A stretch of DNA of 63,335 nt, filler included, from Candidatus Zapsychrus exili (lineage in GTDB: Bacteria; Omnitrophota; Gorgyraeia; Zapsychrales; Zapsychraceae), in NCBI GenBank assembly GCA_030765585.1. It is 7 parts of 7 records of this genome, joined end to end, with 100 filler letters (N's around TTAATTAATTAA, not from the genome) between each part and the next. Parts side by side here need not be neighbours in the genome. Positions count along the whole stretch, not along the records: positions 7,333 to 34,298 come from JAVCCJ010000019.1; 6 more parts are not named here. One strand, given 5' to 3'. The notes beneath the pieces were generated by a model, which saw only the letters and a list, made by a program, of their open reading frames with translations, was not told the origin of the DNA and did no database searches. This document shows positions 1 through 63,335 of this stretch, in pieces; the first letter of the stretch is position 1, and the number at the start of each line of letters is the position of its first letter. The translations under genes were made by a program, and so were the position numbers.

Positions 1-1113
1 AGAGACAGAACTTTTCAAGCTATCTTGCCGTTAAAAGGTAAGATTTTAAATGTTGAAAAATCACGTCTTGATAAAATTTTAAGTAACGAGGAAATAAGAA
101 CTATTATTACAGCGCTTGGAGCAGGTGTTGGCGAAGAATTCAATGTAGAGAAACTACGTTATCATAAAGTGATTATTATGTGTGACGCTGACGTTGATGG
201 GTCGCACATTCGCACCCTTTTATTAACATTGTTATATCGTCAAATGAGACCATTAATTGAAGGTGGATATGTATATATCGCACAACCTCCGCTTTATAAA
301 TTAAAAAGAGGAAAGCGCGAAGAATATATTGAAACCGAAGAAGAAATGAGTGAAATCATTTTAGACATGGGCATGGAAGGCGTTAAGCTGAAAAAAATTA
401 AAGGAGCGCAACAATATACTAATGGTCAATTTAAAGAGGTGTTAAATTTTCTTGCGGATCTTGAAAAAATCGTTGGTATTATACACAGAAGAGGAATTAG
501 TTTTAAAGAGTATGTTTTGATGTATGACAAGAAAACTCACAAAATGCCAATGTATATGGTGAAGGTCGACGGAAAATCAACGTTTGTTTATAATGATAAA
601 GAGCTTGCAAAATTAACTAAAAACGATGAAGAAGCACAGTATGCTGAAATTTTTGAACACGAAGACCTTGAGTTTATAGAAAAGAAATTTCTTAAAATGG
701 GCTTAACTATTCAAGAGTTTGTTAAACCAGATATGAAAAAGACGTATGAAGCAGGTGTAAATAAAAAAGATGCAAAAGCAAAACCAAAAGCACCACTTTT
801 AAAACCACTATTTGTCATAGAAACAGATAATGATAAGCATGAGTTGTTTTCTTTACAGGAAGTTTTAGAATTTGTTAGAGCGCAGGCCAGCAAAGGAATA
901 CAAATTCAAAGATATAAAGGTTTGGGTGAGATGAATCCTCATCAGCTTTGGGAAACAACAATGGATCCAGAGAAGAGAACTATTTTAAAAGTTGTTTTAG
1001 AGGATGCGGTTGAAGTTGAGGAGACATTTTCAACCTTAATGGGTGACGATGTTGCACCTCGTCGTGCTTTTATTGAAGCAAATGCACATTCAGTTAAAGA
1101 TTTGGACATTTAG
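1..1113 (+). CDS. gyrB: DNA gyrase subunit B, C-terminal part (5' truncated by window)
   Basis: PLKGKILNV, Toprim DADVDGSHI and QRYKGLGEMNP motifs; directly upstream of gyrA. Confidence 0.97.
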   Translation, partial: RDRTFQAILPLKGKILNVEKSRLDKILSNEEIRTIITALGAGVGEEFNVEKLRYHKVIIMCDADVDGSHIRTLLLTLLYRQMRPLIEGGYVYIAQPPLYKLKRGKREEYIETEEEMSEIILDMGMEGVKLKKIKGAQQYTNGQFKEVLNFLADLEKIVGIIHRRGISFKEYVLMYDKKTHKMPMYMVKVDGKSTFVYNDKELAKLTKNDEEAQYAEIFEHEDLEFIEKKFLKMGLTIQEFVKPDMKKTYEAGVNKKDAKAKPKAPLLKPLFVIETDNDKHELFSLQEVLEFVRAQASKGIQIQRYKGLGEMNPHQLWETTMDPEKRTILKVVLEDAVEVEETFSTLMGDDVAPRRAFIEANAHSVKDLDI

Positions 1114-1119
1114 ACAGAT

Positions 1120-1200
1120 TTAAGGCTTAAGGCATAAGATGAATGGCAAGATGTTTTTGCGTTTTTATTTTTACCCCTAAAATCTTACCCTTTATCCCTA
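1120..1200. repeat. Intergenic heptamer-repeat tract with loose inverted symmetry
   Basis: TTAAGGC TTAAGGC ATAAGAT ... TTTTACC CCTAAAA TCTTACC CTTTATC. Confidence 0.55.
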
Positions 1201-1221
1201 TTTTAGAAAGGTTAAATATAG

Positions 1222-3675
1222 ATGAAAGACATAACAATGCGGGAAAAAATTATACCTGTATCTATTGAAGAAGAGATGAAAAAATCTTACATTGCGTACT
1301 CTATGAGCGTTATTGTAGGTCGCGCTTTGCCAGATATAAGAGATGGTCTTAAGCCTGTTCATCGTCGTGTTTTGTATGCGATGGATGAATTGAGTCTTGA
1401 TTATGGCAAACCATATAAAAAGTGTGCTCGTATCGTTGGTGAGGTTTTAGGTAAGTATCATCCTCATGGCGATGTTGCGGTTTATGACACCTTAGTGCGT
1501 ATGGTACAAATTTTTTCTTTACGTTATCCTCTTGTAGATGGTCAGGGAAACTTTGGTTCTATTGACGGAGATTCGGCCGCTGCTATGCGCTATACTGAGG
1601 CCAGAATGGCATCAATAACACGCGAGATGTTGTCTGATATAGATAAAGAAACTGTTGATTGGTCGTCTAATTTTGATTCTACATTAAAAGAGCCAACGGT
1701 TTTGCCAGCAGCTTTTCCTAATTTATTAGTTAATGGTTCAAGCGGTATTGCTGTTGGTATGGCAACTAACATGCCACCACACAATTTAAAAGAGGCGGTT
1801 GAAGCTGCTATATATTTAGTTGATAATCCAGATTGCGATGTAATGCATTTAGCAAAAATTTTAAAAGGTCCTGATTTTCCAACAGGAGGTATTATTTGTG
1901 GAAAAGAAGGCATAATTAATGCATATAAGACGGGTCGTGGTAAATTAATTGTTCGTGCAAAGGCAAATATAGAGCGTCAAAAATCTAAAAAAGACAGCAT
2001 TATTGTTACTGAAATTCCTTATCAAGTTAATAAGACTAATTTGATTACAGCAATTGCAGATATAGCGCAAAACAAGAAAATAGACGGAATAACAGATATC
2101 AGGGACGAGTCAGACAAGGACGGCATTCGTATTGTTGTTGAAATGCGTCGCGACGTTGAACCTCAAATTATACTGAATTATTTGTATAAACATACTCAAC
2201 TTGAAACAACCTTTGGTGTTATTAATTTAGCGCTTGTCAATAATAGTCCTAAAGTTTTAAATTTGAAACAAATTTTAAGACATTTTGTTGATCATAGAAA
2301 AGTTATAATAAAGAGAAGAACACAGTTTGATTTAGACAAAGCTTTAAGGCGAGCACATATTTTAGAAGGTTTGCGCATTGCTTTAGAAGGTATTGATAAA
2401 ATAATCAAAACTATACGAGCGTCTAAAACCACTGCTGCTGCTAAAATTGCTTTAATGAAAGATTTTAAGTTAAGCGAAATTCAAGCACAGGCTATTTTAG
2501 AAATGCAGCTCCAAAGGCTTACCGCGCTTGAGCGTGATAAAATAGAAGAAGAATACAAAGCCCTATTAAAAGATATTGAGCACTATAGATCAATATTAGC
2601 CTCTGAGAAAAAAGTAGAAGGTATTATTAAAGATGAGCTAGAGGCTATTAAGAAAAAATATGGTGAAGAAAGACGCACTGAAATCGCTGCTAAAGCAGAA
2701 GAGATTGAAATTGAGGATTTAATCGCTGAAGAAGACATGGCAATTACAATTAGTAATGCTGGATATATTAAAAGACTCGCAGCTTCTGCTTATCGTAAAC
2801 AAAAAAGAGGCGGCAAGGGCGTATCTGCAATGACAACTCGGGAAGAAGATTTTGTTGAGCAGCTTTTTATTGCCTCATCAAAAGATTATTTGCTGATCTT
2901 TTCAAATCAAGGAACGGTTCGTTGGCTTAAGGTCTACGAGATACCTGTTGCATCAAGAGTAGCAAAAGGTAAAAATATTATTAATCTTCTTTCTTTTAGA
3001 AAAGACGAAACAATAAGCTCCATAGTTGCCGTTCGTGAATTTACAGATGATCAGCATTTATTTATGGCAACAGCTGGTGGAAATGTTAAAAAGACAAAAT
3101 TGTCAGCTTTTAGTAATCCTCGTCGTGGAGGCATTGTTGGTATTGGTTTAGAAAAAGATGACTATATGATAGGCGCGGCTTTGAGCAGTGATAAATTTGA
3201 AGTTGTTTTAGCTACTAAAGCTGGCAAAGCGCTTCGTTTTTCAGAAAAGCAAGTGCGCAATATGGGTCGTGGAGCAAAAGGTGTGCGAGGGATTAGGTTA
3301 GGAAAAGATGATAAAGTTGTTAGTATGTTAGTTTTTCCTCCCGATATTGCAAAAACAGGTAGTACACTTTTAACCGTTACAGCAAAAGGGTTTGTTAAGA
3401 GATCAGATTTTGATGCGTATAGGGTACAAGCTAGAGGTGGAAAAGGTATTATTAATCTTAAAGTAACTGAGCGCAATGGACATGTTGCTGGAGTTTTATC
3501 TGTTATGCCGGAAGATGAGATAATGACGGTTACTAAGCAAGGTATGATAGTTAGATGTCCTCCAAAAGATATTCGCCAAACAGGAAGAAGTACGCAGGGA
3601 GTACGTTTAATTAATTTAGATGAAGGCGATATAGTTGCATCTGTTGCTAATGTTATAGCAAAAGAAGAAGAATAA
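1222..3675 (+). CDS. gyrA: DNA gyrase subunit A
   Basis: [22 protein letters not shown], catalytic AAMRYTE, GyrA-box QKRGGKG. Confidence 0.98.
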
Positions 3676-3693
3676 TGGATTGAAATTTTTTAC

Positions 3694-3721
3694 TTGACCA
3701 AAAAGAAAACTTGCATATAAT
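3694..3721 (+). promoter_or_regulatory. Sigma70-like promoter upstream of GIY-YIG/tRNA-Glu
   Basis: TTGACC-16 nt-TATAAT. Confidence 0.6.
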
Positions 3722-3860
3722 AAGTTTCTTGTCGCACAGGAAATTATTAAATAATGTTTTTTGTTGTTTGCTTCAAGGAATCTTCGCCTCGCTAAAGAAT
3801 TAAAGGTTGCGAAGCTTTCTACTTAATTGAGAGTTTTACATATTAAGATCCTATCGTAAA

Positions 3861-3934
3861 TGAACGTTCAATTTGTGGAGCACAAATGCTCGCAAATTGT
3901 TACGTAAATTTATCCTGAGCGTAGCGAAGGATCT
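3861..3934. repeat. Two adjacent REP-like palindromic elements
   Basis: Hairpin 3861-3906 plus AAATTTATCCTGAGCGTAGCGAAGGATCT; related copies on the opposite strand at 30937-31072. Confidence 0.65.
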
Positions 3935-3944
3935 GAATTAGCGT

Positions 3945-4211
3945 ATGAATGAATGTTGGTATGTTTATATTATAGAATGTCGTGACAAGACATTATATGT
4001 TGGTGTTGCTAAAGATGTAGAAAAGCGAGTAGGGTTACATAATAAAGGTTTAGCTTGTCGTTTTACTAAGTATTGTAAGCCAGTTAAGTTGCTTTATGTT
4101 GAAGAAGCGTTGAATCAAAATATTGCATTAAGCAGAGAGAGACAGCTAAAAGGTTTCACGAGACAAAAGAAGCTTGATTTGATTAATAATAAAGATTCTG
4201 CAGGCAAATAA
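3945..4211 (+). CDS. Small GIY-YIG nuclease (UPF0213/YhbQ-like)
   Basis: WYVYIIEC..LYVG, R...HN and RERQLK motifs; 88 aa. Confidence 0.9.
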   Translation: MNECWYVYIIECRDKTLYVGVAKDVEKRVGLHNKGLACRFTKYCKPVKLLYVEEALNQNIALSRERQLKGFTRQKKLDLINNKDSAGK

Positions 4212-4247
4212 ACTGCCTTCAGAATCAAATTTTGTTGTACAAAATTT

Positions 4248-4321
4248 GACCCCATCGTCTAGTTTGGTCAGGACTCGAGCTTTTCAAGCTCGCAACACCG
4301 GTTCAAATCCGGTTGGGGTCG
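4248..4321 (+). tRNA. tRNA-Glu (TTC), CCA not encoded
   Basis: Acceptor GACCCCA/TGGGGTC, anticodon arm CGAGC-TTTTCAA-GCTCG, T arm ACCGG-TTCAAAT-CCGGT. Confidence 0.96.
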
Positions 4322-4324
4322 TTG

Positions 4325-4363
4325 AATTGAAAAAGGGCATCTTTTAGGTGTCCTTTTTCAATT
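4325..4363 (+). terminator. Intrinsic terminator after tRNA-Glu
   Basis: AATTGAAAAAGGGCATC-loop-GGTGTCCTTTTTCAATT. Confidence 0.8.
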
Positions 4364-4669
4364 TATATGATCTCACGGATGAACTCGACAAATCACCGCA
4401 GCGTGGTTCCGGCTCTATTGATCGGCCCTATTAATTTCTTAGAAAAGCGATTAATCTGGCAAGCGTAAGCGAAGTCAAATCTGGCCTACCTCTCTGCGGA
4501 ACAGAGGGTGAGAGCCGTATCATAAATGAGCCTAAATTTCACTTTAATCTCATTTACCCCTACCGCTACAATTTTCCTATTGACAATTTTGTTAAACTGT
4601 TTTATATTTAAACGAGAAATTCGTGCAATACGTGATAAACAAGAGATATGAAACAAACAGGAGGTATAA

Positions 4670-5059
4670 ATGCAAAAGATTCTTGTCGTTGATGATGATC
4701 AGGACTTGTCTGGAATCATCAAGTCTGTGCTTGAATATGAAGGATATACGGTTTTTGTGGCAAATGATGCGCAAAAAGGTATAAACATAGCAGAAGAACA
4801 GAGTCCAAATCTTATTTTATTAGATATTGTTATGCCTGGTATGGATGGCTCTGAAGCAGTGTCTGTTTTAAAATCTAAAGAATCCACTAAAGACATTCCA
4901 GTTGTTTTTCTTACAGGGCTTATGTCTGATGAAGATGAAAACAGCGGAGTTGATGGTATCAATATAGGAGGAGTATATCATCAGGCCTTAGCGAAGCCTT
5001 TTGAAAATGTACAATTAATAGAATTAGTTAAAAAATCTTTACAACAAATAGGAAATTAA
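4670..5059 (+). CDS. Single-domain response regulator
   Basis: ILVVDDD, LILLDIVMPGMDG and KPF receiver motifs; RBS AGGAGG. Confidence 0.92.
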   Translation: MQKILVVDDDQDLSGIIKSVLEYEGYTVFVANDAQKGINIAEEQSPNLILLDIVMPGMDGSEAVSVLKSKESTKDIPVVFLTGLMSDEDENSGVDGINIGGVYHQALAKPFENVQLIELVKKSLQQIGN

Positions 5060-5060
5060 A

Positions 5061-5642
5061 ATGATAAAAACAGTTTTAACAACACATGAAATGGCAAAAT
5101 ACTGTAATGTTGCGCCACGTACTGTAATACAGTGGGTTAACGAAGGGAAGATTAAATCATATAAAACGCCAGGTAATCATAATAGGGTTGAGTTGTCGGA
5201 ATTTTTAAGATTTCTACAAGAGTACAATATGCCAATTCCTAAAGAGTTGGATAATTTTGATAAATTAAACAATAATAAAAAAATACTTATTGTTGATGAT
5301 GATAAAAATATAGCTAGAGCAATCAATAGAGTTCTTACTCTTAAGGGAGAATATGATTTGGAAATTGCTTTTGATGGTTTCGATGCTGGTAGAAAAATAA
5401 CGATGTTTGAGCCAGATTTGGTAATTTTAGATATTAAAATGCCTGGTATGGACGGTTACGCAGTTGCTGACAGAATAAGGTCGGACGAGCAAACGACAAA
5501 TATTAAGATACTTGCTATATCAGCTTTTTTTGATGATGAATCTAAGGCAAGGATTGTGTCGTGTGGCGCAGATGCGCATTTAGATAAACCATTTAGTCAA
5601 GAAGATTTGTTAGAGAAAATAGAAGAGTTATTACAAAATTAA
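5061..5642 (+). CDS. Excisionase-type HTH plus receiver domain regulator
   Basis: N-terminal LTTHEMAKYC..TPGNHNR; C-terminal ILIVDDD/LDIKMPGMDG/KPF. Confidence 0.88.
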   Translation: MIKTVLTTHEMAKYCNVAPRTVIQWVNEGKIKSYKTPGNHNRVELSEFLRFLQEYNMPIPKELDNFDKLNNNKKILIVDDDKNIARAINRVLTLKGEYDLEIAFDGFDAGRKITMFEPDLVILDIKMPGMDGYAVADRIRSDEQTTNIKILAISAFFDDESKARIVSCGADAHLDKPFSQEDLLEKIEELLQN

Positions 5643-6824
5643 TGAATAATTTTTGGGGGGGCAAAAGAATGAACGAACAAGATGTTGGGAAAGAACATTT
5701 TAGAGATAAATTTAAGGATTTGTTTGATAATATGAGTGATGGGGTTGCAATTTATGAAGCTGTAGATGATGGAAATGATTTTATATTTAGAAATATTAAT
5801 AGGGCTGGTGAAAGAATTTCTAAAGTAAGTAAAGATGAAATTATTAATAAAAGCGTTCTTAAGGTGTTTCCTAATATTGTAGAATTTGGTTTATTTGATG
5901 TTTTTAAGAAGGTTTATAGGACAGGAGATCCAGCGCTGCATCCAGCTTCTCTTTATAAGGATAATCGCGTGGTTCATTGGACAGAAAATTACGTATTTAA
6001 ATTAAAGACCGGAGAAATAGTTGCAGTATATAATGATGTAACTGATTTAAAAAAAGCAGAAGAAGAAATTAAGGGTTTATCAAAGTTTCCTTCTGAGAAC
6101 TCAAATCCTGTATTGCGCATTAATAATGACAAGACTGTTTTATATGCAAATTTGGTTGCGGAAGATATTTTGTCAAAAGAAAACATAAAGACAGGTAGTG
6201 GCTTATATTGTGCACATAGTTGATAGTAATTATTTTAATATATACGGCACAGATATAACTGAGCGTGTTCGCGCTGATGAAGAAAGAAGGTCTTCGAGAA
6301 AAATTTTAAAAGCTGTTATTGATAATTCTTCCGCGATTATTTATGTTAAAGATTTAGAGGGAAAATATATTTTAATTAATTCAATGTTTGAGAAGATATT
6401 TCATATATTACGGGAAGATGCAGTGGGAAAAACAGATTATGAATTGCTTCCAAAGAAAACAGCAGATGCGCTTAGGGTCGCTGATTTTAAAGTGTTGGAA
6501 CACAATATGCCTGTTCAAATAGAGGAAGATGTTCCGCACGATGATGGTATGCACCATTATGTTTCTATTAAATTTCCTCTTTGTGATGATAGTGGAAAAT
6601 TAATAGCTGTTTGTGGCATGTCAACAGACATTACCGAGAGAAAGAAATCAGAAAAAGATATGCAGATATATGTTGAAGAGTTGGAATTTTATAAAAAGGT
6701 TACTGTTGAGCGTGAAATAAAATTAATTGAATTAAAAAAAGAAGTAAATACGCTTTATAAAAAATTGGGGCAAACAGATAAGTATGATTTATCTTTCGCG
6801 GATGATAAAGAACAGGGAGAATAA
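5642..6824 (+). pseudogene. Multi-PAS sensor protein split into two overlapping ORFs (5642-6223, 6198-6824)
   Basis: PAS/PAC ends DVTDLK, DITERV, DITERK; frame changes in the middle of a PAS domain at ~6198; no kinase domain. Confidence 0.65.
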
Positions 6825-6830
6825 TAGAAT

Positions 6831-7232
6831 ATGCTGAATATTAGAGGACAACAAAAGAATAAAGGGATCTTGTTGGCTATTTTTATTGGTTTTATAGCGC
6901 TAATAATCAAGCGTTCTGTAAACAGTGCAGTTTTTGACCCTTTGGTTGTTGCTATGATTTTAGGAATATTAATAAGATCTTTTTTTAAGTTTAGTAAAGA
7001 AATGGTCGCAGGGTTAGCAAAGGTTCCAGAGACATTTATACCTTTAGGGGTTATATTGTATGGAGCGGTCAATCTTAATTTTACAAAAATTTTTACAGTT
7101 GATACAAGCCATATTTTTCTTTTGTTTATTGTTTTTATTGTATACATTGTATCAGCCGTTGTTCTTTCTAGTTTATTTGGGCTTAATGAAAAGACAGGAT
7201 ATTTAATTGCTACAGGGTCTGCTATTTGTGGC
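6831..7232 (+). CDS. YeiH-like (putative sulfate exporter) membrane protein, truncated at contig end
   Basis: Multiple TM segments, AMILGILI and GSAICG motifs. Confidence 0.8.
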
Positions 7233-7332
7233 NNNNNNNNNNNNNNNNNNNNNNNNNNNNNNNNNNNNNNNNNNNNTTAATTAATTAANNNNNNNNNNNN
7301 NNNNNNNNNNNNNNNNNNNNNNNNNNNNNNNN
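7233..7332. other. Artificial contig linker
   Basis: N44-TTAATTAATTAA-N44. Confidence 0.99.
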
Positions 7333-7333
7333 T

Positions 7334-7552
7334 GCTAATAGTATTTGCAGCAGTCAGCTTGGCGCAGGATATAAGATAGCTGAGCATCACGATGGCAGAT
7401 GGGTATTAGGTATGAGTACAACTCAATATTACGGGGCAACTTGGCCAGCAACCACAAGCAGAGGGGGATGGACTTTTTGGGCTAATGGAAACATTAGCAG
7501 TGCATCTAGATTTTGGGTTTATATTAATAATCAGGATGCAAATTGTTGGTAG
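7334..7552 (+). CDS. C-terminal fragment of a Trp/Cys-rich extracellular-type domain (not in ORF track)
   Basis: Open frame ANSICSSQLGAGYKIAEHHDG...RFWVYINNQDANCW*. Confidence 0.7.
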   Translation, partial: ANSICSSQLGAGYKIAEHHDGRWVLGMSTTQYYGATWPATTSRGGWTFWANGNISSASRFWVYINNQDANCW

Positions 7553-7624
7553 ATTGGTTATGCAATGAGTGGTTGTGGAATTATAAAATAAGTAGTGTTG
7601 TTAAATAAAAAGGTGTTATTTTTG

Positions 7625-9133
7625 GTGAAGATAGATGTACTATTTATAAAAGCGAATAATCAAAAGAAAGTTTTTCAGGCTTTAAGCGAAGGTTTTTCTG
7701 GAATAGAGCCGCCTATGTGGCTAGTGCTAACCGCAGCTTATTTAAGAGAAAAGGGCTTATCTGTTGCAGTTGTAGACGCTGAAGCTGAAAACTTAAGTAT
7801 TGTCGAAACAATTTCTCGCATAAAAGAAGTTAATCCTCTTTTGGCCTCTGTTGTTGTGTCTGGAACAAATCCTTCTGCATCAACAATAAATATGCCTGTT
7901 GCAGGAGAGGTTTTAAAAGAAATAAAAGATAAGTTGCCGGATGTTTATAGCGTAATATCAGGGCTTCATCCTTCTGCTTTGCCAGAACAGACCGTAAAAG
8001 AAATAGCAGCGGATTTTATTATTGTTGGTGAAGGTTTCACAACACATCATGAACTTATTTGTGCTTTAAAAGCAGGTAAGAGTAGGGATGATATTCTAGA
8101 AATAGGAGGACTTTGGTATAAGCAAGATGAAAAGATTGTATCAAATCCTCGTGCAGAGAACATACAAAACTTAGGTAGTCTTCCTATGCCTGCGTGGGAT
8201 CTTCTGCCGATGGAGAAATATAGAGCTCATAATTGGCATTGTTTTTCTCATATCGGAGAAAGAAGGCCTTATGCAGTTATTTATACAAGTTTAGGTTGTC
8301 CTTTTAAATGTGAGTTTTGTTGTATAAATGCGCTTTTTGGAAAACCAGGTATTCGTTATCGTTCGCCAGAGCGTGTAGTTGAAGAGATAGAATATTTAGT
8401 TAAAGTTCATGGAGTTCAGAACATAAAAGTATTAGATGAGCTTTTTATTTCTCGCTGGAGCCATGTTGAGGCGATATGTGATGGTATTATTGAAAAAAGA
8501 TTGGGAGATAAATTAAATTTCTGGGTATATGGACGTATTGATTCGGTTAAGGAACATATGCTTGAGAAAATGAAAAAGGCAGGTATTAATTGGATAGCAT
8601 ATGGAATTGAGGCAGGAAGTAAAAAGGTTCGTGATGGAGTGTCAAAAGGCAGATTCGAAACAGAGGAAGTAAGACGAGTCGTTGATATGACGCACAAGGC
8701 GGGCATACATATTGTATCGAACTTTATATTTGGGCTCCCTGATGATGATTTTGAAACTATGCAAGAGACGCTTGATTTAGCTAAAGAACTTAATTGTGCT
8801 TATGCGAATTTTTATTGTGCAATGGCTTATCCTGGTTCAAAGCTTTATGAAAATGCTGTTGAATCTGGCGTGCCACTTCCGTCGAGTTGGAGCGCATATT
8901 CGCAATTTAGCAAAGATTCGTTGCCACTTCCTACAAAACATTTATTAAGTGGACAAGTTTTAAAGTTTCGTGATGATGCGTTTAATGATTATTATAATGA
9001 CCCTAAGTATTTAGATATGGTTTTAAAGAATTTTGACGAAAGAACAGTTGATAATATAAAAGAGATGTGTTCAGTAAAACTTATAAGAAATAATTATGAA
9101 CAAAACAATGATGTTCTGTTTGAACATAAATAG
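7625..9133 (+). CDS. Cobalamin-binding radical SAM protein (class B methyltransferase-like)
   Basis: N-terminal B12-binding domain, CPFKCEFC CxxxCxxC; probable GTG start 7625 (track start 7595). Confidence 0.9.
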   Translation: MKIDVLFIKANNQKKVFQALSEGFSGIEPPMWLVLTAAYLREKGLSVAVVDAEAENLSIVETISRIKEVNPLLASVVVSGTNPSASTINMPVAGEVLKEIKDKLPDVYSVISGLHPSALPEQTVKEIAADFIIVGEGFTTHHELICALKAGKSRDDILEIGGLWYKQDEKIVSNPRAENIQNLGSLPMPAWDLLPMEKYRAHNWHCFSHIGERRPYAVIYTSLGCPFKCEFCCINALFGKPGIRYRSPERVVEEIEYLVKVHGVQNIKVLDELFISRWSHVEAICDGIIEKRLGDKLNFWVYGRIDSVKEHMLEKMKKAGINWIAYGIEAGSKKVRDGVSKGRFETEEVRRVVDMTHKAGIHIVSNFIFGLPDDDFETMQETLDLAKELNCAYANFYCAMAYPGSKLYENAVESGVPLPSSWSAYSQFSKDSLPLPTKHLLSGQVLKFRDDAFNDYYNDPKYLDMVLKNFDERTVDNIKEMCSVKLIRNNYEQNNDVLFEHK

Positions 9134-9151
9134 AGAATCGGAGATAAAGAT

Positions 9152-10135
9152 ATGATTATTAGCCGCACACCATTTAGAGTTTCTTTTTTTGGAGGAGGGA
9201 CTGATTATCCTCGTTGGTTTGAAGAACATGGAGGCGCGGTTCTTGCGACCACAATAAATAAATATTGCTACATAACTTGTCGATACTTGCCGCCGTTTTT
9301 TGATCATAAATCAAGAATCATTTATTCAAAGATGGAACAGGTTAATAAAATAAGTGAGATAAATCATCCTTCGGCTCGAGAGACTATTAAATTTCTAAAA
9401 ATAAAACAAGGTTTAGAGATCCATCATGATGGTGATTTGCCTGCACGAACAGGTTTAGGCTCAAGCTCTTCTTTTACAGTAGGACTTTTAAATGCGCTGT
9501 ATGCTTTAAAGGGTGTAATGTCGACTAAAGAAAAACTAGCTAAAGAGGCAATTCATATAGAACAAAAAATGTGTGCAGAAAATGTTGGTTGCCAAGATCA
9601 AACATTGGCAGCATTCGGCGGGCTTAACTTTATTGAATTTGGTGGAAGTAAACATCTTAAAGTTAATCGTATTACTATTCCAACTGAAAAAATAAAAAAG
9701 CTTCAAAATCATTTTATGCTTTATTTTACAGGTTTTTCTCGTATTGCATCAACTATTGCAGAGCATCAGATAAGAAATATTCCAAAGAAAAAAAAAGAGT
9801 TAAAGGCAATTTATGATATGGCTTTTGAGGCGTTAGATGTGATTCAGGGAAATAATATAAAGAAATTTGGTAAGCTTTTAGATGAAACTTGGAAAATAAA
9901 AAGAACATTGTCTGACAGAATATCTACGTCGAATATAGACGATATTTATAATGCTGCAAAAAAAGCAGGTGCAACAGGAGGCAAGCTTTTAGGTGCTGGA
10001 GGCGGAGGTTTTGTCTTATTTTTTGTCCCGCCAGAAAAACAACCACAAGTAAGAAAAGCGCTTGATAAACTTTTGTTAGTTCCTTTTGAGTTTGAGAATT
10101 TAGGAAGTCAGATTATCTTTTATCAGCCAACGTAA
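9152..10135 (+). CDS. hddA: GHMP kinase, D-glycero-alpha-D-manno-heptose-7-phosphate kinase-like
   Basis: SRTPFRVSFFGGGTD, GLGSSSS, GKLLGAGGGG. Confidence 0.85.
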   Translation: MIISRTPFRVSFFGGGTDYPRWFEEHGGAVLATTINKYCYITCRYLPPFFDHKSRIIYSKMEQVNKISEINHPSARETIKFLKIKQGLEIHHDGDLPARTGLGSSSSFTVGLLNALYALKGVMSTKEKLAKEAIHIEQKMCAENVGCQDQTLAAFGGLNFIEFGGSKHLKVNRITIPTEKIKKLQNHFMLYFTGFSRIASTIAEHQIRNIPKKKKELKAIYDMAFEALDVIQGNNIKKFGKLLDETWKIKRTLSDRISTSNIDDIYNAAKKAGATGGKLLGAGGGGFVLFFVPPEKQPQVRKALDKLLLVPFEFENLGSQIIFYQPT

Positions 10136-10138
10136 TAT

Positions 10139-11773
10139 ATGAATCTTTTTTCTAAAGACAATTTTAAAAGTCCTCCGACTAACCGTGACTCTCTTTTTCT
10201 AATATTTTTTACAATTTTTATTACATTCCAACCTTTTTATCTCCATAAAGAGTTTAATATATTTGAATACGGCATCTATTTGCCTGGTATTGATGCAATT
10301 TCTCGAGGGCTTGTTCCTTTTCGAGACTTTTTCCATTTAAGAGGGGCATTTGAACTTTATTTACCAGCGTTTTTTATGAATATTTTTGGAATGAAAGTGA
10401 GCGTGTTGTCGCTTTATTTTTACATAGGCAATGTTCTGGCTCTTATTTTATGCGTATTAATTGCAAAAGAGATTCTTAAAAGCAAACTTATATTCTATTT
10501 GAGCGTTCCTGTTTTAATTGCTAAAACTTTTCCAAGAGTTGTATTCACTTATTGGGGAGGTATGCGTTATGCTTTTGGGCTTTTAGTTTTATTTAGTGCT
10601 ATTAAGTTCTTTAAAAGTAAAAAGTATTTTTGGTTAGTTTTTTCTGGCATATTTGCTGCTGTTGGATTTTTTACTAGTATAGAAATAGGGGTTCTTTCTA
10701 CAATATCGGTTTTAGGAGCACTTGCTTTTTCTTGTATTTTTAAAGTCCAAAATATAAAAGAAGCGGCAAGAGGTCTTGGTAATTTTATCTCTGGTGCTCT
10801 TATTATATCTATCCCGTATTTGATCTATCTTATTCAAACCCAATCTTTAACTCCTTACGTAGAATCTTTCTTTACAGTGGCGATAAGCATTACAGGTGTA
10901 TTTGAGACAGCGAGTTGCCCGTCGAGTATGAAAGAATTATTTTATTGGTTTATGCCAACAAGTCCACATTTTAAACATATAACGCCTGCTTTTCTCTACT
11001 TTGCTCTTTTTATTTATTTAGCTAAAAAAGCATATGATAAAGATATATCAAGGCAAGAAATTTCAATCGTTGTAGTTGCGATCTATGGAGTTTTAATGTT
11101 TATATCTGCATTTCGTGCTGTTGAAGGCGATCAGTTTGAAATGGCACTTCAACCAGAGAAGATATTGTTATTTTATGCATTTGGCGAAAGTCTACTTTTT
11201 ATAAACAATAGGTTTGATAAAGGAAGACTTAAGATTGTCGCAAGTTCTATTTTAGTATTTTTTGTTTTGTTTTCTTGTATTTACTCTTTTAAAAGATATT
11301 TCAAAAGATTTGATTTCCCAAAGTTTTTGATAGGAAAGTATCAAGCTAAGCCTAATTGTCGCAAGCTTAATGTAGAAAGAGCAGGAAATTTAGTTGCAAG
11401 TAAATTTCAAGCAAAAGAAGTAGAACAATTAGTTGATGTTATACAGCAGGAAACAAATAAAGAAGATACTATTTTCTCATTTCCAGAGATGGGAACGTAT
11501 TTGTTTTTAGCAGATAGACAATTTTTTGGAAAGTTTCCAATGTATACATTTTCTTGGTTTAGCGACAACTGGCATAACGATCTCATTGCTGATATTAACG
11601 AAAATGAACCTGAATATGTTGTTATGCCAATCAAGCTTCATAGGAAATTTGAGCAGATATATTTTAAGGTTGCAAAAAATAGAGATAAGTATAATATTAT
11701 TATAAATATAATTACTAAAAATTATTATATAGCAAGTAGGACTGAAGAGTTCTATTTCTTTAAAAGAAGGTAA
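10139..11773 (+). CDS. Polytopic membrane protein, possible GT-C-type glycosyltransferase
   Basis: Many TM helices, early G..PFRDF loop, soluble C-terminal domain; lies in a glycan cluster. Confidence 0.55.
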   Translation: MNLFSKDNFKSPPTNRDSLFLIFFTIFITFQPFYLHKEFNIFEYGIYLPGIDAISRGLVPFRDFFHLRGAFELYLPAFFMNIFGMKVSVLSLYFYIGNVLALILCVLIAKEILKSKLIFYLSVPVLIAKTFPRVVFTYWGGMRYAFGLLVLFSAIKFFKSKKYFWLVFSGIFAAVGFFTSIEIGVLSTISVLGALAFSCIFKVQNIKEAARGLGNFISGALIISIPYLIYLIQTQSLTPYVESFFTVAISITGVFETASCPSSMKELFYWFMPTSPHFKHITPAFLYFALFIYLAKKAYDKDISRQEISIVVVAIYGVLMFISAFRAVEGDQFEMALQPEKILLFYAFGESLLFINNRFDKGRLKIVASSILVFFVLFSCIYSFKRYFKRFDFPKFLIGKYQAKPNCRKLNVERAGNLVASKFQAKEVEQLVDVIQQETNKEDTIFSFPEMGTYLFLADRQFFGKFPMYTFSWFSDNWHNDLIADINENEPEYVVMPIKLHRKFEQIYFKVAKNRDKYNIIINIITKNYYIASRTEEFYFFKRR

Positions 11774-11777
11774 TAAG

Positions 11778-12488
11778 ATGATGGTAAGTTTAAGCGACAT
11801 AACAGCAGTTGTGTTGTGCGGTGGACAAGGAAGCCGTTTAAAGAGCGTTACAGGCCAAACGCCTAAAGTTATGGCTGAATTTGGTCAAGAACCTTTCTTG
11901 AATTTCATCCTTAACTATCTGCAAGAGCAGGGGATACGAAATATTGTCTTGTGCACAGGTTATAAAGCTGATATATTAGAAAACTATTATGAGGCTAATA
12001 ATCAAGGGCTAAATATTAGGTTTTCTAAGGAAGATAAACCTCTTGGAACAGGTGGCGCATTAAAGAATGCTATAAAAATGATTGAAAGCGACCCTTGTTT
12101 TGTATTAAATGGAGATTCTTTGTGTGAAGTCGATTTAAAGGCTTTATTAGATTCTTATTATAAGAAAGAAACTATAGCAGAGCTTTCTGTGTCTAAAGTA
12201 GATAATGCAGAGGATTATGGGTCAATTGTTTTAAATGAAGAAAACAGGATAATGGCATTTGAAGAAAAACAAAGCGCAGAAAATAGATATGTTAATGCTG
12301 GGGTTTATTGTATATCAAAAAGAGCATTTGATTTAATGCCAGAACAAGATAAATTCTCGCTCGAAGTGGATTATTTTCCAAAGCTAGTAAGTAAGGATTT
12401 TTATGGTTTTGTTGTTGATAATAAGTTTTATGATATTGGAACACCAGAAAGATTTAATGAGGCTCAAAGAAAAATTAGAAGGAGATAG
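11778..12488 (+). CDS. Sugar-phosphate nucleotidyltransferase (HddC-like)
   Basis: LCGGQGSRL..PK, PLGTGGA, NGD, DIGTPE. Confidence 0.85.
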   Translation: MMVSLSDITAVVLCGGQGSRLKSVTGQTPKVMAEFGQEPFLNFILNYLQEQGIRNIVLCTGYKADILENYYEANNQGLNIRFSKEDKPLGTGGALKNAIKMIESDPCFVLNGDSLCEVDLKALLDSYYKKETIAELSVSKVDNAEDYGSIVLNEENRIMAFEEKQSAENRYVNAGVYCISKRAFDLMPEQDKFSLEVDYFPKLVSKDFYGFVVDNKFYDIGTPERFNEAQRKIRRR

Positions 12489-12492
12489 ATAA

Positions 12493-13671
12493 TTGAAAAT
12501 TGATAATCAAAAAAGTGAAACACTGTCAGAAAAAGCAAAATATAGAGTTCCATTTGGAACAGTTTCTATTACAGATAAAGCATCGGAATTAATAAAAGAT
12601 GCGCTTGTTTCTAAGTGGGTTACTCGTGGTAAATATGTTAAAGAGTTTGAAGAGAAATATGCAGAAATTTTTGGGGTAAAGGAAGCCGTTGCATTAAGTA
12701 GTGGTACTGATGCAGACGCATTAGCTTGTGCTGTGCTTTATGATTTTGGCGCAGAGAGAGGCGATGAGATAATCATTCCTGCTTTAACATTTGTTGCAAC
12801 AGCATCTGCAATCTTTCAAGCTGGATTTAAACCAGTGTTTGTTGACGTAGAGCGAGATACTTTAAATATAAATCCTGATAAAATTGAGGCTGCGATAACG
12901 AAAAAAACGCGTGCTATTATGCCAGTTCATTTAATGGGTAAACCAGCTGAAATGGATAAAATAATGGAGTTGGCTCAGAAGTATGATCTTAAAGTTATTG
13001 AAGATGCTGCTGAAGCACATGGAGCGGAATACAAGGGTAAGATGGTTGGCACGATAGGAGATATGGCAGCGTTTAGTCTTTATGCAGCACACATTGTAAC
13101 TACCATAGAAGGCGGAATTGTAATAACTGATAACCTCGAAATAGCCGAGGTTTTGAGATCTCTTCGTAATCATGGCATTGTAAATAAGTTTGAATTTAAA
13201 CGCATTGGTTTCTCAGCTAAAATGCATGAACTTGAGGCAGCTGTTGGACTTGGTAATATTGAGATATTTCAAGATATATTAAATAAACGCAGACGTAATT
13301 TGACATATTTAATTGAGAAATTTAAGAAATTTGATGAGTATTTTATTTATACAAAAGAAGATAGTCACGAAAAAATAGGACCGCATGCATTTGGTATTAT
13401 TTTGCGAGAAGGTTTAAATTTTACTAAAGATGAATTTGTTGATTTCATTGAAAGTAAAGGAGTGGACTCAAGAAATCTTTTCTATTCTATACCAACGCAG
13501 TGTTCGGGTTATGCATTTATGGGATATAGCCTAGGAGATTTTCCTGAGGCTGAATATTGTTCAGATAATGGTTTGCATATTGGGATACATCAGGATATTG
13601 AATTAGAAGACTTAGATTATGTAGAAGAGGTAGTAGTGGAATTTTTAAAAACAAAAGGATTAAAATTTTAA
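12493..13671 (+). CDS. DegT/DnrJ-fold PLP enzyme with His at the catalytic-Lys position (ColD/E1-like)
   Basis: SSGTDA, IEDAAEAHG, SLYAAHIVTTIEGG. Confidence 0.8.
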   Translation: MKIDNQKSETLSEKAKYRVPFGTVSITDKASELIKDALVSKWVTRGKYVKEFEEKYAEIFGVKEAVALSSGTDADALACAVLYDFGAERGDEIIIPALTFVATASAIFQAGFKPVFVDVERDTLNINPDKIEAAITKKTRAIMPVHLMGKPAEMDKIMELAQKYDLKVIEDAAEAHGAEYKGKMVGTIGDMAAFSLYAAHIVTTIEGGIVITDNLEIAEVLRSLRNHGIVNKFEFKRIGFSAKMHELEAAVGLGNIEIFQDILNKRRRNLTYLIEKFKKFDEYFIYTKEDSHEKIGPHAFGIILREGLNFTKDEFVDFIESKGVDSRNLFYSIPTQCSGYAFMGYSLGDFPEAEYCSDNGLHIGIHQDIELEDLDYVEEVVVEFLKTKGLKF

Positions 13672-13675
13672 CATT

Positions 13676-14791
13676 ATGAAGATTGCTATTAATTGTAGAT
13701 CATTTTTAAATAGAAAATATACTGGCATTGGACGCTATGCTTATCATCTGCTTAAAAGTTTAAGCAAGATTGATGAAAAGAATAAATATCTTCTTTATGT
13801 AAAAAAAGGCTTTATAAGTATTAATAAAAGAATGCCAAATTTTGATTCAAAGAATTTCTGCCCAAAAGTCGATTGTTTTGATAAAGGCATGGACAAGACA
13901 TTGGGCAAGGTAGATATTTTTCATTCGCCTTCACCAGATTCTTTGAATATAAATGGTGGCGCTAAAATAATTGTTACGGTTCATGATCTTATATTTAAAA
14001 CCTTTCCCCAGGGACATACTCAAAAAACTTTAGATGATACTGAAAAACAGTTTGAATATATTTGTCAGAGAGCATCTAAAATTATTTGTTGTTCAAAGAA
14101 TACTGTTTCAGATCTAGAAAGTTATTTTAATATAAAGAAAGAAAAGGTATCTTTGGTGTATCAAGGAGTTGATAAGAGCGTATTTTATCCTATTGGAGAA
14201 GATGAATCTAGATTGGCAGATCATGTAATTCGTTCTAAAGGGATTAGAGATCCATTTTTATTGTCGGTTGGAACAATTGAGCCAAGAAAGAATTTAGAAA
14301 ATGTGCTTCAAGCATTTGATAAGTTAAGAACAAGAAGACAATTTTTAGGAAAATTGGTAGTTGTTGGTATGAAGGGATGGATGAGCGATAGCATTGAAGG
14401 TCTTATTCGTAAACTAGAGCTTCGCGATCATGTTATATTTTTAGGGTATTTAACAGATCCAGAATTACGTTTTCTTTATAATAAAGCAGAGGCGCTTGTG
14501 TTTCCATCGTTCTACGAAGGATTTGGTTTTCCAATTGTTGAGGCATTTTGTTGTGGCACACCTGTTGTTACGTCGAATGTTTCTTCTTGCCCTGAAGTTG
14601 CACAAGATGCAGCTATAACCGTTAATCCGTATAGTCCTGAGGCAATTGAACGAGCTATTGATAAGATTGTAAACGATATAGACTTAAAGAAATCATTAAT
14701 AGAAAAAGGATTTAAGAGAGTAGAAGATTTTAGTTTTCATAAAACAGCGCAAGAAACATTAAAAATTTATGAACAAGTTCATAAGTCGTAA
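13676..14791 (+). CDS. Glycosyltransferase family 4
   Basis: TGIGRY, GTIEPRKN, FPSFYEGFGFPIVEA. Confidence 0.92.
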   Translation: MKIAINCRSFLNRKYTGIGRYAYHLLKSLSKIDEKNKYLLYVKKGFISINKRMPNFDSKNFCPKVDCFDKGMDKTLGKVDIFHSPSPDSLNINGGAKIIVTVHDLIFKTFPQGHTQKTLDDTEKQFEYICQRASKIICCSKNTVSDLESYFNIKKEKVSLVYQGVDKSVFYPIGEDESRLADHVIRSKGIRDPFLLSVGTIEPRKNLENVLQAFDKLRTRRQFLGKLVVVGMKGWMSDSIEGLIRKLELRDHVIFLGYLTDPELRFLYNKAEALVFPSFYEGFGFPIVEAFCCGTPVVTSNVSSCPEVAQDAAITVNPYSPEAIERAIDKIVNDIDLKKSLIEKGFKRVEDFSFHKTAQETLKIYEQVHKS

Positions 14792-14863
14792 TTATTGGAT
14801 CCGGCTTGTCTAAAAAGGTACCTGGTTCTTTTTTGCAAAAGGGCCAGGTGCTTTTATACTATT

Positions 14864-15703
14864 ATGAAAATAAGCGGCTTTACAATAGCTCGAAACATAG
14901 TTAAGTACAACTACCCGGTTGTAGAATCTATAAAGTCTATATTGCCTATTTGCAATGAATTTATAGTAAATGTCGGCGACTCAGAAGACAACACTTTAGA
15001 TATAATCAAATCTATAGATAGTAATAAAATTCGTATAGTTGAGAATGAGTGGGATATGTCTATGGGTTCGAATGTTCTTTCTTATCAGACAAATCTTGCG
15101 CTTGAAGAATGTTCTGGTGATTGGGCTTTTTATGTTCAAGGCGATGAAGTAATTCATGAATATGATTTGCTCGTGCTTAAGAAAATTATGACCCATGAAT
15201 TTAAATATGACAATATTGATGCTATACGTTTTCGTTGGTTGCATTTTTATGGAAGTCATTTTAGATATAGGATAGATAAAGGATGGTATCAAAAGCAAGA
15301 TAGAATTATAAGAAATAATGGAGAAATAGAATCTATTGGAGACGCTTATGGTTTCGCAAGAAAAGATGGAGGGGATCTTAAAAGAAGAAAAACAAATTGT
15401 TTTGTTTATCATTATGGATGGGTTCAGCCACAGGATGTTATGAGTAAGCGTCGTAATAATGCAGATAAAATAGGGTTTGTTTTATTAAGTGAAAAACAAA
15501 CAGACAAATATTCTTATGGAGATTTAGATAGGTTTCCTGTTTATTTCGGGACACATCCTAAAGTAATGGAAGAAAAGATAAAAACTCATTTCTTAAGTCA
15601 GCAGGATTATGATTCTATACAAAAGAAATATTGGTGGAATCCACTTAATATTTTAAAGGTGCGATATAAAACAGGCAAAAGAATTAAAGAAAAGATTGAT
15701 TAA
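14864..15703 (+). CDS. Glycosyltransferase family 2-like
   Basis: MKISGFTIARN, VGDSEDNT, QGDE, HYGW; likely start 14864. Confidence 0.85.
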   Translation: MKISGFTIARNIVKYNYPVVESIKSILPICNEFIVNVGDSEDNTLDIIKSIDSNKIRIVENEWDMSMGSNVLSYQTNLALEECSGDWAFYVQGDEVIHEYDLLVLKKIMTHEFKYDNIDAIRFRWLHFYGSHFRYRIDKGWYQKQDRIIRNNGEIESIGDAYGFARKDGGDLKRRKTNCFVYHYGWVQPQDVMSKRRNNADKIGFVLLSEKQTDKYSYGDLDRFPVYFGTHPKVMEEKIKTHFLSQQDYDSIQKKYWWNPLNILKVRYKTGKRIKEKID

Positions 15704-15712
15704 AGGTAAACA

Positions 15713-16783
15713 ATGAAAACAGATGAAAATTTATATGCTCTTATTTTAGCAGGTGGCGCTGGAACACGTTTTTGGCCTAAAAGTCGTCAGTGTAATCCTA
15801 AACAATTCTTAGATATTGTAGGTGTGAATAATCTTTTTGTTCAAACTGTGTCCCGTATAAATAAGAAAATTGCTGTTAAGAATATATTTATAGTTGCAAA
15901 CAAAGATTTTAAGTCTCAGGTTAAAAAGTATATATCAAAATTTAAAATACCTATGGCAAATGTGCTTCTTGAGCCTTCTGCTAAAAATACAGCCGCATCA
16001 ATCTGCTTCGGAGTAGCCCATATTAATTCAATAAACAAGAATGCAGTTGTAGGTGTGTTTCCGTCGGATCACTTGATATCAAAAGAAAAGAAATTTATAA
16101 GCGTGTTAAGCAAGGCTTATCTCCTAGCAAAAGATAATCATCTAGTTACTTTTGGAATAACACCAAGTAGGCCTGAGACAGGATATGGATATCTTAAGGT
16201 AAAGAAACAAAAGATAAAAGGTAAAGATATTCTTAAGGTTAAGGAATTTACAGAAAAGCCGAGCGTAAAGAAAGCAAAAGCCTTTATAAAGAGTAAAAAT
16301 TATTTGTGGAATGGTGGGATATTTGTTTGGAAGGCATCTGTTATATTGGATGAGTTTAAAACATATTTACCAACTACCTTAAAGACAATAGGTCTAAATC
16401 CAACAAATGTGAGTGTTTCTAAAAGTTGGAAGAAATTAAAGAAAGTATCAATTGATTATGGCATTTTAGAAAAAGCAAAAAATATAGTAGCGGTTAATAC
16501 AGGTGATATAGGCTGGTCTGATTTGGGAAGTTGGGAAGCGTTAGCAGATATTTCCAGCAAAGATAAAAATGGAAATATTTTTAATAGTAATGTTGTTTCT
16601 ATAAATTGTAAGAATACTTATGTTTCGGTGAGTGATAAAAAACTTGTTGCTACAATTGGAATAGAGGATTTAGTTATTATTGATACAAAAGATGCTCTTT
16701 TAGTTTGTCCAAAAAATAAATCGCAAGAAGTTAAAGATATGGTATCGGCTTTAAATAAGGGTGGAAAAAAATCTTATTTATGA
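15713..16783 (+). CDS. manC: Mannose-1-phosphate guanylyltransferase
   Basis: LAGGAGTRFWP.SR..PKQF, PSDH, PETGYGY, WSDLGSW. Confidence 0.92.
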   Translation: MKTDENLYALILAGGAGTRFWPKSRQCNPKQFLDIVGVNNLFVQTVSRINKKIAVKNIFIVANKDFKSQVKKYISKFKIPMANVLLEPSAKNTAASICFGVAHINSINKNAVVGVFPSDHLISKEKKFISVLSKAYLLAKDNHLVTFGITPSRPETGYGYLKVKKQKIKGKDILKVKEFTEKPSVKKAKAFIKSKNYLWNGGIFVWKASVILDEFKTYLPTTLKTIGLNPTNVSVSKSWKKLKKVSIDYGILEKAKNIVAVNTGDIGWSDLGSWEALADISSKDKNGNIFNSNVVSINCKNTYVSVSDKKLVATIGIEDLVIIDTKDALLVCPKNKSQEVKDMVSALNKGGKKSYL

Positions 16784-17838
16784 AAAAGATACTTATTATA
16801 AATATATTTGGTATTGGTGATGTTCTTTTTACAATACCTCTTATAAGAAATTTAAAACAAGACTATAAAGATTGCTCCATTGGCTATTTATCAAACAGAA
16901 GGACAGAATTTGTTCTAAATAGTAATCCTTTTGTCGATAAAGTTTTTGTTTATGAGCGCGATGAATTTTATCAATTTTCAAAAGAATCAAAAATATTGTA
17001 TTTTAAAAAGTTCTTTGAACTCATAGGGAATATAAGACAAGAAAAATACGATGTTGTAATTGATGTTTCTTTAAACAGGTTAATGAGTTTTGTTGCATTT
17101 TTAGCTGGTATACCTAAGAGAATAGGTTTTAATTATAAAAATAGAAGTATTTTTCTTAATAAAAAGATTAAATTAGAAGGATATGAAGGTAAACACATTG
17201 TTGAGTATTATCTTGAACTTCTTTGTGAAATAGGAGTTTCTACAGAAAAAAAGGAATTAAAGCTTAATATAAGCAAAGAAGATGACGCTTGGTCTAAAGA
17301 TTTCTTTAATAAAAATGGTATTGAAGGTAAAAATACTATTGCTTTAGTACCAGGAGGCGGGGCAAGCTGGGGGAAAGACGCCAGATATAAGTGTCTACCA
17401 GCCGAAAAATATGCGAAATTAGCTGATAAAATCATTGAAAATTATTCTTTAGATATTATACTGTTGGGTGATGCTAGTGAACATGAATTGTGCATGAAAA
17501 TTGCACATTTAATGGATAAAAAGCCTATTTTAGTAGCAGGAAAGACAACGATAGGTCAGTTTGCCGCATTAGTCTCAAAGTGTCGTTGTGTAGTTTTAAA
17601 CGATGGAGGCCCTTTACACATCTCAGTTGCAGCAGGTGCAAAGACAATTTCTGTTTTTGGTCCAGTAGATGAAAATGTTTATGGTCCTTTTCCTAGCGAT
17701 GGACACATTGTTGTTAAAGCGTCTGTAGTATGTCGCCCTTGTTATAGAAAATTCAGACGTTCTAGTTGCGAGCATATAAGTTGTCTAAATAATATAACAG
17801 TAGAAGATTTATTTAGAAAGGTACAAAGTTTTTTATGA
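16780..17838 (+). CDS. Glycosyltransferase family 9 (heptosyltransferase-like)
   Basis: GIGDVL..P, NDGGPLH, FGP, CRPC. Confidence 0.9.
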   Translation: MKKILIINIFGIGDVLFTIPLIRNLKQDYKDCSIGYLSNRRTEFVLNSNPFVDKVFVYERDEFYQFSKESKILYFKKFFELIGNIRQEKYDVVIDVSLNRLMSFVAFLAGIPKRIGFNYKNRSIFLNKKIKLEGYEGKHIVEYYLELLCEIGVSTEKKELKLNISKEDDAWSKDFFNKNGIEGKNTIALVPGGGASWGKDARYKCLPAEKYAKLADKIIENYSLDIILLGDASEHELCMKIAHLMDKKPILVAGKTTIGQFAALVSKCRCVVLNDGGPLHISVAAGAKTISVFGPVDENVYGPFPSDGHIVVKASVVCRPCYRKFRRSSCEHISCLNNITVEDLFRKVQSFL

Positions 17839-18938
17839 ATATTCCGTTTATTGATTTTAGCGAACAATATAAAATGATTAAAGACGAAATTGATGTTGGT
17901 TTAAAGGAAGTTTTTGAATCGGGAGCTTTTATTTTAGGTCCACAAGAAAAAGCATTTGAAGCAGATTTTTCTGCCTATTGTGATTCAAAGTATGGAATAG
18001 GTGTTAATTCTGGGACAGATGCATTATATTTGGCTTTAGGGGCTTTAGGTGTGCAACCAGGGGATGAAGTAATACTTCCTTCGTTTACATTTATTGCGAC
18101 AGCGCTTTGTATATCTTATACCGGAGCAAAGCCTGTTTTTGTTGAGGTTGAAGACACAACCTATAACATTGATCCAAATAAATTAGAAGCGCTTATTACA
18201 GACAAAACAAAAGTTATTATGCCCGTTCATCTTTATGGACAATGTGCTAATATGGATGAGATTGTGCAAATTGCAAAGAAATATAATATAGCAGTTGTTG
18301 AAGATGCTGCACAGGCTCATGGAGCAATTTATAAGGGTAAAAAAATAGGTTCTTTAGGAGATGTTGCTTGTTTTAGTTTTTATCCTACAAAAAGTTTAGG
18401 TGCTTTTGGCGACGGAGGAATGGTTATAACTAGTAATGAAGAGATAGATAAGAAAGTAAGAATGCTAAGAGACTATGGAAGAGAAGGAAGATATGACCAC
18501 AAAGTAAAAGGCTTTAATTCAAGATTAGATACTGTGCAAGCTGTTGTTTTATCTGCAAAGCTAAAAAGGCTTGATGAGTTTAATAGAATGAGAAATGAAG
18601 CAGCTCAGTATTATTTTAAGATGCTTGAGGGTGTTGACGGCATTGTTGTACCAAAGATTGCAGAGGATAGAACTCACGTATTTCAAACTTTTGGAATTCG
18701 TGTTTTAGAAAATAGAGATGCTGTATTAGATAAAATGAAAGAAAAAGGAGTGGGAGTATTAATTCATTATCCTATACCAGTTCATCTTCAGGAGGCGTAT
18801 AAGGACGCTGGTTACAAAGAAGGAGATCTTCCTGTAACAGAACAAATTGCTAATCAAGTTTTGTCACTTCCAATGTTTCCGCATATAACAAAGGAGCAAA
18901 TTGATTATGTTTGTGATTTACTAAAGAAATGTTTATAA
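17835..18938 (+). CDS. DegT/DnrJ/EryC1/StrS sugar aminotransferase
   Basis: EDAAQAHGA, SFYPTKSLGAFGDGG with catalytic Lys. Confidence 0.93.
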   Translation: MNIPFIDFSEQYKMIKDEIDVGLKEVFESGAFILGPQEKAFEADFSAYCDSKYGIGVNSGTDALYLALGALGVQPGDEVILPSFTFIATALCISYTGAKPVFVEVEDTTYNIDPNKLEALITDKTKVIMPVHLYGQCANMDEIVQIAKKYNIAVVEDAAQAHGAIYKGKKIGSLGDVACFSFYPTKSLGAFGDGGMVITSNEEIDKKVRMLRDYGREGRYDHKVKGFNSRLDTVQAVVLSAKLKRLDEFNRMRNEAAQYYFKMLEGVDGIVVPKIAEDRTHVFQTFGIRVLENRDAVLDKMKEKGVGVLIHYPIPVHLQEAYKDAGYKEGDLPVTEQIANQVLSLPMFPHITKEQIDYVCDLLKKCL

Positions 18939-18964
18939 ACAAAATATAATAAGTTAGGTAAAAA

Positions 18965-19723
18965 ATGGCAAAAGTATCAGTAGTTGTTATAACAAAGAAC
19001 GAAGAAGAAAATATTGGGCCTTGTCTTGCGAGTGTGCATGGTTGGGCAGATGAAATTATAATAGTCGACGACGAAAGTACTGATAATACAGTCGAGGTTG
19101 CAAGCAAATATGCTGATAAGGTGCTTCATAGAAAAATGGAGAATGAAGGTATTCATCGCAATTGGTCTTATGCGCAAGCTTCAAATGAATGGGTATTGAG
19201 TTTAGACGCTGATGAATATGCAACTAAAGAGTTAACAGAAGAAATAACTAAGGCTATAGATGAAGGTAAATATCAAGCGTTCTCTATACCGCTTAAGAAT
19301 TATATAGGAATATATTGGGTCAAGCATGCTGGATGGTATCCAGCTGGTAAGCTTAGACTTTTTATGAGAGATAAATTTAGGTATGAAGAGGTAAAAGTCC
19401 ATCCAAGGGTATTTTTAGACGGAGAAACCGGGCATTTGACAAAAGATATAGTGCATAAAGGCTACCCTAATTTTGAACATTTTCTGCAAAGTTTAAATAG
19501 GCAGACAACGCTAGAGGCTGAGAAGTGGATAATAACAGGAAGAAATATGTCTATGGGAAAAGCTATATGGCGTACCATTGATCGTTTTCCTCGTTCCTAT
19601 ATTGGTAAAGGTGGATGGAAAGATGGATTTATTGGTTTTATGGTTGGTTTCTTTGCTTCACTTTATCAAATCATGAGTTATGCTAAATATTGGCAAATGA
19701 AAAAGGAAAATACTGTTAAATGA
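18965..19723 (+). CDS. Glycosyltransferase family 2 (WaaE/KdtX-like)
   Basis: SVVVITKNEE, DDESTDNT, LDADE. Confidence 0.9.
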   Translation: MAKVSVVVITKNEEENIGPCLASVHGWADEIIIVDDESTDNTVEVASKYADKVLHRKMENEGIHRNWSYAQASNEWVLSLDADEYATKELTEEITKAIDEGKYQAFSIPLKNYIGIYWVKHAGWYPAGKLRLFMRDKFRYEEVKVHPRVFLDGETGHLTKDIVHKGYPNFEHFLQSLNRQTTLEAEKWIITGRNMSMGKAIWRTIDRFPRSYIGKGGWKDGFIGFMVGFFASLYQIMSYAKYWQMKKENTVK

Positions 19724-20313
19724 AATATGTATTCTTAGATAGAGATGGAGTAATAAATGAATTTCCTGGAAACGGGAAATATGTAACTAAGGTTAAGGAC
19801 TTTCATTTTATACCAGGTGTTTTAGATGCTCTTAAAATTTTAACTGATAGAGGTTTTAAAATATTTGTTATATCTAATCAAGCAGGTGTTAGTAGAGGTA
19901 TTTATTCTAAGTTAAAGCTTAATCAGATAACAAAAAAGATGGTTAATGGCGCTAAAAAAGCAGGAGCTAAAATACAAAAGGTACAGTATTGTATACATAA
20001 GTCTGATGATTTATGTGATTGCAGAAAGCCTGGAACAGGCTCTATTGAACGTGCAATGGCATCTGTAGGAAAGCATATAGATGATGCTGAAGATTCGTTC
20101 TTTGTTGGAGATACTAAGTCTGATATTTTAACAGGGTATAACGCAAAGTTAAGAACAATTTTTGTTTTAACTGGTAGAGCTAAACGTCATCATGTAAGAA
20201 AATGGGGAATAAAGCCAGACTTTATTATGGAAGATCTTTATCAAGCTACTCAACTTATTACAATGAAAAATCCTCCTAAAGTTGATAGAAGAGCAAAAAC
20301 AAAAGTTAGATAG
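19720..20313 (+). CDS. gmhB: D,D-heptose 1,7-bisphosphate phosphatase (HAD IIIA)
   Basis: FLDRDGVIN, SNQAG, CxH..CDCRKP, VGD. Confidence 0.85.
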   Translation: MKYVFLDRDGVINEFPGNGKYVTKVKDFHFIPGVLDALKILTDRGFKIFVISNQAGVSRGIYSKLKLNQITKKMVNGAKKAGAKIQKVQYCIHKSDDLCDCRKPGTGSIERAMASVGKHIDDAEDSFFVGDTKSDILTGYNAKLRTIFVLTGRAKRHHVRKWGIKPDFIMEDLYQATQLITMKNPPKVDRRAKTKVR

Positions 20314-20352
20314 TAATTAATAAAAATATATCACTTATTATGGAGTATATTT

Positions 20353-21438
20353 ATGAAGATATTGCTTATTCACGCTTCAGCAGGTGCTGGACATTTAAAG
20401 GCAGCAGAAGCAGTTTATGTAAAGCTTAAAAATTATTCTGAACATGAGGTTGTTTTCGCTGATGCACTTGACTACTCGAGCAGCTTTTTTAAAAATCTTT
20501 ACAAAAAAACATATTATTATCTTGTTTCAAAAGTTCCTTTATTGTGGCAGTTTACTTTTGCTGTGTTGGATATTCCGTTTTTACAGCCGCTTATCTTAAA
20601 ACTCAGAAGAGTTTATAATGCTTTTAATGTTAGAAAGCTTCATGATTATCTTATAAAAGAGAATTTTGATTATATTATTTCATCACATTTTATGCCGACA
20701 GAAATTTCCTCTTCTTTAAAAGCAAAGGGTAAGATAACGTCAAAATTAATTACAGTAGTAACTGATTATGATGTGCATAGAATTTGGTTAGGTAAATTTG
20801 TAGATATGTATGCTGTTGCAAGCGAATGGACAAAGAAAAAGATGGATATTCTTGGAATTGATGAAAACAAGGTTGTTATAACTGGTATTCCAACCGATGA
20901 GAAGTTTTCTAAAACTAGAGATATATCAGAATTAAAGAAGAAATTAGGCGTTGAACAAGATGCTTTTACTGTGCTTATGGCAACAGGATCTTTTGGAATA
21001 GGTCCTATTGAGGAGATTATTAAAGCACTTTATAGTTTTCAGGTTGTTGTAGTTTGCGGACATAACAAAAAATTATTTGAAACTTTGACACAAAAACAAT
21101 ATGAATCTGTTGTTGTAAATGGATTAGTTGATAATATGGATGAGCTTATGGCAGTGTCAGATGTTATGCTTACTAAGCCAGGTGGCTTATCAATTTCAGA
21201 AGCATTAGTTAGCCAGTTACCTTTAATATTTTTTAATGCTATACCAGGACAAGAGACAAATAATATAAAAGTTCTTAAAGAATATGGTGTTGGAATTAGT
21301 AATTGTAGTATAAAAGAAATAGCGAAAGAACTTGAGTCTTTGCGCTCTTCTAGAGATAAATTTGCAACAGCTCTTATGAAAACAAAAGAGCTGGCCCGCC
21401 CATCCGCTGTAAGAGATATAATAAATTTGATTAAGTAA
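20353..21438 (+). CDS. MGDG synthase/UgtP-like glycosyltransferase (GT28)
   Basis: SAGAGH..AA, VTDY, TKPGGL..SEA, PGQE. Confidence 0.88.
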   Translation: MKILLIHASAGAGHLKAAEAVYVKLKNYSEHEVVFADALDYSSSFFKNLYKKTYYYLVSKVPLLWQFTFAVLDIPFLQPLILKLRRVYNAFNVRKLHDYLIKENFDYIISSHFMPTEISSSLKAKGKITSKLITVVTDYDVHRIWLGKFVDMYAVASEWTKKKMDILGIDENKVVITGIPTDEKFSKTRDISELKKKLGVEQDAFTVLMATGSFGIGPIEEIIKALYSFQVVVVCGHNKKLFETLTQKQYESVVVNGLVDNMDELMAVSDVMLTKPGGLSISEALVSQLPLIFFNAIPGQETNNIKVLKEYGVGISNCSIKEIAKELESLRSSRDKFATALMKTKELARPSAVRDIINLIK

Positions 21439-21445
21439 AGGCATT

Positions 21446-23299
21446 ATGACCCCTAAAATTGCCCAAGTTGTTGTAGACCTGCCGCTAGAAGGTCCTTTTG
21501 ATTATTCGATATCAGATGAATTCAGAAAATCTATTGACGTAGGGAAACGTGTAAGCATATTATTCAATAGAAAAAAAAGAGTAGGTTTTGTTATAGGGTT
21601 TAAGGAAAAAAGTAAGTTTAAAAGACTTAACCTAATAATAGATGTCTTAGATGTGACGCCTTCGGTAGATTCAAATGCTTTAAAATTAGCAGAAAATTTA
21701 AGTAAGTACTATGGTTGCTCCGTCGGAGAGGCGATTGAATCGTATCTTCCTAGTGCTCTAAGAAAAGCAAAGGCATTTGATGTAGATATAAAAATACCCC
21801 TTTTAGATAAAAATTTTAAAAGTAATGAAAAGCCGTTTTGTCTTCTGCATGATATGACCAGATTTAAGCGCTGGGATTATTTACAAGAAAGAATTAAGAG
21901 CGCATTAGATAAGAATCAAAGTGTTATTTTTTTAGTGCCCTCTGTAGCTTTAATTGAGGAAGTTTCTTTAAAGTTTTCGGCAGAGCTTAAACAATTGGTT
22001 GTAGCTTTAGATAAAAAACTTACCCCTAAAAAAGAGTTGGATGCTTGGATCGCAATAAAGACAGGTACACCAACAATTGTTATGGGTACGCTATCTGCGA
22101 TATTTGCGCCAACTCCTGATTTAGGATTAATTGTTATATATGACGAGGAAAATGCGGTTTATAAGCAAGAGCAATCTCCTTTTTATAATATTAAAAAAAT
22201 AGCAGAAATGCGAAGTGACCTAGAAGGCGCTTCTGTTATTTTGGTATCGGTCGCACCAACCGCAGAAACATTTAAAAACGCCAAGGGTAAGAAATGGGAA
22301 ACTGTAACATATTATCCAGACAAATATAGTGAGCTTCAAGTTATTGATATGAATAACTACAAATCTCAAAAGTCTACGTTTTTATCTTTTCCGCTTCAAA
22401 ATATGATTTATAGATCTATAGAAGAAAATAAAAAATTAGTTTTGTTTAGTAACAGGAGGGGCTTCACAACCTTAACGCGCTGTAATCAATGTGGGTTTAC
22501 AGTCAAATGTGCTCGGTGTGATGTGTCTTTAGTATATATGTATTCAAAGAAAAAACTTGTTTGTCGTCATTGTAATAGCGAAGAAGAACTTTCTCGTAAT
22601 TGTCCAAGTTGTGGTGGATCTTATATGAAATCGTTTGGCGAAGGAATTGAAAAGTTAGAAAGTGAGGTTGCAAGATTTTATCCGCAGGCAAGAGTAGGAC
22701 GTTATGAAAGAGATTCTAAGGAATTTCCAAGTCGGGCAAATGTTATTATTGCAACACAGGCTATATTAAAAGTGCAAGAAAGCATGAGTTTTGATGCTAT
22801 TGCTGTTATCAATTTTGACGCAGAGCTTAATCATTTTGATTATCGTGCGACCAACAGAGCTTTTTCTTTGCTTGCAGCCTTAAGACGCATGACAAAGTCT
22901 AAGCTTATGGTTCAAACTAGGATGAAGGATAGCTATGTTTTAAAGGCTTTAAACAAAATGGATTTTAATAAGTTTTATAAAAAAGAATTATCCTTAAGAA
23001 AAGAAGTTGATCTTGCCCCTTATAGATATTTGCTTTCGATTGTATTGCGAGGTGTCGACGATAAATTTGTTTTTGAGCAAAGTAATATTCTTTATGATAA
23101 GCTAAATGCGCTTAAAAAAGAAACTCAAGAAATATCAGATATTCATCCTGATATAATGCCTAAATTGCGTGATAAGTATAGGTATACTATAATGCTTAAG
23201 AGCAAAGGCAGAGAAGACGGATTAAAGCTTGTAAAAACGGCATTAAAAGATTTTAAACGAAAGAAAGATTTAATTGTAACTGTTAATGTTGATCCGTAA
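21446..23299 (+). CDS. priA: Primosomal protein N' with degenerate helicase motifs
   Basis: N-terminal 3'-binding domain, NRRGF, four CxxC pairs, C-terminal NVDP. Confidence 0.9.
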   Translation: MTPKIAQVVVDLPLEGPFDYSISDEFRKSIDVGKRVSILFNRKKRVGFVIGFKEKSKFKRLNLIIDVLDVTPSVDSNALKLAENLSKYYGCSVGEAIESYLPSALRKAKAFDVDIKIPLLDKNFKSNEKPFCLLHDMTRFKRWDYLQERIKSALDKNQSVIFLVPSVALIEEVSLKFSAELKQLVVALDKKLTPKKELDAWIAIKTGTPTIVMGTLSAIFAPTPDLGLIVIYDEENAVYKQEQSPFYNIKKIAEMRSDLEGASVILVSVAPTAETFKNAKGKKWETVTYYPDKYSELQVIDMNNYKSQKSTFLSFPLQNMIYRSIEENKKLVLFSNRRGFTTLTRCNQCGFTVKCARCDVSLVYMYSKKKLVCRHCNSEEELSRNCPSCGGSYMKSFGEGIEKLESEVARFYPQARVGRYERDSKEFPSRANVIIATQAILKVQESMSFDAIAVINFDAELNHFDYRATNRAFSLLAALRRMTKSKLMVQTRMKDSYVLKALNKMDFNKFYKKELSLRKEVDLAPYRYLLSIVLRGVDDKFVFEQSNILYDKLNALKKETQEISDIHPDIMPKLRDKYRYTIMLKSKGREDGLKLVKTALKDFKRKKDLIVTVNVDP

Positions 23300-23340
23300 T
23301 AATAAGGGGTAAGGTTTAAGGGGTAAGAGAAAACGAAAGG

Positions 23341-23412
23341 TGTCATTGCGAGGAGCCAAAGGCGACGCGGCAATCTATAAATAAGATTGTTTTACTTACG
23401 TTCGCAATGACA
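23341..23412. repeat. REP/RPE-like palindrome
   Basis: TGTCATTGCGA...GCAATC...GATTG...TCGCAATGACA, preceded by TAAGGGG-type heptamers at 23303-23329. Confidence 0.75.
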
Positions 23413-23423
23413 ATAGTCCATTT

Positions 23424-24356
23424 ATGAAAATTGTATTTTTTGGTTCAGATGATTTTGCACGCGCACATCTTGAGTCTTTATTAGAGTCAGGATTTGAAGT
23501 GGTTTGTTGTGTTACTCAACCGGATAGGTCGAAAGACAGGGGAATGAAATTGTCGATCTCACCTATTAAAGAATGTGCGCAGGAAGAAGGCATATCAATA
23601 ATTCAACCAGAGAGCTTTGATGAAGCAATTGTTGCTGCACTTAAAGATTTTGAAGCTGACCTTTTTGTAGTAATTTCATATGGCAAGATTTTGCCGCAAG
23701 AGATTATAGATATACCAAAAATTTGTGCGATTAATGTTCATCCTTCTATCTTGCCTAAATATAGGGGGGCAGCTCCAATTAATTGGGCAATAATAAATGG
23801 TGATAAAAAGACAGGGGTATCAATTATAAAGCTTAATTTAAAGATGGATGCAGGCGATATTGTATCTTGTGAAGAAGTTGATATAGCAGACGAAGACACC
23901 GCAAGCACACTTCGTGTTAAAACTATGATGATAGGTTCTGGGTTGTTAAAAGAAACAATAGGCATGTTAGAAAATGATACTTGTCAATATATGGCTCAAG
24001 AGCAAAAAAGCGTGACTTTAGCTCCAAAATTAACCAAAGAATTAGGACTTATTGATTGGAGCCAAAGCGCAGTTATTATTAATAATAAGGTTCGTGGGCT
24101 TAGTCCTTGGCCTAGCGCTTATACGTACTATGAAGGCAAATTATTTAAGATATTAGATTCAGAAGTAGTTGATAATAAACAAGATAGGTCATTTGGTGAA
24201 GTCATTGAAGCATCTAAGAGCGGAATATTGGTTCAAACCAAAGAAAACTCCCTCCTTTTAAAGCAAGTCCAGTTACAAGGCTCAAAAGAAATGCCTGCAC
24301 ATAGCTTTTGTATAGGTCATAAAATAGAGGTAGGATTTAAATTTAGTAATTTGTAA
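23424..24356 (+). CDS. fmt: Methionyl-tRNA formyltransferase
   Basis: VTQPDR, NVHPSILPKYRGAAPI, MDAGD, PWP. Confidence 0.96.
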   Translation: MKIVFFGSDDFARAHLESLLESGFEVVCCVTQPDRSKDRGMKLSISPIKECAQEEGISIIQPESFDEAIVAALKDFEADLFVVISYGKILPQEIIDIPKICAINVHPSILPKYRGAAPINWAIINGDKKTGVSIIKLNLKMDAGDIVSCEEVDIADEDTASTLRVKTMMIGSGLLKETIGMLENDTCQYMAQEQKSVTLAPKLTKELGLIDWSQSAVIINNKVRGLSPWPSAYTYYEGKLFKILDSEVVDNKQDRSFGEVIEASKSGILVQTKENSLLLKQVQLQGSKEMPAHSFCIGHKIEVGFKFSNL

Positions 24357-24478
24357 AATATGTGGTGGCAGGCACCAAACTGTTCACCTTTAGGTGCCTG
24401 ACCTCACTGTTATTTGCATTATTATTAATAATAGTATATACTCTTTTTAAATTCAATTTGAATTTAAAAATATATTTA

Positions 24479-24554
24479 TATATATTAAAGTAAACGCTTT
24501 CCTAAAAGGGGTCTTAACCCCTTTTTTTTATTAAGAATATATTTTATACTTTTA
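24479..24554 (+). promoter_or_regulatory. Conserved upstream element of the modular secreted protein gene (copy 1)
   Basis: TATATATTAAAGTAAACGCTTTCCTAAAA...TATACTTTTA, matched at 30849-30924. Confidence 0.65.
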
Positions 24555-24589
24555 GTGTAAAAGAGTTTGTATAAATAACTGGAGAATTA

Positions 24590-27500
24590 ATGACTTTGGG
24601 GATTATCAATAATAAGAATAAATTTATACGTAAGACTATTAGTGTGTTTATAACCTTAGCGTTTTCGTGTAATATTGCTTTGCCTGCTTATGCCCAATCT
24701 GCGTTTGCAAATAATCCTATTGTTCTTGGCACAACATTTACTCCAGCTGTGATAAAGGGCTTGAGAGTATCTGTAGACAATCCTTTAAAATTTAATTTTA
24801 TAGTAGATAGGGGAGGCTTTGAAGGCGCAGAGCTAAAGGGTGAATATACAAAGTTGATAAAATATTTTTTAGCATCGCTTACTACAAAAGAAGATGATAT
24901 GTGGGTCAATTTAAATCCTCGCGAACAAAATCGTATTATTCCTCAAAGTTTCGGGCAAACAGAAATGGGACGAGATCTCTTATCGCAAGACTATCTTTTA
25001 AAACAAATAACATCTTCTTTAATGCATCCAGAAGGTGAGGTTGGTAAGAAATTCTGGGATGAAATATATGCGCAGACTTATCAAAAGTATGGAACAACAG
25101 ATGTTGATGTTGATACATTAAATAAAGTTTGGATTGTTCCGAATAAATCTGTGGTCTACGAAAATGAAGGTAAGGCCTTTATAGTTGAGGCAAATTTGAA
25201 GGTTATGTTAGAGGAAGAATATTTAGATAGTAGGCAGTATACAGTAGGCAATAGGCAACAAAAATCTTTGCCAACTGCCAACAGCCAACTGCCAACTCAA
25301 ATTATTAAAAATATAATTATTCCTAAGCTCGAGCAAGAAGTAAATAACGGAGAGTATTTTGCTCCATTACGTCAAATCTACCACTCTCTAATATTGGCTG
25401 TTTGGTATAAGCAAAAATTAAAAAATGGTATTTTGTCTAAGCTTTATGTAGATAAAGGCAAGATAGCTGGAGTTGATATAGAAGATAAGCAGGAATTTAA
25501 GAAAATATATAATAAGTATGTTGAGACGTTTAAAAAGGGTGCTTATAGTTACATAAAGGAAGAGTATGACCCTACCACTCAATCGATTATTCCAAAGAAG
25601 TATTTTTCTGGTGGTGCCACGCTTAAGCCGAATTTAGAGATAGTAGATTACATGGACCCTGCTTTACTTGTAGATAAAAAGAATATTGACGATGTTGAGG
25701 TTGATTTGGCTATGTTAGGTAAAGATAAAGGCGATATTGAAAAATTAAAGAAATCTTTAAACAAAATAAAAGATGAAGTCAAGGTTCAGATTTTTGAAGA
25801 TATGGGAATTTTTATTCATGACATAATGAAGGAGATATTTCCGTTACAAATGGTAGAGATATTTTTAGGCACAGCTTTAGTAAACATTAGTGAAAGCGAA
25901 GATATTCATGCGCAGATTTCAGATTTAAGAAATTCATTAGACAAAATAATTAATATAACTAATGATGTGCAAACCGCAGTTTTTGAGGCGCTTGAGCAGT
26001 ACAGTGTTACTGATGAAGATATTGACAATATTAGATTAGGTGGTTCTTTAAAGAATTTTAAAAATGATATGCGCAATAAATTAATAGAATTGACACAAGG
26101 TGCGATTAATGAAAAAACTTTAATAGCAGAAGAAGCTCGTGAAAGAATGCAGGAGCTTTTTGATAGAAATCAATCTTTGTTTGATAGTGTATTTAAAATT
26201 TTAGATAAACATATAAAAAATTCTAAAATAAGAGAAGACATAGATTTATACCATTTTACATTTTTATTTGATTTTTTAAGAAAGGGGTTAAAAGAAAAAG
26301 TTGAATCGTCTTTTTTTGATTTAAATAGTATTGTGTCTTACGCTTTACGAATAGCGAGCAATAAGTTTCATTCGCCTGCCAATATAGAGGTAATTGTTGA
26401 TTATCCAAAAAATCTTTCTGATATTAATGCAGATAAGGTACAGATTTATAAGGTATTGTTAAACATGTTATATAATGCGTATGAAGAACTTGAAGAGCAC
26501 AAGGAATTAAAGGGAATTATTAAAATAAGTGTTGAGGAAGATAGAAATGAAAATATTGTCATAAAAATTATTGATTCAGGTAGAGGAATGCCTAAAAAAA
26601 TAAGAAAAAAAGTTCTTAAAGACTATGGCGCTACAACAAAGAAAGGCGGAAGTGGTATAGGTGTTTTTGGATCAAAACAAAAGATAATCAAGGGCTTGGG
26701 AAAATTTAATATTAAAAGTATAGAGGAAACAAAAAACAAAGCAGGAAACACGACCGTTATAATAACAATTCCAAAGGATTACGAAAAAAGAGCAGCAGAA
26801 TACAAAAGAAGACTTTTTTCGGTTGATAAGATTAGATCAATATTAAGAGTGGCTGAAGGATGGCTTGTTAATTTTAAAGGAAATAAGTTTATTCCAACCA
26901 TGTTTGCTAAGCGCCAAAAGTCCATTTTTGCTAAAAGACAAGTAATCAAAACAGAAGTTTTGTCAGTCGACAAAATTAAGTTAAGTTTAGAAGAGTTTGG
27001 GAAATTGTTTAATAATCTTAATGAAGCCCTTGTCGATAGTGAAGGCGAAGTTGAAGATATAAAAGAGATTATAGAATTGAATTATGAAATAATAACTGAA
27101 GAAGCTGGAAACTCTGACGTAGAAGAAAATATCTTATTTGATTTATTTATAAGTTTCTTAAAGAGTATTGGTGATGCAATTAGAAGGGGTATAGACGAAA
27201 AACATCTTGATGCGAATATTGTGGCTGTTAAGGAAATACAAGAATACTTAGGTTTAACTTTAAGTGAAAATGATAATGTTTTAAAACAAGATAAGGCTAT
27301 GATAGTAAATCAAGAAAATGAGCAAGGCGCTATCAAGGCTGCAGATGTTTTTAAGCTTTTTAATGATGTTCAAAAAGAGTTTGCCTCTGTAGAATTTTTA
27401 GATAAAGTTGTTAAAGAAATTGTGAAAGAAAATGATAATTTTGTAAAAGAAGCGCAAGAGATATCAAATAAATTAAAGGAATTTATTAGTAGTTACTCAG

Positions 27501-28057
27501 AGATATTGTTAGATCACAATTTAAATATATTAAACGATTATGCCGAGAAAAATAGCATGACATTTCTAGATGATGAAGCACTTGAGCTTGTAGTTCCAAA
27601 ACTTACAAGAGAAAGAATTTCGTTTAATATTTTCGCGTATAATGATTATGCTACACACGCAATAGCAACTATAAAAGATAGAATAGAAAATTTTAATGGG
27701 TTTGAGGAGGCTATAAAAGATACAGCAAAGAATAAATTTGACACTAAGTTTGAAATAGAAGATATTGCTAAATTTTTGCCATTACTAGAAAAAGGTTTAA
27801 GCGGAAGCTTACCATTAGATGATAAAGCTATGATAGCAAAACAAGTTAATGAAAAAAGAGTTGGTGGTATTGATTTGACTAAAGATAGACTTGATTTAGA
27901 TATTAAATCAGAAAATAGCTTTGATTTTGATATAGATTTAAATGGTGTTAAAGAAGCTGATATTAATGGTTTTATGCCTGTAATTATTCATATTTTACCA
28001 ATAAATAATCTGCCGCTTTTCTTAGGCTTATCTAAAAAAGATAAAACTACTTCTTAA
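24590..28057 (+). CDS. Large secreted modular protein: conserved N-domain, histidine-kinase module, unknown module, GGIDL tail
   Basis: Signal peptide (AYA|Q); N-terminal ~340 aa clearly homologous to the 31115 ORF; H/N/G1/G2 boxes; DLAM, DKAM, DKAM separators. Confidence 0.85.
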   Translation: MTLGIINNKNKFIRKTISVFITLAFSCNIALPAYAQSAFANNPIVLGTTFTPAVIKGLRVSVDNPLKFNFIVDRGGFEGAELKGEYTKLIKYFLASLTTKEDDMWVNLNPREQNRIIPQSFGQTEMGRDLLSQDYLLKQITSSLMHPEGEVGKKFWDEIYAQTYQKYGTTDVDVDTLNKVWIVPNKSVVYENEGKAFIVEANLKVMLEEEYLDSRQYTVGNRQQKSLPTANSQLPTQIIKNIIIPKLEQEVNNGEYFAPLRQIYHSLILAVWYKQKLKNGILSKLYVDKGKIAGVDIEDKQEFKKIYNKYVETFKKGAYSYIKEEYDPTTQSIIPKKYFSGGATLKPNLEIVDYMDPALLVDKKNIDDVEVDLAMLGKDKGDIEKLKKSLNKIKDEVKVQIFEDMGIFIHDIMKEIFPLQMVEIFLGTALVNISESEDIHAQISDLRNSLDKIINITNDVQTAVFEALEQYSVTDEDIDNIRLGGSLKNFKNDMRNKLIELTQGAINEKTLIAEEARERMQELFDRNQSLFDSVFKILDKHIKNSKIREDIDLYHFTFLFDFLRKGLKEKVESSFFDLNSIVSYALRIASNKFHSPANIEVIVDYPKNLSDINADKVQIYKVLLNMLYNAYEELEEHKELKGIIKISVEEDRNENIVIKIIDSGRGMPKKIRKKVLKDYGATTKKGGSGIGVFGSKQKIIKGLGKFNIKSIEETKNKAGNTTVIITIPKDYEKRAAEYKRRLFSVDKIRSILRVAEGWLVNFKGNKFIPTMFAKRQKSIFAKRQVIKTEVLSVDKIKLSLEEFGKLFNNLNEALVDSEGEVEDIKEIIELNYEIITEEAGNSDVEENILFDLFISFLKSIGDAIRRGIDEKHLDANIVAVKEIQEYLGLTLSENDNVLKQDKAMIVNQENEQGAIKAADVFKLFNDVQKEFASVEFLDKVVKEIVKENDNFVKEAQEISNKLKEFISSYSEILLDHNLNILNDYAEKNSMTFLDDEALELVVPKLTRERISFNIFAYNDYATHAIATIKDRIENFNGFEEAIKDTAKNKFDTKFEIEDIAKFLPLLEKGLSGSLPLDDKAMIAKQVNEKRVGGIDLTKDRLDLDIKSENSFDFDIDLNGVKEADINGFMPVIIHILPINNLPLFLGLSKKDKTTS

Positions 28058-28065
28058 TTATTCTA

Positions 28066-28092
28066 TTGACAAATTCTGTAGTTGTGTATAAT
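28066..28092 (+). promoter_or_regulatory. Probable gap promoter
   Basis: TTGACA-15 nt-TATAAT (short spacer, TG-rich before -10). Confidence 0.5.
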
Positions 28093-28163
28093 ACAAGCAT
28101 TGATTTATTTTACCAAAGAGGGTAAAATTTTAATCATAAAGTTTAATTATTGTAATTATTTAA

Positions 28164-29171
<1,008 letters not shown>

Positions 29172-29195
29172 AAGCAGGGATTAATAAATAGATTG

Positions 29196-29232
29196 AAAAA
29201 GGGGGCTTAAAAAAGCCACCCTTTTTCTTTTT
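29196..29232 (+). terminator. Intrinsic terminator after gap
   Basis: AAAAAGGGGGCTT...AAGCCACCCTTTTTCTTTTT. Confidence 0.7.
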
Positions 29233-29268
29233 ATTGACAGTTTTTGGCTTTTAAGCTATATAAGTTAT

Positions 29269-30339
29269 ATGTCTACACAGCTTACAAAATCAGCTTACCA
29301 GCAACTTTTAACGGATATATCTTATATTTATCAAGAAGCTAAAGAACGCTCTAACAAAATAGTCGATTCTATACTTACCAAGGCTTATTGGGAAATTGGT
29401 AAGAAAATAGTAGAAATTGACCAAGGCGGACAAGAAAGAGCTTCTTATGATAAGCAAATAATAGAAAAACTTTCTGAAGGTCTTACAGAGCGCCTTGGAA
29501 AAGGTTTTTCTGTTGAAAATTTAAGAAAAATGAGACGTTTTTATATCTCTTACCCAATTCGGTCGGCGCCGACCGAATTGGATTGGACTAGATATAAAGT
29601 GCTTTCTGCCGTAAAAGAAGACTACAAACGCACATATTATGAACGTGAAGCTATAAAGAATGACTGGAGCTCTCGCGATCTTATTCAAGTTATCAAAGCA
29701 GATAGGGTGGCTCACGAACCTTTTAGAGAGCACACAGAAAAGCCTCAAGAATTAATGCAAGACCCTAAATTGAAGATGACGAGGGGTGCACTTTACACGT
29801 ATTCTTTAATTGAATCTGAAATATTGAATAAAAGCGACAAAGCGCCCAAGCTATTGGTAGACTGTGGATTTGGTGTTGCCCGTCACGTTATAGAACATTT
29901 TGAAGGCTTTAGTAGCGGTGATATTATAGAGTCTAGAAAATCGAACAAGTTTTTTAAGATAATGCCAAGCTCTTACAGGAAAGACGAACTGTTTACTTAC
30001 ATTGCTTATGTGTCAGATATTATTGATGGAGATACTATTTGGTGTCAGATCGATTTAGGGTTTGGAACTTGGACTAAACAAAAGCTTCGTTTTCGTGGGA
30101 TTGATGCGTCAGAGATTAATACTCAAAGAGGTGAGCGAGCACGTGAATTTGTAAAGAAAGAATTAAAGTCATTGCCGTTTATTATTGTTAAAACTTATAA
30201 AGAAGATAAATATGGCCGCTATTTGGCAGATATATTTTATAGTGATACTTCCGACGACCCAGAGGATGTAGCAACGCACGGAAAATTCTTAAATCAAATT
30301 TTAGTTGACGGAAATCTAGCAAAGATCTATAACTATTGA
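29269..30339 (+). CDS. DUF1016 (YhcG) N-terminal domain fused to thermonuclease (SNase) domain
   Basis: YWEIGKKI, GKGFSVENLRKMRRFY; C-terminal IIDGDT, LRFRGIDASE, DKYGRYLAD. Confidence 0.85.
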   Translation: MSTQLTKSAYQQLLTDISYIYQEAKERSNKIVDSILTKAYWEIGKKIVEIDQGGQERASYDKQIIEKLSEGLTERLGKGFSVENLRKMRRFYISYPIRSAPTELDWTRYKVLSAVKEDYKRTYYEREAIKNDWSSRDLIQVIKADRVAHEPFREHTEKPQELMQDPKLKMTRGALYTYSLIESEILNKSDKAPKLLVDCGFGVARHVIEHFEGFSSGDIIESRKSNKFFKIMPSSYRKDELFTYIAYVSDIIDGDTIWCQIDLGFGTWTKQKLRFRGIDASEINTQRGERAREFVKKELKSLPFIIVKTYKEDKYGRYLADIFYSDTSDDPEDVATHGKFLNQILVDGNLAKIYNY

Positions 30340-30432
30340 TATAAAATGACTTTTATCTTTAGTATTAACTTTTTAACATATGTCGATTAATAATAAATTG
30401 TTTTTTAAACATATTAAATAGAGGATATAGAC

Positions 30433-30624
30433 ATGGGACGCATTGCTTCTAAAATTAAAAAAGTTGCAACAAGTATGACTAGAAGAAGAACTTTAGTTAA
30501 GAAACCACAAGTTACAGATGAGATGATTGCACAAAAGGCTTATGAGCTTTATGAAAGCCGAGGTAGTAATCATGGCGGAGATTTTGATGATTGGGCTGAA
30601 GCTAAGAAAATACTAGGCATTTAA
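30433..30624 (+). CDS. DUF2934 small protein
   Basis: IAQKAYELYESRG...DDWAEA. Confidence 0.85.
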   Translation: MGRIASKIKKVATSMTRRRTLVKKPQVTDEMIAQKAYELYESRGSNHGGDFDDWAEAKKILGI

Positions 30625-30650
30625 AATATATTTAATAAATAAATTTCTTT

Positions 30651-30691
30651 AAGGCGACAACTTCTTTTTAAAAGAAAATGTCGCCTTTTTG
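30651..30691 (+). terminator. Intrinsic terminator
   Basis: AAGGCGACA...TGTCGCCTTTTT. Confidence 0.7.
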
Positions 30692-30848
30692 TTTAGGGGT
30701 TGCGCCCTTTGGGCGGGCGGGTATGACCCCTTTCTTTTTGGCTTGCTCACCACAGCGATATAGAACTATATTTTATAATATTAATATTTATCTCTTTTTA
30801 ATATATTTCTTTAAGTCCATTATTAGCAGTAGTTTATATATAATAATC

Positions 30849-30924
30849 TATATATAAAGCAACCGCTTTCCTAAAAATACCTAAATACCCCCTAAAACCC
30901 ATATATATATATATTATACTTTTA
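30849..30924 (+). promoter_or_regulatory. Conserved upstream element of the modular secreted protein gene (copy 2)
   Basis: TATATATAAAGCAACCGCTTTCCTAAAA...TATACTTTTA. Confidence 0.65.
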
Positions 30925-30936
30925 ATGAGCTCTAAG

Positions 30937-31092
30937 CTTACGTAACGAGTTTTTGAACGAGTGAACGTAAGTTTGTTGAGCGAATTAACCCCGCAAGCGT
31001 GAGCGAAACGAACATCGCGGGGTAATATGTACTAATTAAACAAGATCCCTCGCTTACGCTCGGGATAAATTTGTCTCGTAAAATACGAGACT
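30937..31092. repeat. Cluster of four short palindromic REP-like elements in a 5' leader
   Basis: CTTACGT..ACGTAAG; ACCCCGC..GCGGGGT; AGATCCCTCGCTTACGCTCGGGAT; GTCTCGTA..TACGAGAC. Confidence 0.7.
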
Positions 31093-31114
31093 CATTTAAA
31101 GGATTAAGGATCAA

Positions 31115-34100
31115 GTGACTTTAAGGGGCGGCATTATCAAAAGATCACCAATATACAAAGTAATATCAATACTTATCATAGTATCCTTTTCTTTGTCTAC
31201 TATCACTCCTGTATCTTTTGCTCAACAATCTATACCAGTTCAGTCATTATTAATACCTAACGCTAGTGTAGGTTCAGCTACAATCATAAAAGGTCTTAAG
31301 TTATATCCAGAAAATCCTTTAAAGTTTGATTTTATTATTGATCAGGGAGGTATCGAAGGCAAAAGGCAAAAGGTAAAAGGTAAAGGTGAAGAGGAAGCCC
31401 TTAGATTTAAAACCGAATCAAAGAAGCTCATTAAGTACTTTTTAGCATCTTTAACAACTAAAGAAAGTGATTTATGGGTTAATTTAAATCCTAAACAGCC
31501 GGATAGGATCATACCTGATAAGTTTGGGTCTACTGAAATGGGTCGTGATTTATTGGCTCAAGACTATATCTTAAAACAAATAACAGCTTCTCTAATGCAT
31601 CCTGAAGGAGAAATGGGTAAGAAGTTTTGGGGCAAGATATATAAACAAGCCTATGAGCAATATGGAATCTCTGATGTAGACACTGATGTATTAAATCGTG
31701 TTTGGATAGTGCCTGAAAAGGCAGTAGTGTATGAAGCGGAAGATAGAGCTTTCGTTGTAGAAAGTAGGCTTAAAGTATTGTTGGAAGAAGAGTATCTAGA
31801 TCCTAGACCCTTGATACTAGATACTAGACAAAAAACAAAACAAAATATACCAGCATCCAGCATACTAGAATCTAGCATCATAAAATCAGTCATCATTCCT
31901 GCATTAGAACAAGAGGTAAATGAGGGAGAATCTTTTGCACCGCTTCGCCAGATATACAATTCTCTTATATTGGCCACTTGGTATAAACGAAATCTAAAAG
32001 AATCTCTTCTGGGACGCAAATATGTTGATAAAGACAAGGTGATAGGGCTAGAGATACAAGATAAAAGTAGTCAGTCTACAGTTGACAGTAGGCAAAAAAT
32101 AACAAATAATTTCTTGCCAACTGCCAATCGTCAACTGCAAACTCCAGAAGAAATCTACAACCAATACCTCAAAACTTTTAAAGATGGTGCTTATAACTAT
32201 ATAAAAGAAGAGTATAATCCAGCAACCAAACAAATAATCCCTAAAAAATATTTCTGCGGCGGTAAAGACTTTGCAATGATAAGCAAGGTTCTAAAGACGT
32301 TTGATAAAAACATAAATCCTAAGCGTTCTAAATTATTTGGGAAATATCTAGCTGTTACGGCTGCTCTCGTATTAACATCGGTTGTATTTTCAGTTAATGG
32401 TCAAGATGTTTCTTCAGTTGAAATTTTTGGTCAAGAAAAGAGATTGGCAAATACGACAGTTATTGTTTCTAAAAAGGATAAAGCTTATTGGATAAAGTTG
32501 GCTAAAGAAGATCCATGGAAAATATTGGACAAAATAGGTGAGCTTAAAGATTTTTCTTGGGGAATTGAAATAATGGAAATAGTTACAGAAGAAATTCCAT
32601 ATACAGTAATTTATAATCTCCCTAAGATTATTGAAGTTTTTAGAATAGAAAAAACATTTAATTTAATAGAAATAGCGGCAGAGAATGCCCCAAGCTTAGT
32701 GATTCGCAAGGCTCACAATTTTGTTAAAATTTTAGGACAAGAAAAAGCATTTGATTTAATAGAAATAGCGGCAGAGAATGCCCCAGATGTAGCATTTTAT
32801 AGTCTTCGTAGGCTTATCAAAATATTTGGAAAAGAAAAAGCACTTGGCCTGGCAACAATAGCCTTAGAAAACGATCCAAAATATGCGCATAAAAAACACA
32901 ATAAACTTTCTCGTTTGTTTAATTTATCTGATGATTTCTTTAAGGAGTTCATCGAGAATAATTTAGATTTATTTTTATCTCCAGGAGTCAATATCTCTAA
33001 AATAAAATTGCAGTATAGAATCTTTTTAGAAGATACGCCATTTAAAGAGCCTATTGATATAAGGACAGAGCATATTAATATGTCAGGTGAACAAAAAATT
33101 TCTCTTACTGTTGCGGCTATTCGTTTATGTCGTATGTTAGATATTTCATTTCAAAATTTGGACTATTTCAGTGCGGCTGTTGATTGTATTCTTGAGTTAA
33201 GAGAGGAATCTGATAAAAATATTATTTTTGGTAAAGAAATTTCTATCATTAATGTTGCAAATATTGAGTCTCGGTTTGATATAAGTGCAATGGAATCATT
33301 TGAGACTTCTGCTGGTGCATTATTAGAAAATATTCAATCATTTAAAGAAGGTGTGGATTCTAAAATGGATATGCTCGATGCCATTAAGGCTTCAAAAGGA
33401 TTGTTGACAATTTTTTATTCAGGTCACGGAGAGAAGGCTTATCTGGATTCATGGTATGGTATTACTTATCAGCGACTTGGAGACGCTCTTATTGCAAGAG
33501 GAGATATCGAAAGTGTAAATATATTAAATTTTAGTTGTTTTTCGTATAATTTTATTAAAAATCTTAAAAATTATTTAATAGAAAAAGGTCACTCCATACC
33601 TAAGTTTATGTCATCTGAAGCAAATAAAAATGATTTTGGAGTAGGAGGAACTTTATCAGGTTTTCTTGCAGAGATACAAGCGCAAAGGAATAAAAATGGG
33701 AGAGCATCAGAGCCTGTTCGCTCATCAGATTTTATTAATGGAGAGACTCCAAATGTATTTGTTTATCAGGACCCAGCATTTTTTTATGGAATTAGGTCTG
33801 AAGAGTTTAAAAAGTTTGTAGAAAAACATTTCGGACAGTTATTATTGCATGAGAAATTAATAGAAATATTTAACGAAATAGATTCATTGCCTAGCATTAT
33901 GATAGAAATAGGAGACGCGGCAAAGCCATTAGAAAACAATCCAGATGTACCACTGCTTGCGTTAGCAGAGACTTTTGAATATAAACTTTCTGACTTGTCT
34001 GATGTTGGAGTTAAAGATCAGGCGATGGTGGCTGATGAAAATAATATTTCTCAATTAGTTAGTTATGACTTCTCAAAAGAGGAGTGGTTTAAAAGAGCAC

Positions 34101-34298
34101 ATCGTTCAGAATTATATCATAATGTAAAACATTCAGTTCGCACTGGCTTATCTGTATATAATCTAGCAATTGCAAGAAATATGGGAGCCATAGAAGCTGA
34201 AGGAGATATATTGGTTTTTTGCGATAGCCGGCTACAACCTGATAAAGATTCGTTGTTAATGTTTCAGCAAGCGATTGAACACGCTGGAGAGATTACAA
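31115..34298 (+). CDS. Large secreted modular protein, paralog of 24590; truncated at contig end
   Basis: Signal peptide (SFA|Q), shared N-domain, DFAM and DQAM separators, 31-aa helical repeats, YSGHG...SCFS. Confidence 0.85.
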
Positions 34299-34398
34299 NN
34301 NNNNNNNNNNNNNNNNNNNNNNNNNNNNNNNNNNNNNNNNNNTTAATTAATTAANNNNNNNNNNNNNNNNNNNNNNNNNNNNNNNNNNNNNNNNNNNN
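34299..34398. other. Artificial contig linker
   Basis: N44-TTAATTAATTAA-N44. Confidence 0.99.
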
Positions 34399-34525
34399 GA
34401 GCTTTATACGGGCTTTACAGATAATCTGGAAAGACGCATAGGAGAGCATAATAGAGGAGAAGAGCCGTCAACAAGGCCCAGAGTGCCGTTTGAATTGATT
34501 TACTTTGAGGGATGTTTAAATAAAA
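34399..34525 (+). repeat. 127-bp terminal direct repeat of contig 3 (left copy)
   Basis: Identical to 39434-39560. Confidence 0.95.
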
Positions 34526-34620
34526 AAGATGCAATAGCAAGAGAGAAGCAGTTGAAAACTGGAAGAGGAAAGAAATATTTAAGAGATAGACTTAGAAATT
34601 ACAGAGAAAATTTAGAATAG
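34399..34620 (+). CDS. GIY-YIG nuclease, 3' part (not in ORF track)
   Basis: ELYTGFTDNLERRIGEHN...AIAREKQLKTGRG...*; continues the ORF starting at 39395. Confidence 0.9.
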   Translation, partial: ELYTGFTDNLERRIGEHNRGEEPSTRPRVPFELIYFEGCLNKKDAIAREKQLKTGRGKKYLRDRLRNYRENLE

Positions 34621-34653
34621 AATGGCGGTACGCCTTTAATTTGCAAGGGGCGT

Positions 34654-34699
34654 GCCCCGTTCCATTTTTTTAAATTAATTTAAAAAAATGGAACGGGGC
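34654..34699. repeat. Perfect 46-bp palindrome
   Basis: GCCCCGTTCCATTTTTTTAAATT|AATTTAAAAAAATGGAACGGGGC. Confidence 0.95.
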
Positions 34700-34736
34700 G
34701 TGGCGCAGTTTGGCTAGCGCGCTTGAATGGGGTTCA
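34694..34736 (+). pseudogene. 5' half of tRNA-Pro (GGG)
   Basis: CGGGGCG-TG-GCGC-AGTTTGGCTA-GCGC-G-CTTGA-ATGGGGT-TCA, then no T arm or 3' acceptor strand. Confidence 0.85.
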
Positions 34737-34991
34737 GATTCCTACCTTTTTCCTAACCCATTGAAAATACACACAATACAAATTCCCGCAACAACTTAGA
34801 GCCATTTTGAACTTTAACCAACTTTAACCAAGTTTAATGAATTATAATATAGACTGGACACTATTTGGACACCATGGGGTGGCGGCCCTCTTTCGATTCC
34901 ATAGTAGTGATAAAGGGCACGAACACTATTTTGCACAAAAATTGAAATTCTGAGGTATTTGGGGTATACTTTGAGGAACAAGGAGAAAGCT

Positions 34992-35408
34992 ATGAACAAG
35001 AAAAAAATTGCCATAATACGAATGATAGGGATTTTTATTATATTACAACAACCTTTTACTTTTATAACACAGATTCCTCACCTAGAAAATGTCATAAAAT
35101 ACCTAGCCTTTCCAATGCTTATTTTGTATTTCTTGCTTGGCATAGGTCTTTTTATGTTAAAAGAGTGGGTTCGTTGGGTGTTTGTAAAAATTCTTATACT
35201 GGCCGTTATAATAAAGTTGTTTTTTGCTTCCGTTGTATTTTTTCTAAACGCTTTTGGAAAAGGATTGGGCCCTTTTATACGCGCTGGTTTTGAGATATTT
35301 TTTATGGTGCTAAGTCTTCCTTATCGTAATTATGCCTTAGGTTTTATAATCACCTTGTTTTATATCTATTTCTTCACCCGCCCCAAAGTAAAGGAGCAGT
35401 TTAAGTAA
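34992..35408 (+). CDS. Hypothetical 4-TM membrane protein ending FFTRPKVKEQFK
   Basis: Hydrophobic ORF; RBS AAGGAG before ATG 34992. Confidence 0.75.
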   Translation: MNKKKIAIIRMIGIFIILQQPFTFITQIPHLENVIKYLAFPMLILYFLLGIGLFMLKEWVRWVFVKILILAVIIKLFFASVVFFLNAFGKGLGPFIRAGFEIFFMVLSLPYRNYALGFIITLFYIYFFTRPKVKEQFK

Positions 35409-35417
35409 GGAGGATTT

Positions 35418-35678
35418 ATGGAAGATGCCAGGTTGACTAAGAGAGAGCAAAAATTCCTTAGAAAATATATCGCTAGGAAAAGAATTTATTTGCTATTTAG
35501 TATCATTGCTTTTACGGTAGCAATAATATTTTTATATTTTTCTTTCTTAAATGCTCATAGCATAATATCGCGTATGTGGGAAAGCGGTTCTTTATGTTCT
35601 TTAGCATGGGGTTTTCTTTTTTTAGGAATAATACAAACAGAGAATATGTATTTTAAGATTATTAGTAAAATTAAATAA
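35418..35678 (+). CDS. Hypothetical 2-TM membrane protein
   Basis: RBS AGGAGG; two hydrophobic segments. Confidence 0.7.
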   Translation: MEDARLTKREQKFLRKYIARKRIYLLFSIIAFTVAIIFLYFSFLNAHSIISRMWESGSLCSLAWGFLFLGIIQTENMYFKIISKIK

Positions 35679-35725
35679 CATAGTAAAAGAGTAGTTTAGG
35701 TAGCGCATCTTATAGGGAGGCATGC

Positions 35726-36049
35726 TTGATGTTAGGATGGTTTAGAAGGCCTATAGGCCCAGACGATAAATATGAAGATAAAGTTGTAAGGGGGCTTGAT
35801 AAAATTACAATTGATTGCATGGCTATAATAAATCCTACCTTAGGGATATTTAACATTATAATGGCAGTGTACTATTTGGATTTTTCTGTTAATAAAAGTA
35901 TTCTTTATACGTCAATTACTATTTGTTTTGCATTGCTGTATACAGTAATTGTCCTTAGAAATGATAGGCCTGTTTGGGGAGGCATAGGAGCATTCTTTAA
36001 CTTAATTGCTTTAATTGTCTTCATTTTGAAATTTTTTGACCTAATCTGA
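35726..36049 (+). CDS. Hypothetical 3-TM membrane protein
   Basis: RBS GGAGG; hydrophobic segments. Confidence 0.7.
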   Translation: MMLGWFRRPIGPDDKYEDKVVRGLDKITIDCMAIINPTLGIFNIIMAVYYLDFSVNKSILYTSITICFALLYTVIVLRNDRPVWGGIGAFFNLIALIVFILKFFDLI

Positions 36050-36084
36050 ATCTACCTCATTTATCCCTAAAATACCCCCTAATT

Positions 36085-36181
36085 CCCCTTCCCAAAGCCC
36101 TATTTATATGATATAATCAATATCCAATAGACATAGGAGCAATATAGCCTTACAGGGCTATTTTTATGGGTGGATTATGAG
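36085..36181 (+). promoter_or_regulatory. Repeated promoter/leader, copy A
   Basis: CCCCTTCCCAAA..CCCTATTTATATGATATAAT (TGnTATAAT) ...CATAGGAGC..TATAGCCTTACAGGGCTATTTTTATGGGTG.ATTATGAG; near-identical at 37827-37915. Confidence 0.85.
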
Positions 36182-37616
36182 ACGGATTGGAAAAGGGTAT
36201 AGTTTAGCTTTAATATTTATGCTGATAGGGGTGTTTTTGTGGATGGAAACAGGATACGCTTTGTCCAATCTCAGACTTCCTCTAGGGTCTAGTAATATAG
36301 ATGAGGCTTTTCAACAGCCTCAAAGCGAACAAGCTCTATCTCTAGAAGAAATTAAAGTAAAAGTCTCATATTTGGCAGCCTCTATATCTAAGCAGGTTAT
36401 CAATGTCAGATTTTGTAAAATGCCTGACTACGTGGATTCAGAATCACTTCATTCTAAATTCAAAGATGACAGAACATATATTAAAGGAATAGATGTTTTT
36501 TTAACAACTCAAATAGGACATGTATTGAATGCAACTATGTCTGATAGAGTTCTTATGATAAAGCTTGCTTTTGAAGAAGAAATAATCTCTGATTATGGAG
36601 GTGATTATAAAAAACCTATATTAGAACAAGTTATTAAAATATGTGAAGGTTTAGATAGAATTTTACATCTCGATGACGAAGCTTTGACGATAGAATTATT
36701 AAAGACTTTAGGGGTAGCTGCGAAGTTTAATGGGGCAGCAGTAGATGGAACAATATTATCTAAGGTATTAAATTTTAACGAGGTCGTTACTAAGTCAAGA
36801 GAACTTTTAGAAGTATATAAAAATGAAATCATAAAACCTGACCTTTTTGAAATAGTCAGGCTCTGTGGTGAAAATCCAGAGGAGGTTTTGAAAGACTGGT
36901 ATGGCCAACCTCACCTTTCTACCGACCAGTTAATACTACAAGCAGAATTGTCTATGCTCCAACAAGATTGGGTTAGATTTAATAAGATTGTGGAGCAGCT
37001 AAAGAGCAGAAATGATGTCCATATTGTAACTGTGACTGGCCCAGAAATGAAAAATAAAGAAGTTAATATTGACATCCATTTACTATCCGGAGATACACCA
37101 GGAGAACATTTCTTTGAGAGCGACCAAGAAGCTGTTTTTTTAATGCATACCTTGGATAATATTTCTGACCATGTTAAAAATGGAGTTGCTTTAGTAGTAA
37201 AACAGACAAAGATTTTAGAAACAGGAGCTAGGTATTCAGAAATATCAATAATTGATAACGGTTCAAGTTTTCCGATATCGATTGAAGAAGCACTTAGGAT
37301 GGGCGAAAGTCCGATTAAAGAAAATGGTGGACTTGGCTTGCCAGCTGCTATAAACGTTGCAGATTTTTCAGTAATCCATATACCAGGTAGCAGCAGGGCT
37401 CAAGGAACATTTTGGGAAAGTGTGAATAAAAAACCTTCTGGAACAACTATCATAGGATATTTCTTTATAGAATTAACAGACAACGTGGAAGATGCAAGGA
37501 CTATTAAGAACGAAGTAGTCGAGAAAGCCAACCAGTATATAAAATACATCGATGAATTTTCCCAATTCAGCATAACTGACAAATTTCCTTCCGAGGACAC
37601 ACTAACAGGTATTTAA
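36177..37616 (+). CDS. Signal-peptide protein with C-terminal GHKL/HATPase-like domain
   Basis: MRRI-hydrophobic-GYA|L; DNISDH, IIDNG, GGLGL, GTTI boxes. Confidence 0.75.
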   Translation: MRRIGKGYSLALIFMLIGVFLWMETGYALSNLRLPLGSSNIDEAFQQPQSEQALSLEEIKVKVSYLAASISKQVINVRFCKMPDYVDSESLHSKFKDDRTYIKGIDVFLTTQIGHVLNATMSDRVLMIKLAFEEEIISDYGGDYKKPILEQVIKICEGLDRILHLDDEALTIELLKTLGVAAKFNGAAVDGTILSKVLNFNEVVTKSRELLEVYKNEIIKPDLFEIVRLCGENPEEVLKDWYGQPHLSTDQLILQAELSMLQQDWVRFNKIVEQLKSRNDVHIVTVTGPEMKNKEVNIDIHLLSGDTPGEHFFESDQEAVFLMHTLDNISDHVKNGVALVVKQTKILETGARYSEISIIDNGSSFPISIEEALRMGESPIKENGGLGLPAAINVADFSVIHIPGSSRAQGTFWESVNKKPSGTTIIGYFFIELTDNVEDARTIKNEVVEKANQYIKYIDEFSQFSITDKFPSEDTLTGI

Positions 37617-37636
37617 GTCCTGTTGCCCCCCCCCCT

Positions 37637-37785
37637 AGTCACAATTTCCTGCCCCATTCCAAATTCTAATTGATACTCGATTTATTATTTGTAGCTGATC
37701 GCGTACAATTCTGATGGATTATCTGATAGTCTTTAAGAATTTGTAACGGGGCAAGCCCCACAGTTTATGGACTAACTCACCTAAT
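37637..37785. repeat. 149-bp downstream repeat, copy A, with internal 18-bp inverted ends (37650-37753)
   Basis: About 14 mismatches to 39074-39222 by manual alignment. Confidence 0.92.
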
Positions 37786-37826
37786 AGGAATACACCCCTC
37801 AGTCTACTCTATTTAGCCCCTAAAAA

Positions 37827-37915
37827 CCCCTTCCCAAACCCCTATTTATATGATATAATTACATACATAGGAGCTATATAGCCTTACAGGGCTATTTTTA
37901 TGGGTGAATTATGAG
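37827..37915 (+). promoter_or_regulatory. Repeated promoter/leader, copy B
   Basis: Near-identical to 36085-36181. Confidence 0.85.
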
Positions 37916-39044
37916 GAGGATTGAGAAACCCTTTATTCTTGGAATCATATGTTTAGTTATTTTAGCAACCTCTCTATTGTTGTATTCTGTCTATGCTCTA
38001 CCTGTAAATTTGTCAGATACCCTAAGAGTTCAAATAGATGACTCTGATGATGTTAGAATCCATAAGGTCTATAAAAGGTTAGTTGCAGAAAAGAAAAATT
38101 TAAAAATTCTTCTTGTAGGTGATAAGATACATAAGCTAAATAAAATATTGGAAAAGAATGGTCATGAAGTTACGGAGGCTGGGAATTGTCAAAAGGCTCT
38201 CGAAATAGTTAAAAAAAGTCCTGAGTTCTTTGATTTGGTGCTTAGCGAAGCCGCGTTCTTTGCAAAGGCAGGCATGGAGTATGACTTTGGGCGGATGGAG
38301 TTTAGCTCAAATCTACTGAAAAGTATCCGTAGTGACCCAGATTTGCAGAGTGTACCTTTTCTTTTACAATCAGGCTCTATTGCGCCAGATTTGACAATTA
38401 CGGCACGAGAACTCAATAGTGATGTTATCCCAGAGATAAAAAATGCCTCTGATGCAGACAGGTTTCTTGAACAGGTCCTTAGATTCTGGCGGAAGAAAAT
38501 TGCTCAATTGGAAGTAGGTGTTAGCAAGAAGGAAGTATCTTTGGAAAACAGGAAAATTCTGATAGTCCAAGACCGTCCTATTGATGCAAAGATACAAAAA
38601 AGAATTTTATTAGGGATGGACGCCAGAGAGGAAAATATTACTATAGCAGCGGACTATAATAGTGCAAAAGAAGCACTGGCCAACAGTGCCTTTGATTTAA
38701 TTTTATTGGATATGGGGTTCCCCATGGAAGCAGGAGATGGCGCATACACATGGGCTGGTATTACTTTTATGGAACATATGGTATCCAAAGGCTTGATAAT
38801 ACCCATTATGGTATATTCGAACAAAGTAAATAAGTTAGAAACATTATTAGCTAATATAAGCAAGACTCAACATAAAGAATTATTTAAAATAAAAAATAAT
38901 ATACATGAATTTACAACGGTTTTTATTCCTGGAGCCGACCGAACTGTTCATGCTAAAGCAATTCATTCTCTTTTAAGATATAATGATGCAAAGTTGTTAG
39001 AATTAGATGCTTTTGATAATAGAGATTTATTTTCAGGTTCATAA
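37911..39044 (+). CDS. Signal-peptide protein with two receiver-like domains
   Basis: MRRI-hydrophobic-VYA|L; KILLVGD..FDLVLSE and KILIVQD..FDLILLDM..IPIMVYS. Confidence 0.75.
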   Translation: MRRIEKPFILGIICLVILATSLLLYSVYALPVNLSDTLRVQIDDSDDVRIHKVYKRLVAEKKNLKILLVGDKIHKLNKILEKNGHEVTEAGNCQKALEIVKKSPEFFDLVLSEAAFFAKAGMEYDFGRMEFSSNLLKSIRSDPDLQSVPFLLQSGSIAPDLTITARELNSDVIPEIKNASDADRFLEQVLRFWRKKIAQLEVGVSKKEVSLENRKILIVQDRPIDAKIQKRILLGMDAREENITIAADYNSAKEALANSAFDLILLDMGFPMEAGDGAYTWAGITFMEHMVSKGLIIPIMVYSNKVNKLETLLANISKTQHKELFKIKNNIHEFTTVFIPGADRTVHAKAIHSLLRYNDAKLLELDAFDNRDLFSGS

Positions 39045-39073
39045 TTCTCTTTTTAATCTATCCTCGCCACCCC

Positions 39074-39222
39074 AGTCACAATTTCCTGCCCCATTCCAAA
39101 TTCTAATCGATACTCAATTTATTGTTTGTAGCTAATTGCGTACAATTCTGATATATCATTTGACGATCTTTAAGAATTTGGAACGGGGCAAGCCCCACAG
39201 TCTATGGACTAACTCACCTAAT
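39074..39222. repeat. 149-bp downstream repeat, copy B (inverted ends 39087-39190)
   Basis: TGCCCCATTCCAAATTCT...AGAATTTGGAACGGGGCA. Confidence 0.92.
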
Positions 39223-39394
39223 CTCTCTATCATAATACCATGTCTAGTAACTACGATGACCTTGTCTTCTTCTGGAAGGGTAAGTACAAGATAATAGATG
39301 TCCTATTTAGGTACACCCTACTTGTTGTAACACCCACCTCTTGATATAATTTGAATCCTTCCCATATGTATGGTATAATTCCTAGTTAGAATTT

Positions 39395-39560
39395 ATGTAT
39401 TATGTGTATGCTCTTAAGAGCATGAAGGATAACGAGCTTTATACGGGCTTTACAGATAATCTGGAAAGACGCATAGGAGAGCATAATAGAGGAGAAGAGC
39501 CGTCAACAAGGCCCAGAGTGCCGTTTGAATTGATTTACTTTGAGGGATGTTTAAATAAAA
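39395..39560 (+). CDS. GIY-YIG nuclease, 5' part
   Basis: MYYVYALKS...LYTGFT..L.RR..EHN; joined to 34399-34620 it gives an intact 86-aa protein. Confidence 0.9.
39434..39560 (+). repeat. 127-bp terminal direct repeat of contig 3 (right copy)
   Basis: Identical to 34399-34525. Confidence 0.95.
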
Positions 39561-39660
39561 NNNNNNNNNNNNNNNNNNNNNNNNNNNNNNNNNNNNNNNN
39601 NNNNTTAATTAATTAANNNNNNNNNNNNNNNNNNNNNNNNNNNNNNNNNNNNNNNNNNNN
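39561..39660. other. Artificial contig linker
   Basis: N44-TTAATTAATTAA-N44. Confidence 0.99.
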
Positions 39661-40023
39661 CAAAACCATTAACTTTAAAAACCTCAAGCTTCTGCCACGT
39701 ATCTTTATCTACAAATCTACTTGGCTAAGATTGTTCTCCTTCTGAAACCTTGCTATCATATCTCTAGTCTTAAGACCTAAAACCCCATCGATTGTCCCAG
39801 GATCATAGCCATACAATTTAAGCAAAGTCTGTATTTCGACAACATTGTAGTTTATGTCTACAAGATTGACCTCACCTACTATTTCTTTTTCTTCTGCACC
39901 TCTTTTGTCTAGAATACCATACAAAACATCGCACCCACAGAGAAGGAACACAAAAACAACGCATAAAGAAATCTTTACCAAAATATTAAGATTATTTTTT
40001 TGCCTACTAGGAAAGTTTCGCAT
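39661..40023 (-). CDS. Peptidoglycan-binding (PG_binding_1) lipoprotein; apparent frameshift at ~39726; runs off contig
   Basis: Lipobox LCGC; IQTLLKLYGYDPGTIDGVLG..T...IARFQ; alternate frame continues PSRFVDKDTWQKL. Confidence 0.75.
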
Positions 40024-40049
40024 TACAGAAAATCTAAATTTTATATAAT

Positions 40050-41684
40050 TTATGTATTTCCCCTACGATGTAACAATTCTTTTCTGATTCTAGACATTGC
40101 TTCGCGATAGCGAATAATGCCAACCAATTCTTTGGTATGTTTATCTTTTAAGACGGGGAGAAAATCAATTTCATTGCACTTAAATACTTCAATAGCTTCT
40201 TTTAAAGGCCTATCTATTGTAACATAAAAATTAGCTGGAACAGCTATGTCTCTAGGTAATATGAGAGAATCTAGCCCCATTTCTTTTTCCATTAAAACAG
40301 CTCTTAAATCTCCTACAGAAATGCTTCCAAGCAATTTGCCTTTATCATCTACCACACAAAAATCATCTAATTCACTTTTTTTAATTATATCAACCATCGT
40401 ATTAAGATGCATATCTTCTCTAATTATTGGGATATCTTCTTCAACTATATCCTTCACTTTAAAGGACTCAATAATATCTTCTTCTGTAACATCTCGTCCT
40501 ACCTCGCCTGCCTTAGATGCTGCGACTCTTACACAATAAGGGCCAATAAGCTGAAACAAAAATGTTGTTGCAACTGCAATATTGACTATTGTTAAACCAA
40601 TTTGGCCAGCCTCATCTGAAACATGGCTTAAATTATGGCTTATAGAGATTGCCATTCCAATTGCAACCCCTGCCTGAGAAAACAAACCAAAACCTAGGTA
40701 TTTTGTAACCTCTTTTTTTGCCCCTCCAATGATTCCACCTAAAAAAGACCCCCCTACTTTACCAAATGCTCTGGATAGCACATAAACAACTAGAATAAGC
40801 GCGCCTCCGGTTTTTAATATCATCTGAGCATCAAGTCTAGCACCGACAAGCGCAAAGAAAATAATAAAAATTGGTACACTAAACTTTTTTATACTTTCAA
40901 ATATATCTTTGCTTTCTTGCGAACCAATATTGGCAAGTGTAACACCAGAAATCATGGTAGCTAAGATAAGATCTATCTTTAAATAAGTAGCTACCCCAAC
41001 TATTACAGTTAAGATGCCCAAAGAATATGGTAATGTTCTTGTCTTGTTTTTAGCAAATCGCTTCAATGCATAAAAACAAGTCCCTCCGATGATTCCGACA
41101 AATCCGCTAAGCCCTAATTCATAAAAAACATGCGCTAAATGTCCAAAAGAAAAATGTCCCTGCGAAATAAGCATTTTCGCAAATATTACAGCAAAGGCAT
41201 AAATAACTAAAGCTAACATATCATCTAATGCAACAATTGCTAAAAGTGATGATGTCATTGGCCCTCTTGACTTGCTTTCCCAAAGAACATCTGATGTTGC
41301 GGCAGGATCTGTCGCTGTTGCAATAGCACCTAGCAATATTGCTAAATATAATTTGCCTGTAACTAAATATATGGCGAACGCAACAAAAAGAAAGGTTGAT
41401 ATACCCTGCGCAAAAAGAATCGAGTATATACTTTTACCGCGGCTTTTAAAAAGGTCTAATTTAAGTTCGGCTCCCAGCATAAAACCTATCATACCTAAAA
41501 CCAAATTAGTTAAAGGAGATAGCGTATCTATTAAATCAGGTGTCCAAAGTTTAAATCCTGATTGACCCAAAATAAGCCCAGCTACTATATACCCAGTAAC
41601 TTGAGGTATTTTAAATCTCTGAGTAAGCTTGCCACATAAGGTTCCAGTTAAAACTGTTAAACCTAACAAAAATAAAATATTCAT
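40050..41684 (-). CDS. Cation:proton antiporter with C-terminal CBS pair
   Basis: IPQVTGYIVAGLILG, ATDPAAT, VALDD, QAGVAIG; CBS domains. Confidence 0.9.
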   Translation of the reverse strand: MNILFLLGLTVLTGTLCGKLTQRFKIPQVTGYIVAGLILGQSGFKLWTPDLIDTLSPLTNLVLGMIGFMLGAELKLDLFKSRGKSIYSILFAQGISTFLFVAFAIYLVTGKLYLAILLGAIATATDPAATSDVLWESKSRGPMTSSLLAIVALDDMLALVIYAFAVIFAKMLISQGHFSFGHLAHVFYELGLSGFVGIIGGTCFYALKRFAKNKTRTLPYSLGILTVIVGVATYLKIDLILATMISGVTLANIGSQESKDIFESIKKFSVPIFIIFFALVGARLDAQMILKTGGALILVVYVLSRAFGKVGGSFLGGIIGGAKKEVTKYLGFGLFSQAGVAIGMAISISHNLSHVSDEAGQIGLTIVNIAVATTFLFQLIGPYCVRVAASKAGEVGRDVTEEDIIESFKVKDIVEEDIPIIREDMHLNTMVDIIKKSELDDFCVVDDKGKLLGSISVGDLRAVLMEKEMGLDSLILPRDIAVPANFYVTIDRPLKEAIEVFKCNEIDFLPVLKDKHTKELVGIIRYREAMSRIRKELLHRRGNT

Positions 41685-41702
41685 AACTTTAACTCTTTCA
41701 AA

Positions 41703-41748
41703 AAACAGTTAAGGACACATCCTAAATCGTCTGTGTCCCTAACTGTTT
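41703..41748. terminator. Intergenic hairpin
   Basis: AAACAGTTAAGGACAC...GTGTCCCTAACTGTTT. Confidence 0.55.
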
Positions 41749-41772
41749 AAATATATTTTTTAAACTATATTT

Positions 41773-42237
41773 CTATGCGCCTACTTTGATCAATTCCTCT
41801 GCTAGAAGCCAATCAAACGTCTCGTCTGCTGCTTCTTTTGCTCTTAACTCAAAAAGCTCTCCTGCTTTTTGCTTAATCAAGTTTGCACTTGCCAAAACTC
41901 TTTTCTTTGGCTTTTTAATTTCCGCATTAACAAGCTTTTCTGCAATAGCCCAGTCGAAGAGATCATCGCCATGTCTAAAACCTCTTTTTTCAAATACTTG
42001 ATAAGCTTTCTCTTGAATCTTTACTGTCAAATCTACAGAATCCAATAAAACTTTATTAGATGCTTTCTTCACAGCAGTTGTTGTTTTCTTTGCAGTAATA
42101 ATTGCTTTTTTCGCAGTAGTTGCTATTCTTTTTGCAACAGCTTTTTTAGGAGCCATTGCAGTCTTTATATACGATTTAGCTGCTACTAATTTTCTTTTTT
42201 TTACACCTGTAGTAGTTTTCTTAGTCGTTGAAGCCAT
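41773..42237 (-). CDS. Lys/Ala/Thr-rich N-terminus plus two DUF2934-like domains
   Basis: IQEKAYQVFEKRG..DW..AE and IKQKAGELFELR..DW..AE. Confidence 0.8.
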   Translation of the reverse strand: MASTTKKTTTGVKKRKLVAAKSYIKTAMAPKKAVAKRIATTAKKAIITAKKTTTAVKKASNKVLLDSVDLTVKIQEKAYQVFEKRGFRHGDDLFDWAIAEKLVNAEIKKPKKRVLASANLIKQKAGELFELRAKEAADETFDWLLAEELIKVGA

Positions 42238-42341
42238 TTTAAACTCTCCCTAAATTGAAAAATATTATTATGTTTATTTTATACTATTAAAATACAGATA
42301 AATGTTAACATTTATCTTAAGAAAATCAAGAAAATTATACC

Positions 42342-43841
42342 TTAACCTCTATTATACTGGCGTGTTAAATTCTGAAATTTTTTAACAGTAGTTGACTTTA
42401 ATTGGTCAAAAGAAAATCTCCAAGACCAATTTCCCTTTATCGTTGATGGCTTATTCATTCTTGCCTCTACTCCAAATCCTAAAATATCCTGCAGAGGAAA
42501 TATCGCAACATTTGATATAGACTTCATACCCATCTCAATAAATGCCCAATTTACATTCTCTTTTGTTACAGTTTTACCCACAATTCTAAATAGTTGCGCC
42601 CTGGATGTTTTTTTAGATTCTTTTTCAAACCAACCTCTAACAGTATTATTATCATGCGTTCCTGTATAAATTATATTATTCTTTAAATGATTATGAAGAG
42701 CGTTTCTATTCTTTTTATAAATACCTTTAAAAGCAAAAATAAGCAAACGCATCCCAGGAAAGCCAAAATAATCCATTAAATCCCGCACATCTTGAGTTAT
42801 CACGCCTAAGTCTTCTGCTATGACCGGAAAATCCCCAAAATACTTGACCATATGTTCAAAAAAATCTTTACTAGGGCCTTTAGCCCATTTGCCATACATA
42901 GCTGTTTTTGCTCGTCTAGGAACCTGCCAATAATCTTGATATCCTCTGAAATGATCAAGTCGCACCTGATCATATTCTTCAAAGCTTTTCTTTAAACGCT
43001 CCTTCCACCAACCATAACCTTGTCTTTTTAAAGCCTTCCAATCATAAACAGGATTACCCCACAATTGTCCTGTTTTACTAAAATAATCTGGCGGAACGCC
43101 CGAAACAAAAAGAGGTTTTTTATTTTTATCAAGCTGGAATACTTTTGAATGCGCCCAAACATCAACACTATTAAAAGTCACATATATCGGAATATCACCT
43201 ATGATTTTTATTTTTCTATCATTGCAATATTTCTTAAGTGCTATCCATTGTTTGAAAAACAAATACTGATAAATGTTTTCTATCAATATCTCATCACAAA
43301 GTTCTATATTTAATTTCTTAAGTTCCTTTTGATCTCTATCTCTTATTTTCTTAGGCCATTTATCCCATTCGGCATTATTGAAATGTTTTTTAGAAACCAT
43401 AAACAAAGCATAATCATTTAACCAATATTTATTATTCTTACAAAAACTTTTAAAATCTTTGCTTAAACGTATTTCTTCGCTATGTTTTTGACAAACCTTA
43501 TAAAGAACGCTATATTTAAAATCTGATACTCTTCTATACTCAACTTTGTCTTTAGAGAACTCTTTAAATCTTGGTATATCACTTTTTTTAAGTAACCCTT
43601 CTTTGATAAGAATATCAAAGCTTACCAACAGTGGATTACCCGCAAAAGCAGCACTACTGCTATAAGGGGAGTTACTTAATCCTGGTTCCGTCGGATTAAG
43701 AGGAAGTATTTGCCAAAATCTTTGTTTTGTCGCAACCAAGAAATCTACAAACTTATACGCTACAGATCCTAAATCACCAATACCATAAATAGATGGCAAG
43801 GATGTTACATGAAGAAGTACTCCGCTGCTTCGTTTTTTCAT
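42342..43841 (-). CDS. malQ: 4-alpha-glucanotransferase (GH77)
   Basis: GVLLHVTSLP, GVPPDYFS.TGQLWGNP, RLDHFRG, AEDLG, YTGTHDN. Confidence 0.96.
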   Translation of the reverse strand: MKKRSSGVLLHVTSLPSIYGIGDLGSVAYKFVDFLVATKQRFWQILPLNPTEPGLSNSPYSSSAAFAGNPLLVSFDILIKEGLLKKSDIPRFKEFSKDKVEYRRVSDFKYSVLYKVCQKHSEEIRLSKDFKSFCKNNKYWLNDYALFMVSKKHFNNAEWDKWPKKIRDRDQKELKKLNIELCDEILIENIYQYLFFKQWIALKKYCNDRKIKIIGDIPIYVTFNSVDVWAHSKVFQLDKNKKPLFVSGVPPDYFSKTGQLWGNPVYDWKALKRQGYGWWKERLKKSFEEYDQVRLDHFRGYQDYWQVPRRAKTAMYGKWAKGPSKDFFEHMVKYFGDFPVIAEDLGVITQDVRDLMDYFGFPGMRLLIFAFKGIYKKNRNALHNHLKNNIIYTGTHDNNTVRGWFEKESKKTSRAQLFRIVGKTVTKENVNWAFIEMGMKSISNVAIFPLQDILGFGVEARMNKPSTIKGNWSWRFSFDQLKSTTVKKFQNLTRQYNRG

Positions 43842-46264
43842 GGAGTTTTTACCTTTAAGTGGTTTCCAAGAAGATCAAAATGTTTTACCCATTCTTCTGC
43901 TTTTTTATCACCTGAATCTGCTTTAATTTTTATTTTAGCATACTGTTTGCTAGCTATTGAAAAGTAAGTATTCTGGGCTTTCCAAAGATCAGGTTTTAAA
44001 TCAAGAGGCTCAAGTACTTTAAGCAATGCTGCTGCTGTCTCTATTATCTTCAATGACTCTGGCTTGGTAACCAAGCCCTCTACAAGCCTATTTATCTTTT
44101 TTAAAACAATAAAACCTATTGTGGTTTTATCAAGCTCTAAAGACCACTCTTTTGCCTCTAAAACCAACTGCTCTAGTTTTTCAAAATTAATAATATCTCG
44201 ACCTATAGTTTGAAGAAGGTCAGCATTTAACATAACAACTATCGTGTTAGATAACACCTTAGGCAATGGTATGTGTAGCTGCTTGATAACCTGAATAATG
44301 GGAGAATGATACTCGTTTATTTTTCTTAAACTGCTTTCTACTTCTTCTAAAGTTGACGAAAGTATCTTGTAAAGAATTGTACTTTGCTCGTCCTTAAAAA
44401 GATGCCATAAAGAATAGTGTCCCGTATCAAAACTCTTTTCAATCAATTGCATCGTCTTTGTAATATCTCTTTTATTAAACGCATCATAAATCGCACGACG
44501 CTTATTTTCAAACTCATTATCGTCTGTATGAAAGCTCACACCCGCGCTTATATTATGATCGCCTAAATGAAGGGCCGTAAAATTAATAACGTCCTCGTTC
44601 CATGTAACGTCTGAGCGTATTTTTGTAATACCTGAAACAATTTTATGTTTTCCTGATTCCTGCGTATCAAACGAATCACGATTTATCGTGTAACAAAAAA
44701 CATTAGTTTGGTCTTCATAGTCTTGAAATAAAGAAGATATTGCATAATGAACTCCAACCCTTAAAAGATCCGTCATGGCAGGCTTAACACATTTTTCATA
44801 AACAATAGCACCATTTAAATACTCAGGATGATTACCAGGAACTTTTTGCAACATTTTTACAAACTTCTCTTCTAAATCAATACCCGAAACCTCTTTAGTA
44901 AGCTGAATTACGCGTGCAGCATATTGAATAATTTGTACCGTCTCTATTCCTGATACATCGTCAAAAAACCATCCACAACTAGTATACATAAACATTGCAT
45001 GTCTTTGTGCCTCAAGAAGGCTTAAAACTTTTATCTTATTTTCCTTAGAAAGATCTTTTGCAACTCTATTTTCCAAGAAATATTCTACATTCTCAACCGA
45101 CCTATTTAAAATAACCTCAATATACTCATTTCTAAGCTTCCACGGATTATCAATAATACCTTTAAGCTCTTTCTCAAAAATAAAAGAAGCCTCATTTCTT
45201 AAAACATCTAAAGAAGCTCTTAGTGGTTCACGCCACTTTTGATGCCAGTCACCTTTACCTCCAGAATTACAACCACAGTCTGAACGCCATCTTTCTATGC
45301 CGTGACAACAGCTCCAAGATGAATTTTCTACTATTTCAACTTCATGCGTAGGAGGAAATTTTTCTAAAAACTCTCCATATACAGTTATCTTTGCTAGATT
45401 ATTTTCTTCAATATGAAAATAACAATATGTAAGCGCCATATCACCATGATGCTGATGATGTCCGTATGTTTCACCGTCAGTTGCTATATGTGCAAGTCTA
45501 GGTTCGTCGTCTTCTAAAGGAAAAACCCCAGCAAGCCTTTTAGCAAGATTGATTCCATTCTTAAGCAAATCTCCAAATGCTATTTCCTGCGATATTGGTC
45601 CGTCATAGAAAAATATATTTATCTCAGCTCCAGAAGGCAGTTTGCAAAGATAAGGCTTTAATGGATTGATTTTAGCTCCCTGAACATCGTCCCATATTTT
45701 CTCACCTTTTTTTCTAACACACTTTGCTTGATGAGGAGCTAATATAACAAATTTAATTTCATGTTTTACTAGCACTTCTAAGGTCTTGTTGTCAACCGCT
45801 GTTTCTGCAAGCCACATTCCTTCAGGCTTTCTTCTGAAACGATGTTCAAAATCTCGAATTCCCCAAAGTACTTGCGTCTCTTTGTCCTTCTCGTTTGCAA
45901 GCGGCATTATCATATGATTATAAACTTGTGCAATTGCTGAGCCATGACCTGAAAAGTTTTGCTGACTCATTTCGTCCGCCTTTAAAATACTCTTATAAAC
46001 TTCTGGCTCGCGACGCTCTAGCCACGAAAGAAGAGTCGGCCCAAAATTAAAACTCATTTTAGAATAATTATTTATAATGTCTTCTATTTCTAATTCTGGA
46101 TTAAGAATTCTACTTGCTGTGTTCGGAGCATAGCACTCGTCGGTAATTCTTTCGTTCCAATCGTGGTAAGGGTAGGCAGAGTCCTGAAGCTCAACTTCTT
46201 CAAGCCAAGGATTCTCTCTCGGAGGTTGATAAAAATGGCTGTGTATGCAAATGTATCTATTCAT
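43838..46264 (-). CDS. GH57-family / DUF3536 glycoside hydrolase
   Basis: HFYQPPRENPW, WLAETA, ATDGETYGHH, TSCGWFFD; likely start 46264 (track 46327). Confidence 0.9.
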   Translation of the reverse strand: MNRYICIHSHFYQPPRENPWLEEVELQDSAYPYHDWNERITDECYAPNTASRILNPELEIEDIINNYSKMSFNFGPTLLSWLERREPEVYKSILKADEMSQQNFSGHGSAIAQVYNHMIMPLANEKDKETQVLWGIRDFEHRFRRKPEGMWLAETAVDNKTLEVLVKHEIKFVILAPHQAKCVRKKGEKIWDDVQGAKINPLKPYLCKLPSGAEINIFFYDGPISQEIAFGDLLKNGINLAKRLAGVFPLEDDEPRLAHIATDGETYGHHQHHGDMALTYCYFHIEENNLAKITVYGEFLEKFPPTHEVEIVENSSWSCCHGIERWRSDCGCNSGGKGDWHQKWREPLRASLDVLRNEASFIFEKELKGIIDNPWKLRNEYIEVILNRSVENVEYFLENRVAKDLSKENKIKVLSLLEAQRHAMFMYTSCGWFFDDVSGIETVQIIQYAARVIQLTKEVSGIDLEEKFVKMLQKVPGNHPEYLNGAIVYEKCVKPAMTDLLRVGVHYAISSLFQDYEDQTNVFCYTINRDSFDTQESGKHKIVSGITKIRSDVTWNEDVINFTALHLGDHNISAGVSFHTDDNEFENKRRAIYDAFNKRDITKTMQLIEKSFDTGHYSLWHLFKDEQSTILYKILSSTLEEVESSLRKINEYHSPIIQVIKQLHIPLPKVLSNTIVVMLNADLLQTIGRDIINFEKLEQLVLEAKEWSLELDKTTIGFIVLKKINRLVEGLVTKPESLKIIETAAALLKVLEPLDLKPDLWKAQNTYFSIASKQYAKIKIKADSGDKKAEEWVKHFDLLGNHLKVKTP

Positions 46265-46372
46265 TGGATGCCGAGCCTTATCTAAGTTGTTATTGTGCGC
46301 TTTCATTGCGCGTCCCGTATTGTGCATTAATTCAAGAACACAAATTACACTTTGTATCTTCTGATCAAATAA

Positions 46373-48412
46373 CTACTCTTCGTTTTCGTTCTTTAAGAAA
46401 ATAATTCCCAAAGGTGGCAATGTTATCGACGCTGAATAATACTTTCCGTGATACGGGATTGGCCCTGCTTCAACTTCTCCGAAATTTCCAACTCCACCTC
46501 CACCGTACACTTCTGCGTCGCTATTTAACATTTCTTTCCAAACTCCACCAAATGGCAAACCTACTCTGTAATTATGTCTTGGCACTGGCGTAAAGTTACA
46601 AGCAACGACAATATTTTCTTTTGTCTTGCCGTTCTTTCTCATAAAAATCATAACGCTATTCTGCCAATCGCAACAATCAATCCACTCAAAACCATTTTGA
46701 CTAAAGTCATCATGATATAGCGCCGGATGAGCTTTATAGAGCTCATTTAAATCTTTGACCCATTTATGAAGATTTTGATGACGATCGTGATCTAATAGAT
46801 GCCAATCAATGCTACTTTCATGATTCCATTCTGACCATTGTCCAAACTCTGTTCCCATAAAGTTAAGCTTTTTACCAGGATGTCCGTACATATATCCAAA
46901 CAAAAGTCTCATATTTGCAAACTTTTGCCAATCGTCCCCTGGCATCTTACTAAGTAAGGAACATTTTCCATGCACAACCTCGTCGTGCGAAATAGCCAAC
47001 ATAAAATTTTCATGAAATGCATAAAGCAAACTAAATGTTAAATCGTTTTGATGATACTTGCGATATATTGGATCTTTTGCAAAATATTTTAAAGTATCAT
47101 GCATCCATCCCATATTCCATTTCATACCAAAGCCAAGCCCACCTAAATATGTAGGACGAGAAACTTGTGGCCATGAAGTAGACTCCTCAGCAATTGTCTG
47201 AGTATCAGGATAGTTTTCATAAACCGCCTCATTAAACCTTCTTAAAAAATGAACCGCTTCTATATTCTCGCGTCCACCATATTGATTTGGAACCCACTCC
47301 CCTTCATTTCTGGAATAATCCAAATAAAGCATAGATGCAACACCGTCAACGCGAAGACCATCAATATGATATTTATCAAGCCAAAATAATGCACTACTTA
47401 TCAGGAAGCTTATAACCTCATGTCTACCATAATTAAATATGCTACTTTTCCAATCAGGATGATAACCTTGCTTTTCGTCAGAATGTTCATAAAGACATGT
47501 TCCGTCAAAGCAATTTAGACCATGACCATCATTCGGAAAATGAGATGGTACCCAATCAAGAATAACTCCGATATCAGCCTGATGAAGCTTGTCTATTAAA
47601 TACATGAGCTCTTCTGGATTGCCATAAAGACTTGCTGGCGAAAAATATCCGTCTAATTGATATCCCCAAGATCCTGAAAATGGATGAGACATAACAGGCA
47701 TAAACTCGACATGCGTATATCCCATATGAGTTACATACTCAACAAGCGTATCTGCTGTTTCTTTATATGTCAGAGCTCTACAACCGTCTTCAACTCCTCT
47801 TTTCCAAGAACCTAAATGCATTTCATAAACAGACATTGGTTTATCCAAAGCATTATGCTCACGACGCTTTTGCATCCACTCTTGATCTCCCCACTTATGT
47901 TGCAAATTCCACACAATAGAAGCTGTACGAGGCGGAACCTCTGCATGAAAACCAAATGGATCTTTTTTCTCTAATCTTTGATGATTATCTCGTGTAATAA
48001 TTGAATATTTATAAAGCGCGCCATGGCCTATACCAGGAACAAAACCTTCCCATATGCCCGAACTATCCCAACGAGAATGAAGCATATTTGAATCCGCATT
48101 CCAATAGTTGAAATCTCCGATAACAGATACCGACTCCGCGTTTGGAGCCCAAACAGCGAAATGAGTTCCCTTGATTCCATCTACCGTAGTAACATGCGCG
48201 CCCATCTTTTCATAAAGCTTAAAATGGCTTCCCTCTTTAAAAAGAAAAATATCATGATCACTTAAAAAACGATGCTTGTGATCAAAATAATACTCATTCT
48301 CCTCTGTTAAATCAAAGGAATGCTCTCTTTTAAAAGCAGTTAAATCTTGTTCTGTAACTCTTTTCTTAGGAGCTGTTTTAAGAAACCGCTCTGTCATTTT
48401 CTTGTTTATCAT
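46373..48412 (-). CDS. glgB: 1,4-alpha-glucan branching enzyme
   Basis: FAVWAPNA, YEMHLGSW, GLRVDGVASMLY, AEEST, SHDEVVHGK. Confidence 0.97.
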   Translation of the reverse strand: MINKKMTERFLKTAPKKRVTEQDLTAFKREHSFDLTEENEYYFDHKHRFLSDHDIFLFKEGSHFKLYEKMGAHVTTVDGIKGTHFAVWAPNAESVSVIGDFNYWNADSNMLHSRWDSSGIWEGFVPGIGHGALYKYSIITRDNHQRLEKKDPFGFHAEVPPRTASIVWNLQHKWGDQEWMQKRREHNALDKPMSVYEMHLGSWKRGVEDGCRALTYKETADTLVEYVTHMGYTHVEFMPVMSHPFSGSWGYQLDGYFSPASLYGNPEELMYLIDKLHQADIGVILDWVPSHFPNDGHGLNCFDGTCLYEHSDEKQGYHPDWKSSIFNYGRHEVISFLISSALFWLDKYHIDGLRVDGVASMLYLDYSRNEGEWVPNQYGGRENIEAVHFLRRFNEAVYENYPDTQTIAEESTSWPQVSRPTYLGGLGFGMKWNMGWMHDTLKYFAKDPIYRKYHQNDLTFSLLYAFHENFMLAISHDEVVHGKCSLLSKMPGDDWQKFANMRLLFGYMYGHPGKKLNFMGTEFGQWSEWNHESSIDWHLLDHDRHQNLHKWVKDLNELYKAHPALYHDDFSQNGFEWIDCCDWQNSVMIFMRKNGKTKENIVVACNFTPVPRHNYRVGLPFGGVWKEMLNSDAEVYGGGGVGNFGEVEAGPIPYHGKYYSASITLPPLGIIFLKNENEE

Positions 48413-48419
48413 CTTTACT

Positions 48420-48464
48420 TGTTCCTTTTGCTTTTTAACTTTTACCTTTTAATTTTACCTTTTT
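48420..48464. repeat. Heptamer repeat tract
   Basis: CTTTTGC TTTTTAA CTTTTAC CTTTTAA TTTTACC. Confidence 0.55.
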
Positions 48465-50412
48465 ATTTTGATGCACCTATCTTAAAAATATGTGCTGGCA
48501 CAACAAACGGATTAAGCTCTATATAATTATGTTGGCCATACCAATAAAATTTATCCTTAGTTATCAAATCTTGCACTTCATAGCAACTATCTTTAGGCAA
48601 TTCGATTTTATTTAATGGGATAGATACCCAGGCCGAGTGAGTATGATAAGGATCCAAATTAACCGCGACAACAACAATGTTCTTAAGATCATCAGTCTTC
48701 TTTAAGAAACATAAAATGTTCTCATTACTCGTCGTGCACATTGTTATATTATTCGTATACTGAAACGCTGCATTTTCTTTTCGTATTTTATTAATAAGTT
48801 TAATAAAATCTTTTAAATTGCCTTCCTTGTTCCAATCCCATGCCTTTATCTCGTATTTCTCAGAGTCAACATATTCTTCCTTGTCCGGCATTGGCTCAGA
48901 AGCGCAAAGCTCGAAAGCTGGTCCATAAATTCCATAATTGGAAGATAACGTCGCCGCTAACACAAGCCTCATAATAAAAGCCTGGCGTCCACCATGCGCT
49001 AATGGACTTGTTAGAATATCAGGAGTATTTGGCCAGAAATTTGGTCTATAGAATTCTCTCGCTTCTGTTCTTGTAAGCTCTTTCATATACGTCATAAAAT
49101 CATGTTTATTTTCTCTCCATGTAAAATATGTATAAGATTGATTAAACCCTATTTTAGCCAAACGATACATCATAGTAGGATGCGTAAACGCCTCTGCTAA
49201 AAATAGAACTTCAAGATATTCTGCTCTTATGTCTTTTATTAACCATTCCCAAAATTCAAGCGGCTTAGTGTGAGGATTATCAACCCTGAATATATTAATC
49301 CCCTGTTCTATCCAGTACACAACAACACTTTTTAATTCTTCACGCAAATTAAGATAGTCAGGAGTTTCAAAATTTATAGGATATATATCTTCATATTTCT
49401 TAGGAGGATTTTCTGCATATCTAATTTCCTTCTCAGCATCATACTTAAACCAATCAGGATGCTCTTTAACGTACGGATGATCAGGAGAACATTGAAGCGC
49501 CAAATCAAGCGCCACTTCAATGCCCAACTTATTTGCTTTTTTTACAAAAACTTGAAAATCTTTTAATGTTCCTAAACGAGAGTCAATTGCTTTATGACCA
49601 CCTTCCTCGCTTCCAATAGCCCAGGGACTACCCGGATCAGAATCAGCTGCCACAACAGCATTATTTTTACCTTTTCTATTTATTTTTCCTATTGGATGAA
49701 TCGGCGGTAAATATACAACATCAAACCCCATTTTAGCTATTTCAGGAAGGATTCTTTGACAATCATAAAAAGTACCATACTCGCCTGGTCGCTTGCCCCA
49801 TGATCTTGGAAAGAATTCATACCACGAACTAAAAAGTGCTTTATTTCTATCAACTTTCACCTCAAGCTCTTTATCATAAAGCGTAAGCATTTTTTTATTA
49901 GGATATTTTTTTACTATGTCAGTCAACTCATCGCTTAATGCAATTTTCACACATTCTTCAATATTTTTATGCGCCCTTAGCTTACTTGCCCACTTGGCAA
50001 GTTTATCATCAAGCTCAACTTTACCTGTTTTAATAGTTTCATCAAGAAGATTTGCCCCATCCTTTAAATCAGTTCTTATATTTTTATCAGCATCAAATTT
50101 CTTCAATATTTTGTCTTTCCAAGCGCTAAAGTCATCAAGCCAAGCCTCAACGGTATATATATAGTCTTCTTCTTTTTCTATTAAAAAATTAGCTTGCCAA
50201 TAGTGACCAGAATGTGGTTCCATATATATTTCAGTAAATTCCTTTTTACTACGACATTTGTACATAAGCTTAACAGCGATTTCATCTTGGCCATCAACAA
50301 ATGCATGCACTCTTACTATAACTCGTTCTCCCACAACACGTTTTATAGGAAAAAGTCCACAGTCTATTTGAGGTTTTATGTGTTCAATTATGATTCTAGA
50401 TTTTAATGCCAT
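48463..50412 (-). CDS. glgE: Alpha-1,4-glucan:maltose-1-phosphate maltosyltransferase
   Basis: WYEFFPRS, LPPIHPIG, AENPPKKYEDI, FRVDNPHTKP, PNTPDIL. Confidence 0.96.
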   Translation of the reverse strand: MALKSRIIIEHIKPQIDCGLFPIKRVVGERVIVRVHAFVDGQDEIAVKLMYKCRSKKEFTEIYMEPHSGHYWQANFLIEKEEDYIYTVEAWLDDFSAWKDKILKKFDADKNIRTDLKDGANLLDETIKTGKVELDDKLAKWASKLRAHKNIEECVKIALSDELTDIVKKYPNKKMLTLYDKELEVKVDRNKALFSSWYEFFPRSWGKRPGEYGTFYDCQRILPEIAKMGFDVVYLPPIHPIGKINRKGKNNAVVAADSDPGSPWAIGSEEGGHKAIDSRLGTLKDFQVFVKKANKLGIEVALDLALQCSPDHPYVKEHPDWFKYDAEKEIRYAENPPKKYEDIYPINFETPDYLNLREELKSVVVYWIEQGINIFRVDNPHTKPLEFWEWLIKDIRAEYLEVLFLAEAFTHPTMMYRLAKIGFNQSYTYFTWRENKHDFMTYMKELTRTEAREFYRPNFWPNTPDILTSPLAHGGRQAFIMRLVLAATLSSNYGIYGPAFELCASEPMPDKEEYVDSEKYEIKAWDWNKEGNLKDFIKLINKIRKENAAFQYTNNITMCTTSNENILCFLKKTDDLKNIVVVAVNLDPYHTHSAWVSIPLNKIELPKDSCYEVQDLITKDKFYWYGQHNYIELNPFVVPAHIFKIGASK

Positions 50413-50786
50413 GGATGAATACCTAACTTATGGAGCCGAGTTTTTTAGGCGAACATCAAGTTAGCCTGTATGAATTTACATCTGCGAAGCTGCGGCCCAG
50501 CAAAGAAACAGATGTACCTCTGTTTCTTTATATAAGTATTATTATAATTAAATTATATAAGATACAGTTTCTTTGATTAATATTAGTATATTAATACTAA
50601 TTGTGACCTTTATTAATATAATAAATAGCGAAAAAAAGCAACAACTTTTTTCGTAAGACGAATAAAAGCAATAAGTTAGGGTTTAGAGTGAAAAGTGTGG
50701 TGGGATATAGACTTAAGGATTAAGAAACGGCAACCGCTTCATATTGTCCCTGTGTGACAAGGTTAAGTGCTTGGCGCTTACCCACA

Positions 50787-51014
50787 CTAATAATTAAACA
50801 AATCCTTCTGTATATATTTATCTTCTTTGATAACAGCGTTTAAAGCGCGGGTGACTTTACCCTTAATATTATATGTAATACGTCGACCCTTACGTGCCTT
50901 TTGTACTTGCTTGTGTGTTAGCTGCTCGGTTGATGCCTCAACCAAATCGTCATTCTTAAGTTCGAGTTTGATTAAAATTTCATCAAGTGGTTGAGTATCA
51001 AAATTGTTTTGCAT
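50787..51014 (-). CDS. Small basic hypothetical protein (possible HTH-like)
   Basis: 75-aa ORF with QLTHKQVQKARKGRRIT; RBS AAGG. Confidence 0.65.
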   Translation of the reverse strand: MQNNFDTQPLDEILIKLELKNDDLVEASTEQLTHKQVQKARKGRRITYNIKGKVTRALNAVIKEDKYIQKDLFNY

Positions 51015-51069
51015 AAATTACCTTTGATAAAATTTCAGGTGTTCAATTAAAGATCAGACTTAAAAATTC

Positions 51070-51560
51070 TTACTCTTTTTCTACTACCTCTATCTGTATC
51101 TCATTAGAGGTGAGCACACCTGTCCAGACTTCAGGTGCATTATCAGCTAAAGAAGAATTAATTGGCATCTGATAATGACATATTATATAAAATTTACCTG
51201 GGCTTTTTAGTACGACAGGCATTTGAGATAACGTTTTAGTATTAAATCTTAAAATTAAATCATCAAAGGACTTTAAAAAGCTCCCTCTTAATTGATGCAC
51301 ATAAATGCCCCCGGCTGGTATTGTGGGTTTGTACTGAGGTGCAAAATCTACCAAGACTGTTTTACTTAAAAGCTTTTTACCTTCACTATCTTTAAAAGTC
51401 AACATACCCTGCAACAACATATCTTCTCTAAAATATATAAAAACATCTTTATCCAAAAAACTTTGCCATGTAAGCGCTAAGGATACCTCTTCTCCTACGC
51501 TGTATATTTCTTTATCAGATTCAATTGTATGGGTTAAGACATCAGCTTCTGCATAAGATG
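51070..51560 (-). CDS. Hypothetical beta-rich protein, 5' truncated
   Basis: Frame stays open to the contig edge (SYAEADVLTHTIESDKEIYSVGEEV...). Confidence 0.65.
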
Positions 51561-51660
51561 NNNNNNNNNNNNNNNNNNNNNNNNNNNNNNNNNNNNNNNN
51601 NNNNTTAATTAATTAANNNNNNNNNNNNNNNNNNNNNNNNNNNNNNNNNNNNNNNNNNNN
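51561..51660. other. Artificial contig linker
   Basis: N44-TTAATTAATTAA-N44. Confidence 0.99.
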
Positions 51661-51978
51661 CAAGATAAATTAGAAGAAATCATAAAACAAAAGAGTCGCA
51701 AAGTTAATATTTATAACATAGAGTTAATAAACTTTGAGTTTCCTTTCTTCACTATCAATACTACCGTTTCAAAGGGTACCTACATTCGTAGCCTTGCAAA
51801 CGATATAGCCCAAATATTAAATAGCTGCGCAACTACATATGAACTAGAAAGAACAAGCATTGGACCCTTTAATGTTCAAAACTCTATAAAATTAACAGAT
51901 TTAAAATCTATTCAAGACATTCAAGAAGCTTTAATCCCTATAGAAAAGGCAATGAACTTATTATCGCAACCCTCTTGA
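51661..51978 (+). CDS. truB: tRNA pseudouridine(55) synthase, 3' fragment (not in ORF track)
   Basis: VSKGTYIRSLANDIA...LERTSIGPF. Confidence 0.9.
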   Translation, partial: QDKLEEIIKQKSRKVNIYNIELINFEFPFFTINTTVSKGTYIRSLANDIAQILNSCATTYELERTSIGPFNVQNSIKLTDLKSIQDIQEALIPIEKAMNLLSQPS

Positions 51979-52050
51979 ATCTTTCGTTTTTCATTGTAAA
52001 ATCACTAAACAGAACCTGTCACATTAGAAGTAAAATAATTTCTTAAATAA

Positions 52051-52088
52051 TAAAAAAGCGGGACCCATAATTGAGTCCCGCTTTTTTA
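52051..52088. terminator. Bidirectional intrinsic terminator
   Basis: TAAAAAAGCGGGAC...GTCCCGCTTTTTTA between convergent genes. Confidence 0.85.
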
Positions 52089-52107
52089 TTTGTTTTAAAA
52101 CTTCTCC

Positions 52108-55100
52108 TTATCTTCTTCTTCCTCCACTAGATCTTTTTGGAACATCTAAAGCGCCCCAATCTTCTTCTCTAAACTCTGATCTTCGTGACTTTGCTTTTAT
52201 TTTTGCTGGAGCTGGTTTAGCTTTTTTAGCTGCCGCTGCAACTTTTTGTGCCGCTGTTTTTGCTGCTGGTTTTGTTGCTGGTTTTACAACTGTTTTTGCT
52301 ATTTTGCCAGGAACAACAACTCCTGCTTTTTGCAATGGATTAATCATGCTCATTTGTACAGGAGTTACAAAGCTTCCAATCAATGGAGCATATGCTTTTG
52401 CTTTTACAAGAACTTCTAACAATTTAGACTGTAAAACTTTCTTTTTAGCTGGATCAGCTTCTGCATTTACCATCATATACAATGGCCATAAATGATTCCA
52501 TACAAAGAAGCTTTGCTCTGCTGGTTTAAATACCTTATTATAGCTCTTTGCCCATGAAACAATTGCTTTATAGATAGCAATTTTTTTGGCCATATCTTTT
52601 TTAGCTAAAGCTTTGCCCAAAAGATCTGCAAACTTAGCTGTTGCAGGAATTACAATAGCAGGAGCAATAATGCCCTTAGCCTTTAATGGAGCAATCATAC
52701 TGGACTGCATTACTGTTGCATAATTGCCAACCATTGGTGCATAATCATGAGATTCTTTTAAGACTTTTAACAATAGGGCAAGATCTGGATGTTCTTTTGG
52801 CAAACCTTTCTTTGCATTAAACAATGGCCACATGTGGCTCCATACAAAGCTGTTTTGTTCAGTTGGATTAAATACCTTCTTGTTATTCTTTGTCCAATCA
52901 ACTATCTCTTGATAGAAAGCAAGCTTTTTGATTTCTGCTTTTGTTGCAGCCATAGCAAGAACTTGTGTTGGTGTTAAATTGACAGCAATCTTAGCAGCCT
53001 TACCAGGTTTTGCTTTCTCACCGGGTTTTGCAGGTTTTGTAGGAGTTATTGCAGAACGAACACCACCTAATTTGTAGTATACTGAATTACCACCTCCAAC
53101 TTTCTCAGAACTTAAAACGAGAACACCGCCACCACTGTTAACGGAAACATCTTTGTATTTTGAAGCTGAAACATTATTCCAGTTACCCATTGAAGCTGCA
53201 CCCGAATTTGGTAAATTCCACAACTTACCATCACCAGTTAGGCCCCAAACGTTTTTCGTATCACCACAAGAAATATTTATAAGATTAGATCCCGTACTTG
53301 GCTCAAATTTAGTGGCACCGGCTTTTATTCTATAAGCCCTATTGTTATTATCACGAAGTCCAAAAATTGTACCGTCAGCACCTACAGAGAAAGTATGAAA
53401 GCCATCAAATTTCTTGACCCATACTTTGTTCTCATATTTATGTAATTCTTTGCCTTTTCTTGCCCAAATCTCATTTGCATTACCAACAGAAATTTGATCA
53501 AAGTTACCACCTAAGGCAATCCATTTTCCGTCTACAACGTTGTAAACAGCTCCAGAAGTATTTAGAGCACAAATAGTTCCATCAGCACCAACAGAAACTC
53601 CCTTGCCGCTACCAGATTTAGGCGCCCAAGTAATATTAGGTTTTTTAGTTACAGTCATACCACTGCCTGACTGAACAATGTTTACCTTACCTTCATAAAC
53701 TTGCCCACCTGAATTTACACCCCAAGCAAGAGGTTTACTTTTCTTGTTATAACCAAGGGCAACATCGGTAAGTCCACCAACCATTTTTTCAAATCCTGAA
53801 GGTACAACAAATTTTATTGCTGGCTTTGTTGCTGGCTTTGTTGCTGGCTTTGTTGCTGGCTTCGTTGCTGGCTTTGTTGCTGGCTTTGTTGCTGGCTTAA
53901 CCGACGCAGGAACAACCTTAGCTGTAGAAGCTCCAACTCTTATAATTGTCCATTGTTCCCAACCCTTAATTTTATCAGCTTGAGTTACATTCCATTGTTC
54001 ATTTTCAGGCCTTGCACTAAGATATTTGTTATGAAAACTCTTAAATGCAACCTTGTTTCCCCCTAACCCTTGTATGACAAGTTTCTCCCAGCTCCCTTTT
54101 GGGTTAGTAGAAACATTAAATGCATTATACTTATGAGCAGCATCAGAAGCAAAAACATATTTCTTATACAAAGGAGAATAAAGTAAAACAGTATTTCCGT
54201 TATTTATTTCGGATTTACTACTTAGATTATTTGGATCCTGAATAATGAATTCTTCCTTACCAGTAATCTTGGTAGAAGAGTTATTAGACTTAAAATTTTT
54301 CCAGTTAGGACCAGCCGGAAAAGTTGCTTCTGGACCTCCTGCCTTAAAAAATCTATTATGAGAAGATTTCAATGCAATCTTATCACCAAATTTAAGAGGC
54401 TTTCCATCAATCATTATTGCTGCTGACTTACCTGGCGCTGGAACCGGCTTCACCGCTGGCTTAACTAACGCAGGAACAACCTTAGTAGCAGATGTAACTC
54501 CAGGAACTTGTGGGGCCTGAGCTATATAATAAATAGTATCTTTATTAGACAACACCCACATAAATTTAGCATTATTTATGGTTACATCCTTAATACCGGT
54601 TATATTATCAAATGCAATCCATTCATCAACTATACCAGCTGTAAGTCCTGGCTTCTTATTTCCCCATAGTTTTCCATATGCAATTCCATAAACATTGTCT
54701 TTGTCAGCTACAGCTATTCTTGTTAAATTATAACCTGTACTCTTTATCCACTTAGTACCAACTAATTTATAAGCTCGACCTTTTTCTCCTACTAATGCCC
54801 AAACGGTTCCATCACCACCAACAGATACCTGTTTAAATGGAGTACTAGCTAAATTATAAGGCAAACGAGACCAATTATTTCCAACCCATTTATAAGGTGC
54901 TTTATCCAAACCAATTGCCCAAATATTAGTTTTATTTCCACAGGATATATTTGATACAATACCTGCCGTAAGAGCCCACGTTCCATTAGACGCCCTATGA
55001 TAAATATTTGGTTGTTTTTTTTTGTAATTTGTATTTATATGCCAAACATCCCCATCATCACCAACAGCAAGCTCAAAACCTGCTGCGGAAGAATCTCTAG

Positions 55101-55931
55101 TCCAAGTATTCACATTCCATCGGTAAATCCCTTGGCCTGAATTGGCACCCCAGTCAACGTTTTACCATCTGCAGTCTTACCACAAGATATTTGTGAAAGC
55201 GATCCAGGTACAAGAGTAAAACCAGCTTTTGCTAAATCTTGACCAACTACTGACTTCGTTGCAGGCTTTGTTGCTGGAGTTATTACAGGCTTTGTTGTTG
55301 GAGTTGTTGCTGGCGTTGTTGCTGGAGTACCAACTCTTTCTATTGTCCACTTTTCAAAAAGCCCTACTTCTCCTTCTCCTGATTGATTTACATTCCAGTG
55401 AGGATTGTCCGCAGTATTACCCGCTCTAAGATGCCTATTGCCGTGAACAGTTTTAAATGCAACTTTACCTCCGCCAAGATCTTGTATAATAAATCTTTCC
55501 CAATCACCTCTTGGATTTTGAGAACCATTGGAAACATTAAAAGCATGAGGAGCATCCCAAGCCATCAAATATCTTTTATGAGCAGAATAAATTAAAACAG
55601 TATCTCCACTATTAATTTCTGCAGTATTTTTTAGATCAGGAGGACTATTAGGCTTACCGGCATTACCAGCTTTATACAAAATTAATTTTTCCCAAGCACT
55701 AACCTTAACAGCAGAATTATCGGTATTAAAAGTTGTCTTAACACCAGCATGCTCAAAAACTTGGTTCTGACTTCCTGCTCTAAGATATTTATTATGAAAA
55801 GATTTCAATGCAATCTCTTCACCAAATTTAATAGGCTTTCCATCAACCATTATTGCGGCACTACAACTATTAGATAAGAATAAAATAGCAAAAGCTGCTA
55901 AAAATATTCTTTTAAAAATTCTAAATATCAT
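52108..55931 (-). CDS. Large secreted lectin-like protein (fascin-like beta-trefoils, tectonin-like propellers, PATK linkers); split by a frameshift at ~55153
   Basis: Signal peptide; ALKSFHNKYL/WE repeats; QVSVG.DG.VWA repeats; ORFs 55110-55964 and 52108-55113 join with a 1-nt correction. Confidence 0.75.
53817..53898 (-). repeat. 12-bp tandem repeat encoding PATK
   Basis: (TGGCTTTGTTGC)n, about 6-7 units. Confidence 0.95.
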
Positions 55932-55979
55932 AAATTCCCTTTCTTCTTTTATCCTACGACCCATAAAAAAATCTATCTT

Positions 55980-56113
55980 TTATCGTCTTCTTCCTCCTCC
56001 TCTAAATTTTGGCACATCTTGGGCCTTTTTTTTCTTTTTTCCTATCGCTTTTTTAACTTGCTCTGCTTTTTCTTTTTTTATTTGCTCAGATGTTTTACCA
56101 GCTTTTGCACCAG
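55980..56113 (-). CDS. 3' end of upstream gene with Lys-rich tail (not in ORF track)
   Basis: GAKAGKTSEQIKKEKAEQVKKAIGKKKKKAQDVPKFRGGGRRR*. Confidence 0.75.
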
Positions 56114-56213
56114 NNNNNNNNNNNNNNNNNNNNNNNNNNNNNNNNNNNNNNNNNNNNTTAATTAATTAANNNNNNNNNNNNNNNNNNNNNNNNNNNNNNN
56201 NNNNNNNNNNNNN
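56114..56213. other. Artificial contig linker
   Basis: N44-TTAATTAATTAA-N44. Confidence 0.99.
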
Positions 56214-56287
56214 CAAAGGATAGATTTATTCCTGATCCGAATGATTATTGATTTTTATTCTAGGCGGAGAAGATGTGAGTCCAGTGT

Positions 56288-56509
56288 TTACTTAAAATCA
56301 AGAAGCTTAGAAGGAGTTAATTTTAAAGCTTTCGCTATTTTAGCGATAGTGTCTATTTTTACTGCGCCAGGTTTATTAGATTCAAGACGTTGATAGTAGC
56401 GAACATCCATTTCAAGACGCTCAGCCATTTGTTCCTGGGTTAGATGGAATCGTTTTCTGAGGGTTTTGAGTCGTCGAGCAAATTGAAGTCGTATCTCAGG
56501 GGTTAACAT
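56288..56509 (-). CDS. XRE-family HTH regulator
   Basis: RLKTLRKRFHLTQEQMAERLEMDVRYYQRLE...IAKAL; likely start 56509. Confidence 0.9.
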   Translation of the reverse strand: MLTPEIRLQFARRLKTLRKRFHLTQEQMAERLEMDVRYYQRLESNKPGAVKIDTIAKIAKALKLTPSKLLDFK

Positions 56510-56542
56510 AGCTTTATTATAGGCGACACGGCCTACAGCACC

Positions 56543-56560
56543 ACGGTATTGCAATACCGT
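56543..56560. promoter_or_regulatory. Perfect 18-bp palindrome between divergent promoters (candidate operator)
   Basis: ACGGTATTG|CAATACCGT; plus-strand TTGCAT-17-TATTAT at 56569-56597. Confidence 0.65.
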
Positions 56561-56620
56561 AAAATCCCTTGCATCTCTAAAGACCCTATTGTATTATGGG
56601 GGCATGCAAAAGGAGGGGCC

Positions 56621-56929
56621 ATGAAAATGAAATTTATCCTGTTGTTGTTGTGTGTTAGTTTGTCTGGCTGTGCGACTATGTTTGAAGATGTAAGAATAGC
56701 ACAAGCAGAAAGACAAGAGAAATTCTATATCGGAATGACCATTAATGAAGTTATTCAAATTATTGGGAGGCAACCTAATAGTATATCGGACGGATGGAGG
56801 ACAGAAAATACGAGTGATGGAGTACATAAGGTATGGATTGTGAATGGAGGTGGCATGGGCGGAAACTTTGTTAGGACATACACCTTTAGGTTTAAAGATG
56901 AAAAATTAGCTAGTTGGGGCTGGCAATAG
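56621..56929 (+). CDS. Small lipoprotein, SmpA/BamE-like
   Basis: Lipobox LSGC; IGMTINEV..IIG.P; RBS AGGAGG. Confidence 0.75.
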   Translation: MKMKFILLLLCVSLSGCATMFEDVRIAQAERQEKFYIGMTINEVIQIIGRQPNSISDGWRTENTSDGVHKVWIVNGGGMGGNFVRTYTFRFKDEKLASWGWQ

Positions 56930-56972
56930 ATATGATGGATTGGTTAGGTGAAAAAATAATAAGGAGAATAAA

Positions 56973-57533
56973 GTGGCTGTTGTTGGTAAATTTGAAATTT
57001 TAAATAAAAAAATACAAAGATTGGTTAGAGAAAATTTAAATCAAAACGAAACGGTTTTATTTTGCCTTGTTGGTAACTTTAGTCAATCGCTTATTGCTCT
57101 TGATGAACGAATATTAGTTATAAAATCTGGTTTTATGGCTGGAGCAACTTTCGGTAGCCGAGTGACAAGTCTTCATTACAAAGATATAACAGGCATTGAA
57201 GTGAACACGGGGCTTCTGACTGGAGTTATTGAAATTTCTACTCCAAGCTATCAAGGCACCAGAGAAAAAGATTGGTGGGCTATGGCTCGAGATAGAGATC
57301 CTATGAAAGTCTCAAATTGTATACCTATTGAAAAAAATAAGTTAAAAGAATATCAACCATATTTGGAAAAACTAAGACAAAAGATAAGAGATGCAAAAAA
57401 TACTGTAAATTTAAATTCTCACGATGATGGTAAGAGTATTGGCTCTGAATTAGAAAAACTAGTTTCATTGTATTCTTCGGGGATGTTATCCAACGAGGAA
57501 TTTGAACAAGCCAAGAAGAAACTGCTTAGTTAG
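56973..57533 (+). CDS. Bacterial PH domain plus SHOCT protein
   Basis: C-terminal ELEKLVSLYSSGMLSNEEFEQAKKKLL; PH-like N-terminus. Confidence 0.85.
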   Translation: MAVVGKFEILNKKIQRLVRENLNQNETVLFCLVGNFSQSLIALDERILVIKSGFMAGATFGSRVTSLHYKDITGIEVNTGLLTGVIEISTPSYQGTREKDWWAMARDRDPMKVSNCIPIEKNKLKEYQPYLEKLRQKIRDAKNTVNLNSHDDGKSIGSELEKLVSLYSSGMLSNEEFEQAKKKLLS

Positions 57534-57569
57534 CTAAAGGGATAGTTAAAGAAGAAATAAGGGTGCAGC

Positions 57570-57932
57570 ATGAAGAGATTTGTATTATTTTTAATCCTTT
57601 TATGTTTTCTATTTTCAGGTTGCGCGACTGCACGTCGTAAACAATATGTCCAGAAACATCCTCAACTTGATGAGTATCATAAGAAAGCGATTTTAGGAGG
57701 CAGTATTTGTAAAGGTATGACAGCAGAGGAAGTTATTGTGTCTTGGGGGCAACCTGATAAATGGGGTAAAGCTGGTTTCTTTTCTTCTGCTGAAATAGAA
57801 TGGATATATTATGGGGAGTGGCATTATGATAGATTTGGAGACTTTACGGAATTAGTTTGGTGGAGACATATATTTTTTAGAAAAGGGAAAGTAGTTTCTT
57901 GGAAGAAACGTTTACATTGGCGATATGAATAG
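57570..57932 (+). CDS. Small lipoprotein, SmpA/BamE-like
   Basis: Lipobox FSGC; KGMTAEEV..SWG.P..W.Y. Confidence 0.75.
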   Translation: MKRFVLFLILLCFLFSGCATARRKQYVQKHPQLDEYHKKAILGGSICKGMTAEEVIVSWGQPDKWGKAGFFSSAEIEWIYYGEWHYDRFGDFTELVWWRHIFFRKGKVVSWKKRLHWRYE

Positions 57933-58142
57933 AGCTGAGGCAATAGATATAGGATAAAGGAAAATGACCCAGCAAGATGGATAGCACGCAATAAGGGGTA
58001 TTGATAGTTAGGTTATTTTCTTCTTGTTTAAAATGCTCAAAAGTATTAAAATATGAGCTACCACAAAGAGTGGCTTAATGAGCAAGTAACAGTTTAAGAT
58101 AGAAGGCGTTAGGACATTCCTAGCGCCTTTTTGGATTAATAA

Positions 58143-58955
58143 ATGAGAGAGCCTTTAGAAAACAAATTCAAGGATAATTTCAGCTTAAATAAGGAGCTTA
58201 ATGACATAGTTTCTGAGGCAATTGAAGTTTTTAATTCCAAGAAGCTGCAAGAAGCCGATGTAGATTTGTTTGGAGGGATTTCACTCTCGATATTAGCAAA
58301 AAATAGAAAACATTATAATTCCGTTCAAGAACTCTGCAAGCTAGGTTTCGGTGAAGAAGCGGGCCTGATTGTTAGAAGTATGACAAATGCATTAATCGAT
58401 TTGACCTATATTTTTAGATGCGGTAAAGATGAGTTGTCGGAACGATTTGTAAGATTTGATTGGGTTGTTAAGAGACATAAAATTGCTATAGCTGATATGT
58501 TGGATGAACATACGTATTTTATTAAGAAAGATCAGAAAAAAACTGAACAATGGGAACAAAGAAGAGAAGAGGTTGAGGCTGAAGTGGAGAAATTCTATAA
58601 AGATTATAAATGCGAACAAACTAAACATGATTGGTCGGGATATTCTATCAAAACAAAGGCAAAAAAAGCTGGTAAGGAGATTGAACTATTGTATAACACA
58701 GTATATCGATATAATTCGGACATAGAGCATAGTAACGCAACTGCATTAAATAACTATGTTAAAACTGATGTGCCAGGTTCAATGCAGTTTATGTCTGAGC
58801 CAGGGGAGAATCATGTTGAAGAGAATTTAAGAGAGAGTTTTAATATTTATCTAAGAATAGCTATAATCTTTTTTGACTATTTTAAATTATCAGAATTTAG
58901 TGAAAAGGCGAGTAAATTAACCGCTGAGTTTTTAAAGATATATAAAAAAGAATAA
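58143..58955 (+). CDS. DUF5677-like protein
   Basis: A..IVRSM.NA.I, WSG.SI, LY...YR..S...HS pattern. Confidence 0.7.
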   Translation: MREPLENKFKDNFSLNKELNDIVSEAIEVFNSKKLQEADVDLFGGISLSILAKNRKHYNSVQELCKLGFGEEAGLIVRSMTNALIDLTYIFRCGKDELSERFVRFDWVVKRHKIAIADMLDEHTYFIKKDQKKTEQWEQRREEVEAEVEKFYKDYKCEQTKHDWSGYSIKTKAKKAGKEIELLYNTVYRYNSDIEHSNATALNNYVKTDVPGSMQFMSEPGENHVEENLRESFNIYLRIAIIFFDYFKLSEFSEKASKLTAEFLKIYKKE

Positions 58956-58974
58956 ATTTTCGGGAGAAGAGACT

Positions 58975-59709
58975 ATGGATTGTTGGCTGAACTTAGGGAT
59001 TAGTGGAGGGGGTTGTTGGCCCAGTAAGGAAGAAAAGATTAATTTCGGTGGTCATGAGCTTCTCTTAAAACCTGCAACCAGGAAAACAGAGCAATCTGTT
59101 CATGTCAATCTCAGGAAGGAAAAAATATCTTGGATTGATGCAATGACTCTTGTCAACAGATTCTTAAGCATCCTTTCATGGTGTGGTGGTGGTAACAAAG
59201 GTATGGATGTTATAGATGGTGCTGGTGTGTCTGGAAGTGTAGCCCCTGTTACTATACCATTAAGAACAAGAATGATAGGCTCCTCAATTGCCTTTCCGTT
59301 TTATCGAGATGTAGAGAAAGATTCAAAAGCATGCTTAGCTCTTGCTCTTTACAGGGAAGGTTTAGTCATCGATTCAGTGCCTTTGTCTTTCTTAAGTTTC
59401 TTTAAGATTATAAATATCTTTTACAATGACAAAACTATAATCGAAGGCTTGAGAAATTTGCTTCCGCAAATAAAATACGAGCATGTTAAGAAAAGAATTG
59501 ATGAACTTAAAGAGTCGGTCAAGGATATTGCAAGGTATTTATATGAACGCCGATGTGCGATTGCTCACGCGTTTACGGACCCAACAATCGATCCTGATAA
59601 TGTGACAGAATCAAGGGATGTATCTCAAGATGTATGGATTATAAGAGCTGTTGCGGATTATTTAATAGAGAGCAGATTGGGTGTTTCAAGATCGATTCAT
59701 GGTTCTTAA
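58975..59709 (+). CDS. MauJ-like protein with HEPN-type Rx4H motif
   Basis: RFLSILSW, LALALYREG, FLSFFKII, RCAIAHA, IDPD. Confidence 0.75.
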   Translation: MDCWLNLGISGGGCWPSKEEKINFGGHELLLKPATRKTEQSVHVNLRKEKISWIDAMTLVNRFLSILSWCGGGNKGMDVIDGAGVSGSVAPVTIPLRTRMIGSSIAFPFYRDVEKDSKACLALALYREGLVIDSVPLSFLSFFKIINIFYNDKTIIEGLRNLLPQIKYEHVKKRIDELKESVKDIARYLYERRCAIAHAFTDPTIDPDNVTESRDVSQDVWIIRAVADYLIESRLGVSRSIHGS

Positions 59710-59951
59710 AATTGTATAAGATTACATGCGGTGACTGTTAATGTCCAGTTCCAAAGGAATGGACAGCCCTATCTCTTGATTTCTCAAAGAGTTACGGAAT
59801 TTACAGCCAAGAAATACCGGACAAATAGGACAAATTAGCGAGGGAACTGCCTCTCAGTAATTGAATTTTCTTGCCAATACTCTATAATCCTAATATAATA
59901 AGGACTTGTAAATAAGGATAGGTTTCCTAGGGTGGTACGGCTCAGGGACCC

Positions 59952-60000
59952 CACTTCTTCGCTCTTCTTCGTCCTTTGGACTTCGAAGAGCTTCGAAGTG
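59952..60000. repeat. Nested REP-like palindrome
   Basis: CACTTCTTCGCTC[TTCTTCGTCC-TTT-GGACTTCGAA]GAGCTTCGAAGTG. Confidence 0.6.
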
Positions 60001-60048
60001 CAAGCGTTGATAATTGGCGGGAATCGAAGAGGTCTGTGAGCGAAGAAG

Positions 60049-60148
60049 NNNNNNNNNNNNNNNNNNNNNNNNNNNNNNNNNNNNNNNNNNNNTTAATTAA
60101 TTAANNNNNNNNNNNNNNNNNNNNNNNNNNNNNNNNNNNNNNNNNNNN
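60049..60148. other. Artificial contig linker
   Basis: N44-TTAATTAATTAA-N44. Confidence 0.99.
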
Positions 60149-60291
60149 AACCAGGAGATGTTTTAAAGACATTTGCAGATATTTCAGATTTAGAGAAGGA
60201 TATTGGATTTAGACCGCAAATAAGTATAGAAGAGGGTTTATCAAGGTTTGTGCAATGGTATAGTGAATATTACAATAAGAATTCGCTATAA
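60149..60291 (+). CDS. NAD-dependent epimerase (UDP-glucuronate 4-epimerase-like), 3' fragment
   Basis: PGDVLKTFADISDLEKDIGFRPQISIEEGLSRFVQWYSEYY. Confidence 0.85.
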
Positions 60292-60344
60292 ATGAAACTT
60301 TTAATAAGATTTACGAAATAATAAATGAAACACTATCAGGGAGA

Positions 60345-61262
60345 ATGAGCTTGAAGAAAACTTTGAAAAAAATCTATAAAAATCCGAGTATATTACTTTT
60401 GCATTTAATTCAAACAGCTCCGTTTAGATTATTATCCGATAAATTATATTTAAATATCAGATATAGGCTTAGAGTAAAGAGAAAATTAAACTTAAAAAAC
60501 CCGGAAACTTTCAATGAAAAACTGCAGTGGTTGAAAATAAATGACCGAAACCCTATTTATCCTGAAATAGTTGATAAAAATACTGTACGAGAAATTATTG
60601 CAGATAAAGTGGGAGACAAATATTTAGTTCCGATAATTGGAAAATGGGATAATGCAAAAGATATAAATTTCGATAAATTACCTGAGCAATTTGTATTAAA
60701 ATGCACTCACGATTCAGCCAGTTCTGTCATTTGTGGAGATAAAAGAAAACTTAATATTGAAAAGACTCGAAAATACTTGAACAGAAAATTAAAGCAAAAT
60801 TATTACTATATTGCCCGTGAGTGGCCATATAAGAACCTAGAAAGAAAAATTATATGTGAAAAGTATTTAACAGACGGTTCTGAGGTTGGTTTGCGAGACT
60901 ATAAAATATTTTGTTTTCATGGAGAGATTAAATTCATAAGAGTTAATTATATGACACAAACAGGTCAAAGGAAAAAAATGTATGATACCAACTGGAATAT
61001 GATTGAAGACACCATGAATTTTGTTCCGGATGATAAAGTGATTGATAAACCAAAGGATTTAGCTAAAATGGTAGAAATAGCCGAAATTCTATCTAAAGAC
61101 TTTATTCACCTACGGGTAGATTTTTATTTGGCAGAAAATAAAATCTATTTAGGAGAGTTAACCTTATATCACGGTTCAGGGTCAAACTGGTTTAGAACGA
61201 TAGAAATTGAAAAGAAACTGGGTAGTTATATAAATCTTGACTCATTGAAAGAGGTAATATGA
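60345..61262 (+). CDS. TupA-like ATP-grasp protein
   Basis: NPETFNEKLQWLK, FVLKCTHDS, DYKIFCFHG, RVDFY, GELT. Confidence 0.9.
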   Translation: MSLKKTLKKIYKNPSILLLHLIQTAPFRLLSDKLYLNIRYRLRVKRKLNLKNPETFNEKLQWLKINDRNPIYPEIVDKNTVREIIADKVGDKYLVPIIGKWDNAKDINFDKLPEQFVLKCTHDSASSVICGDKRKLNIEKTRKYLNRKLKQNYYYIAREWPYKNLERKIICEKYLTDGSEVGLRDYKIFCFHGEIKFIRVNYMTQTGQRKKMYDTNWNMIEDTMNFVPDDKVIDKPKDLAKMVEIAEILSKDFIHLRVDFYLAENKIYLGELTLYHGSGSNWFRTIEIEKKLGSYINLDSLKEVI

Positions 61263-62383
61263 ATAAACCCATTAGAGTACTGCATATAGTATTAATTATG
61301 AGCAGAAATGGTGTGCCCAATTTTATAATGAATTATTATAGAAATATTGACAGAAGTAAGGTTCAGTTTGATTTTGCTGTTCATTATAGTAGAAAAGCAA
61401 AATATAATGATGAGATTCTAAAACTTGGAGGAAAGATTCACTACATTGGTTCCGAAAAAAGCTTTTTTACTTACTTTAGAAATTTGAGAAAGGTTTTGAA
61501 AAACAATGATTATGATGCAGTTCATGCTCATATTAACTTCTATAATCTTTTTGTAATCGTAGTAGCTTTAATAAGCGGGGTAAAGGTAAGGGTATCTCAC
61601 AGCCACAATTCATATATAGAAGTTTCTCCTTTTAGGCGATTTGTGAAAAATATCATGAAAGTATTAATTAATTTATTGGCTACAAAAAAGCTGGCATGCT
61701 CTGAATTGGCTGCACAATGGCTATATGGTAAAAGGCAGTGGAGAAAAGGAAAAACGATGGTCATTAGTAATGCGATCCAAACAGATTTATTTAAGTATGA
61801 CTCTGTTACTTCTTCCACAAAAAGAGCAGAGCTTGGTATTGATAATGAGCTTGTCATTGGCCATGTTGGTAATTTTGTATATCTTAAAAATCATGAATTT
61901 ATAATTGATGTATTTAATGAAATATATAAGAAAAAGCAAGACACAAAATTATTTTTGGTGGGCAAGGGAGTCTTGAAAGAAAAAATAATTAAAAAAGTAC
62001 ATTCGCTGGGTCTTGAAAAGCATGTCGAATTTTTAGGAGAAAGAGATGATATAAGTGAGCTTATGCAGGCATTTGATGTTTTTCTTATGCCATCAATAGC
62101 AGAAGGTTTGGGTTTCGTATTAATTGAGGCTCAAAGCTGTGGATTAAGATGTGTAGTATCTGATGATTTACCAAAAGAAGCAAAAGTAGCAGATTCAGCA
62201 AAGTTTATCTCTTTAAAAGAAACCCCTGAAAAGTGGGCAGAGTTAATCTTAAATGAATCTAAAATTCAATATAATAAAGTAAAAATGAATAAAGTTGTAA
62301 GAGCAGCAGGATATAATATAAAAGATGAAGCAATTATATTAGAAAATATGTATTTGAATGCAGTGAAAAACAAGCAAATGTAA
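61259..62383 (+). CDS. GT-B glycosyltransferase (EpsF-like)
   Basis: MNYYRNIDRSKVQFDF, KNHEF, PSIAEGLG.VLIEAQ. Confidence 0.9.
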   Translation: MNKPIRVLHIVLIMSRNGVPNFIMNYYRNIDRSKVQFDFAVHYSRKAKYNDEILKLGGKIHYIGSEKSFFTYFRNLRKVLKNNDYDAVHAHINFYNLFVIVVALISGVKVRVSHSHNSYIEVSPFRRFVKNIMKVLINLLATKKLACSELAAQWLYGKRQWRKGKTMVISNAIQTDLFKYDSVTSSTKRAELGIDNELVIGHVGNFVYLKNHEFIIDVFNEIYKKKQDTKLFLVGKGVLKEKIIKKVHSLGLEKHVEFLGERDDISELMQAFDVFLMPSIAEGLGFVLIEAQSCGLRCVVSDDLPKEAKVADSAKFISLKETPEKWAELILNESKIQYNKVKMNKVVRAAGYNIKDEAIILENMYLNAVKNKQM

Positions 62384-62407
62384 TATGAGAGGATATAAAA
62401 AAGTTTG

Positions 62408-63335
62408 ATGAGCAGCAGAAACATCGGAAAAGACAGTTTAAAAATCACTATGTCAAGAATGATAGCTCTTGTTATCAGTATGATTGCTGCTATGCTGCTG
62501 TCAAGATTTAGAACACTAGAGGAATTTGGAACTTATTCTCAGATTTATCTGCTTGCAACATTGTTTTCAACGATAATTCTTCTTGGAGTACCAAATAGCA
62601 TAAGCTACTTTCTGGCAAGAGCTGAAACAGATGATGAAAAGCAAAAATTTCTTTCACTTCATTTTTTATTAAGCACCTCTTTAAGCTTACTGACCGGCCT
62701 TGTTTTGGCTGCAACTGCGCCGTTGGCAGTCAGATACTTTGATAATCCGATGTTAAAAAACTTTGTTTTTGCTCTTATGCTTTTCCCTTGGGCAAAAACC
62801 ATGATAAACAGTATTGATGCGATTTATGTGATATACAATAAAACATCAAGACTTATGATATTTAAAATTGTAAACAGTGTACTGCTACTTGCGATTGTTA
62901 TCATTACCACTGTCTTTAAGCTTGATTTTTTAACATATATGATTCTTTTTATAGGGGTACAGGTATCATTTGCAGTTCTGGTTTATATAATTGTTGCCAG
63001 ATTATCCGGACGACTTTATCTATGTTTTGATAAAAAGCTAACCAAAAAAATACTTAAATTTTCAATACCTATAGGCTTATCAGGTGTTTTAACTGTATTG
63101 AATATTCAAATGGATAAGCTTTTAATTGGAAAATTCTTTTCTACCGAAGAATTAGCCATATATACAAATGCAGCTAGAGAAATGCCGCTTACTATTGTTG
63201 GGGCTTCAATAACTGTTGTTCTACTGCCTCAATTAATCAGATTATTTAAAAAGAATAAAAAGAAACAAGCTATAAATCTCTGGAAGGATTCTATTGTAAT
63301 TTCATATATATTTGTATGCTTTTTTGCCGTTGTTC
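62408..63335 (+). CDS. Wzx-type polysaccharide flippase, 3' truncated (not in ORF track)
   Basis: Open hydrophobic frame MSSRNIGKDSLKIT...EEFGTYSQ...FSIPIGL...MDKLLIG...LAIY. Confidence 0.85.
   Translation, partial: MSSRNIGKDSLKITMSRMIALVISMIAAMLLSRFRTLEEFGTYSQIYLLATLFSTIILLGVPNSISYFLARAETDDEKQKFLSLHFLLSTSLSLLTGLVLAATAPLAVRYFDNPMLKNFVFALMLFPWAKTMINSIDAIYVIYNKTSRLMIFKIVNSVLLLAIVIITTVFKLDFLTYMILFIGVQVSFAVLVYIIVARLSGRLYLCFDKKLTKKILKFSIPIGLSGVLTVLNIQMDKLLIGKFFSTEELAIYTNAAREMPLTIVGASITVVLLPQLIRLFKKNKKKQAINLWKDSIVISYIFVCFFAVV

What the first reader, a model, noticed from the sequence alone, without database searches (positions are those of the whole stretch)
24590..34298. Secreted polyprotein family: conserved carrier domain plus swappable cargo modules delimited by D-x-A-M
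Seen: ORFs 24590-28057 and 31115->34298 share a signal peptide and a strongly conserved ~300-aa domain (KLIKYFLASLTTKE, EMGRDLL.QDY.LKQIT.SLMHPEG, FAPLRQIY.SLILA.WYK) ending PKKYF(S/C)GG, after which similarity stops. The variable part is punctuated by DLAM (25703), DKAM (27290), DKAM (27821) in one gene and DFAM (32267), DQAM (34016) in the other. The motifs fall at apparent module boundaries: a ~525-aa histidine-kinase module, a ~173-aa unknown module and a ~75-aa GGIDL..GFMPVI tail in one; a ~580-aa repeat+peptidase module in the other. Codons vary (GAY NNN GCN ATG), suggesting selection on the peptide. Inference: a carrier/cargo polyprotein whose modules are released by cleavage at D-x-A|M or shuffled at these junctions, possibly an effector-delivery system of a host-dependent or predatory Omnitrophota-like bacterium. 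I know of no characterisation of this architecture.
Basis: partly seen in the sequence, partly recalled or inferred. Interest (0 to 1): 0.9.

Follow-up and report, generated by a model that had tools for sequence, protein, structure and literature searches.

The report
Exported multi-enzyme proteins with coded junctions
Two genes here belong to a very large, undescribed family in Omnitrophota bacteria in which a conserved head and tail bracket strings of whole enzymes joined by a short recurring motif, which may mark where such long proteins are cut.

Summary
Both genes carry a signal peptide and a ~300-aa N-domain (53% identical). This domain has no Pfam or NCBIfam model and no fold match.

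- **Family size:** the N-domain heads at least 7,818 protein clusters. It was found in 69 of 301 sampled genomes of the phylum, all in one class.
- **In this genome:** 24 family ORFs cover 97 kb, 4.7% of the 2.04-Mb genome.
- **Cargo:** extremely varied. One 2,991-aa paralog strings GAPDH x2, PGK, enolase and aldolase. Separate standalone copies of GAPDH, PGK and enolase also exist.
- **D-x-A-M:** 14-fold (homologs) to 31-fold (this genome) enriched and specific for Met. It lies in inter-domain linkers, with the Met at the native start of the next enzyme.
- **Limits of the motif:** 44 of 194 members lack it, and some of those carry SSP at the same junction.
- **New result:** the ~80-aa GGIDL tail is predicted to dock onto the N-domain (score 0.72, best control 0.00), so head and tail would form one clasp with the cargo looped out.

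Cleavage, export and delivery are inferred, not shown. Two preprints on giant Omnitrophota proteins describe similar cargo and ask where such proteins are cut. The passages I read do not mention this head, tail or motif.

The parts
24590..28057 (+). Gene 1 (P0001, 1155 aa): complete family member
   Evidence: ORF, translation. N-domain HMM E 6.7e-162 and tail HMM E 2.4e-22.
24590..24694 (+). Predicted Sec signal peptide, aa 1-35, ending AYA|Q
   Evidence: By inspection: K/R-rich start, hydrophobic core, A-x-A. The same pattern is seen in 81 of 95 anchored family members by a simple hydropathy rule. No SignalP run.
24695..25615 (+). Conserved N-domain (aa 36-342), ends KKYFSGG
   Evidence: 53% identity to gene 2. 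7818 clusters. AF2 pLDDT 70.6. No fold match. No Pfam or NCBIfam model.
25703..25714 (+). Junction motif DLAM (aa 372-375)
   Evidence: It lies in the low-confidence stretch after the N-domain: block means 32-51 for residues 341-376, and segments 335-365 and 373-376 under 50.
25712..27289 (+). Cargo module A (aa 375-900) with a histidine-kinase-type ATPase domain
   Evidence: HATPase_c aa 615-729, E 3.5e-13. Partial HK matches only. No HisKA hit.
27290..27301 (+). Junction motif DKAM (aa 901-904)
27299..27820 (+). Cargo module B (aa 904-1077), no known family
   Evidence: No Pfam, NCBIfam or PDB-sequence match. No homolog among 177 collected proteins or the own-genome ORFs.
27821..27832 (+). 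Junction motif DKAM (aa 1078-1081), 10 aa before GGIDL
   Evidence: D-x-A-M lies within 35 aa before GGIDL in 61 of 144 tails.
27863..28054 (+). Conserved C-terminal tail (GGIDL...GFMPVI...LPLFLGL)
   Evidence: Tail HMM and alignment A2. Predicted to dock on the N-domain: score 0.72 against controls 0.00.
31115..34298 (+). Gene 2 (P0002): family member cut off by the contig end
   Evidence: GTG start; homolog P0006 begins MTLRGGIIKRSPIYKV at the same place.
31115..31222 (+). Predicted signal peptide, aa 1-36, ending SFA|Q
   Evidence: By inspection; family pattern.
31223..32263 (+). Conserved N-domain (aa 37-383), with two insertions relative to gene 1
   Evidence: E 3.3e-151.
32267..32278 (+). 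Junction motif DFAM (aa 385-388), 1 aa after ..YFCGG
32276..34015 (+). Cargo module (aa 388-967): TM-like segment near aa 407, ~37-aa repeats, then an unassigned region
   Evidence: No Pfam, NCBIfam or PDB match. KD hydropathy 1.85 at aa 407. 29% identity over 254 aa to part of P0116.
34016..34027 (+). Junction motif DQAM (aa 968-971)
34025..34298 (+). Start of a third module, weakly glycosyltransferase-2-like, truncated
   Evidence: PF00535 E 0.01, 16.3 bits, below the 23.3-bit cut-off. N run from 34299.

Best explanation
Both genes belong to a very large family of modular multi-enzyme proteins, found in one class of Omnitrophota among the genomes sampled. Shown: each protein has a Sec-type signal peptide, a strongly conserved ~300-aa N-domain of no known fold, a variable string of complete enzyme or regulatory modules, and a conserved ~80-aa C-terminal tail. 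Modules are joined by short linkers carrying D-x-A-M-[VILM]-[AST], and the Met sits at about the native N-terminus of the next module. Predicted: the tail docks into a groove of the N-domain, so the two ends form one clasp and the cargo loops out. Inferred mechanism: the chain is exported through Sec; the clasp is the common handle by which the cell anchors, sorts or passes on all family members; and the junction motif is a processing site cut between Ala and Met. A likely cutter is a periplasmic peptidase that cleaves after Ala, of the Ser/Lys-dyad type. Cutting would free enzymes that each start with their own Met, to work outside the cytoplasm in the cell's coat or on or in prey. About 0.9 for the architecture; about 0.45 for export plus processing as stated.
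For: Family and architecture:
- 3227 hits among 5140 scored candidates; 7818 representative clusters, with the N-domain always starting at about residue 4-78 of the 150 listed.
- 16 N-domain ORFs plus 1 fragment and 16 tail ORFs in the own genome. 9 ORFs have both. Of the 7 N-domain ORFs without a tail in the same ORF, 3 run to a contig end, 3 are split from a following ORF by a stop or a frame overlap (two of those following ORFs carry the tail), and 1 complete ORF (L023) lacks a tail.

Signal peptides.

Junction motif:
- 210 observed against 14.8+-3.8 expected. The motif is Met-specific: D.AL 60, D.AV 60, D.AI 33, E.AM 15, D.MA 6.
- 31-fold over the rest of the proteome.
- Outside Pfam stretches: 80 of 85 sites, P 4e-6.
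- It lies exactly between GAPDH, PGK, enolase and aldolase, and between UDPGP, PFK and PGI.
- The Met aligns within +-5 aa of the projected PGK start in 6 of 18 PGK-bearing long proteins from other assemblies. In the 6 N-domain-bearing ones that have no D-x-A-M, a Ser/Pro-rich stretch (often SSP) sits at that spot.
- SSP is the top enriched 3-mer in motif-less members: 45 against 7.4 expected.

Second enzyme set: standalone GAPDH, PGK, enolase, PFK and PGI exist, 25-38% identical to the modules. Signature motifs recalled from memory (ASCTTN, RVDFNVP, SHRSGET) are present in the modules.

Clasp: score 0.76 / 0.72 / 0.63 against a best control of 0.00. That mark was reached by 116 of 157 solved complexes and 2 of 215 mismatched pairs. 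The runs agree in at least 44% of contacts and the partner's pLDDT is at least 45. GGIDL contacts W181-P184, L260-Y264 and D134. The tail alone does not fold: pTM 0.22.

Candidate proteases: S41 and S26 peptidases are present.
Against: No direct evidence of cleavage, export or localisation.
- 44 of 194 members have no D-x-A-M. Only 98 of 181 have it after the N-domain and 61 of 144 before the tail.
- An 8365-aa member has none, so an obligatory processing site would need lineage-specific variants.
- One site lies deep inside a GNAT domain and four lie at domain edges.
- BLAST alignment starts between shared cargo did not cluster just after the motif: 0.019 against 0.059 for random positions.
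- Asp at -3 is not typical for signal peptidase I (recalled).
- ATP-, NAD- and SAM-dependent enzymes, HTH domains and an RNA polymerase alpha CTD have no obvious use in a periplasm.
- The complex prediction is a model's confidence, made with my own unpaired alignments, and the partner's fold is uncertain.
- S41 and S26 peptidases are common: 10 and 12 of 14 control genomes.
Confidence: 0.45

Rival explanations
1. Uncleaved enzyme scaffold. The chains stay whole and form, or decorate, an extracellular coat or surface layer as fixed multi-enzyme arrays. D-x-A-M would be a structural linker element, for example a helix cap at the start of each module, and not a cut site.
For: The motif is dispensable in 44 of 194 members and absent from an 8365-aa member. 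The clasp would tie both ends to one base. Passages in Seymour 2023 report a proposed extracellular coat made by a giant Omnitrophota protein. The enzyme order in L032 (GAPDH, PGK, enolase) follows the pathway, as in a channelled array.
Against: A cap or linker role does not explain strict Met specificity: Leu, Val and Ile at that position are at about background. It also does not explain why the Met coincides with native enzyme starts, or why a different motif takes the same place in other lineages.
Confidence: 0.28
2. Effector delivery. The clasp is a translocation device and the cargo is injected into host or prey cytoplasm and released there, as in MARTX toxins.
For: The cargo is cytoplasm-type: glycolysis, nucleotide kinases, NUDIX, methyltransferases, GNATs, HTH arrays, RNAP alpha CTD, DnaJ. 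The genome keeps its own standalone glycolytic copies. Omnitrophota are proposed predators or parasites (abstract and passages).
Against: No translocon, pore-forming or secretion-system domain was recognised in the N-domain or tail. No secretion genes lie next to the two window genes; the neighbours are LPS/glycan genes, priA, fmt and gap. No host is known for this organism.
Confidence: 0.2
3. Internal translation starts. The motif Met codons are start codons from which downstream modules are also made separately, giving cytoplasmic enzymes without the signal peptide.
For: Met specificity, and the position at native enzyme N-termini.
Against: Shine-Dalgarno-like words upstream occur at 15% of 81 motif ATGs. 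That equals other internal Met codons (15-17%) and is far below the 42% at proxy true starts. Frames stay open for up to 2991 aa. Conservation of Asp and Ala before the Met is unexplained. Standalone cytoplasmic copies already exist.
Confidence: 0.05
4. Chance or compositional artefact, or a mis-assembled chimera.
For: The window is a concatenation of contigs and gene 2 is truncated. Some family genes in this assembly are split by stops or frameshifts.
Against: z of about 50 over shuffles. The same architecture recurs in thousands of proteins from many sources and in 69 genomes.
Confidence: 0.01

Closest known systems
Giant multi-enzyme proteins of Omnitrophota ('Archaeovorins', West-Roberts et al. 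2023 bioRxiv 10.1101/2023.11.21.568195; 'multi-enzyme metabolic clusters', 2026 bioRxiv 10.64898/2026.06.07.730766). Passages read.
   Same: Same phylum. N-terminal signal peptides. The same cargo repertoire: HATPase_c, methyltransferases, GNAT, HAD, NUDIX, PPDK_N, radical SAM, HEAT, and glycolytic domains predicted to be extracellular. An open question there is whether and where the chains are cut. The N-domain and tail also occur on frames of 8365 and 16391 aa.
   Different: The proteins here are 0.6-4 kaa, not 10 kaa or more. 148 of 181 have no TM-like segment in the cargo. In the passages I read, those papers name no conserved N-domain, tail or junction motif, and state that cleavage points are unknown.
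MARTX toxins (recalled from general knowledge)
   Same: Conserved terminal regions bracket an array of swappable, unrelated effector domains that are released by cleavage in the inter-domain linkers.
   Different: MARTX use type I secretion, glycine-rich repeats and a built-in cysteine protease domain that cuts after Leu. None of these was found here. The cargo here is largely housekeeping-type enzymes.
Two-partner secretion exoproteins (TpsA/CdiA; recalled)
   Same: A signal peptide followed by a conserved ~250-300-aa N-terminal domain that serves as the common secretion handle ahead of a long variable region.
   Different: The TPS domain is a beta-helix (PF05860). There is no such hit, and the model here is mixed alpha/beta with long helices. 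TpsA proteins have no conserved C-terminal partner element.
Type IX secretion cargo with C-terminal domain (recalled)
   Same: Signal peptide, then varied cargo, then a conserved ~80-100-aa C-terminal element.
   Different: No match to Por_Secre_tail or TIGR04183-type models. The tail here is not predicted to fold on its own and is predicted to bind the protein's own N-domain.
Polyprotein processing after Ala by Ser/Lys-dyad peptidases (signal peptidase I A-x-A|; birnavirus VP4; CtpA cutting D1 at ..D-L-A|A..). Recalled, not from any call.
   Same: A small residue at -1 and a defined -3 position. The D1 site even reads D-x-A|.
   Different: No link between any such enzyme and this family has been shown. 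Met at +1 is not a known requirement of those enzymes.

Membership tests
Omnitrophota giant multi-enzyme proteins (Archaeovorin type) | Length above about 10,000 aa | tested here: not met
   1155 aa, and more than 1061 aa for the truncated gene. Other family members reach 8365 aa.
Omnitrophota giant multi-enzyme proteins (Archaeovorin type) | Many transmembrane helices along the chain | tested here: not met
   By hydropathy scan only. P0001 has none between the signal peptide and the tail. P0002 has one, at aa 407. 148 of 181 members have none in the cargo.
Omnitrophota giant multi-enzyme proteins (Archaeovorin type) | Signal peptide plus tiled unrelated enzyme domains (HATPase_c, methyltransferase, GNAT, PPDK_N, NUDIX, glycolytic) | tested here: met
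.
MARTX toxin | RTX-type repeats, a type I secretion signal and a cysteine protease domain (Peptidase_C80) | tested here: not met
   No such Pfam or NCBIfam hit at E 0.1 or better. A Sec-type signal peptide is present instead.
Two-partner secretion exoprotein (TpsA) | TPS domain (PF05860, beta-helix) after the signal peptide | tested here: not met
   No Pfam hit. The AF2 model is alpha/beta with long helices.
Type IX secretion cargo | C-terminal sorting domain matching Por_Secre_tail / TIGR04183 | tested here: not met
   No hit in Pfam or NCBIfam.
Sensor histidine kinase (cargo of gene 1) | HATPase_c catalytic domain | tested here: met
   PF02518, aa 615-729, 50.4 bits against a 26.4-bit cut-off. 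PDB HK catalytic domains at E 2.8e-7.
Sensor histidine kinase (cargo of gene 1) | HisKA/DHp dimerisation domain with the phospho-accepting His | tested here: not met
   No HisKA-type Pfam hit at E 0.1 or better. All NCBIfam HK matches are far below their cut-offs and cover only the C-terminal part.
   No Pfam, NCBIfam or PDB-sequence match. The module was not folded, so a remote fold match is not excluded.

The most novel reading that the evidence does not exclude
One class of Omnitrophota exports whole metabolic pathways. A second, catalytically intact-looking glycolysis set, nucleotide kinases and regulators are made as Sec-targeted polyproteins held by a head-tail clasp and cut at genetically coded junctions (D-x-A|M, or SSP in other lineages). 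This would build an ATP-handling metabolism outside the cytoplasm, in the cell's coat or inside prey. The same junction code would then tell where the phylum's giant proteins are cut.
Probability: 0.2. Interest if true: 0.95.

Novelty: new variant of a known kind. Interest (0 to 1): 0.8.

Why it matters
Long and giant multi-enzyme proteins are a hallmark of Omnitrophota, and the two preprints read here leave open whether and where they are processed.

This family offers concrete handles for that question:
- a sequence-defined head and tail that can be turned into HMMs;
- a predicted head-tail contact that can be tested with two small constructs;
- a short junction motif that predicts exact new N-termini for proteomics.

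The family takes up 4.7% of a 2-Mb genome. It places spare copies of core glycolytic enzymes behind a signal peptide. That bears on how these ultra-small, possibly predatory bacteria feed.

Tried and rejected
- **Fold searches of the N-domain model.** Foldseek against PDB gave a best E of 0.18. Against BFVD the best E was 0.08. VIA-align over 48,161 chains gave a maximum Z of 4.2. No usable match. This shows neither that the fold is new nor that it is not.
- **ESM Atlas.** It returned only unnamed Omnitrophota clusters.
- **Endpoint test.** All-against-all BLAST endpoints were used to look for module edges. Alignment ends clustered near the motif (0.174 and 0.298 against 0.063 and 0.087), but alignment starts did not (0.019 against 0.059). 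Tail-adjacent hits contaminate the set. I replaced this test with the Pfam-envelope test.
- **'Empty carriers'.** I looked for members in which the N-domain is followed directly by the tail. None was found among the 15 proteins under 640 aa that I held. The shortest member with a tail is 627 aa.
- **D-x-A-M in giant relatives.** Absent from the 8365-aa frame and sparse in the 16391-aa frame, with no other clearly enriched word.
- **Internal initiation.** No Shine-Dalgarno enrichment.
- **Tail alone.** It did not fold, so I ran no fold search on it.
- **Literature.**
  - 0 papers hold both 'Omnitrophota' and 'polyprotein'.
  - 14 papers hold GGIDL-type strings; none of the 13 listed is relevant.
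  - Searches found nothing relevant.
  - One search found the three Omnitrophota papers cited here.


Full report
**What is in the window**

The window is a concatenation of contigs. Positions 7333-34298 are one 26,966-base contig of a 2.04-Mb, 129-contig assembly that is 96% complete. An N run with a TTAATTAATTAA spacer starts at 34299.

- **Gene 1** (24590-28057, 1155 aa) is complete.
- **Gene 2** (31115-34298) runs into the contig end, so its missing tail is an assembly effect.

The two proteins align at 53% identity (202/381, E 2e-122). The alignment runs from the signal peptide to ..KKYF(S/C)GG and not beyond.

Neighbouring genes are ordinary: LPS/glycan synthesis, priA, fmt, a standalone GAPDH and a DUF1016 protein. 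There is no secretion apparatus among them.

**The family**

The N-domain has no Pfam or NCBIfam model.

- A word-indexed search returned 3227 proteins among 5140 scored candidates of 635-2022 aa. Where a source gives a name, nearly all are called Omnitrophica or Omnitrophota.
- An exhaustive HMMER scan of 1.84 billion representatives found 7818 clusters at E 1e-3 or better and 7316 at 1e-10 or better. In the 150 listed, the domain always starts at about residue 4-78.
- The best 150 hits are all 53-69% identical to the query. This flat profile points to strong constraint.
- Among 301 sampled genomes of the phylum, 69 carry the domain, and all 69 are in the same class as this genome. First-look candidate counts reach 80 per genome.
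- In this genome my HMMs find 16 N-domain ORFs plus one fragment, and 16 tail ORFs.
- Nine ORFs have both elements. Of the 7 N-domain ORFs without a tail in the same ORF:
  - 3 run to a contig end;
  - 3 are split from a following ORF by a single stop or a frame overlap, and two of those following ORFs carry the tail;
  - 1 complete ORF (L023) lacks a tail.
- Together the 24 family ORFs cover 32,364 aa, or 97 kb, which is 4.7% of the genome.

**Cargo**

The downstream content is extremely varied.

- **In homologs:** methyltransferases, GNATs, HATPase_c, PPDK_N, adenylate kinase, B12-radical SAM, GT2, PEPCK, Glu dehydrogenase, peptidase M3, GDSL lipase, PP2C, HEAT, mTERF.
- **One own paralog (2991 aa):** two GAPDH copies, PGK, enolase and a class II aldolase-like domain.
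- **Another own paralog:** UDPGP, PFK, an RNA polymerase alpha CTD and PGI.
- **Other own paralogs:** HTH arrays, guanylate kinase, NUDIX.

Standalone GAPDH, PGK, enolase, PFK and PGI genes also exist in the genome. They are only 25-38% identical to the modules. The standalone GAPDH sits in the window at 28179-29171. The modules are therefore an extra set.

Signature words recalled from memory are present in the modules: ASCTTN twice, RVDFNVP and SHRSGET.

PGK modules recur in 18 long proteins (1687-5059 aa) in changing company: PGM, phosphoglycerate mutase, enolase, ADK, PGI, TIM, isocitrate lyase, malate synthase. Of these 18, 14 carry the N-domain.

**The junction motif**

- *Enrichment in homologs.* In 120 homologs (147,367 aa) D-x-A-M occurs 210 times, against 14.8+-3.8 in shuffles (maximum 26 in 200).
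- *Specificity.* Scrambled or neighbouring patterns are at background: D.MA 6, E.AM 15, N.AM 15. So are D.AL 60, D.AV 60 and D.AI 33. The Met is therefore specific.
- *Enrichment in the own genome.* The rate is 2.50 per 1000 aa in family ORFs against 0.081 elsewhere.
- *Extended form.* In this genome the motif reads D-[NKQE]-A-M-[VILM]-[ATS]-[DENK], with varied codons.
- *Position.* Of 85 sites in 29 proteins, 1 lies deep inside a Pfam stretch (a DPAM in a GNAT) and 4 lie within 10 aa of an edge. By coverage 21.2 were expected (P 4e-6).
  - Sites fall exactly between the glycolytic enzymes.
  - Sites often follow directly after HATPase_c.
- *Native starts.* The Met lies 3-17 aa before position 1 of the Pfam model for PGK, enolase, PFK, guanylate kinase and ADK, and 54 aa before it for PGI. 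From memory, that matches the native N-termini of these enzymes.
- *Across assemblies.* In PGK-bearing long proteins from other assemblies, the motif Met aligns within +-5 aa of the projected module start in 6 of 18.

**Limits of the motif**

- Only 98 of 181 members have it within 70 aa after the N-domain, and 61 of 144 within 35 aa before GGIDL. Chance is about 0.5% for each.
- 44 of 194 members have none.
- An 8365-aa member has none.
- In motif-less members SSP is the most enriched 3-mer: 45 against 7.4 expected.
- Ser/Pro-rich stretches, often SSP, occupy the same spot before PGK modules. This suggests lineage-specific junction words, but it is only a lead.
- My BLAST-endpoint test was equivocal.

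**Head and tail**

- AF2 models the N-domain at pLDDT 70.6 as a mixed alpha/beta domain with long helices. Residues 335-365 are disordered.
- No fold match was found.
- The tail consensus is D-x-A-M..GGIDLN..L.L......G.P.I..I.P...L..LLG.
- The tail does not fold alone: pLDDT 64.5, pTM 0.22.
- Folded together with controls, N-domain and tail score 0.76 / 0.72 / 0.63, against 0.00 for the best of three controls.
  - That mark was reached by 116 of 157 solved complexes and 2 of 215 mismatched pairs.
  - The runs agree in at least 44% of their contacts.
  - The partner's pLDDT is at least 45.
  - My own alignments were used, so these counts hold only roughly.
- In the predicted interface:
  - GGIDL sits on W181-P184, L260-Y264 and D134;
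  - the next tail segment pairs with strand 186-194;
  - GFMPVII also touches.
- Fifteen of the 42 invariant N-domain columns fall among the 68 interface residues, where about 9 are expected. This is my own count and the enrichment is modest.
- I read this as a two-piece clasp with the cargo looped out. It is a prediction, not a measurement.
- In the 16 genomes covered by both scans, both elements were found in 12, neither in 2, the N-domain only in 2, and the tail only in 0.

**Topology**

- A simple rule finds a positively charged start and a hydrophobic core in 81 of 95 anchored members. An ..A|Q site follows in 72. No SignalP-type tool was available.
- 148 of 181 members have no TM-like segment in the cargo.
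- Gene 2 has one, at aa ~407, right after DFAM.

**Mechanism**

I commit to the following chain of steps:

1. Sec export.
2. The clasp acts as the shared handle for anchoring or onward sorting.
3. The junctions are cut between Ala and Met.
4. The enzymes act outside the cytoplasm.

Only the architecture is shown. The clasp is predicted. Export, cleavage and destination are inferred.

The main rivals are:

- **An uncleaved surface or coat scaffold.**
- **MARTX-like delivery into prey.**
- **Internal initiation,** which is disfavoured. Shine-Dalgarno-like words precede 15% of motif ATGs, the same as other internal Met codons and far below the 42% at proxy true starts.

S41 and S26 peptidases exist in the genome, but they are common enzymes.

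**Literature**

- West-Roberts et al. 2023 (passages). This preprint describes giant Omnitrophota proteins with the same cargo types and with glycolytic domains predicted to be extracellular. It states that cleavage points are unknown.
- A 2026 preprint (passages). It catalogues 'multi-enzyme metabolic cluster' giants that carry signal peptides.
- Seymour et al. 2023 (abstract and passages). This paper proposes predatory or parasitic lifestyles and reports a proposed extracellular coat.

None of the passages I read mentions this N-domain, tail or motif. Searches for 'Omnitrophota' with 'polyprotein' (0 papers) and for GGIDL strings found nothing relevant. Supplements of the preprints were not open to me and may hold domain tables that bear on this.

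**Verdict**

The carrier/cargo reading is supported and is now refined to a head-tail clasp. Cleavage and delivery remain to be tested.

Noticed in passing
window 34299-34399: An N run, then TTAATTAATTAA, then another N run. The window is stitched from separate contigs, so gene 2 and whatever follows are not truly adjacent.
   Followed up: yes
window 28179-29171: A standalone housekeeping GAPDH (330 aa) lies directly downstream of gene 1. It is 33-36% identical to the two GAPDH modules of the 2991-aa paralog.
   Followed up: yes
G000 C39:1810-1812, C67:1614-1616, C83 (minus strand, after the 2027-aa ORF); C73 and C119: Three family genes are interrupted by a single in-frame stop (TAA, TAG and TGA, one each) and two by frame overlaps. 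The tail lies in the following ORF in four of the five; the fifth (C83) runs to the contig end. These could be assembly errors, decay or read-through; undecided.
   Followed up: partly
window 32330-32400 (gene 2, aa ~404-426): A TM-like or signal-peptide-like hydrophobic segment, preceded by K/R residues, lies right after DFAM, as if the module kept its own N-terminal targeting sequence.
   Followed up: partly
G000:C24:37451-67261: A 9937-aa open frame in the same genome has 6 D-x-A-M (0.6 per 1000 aa) and no N-domain or tail HMM hit.
   Followed up: no
P0146, P0131, P0002 (end of the N-domain): In some members the motif follows the invariant ..YFSGG at once (SGGIDWAM, SGGTDLAM, CGGKDFAM). This echoes the tail's GGID. 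It may be a trace of how cargo was inserted into a once-continuous protein; speculative.
   Followed up: no
tail alignments: Many tails carry a second, internal (I/F)-D-P-A-M-L about 25 aa after GGIDL. This accounts for the many 'DPAM' hits.
   Followed up: partly
window 30340-31114: A ~775-base stretch upstream of gene 2 has no ORF of 80 aa or more, and frame 1 holds 17 stops. Not examined for RNAs or promoters.
   Followed up: no
window 7595-20313: A cluster of sugar-nucleotide and glycosyltransferase genes (GT1, GT2, GT9 heptosyltransferase, two DegT aminotransferases, two nucleotidyl transferases), consistent with a diderm LPS-type envelope.
   Followed up: no
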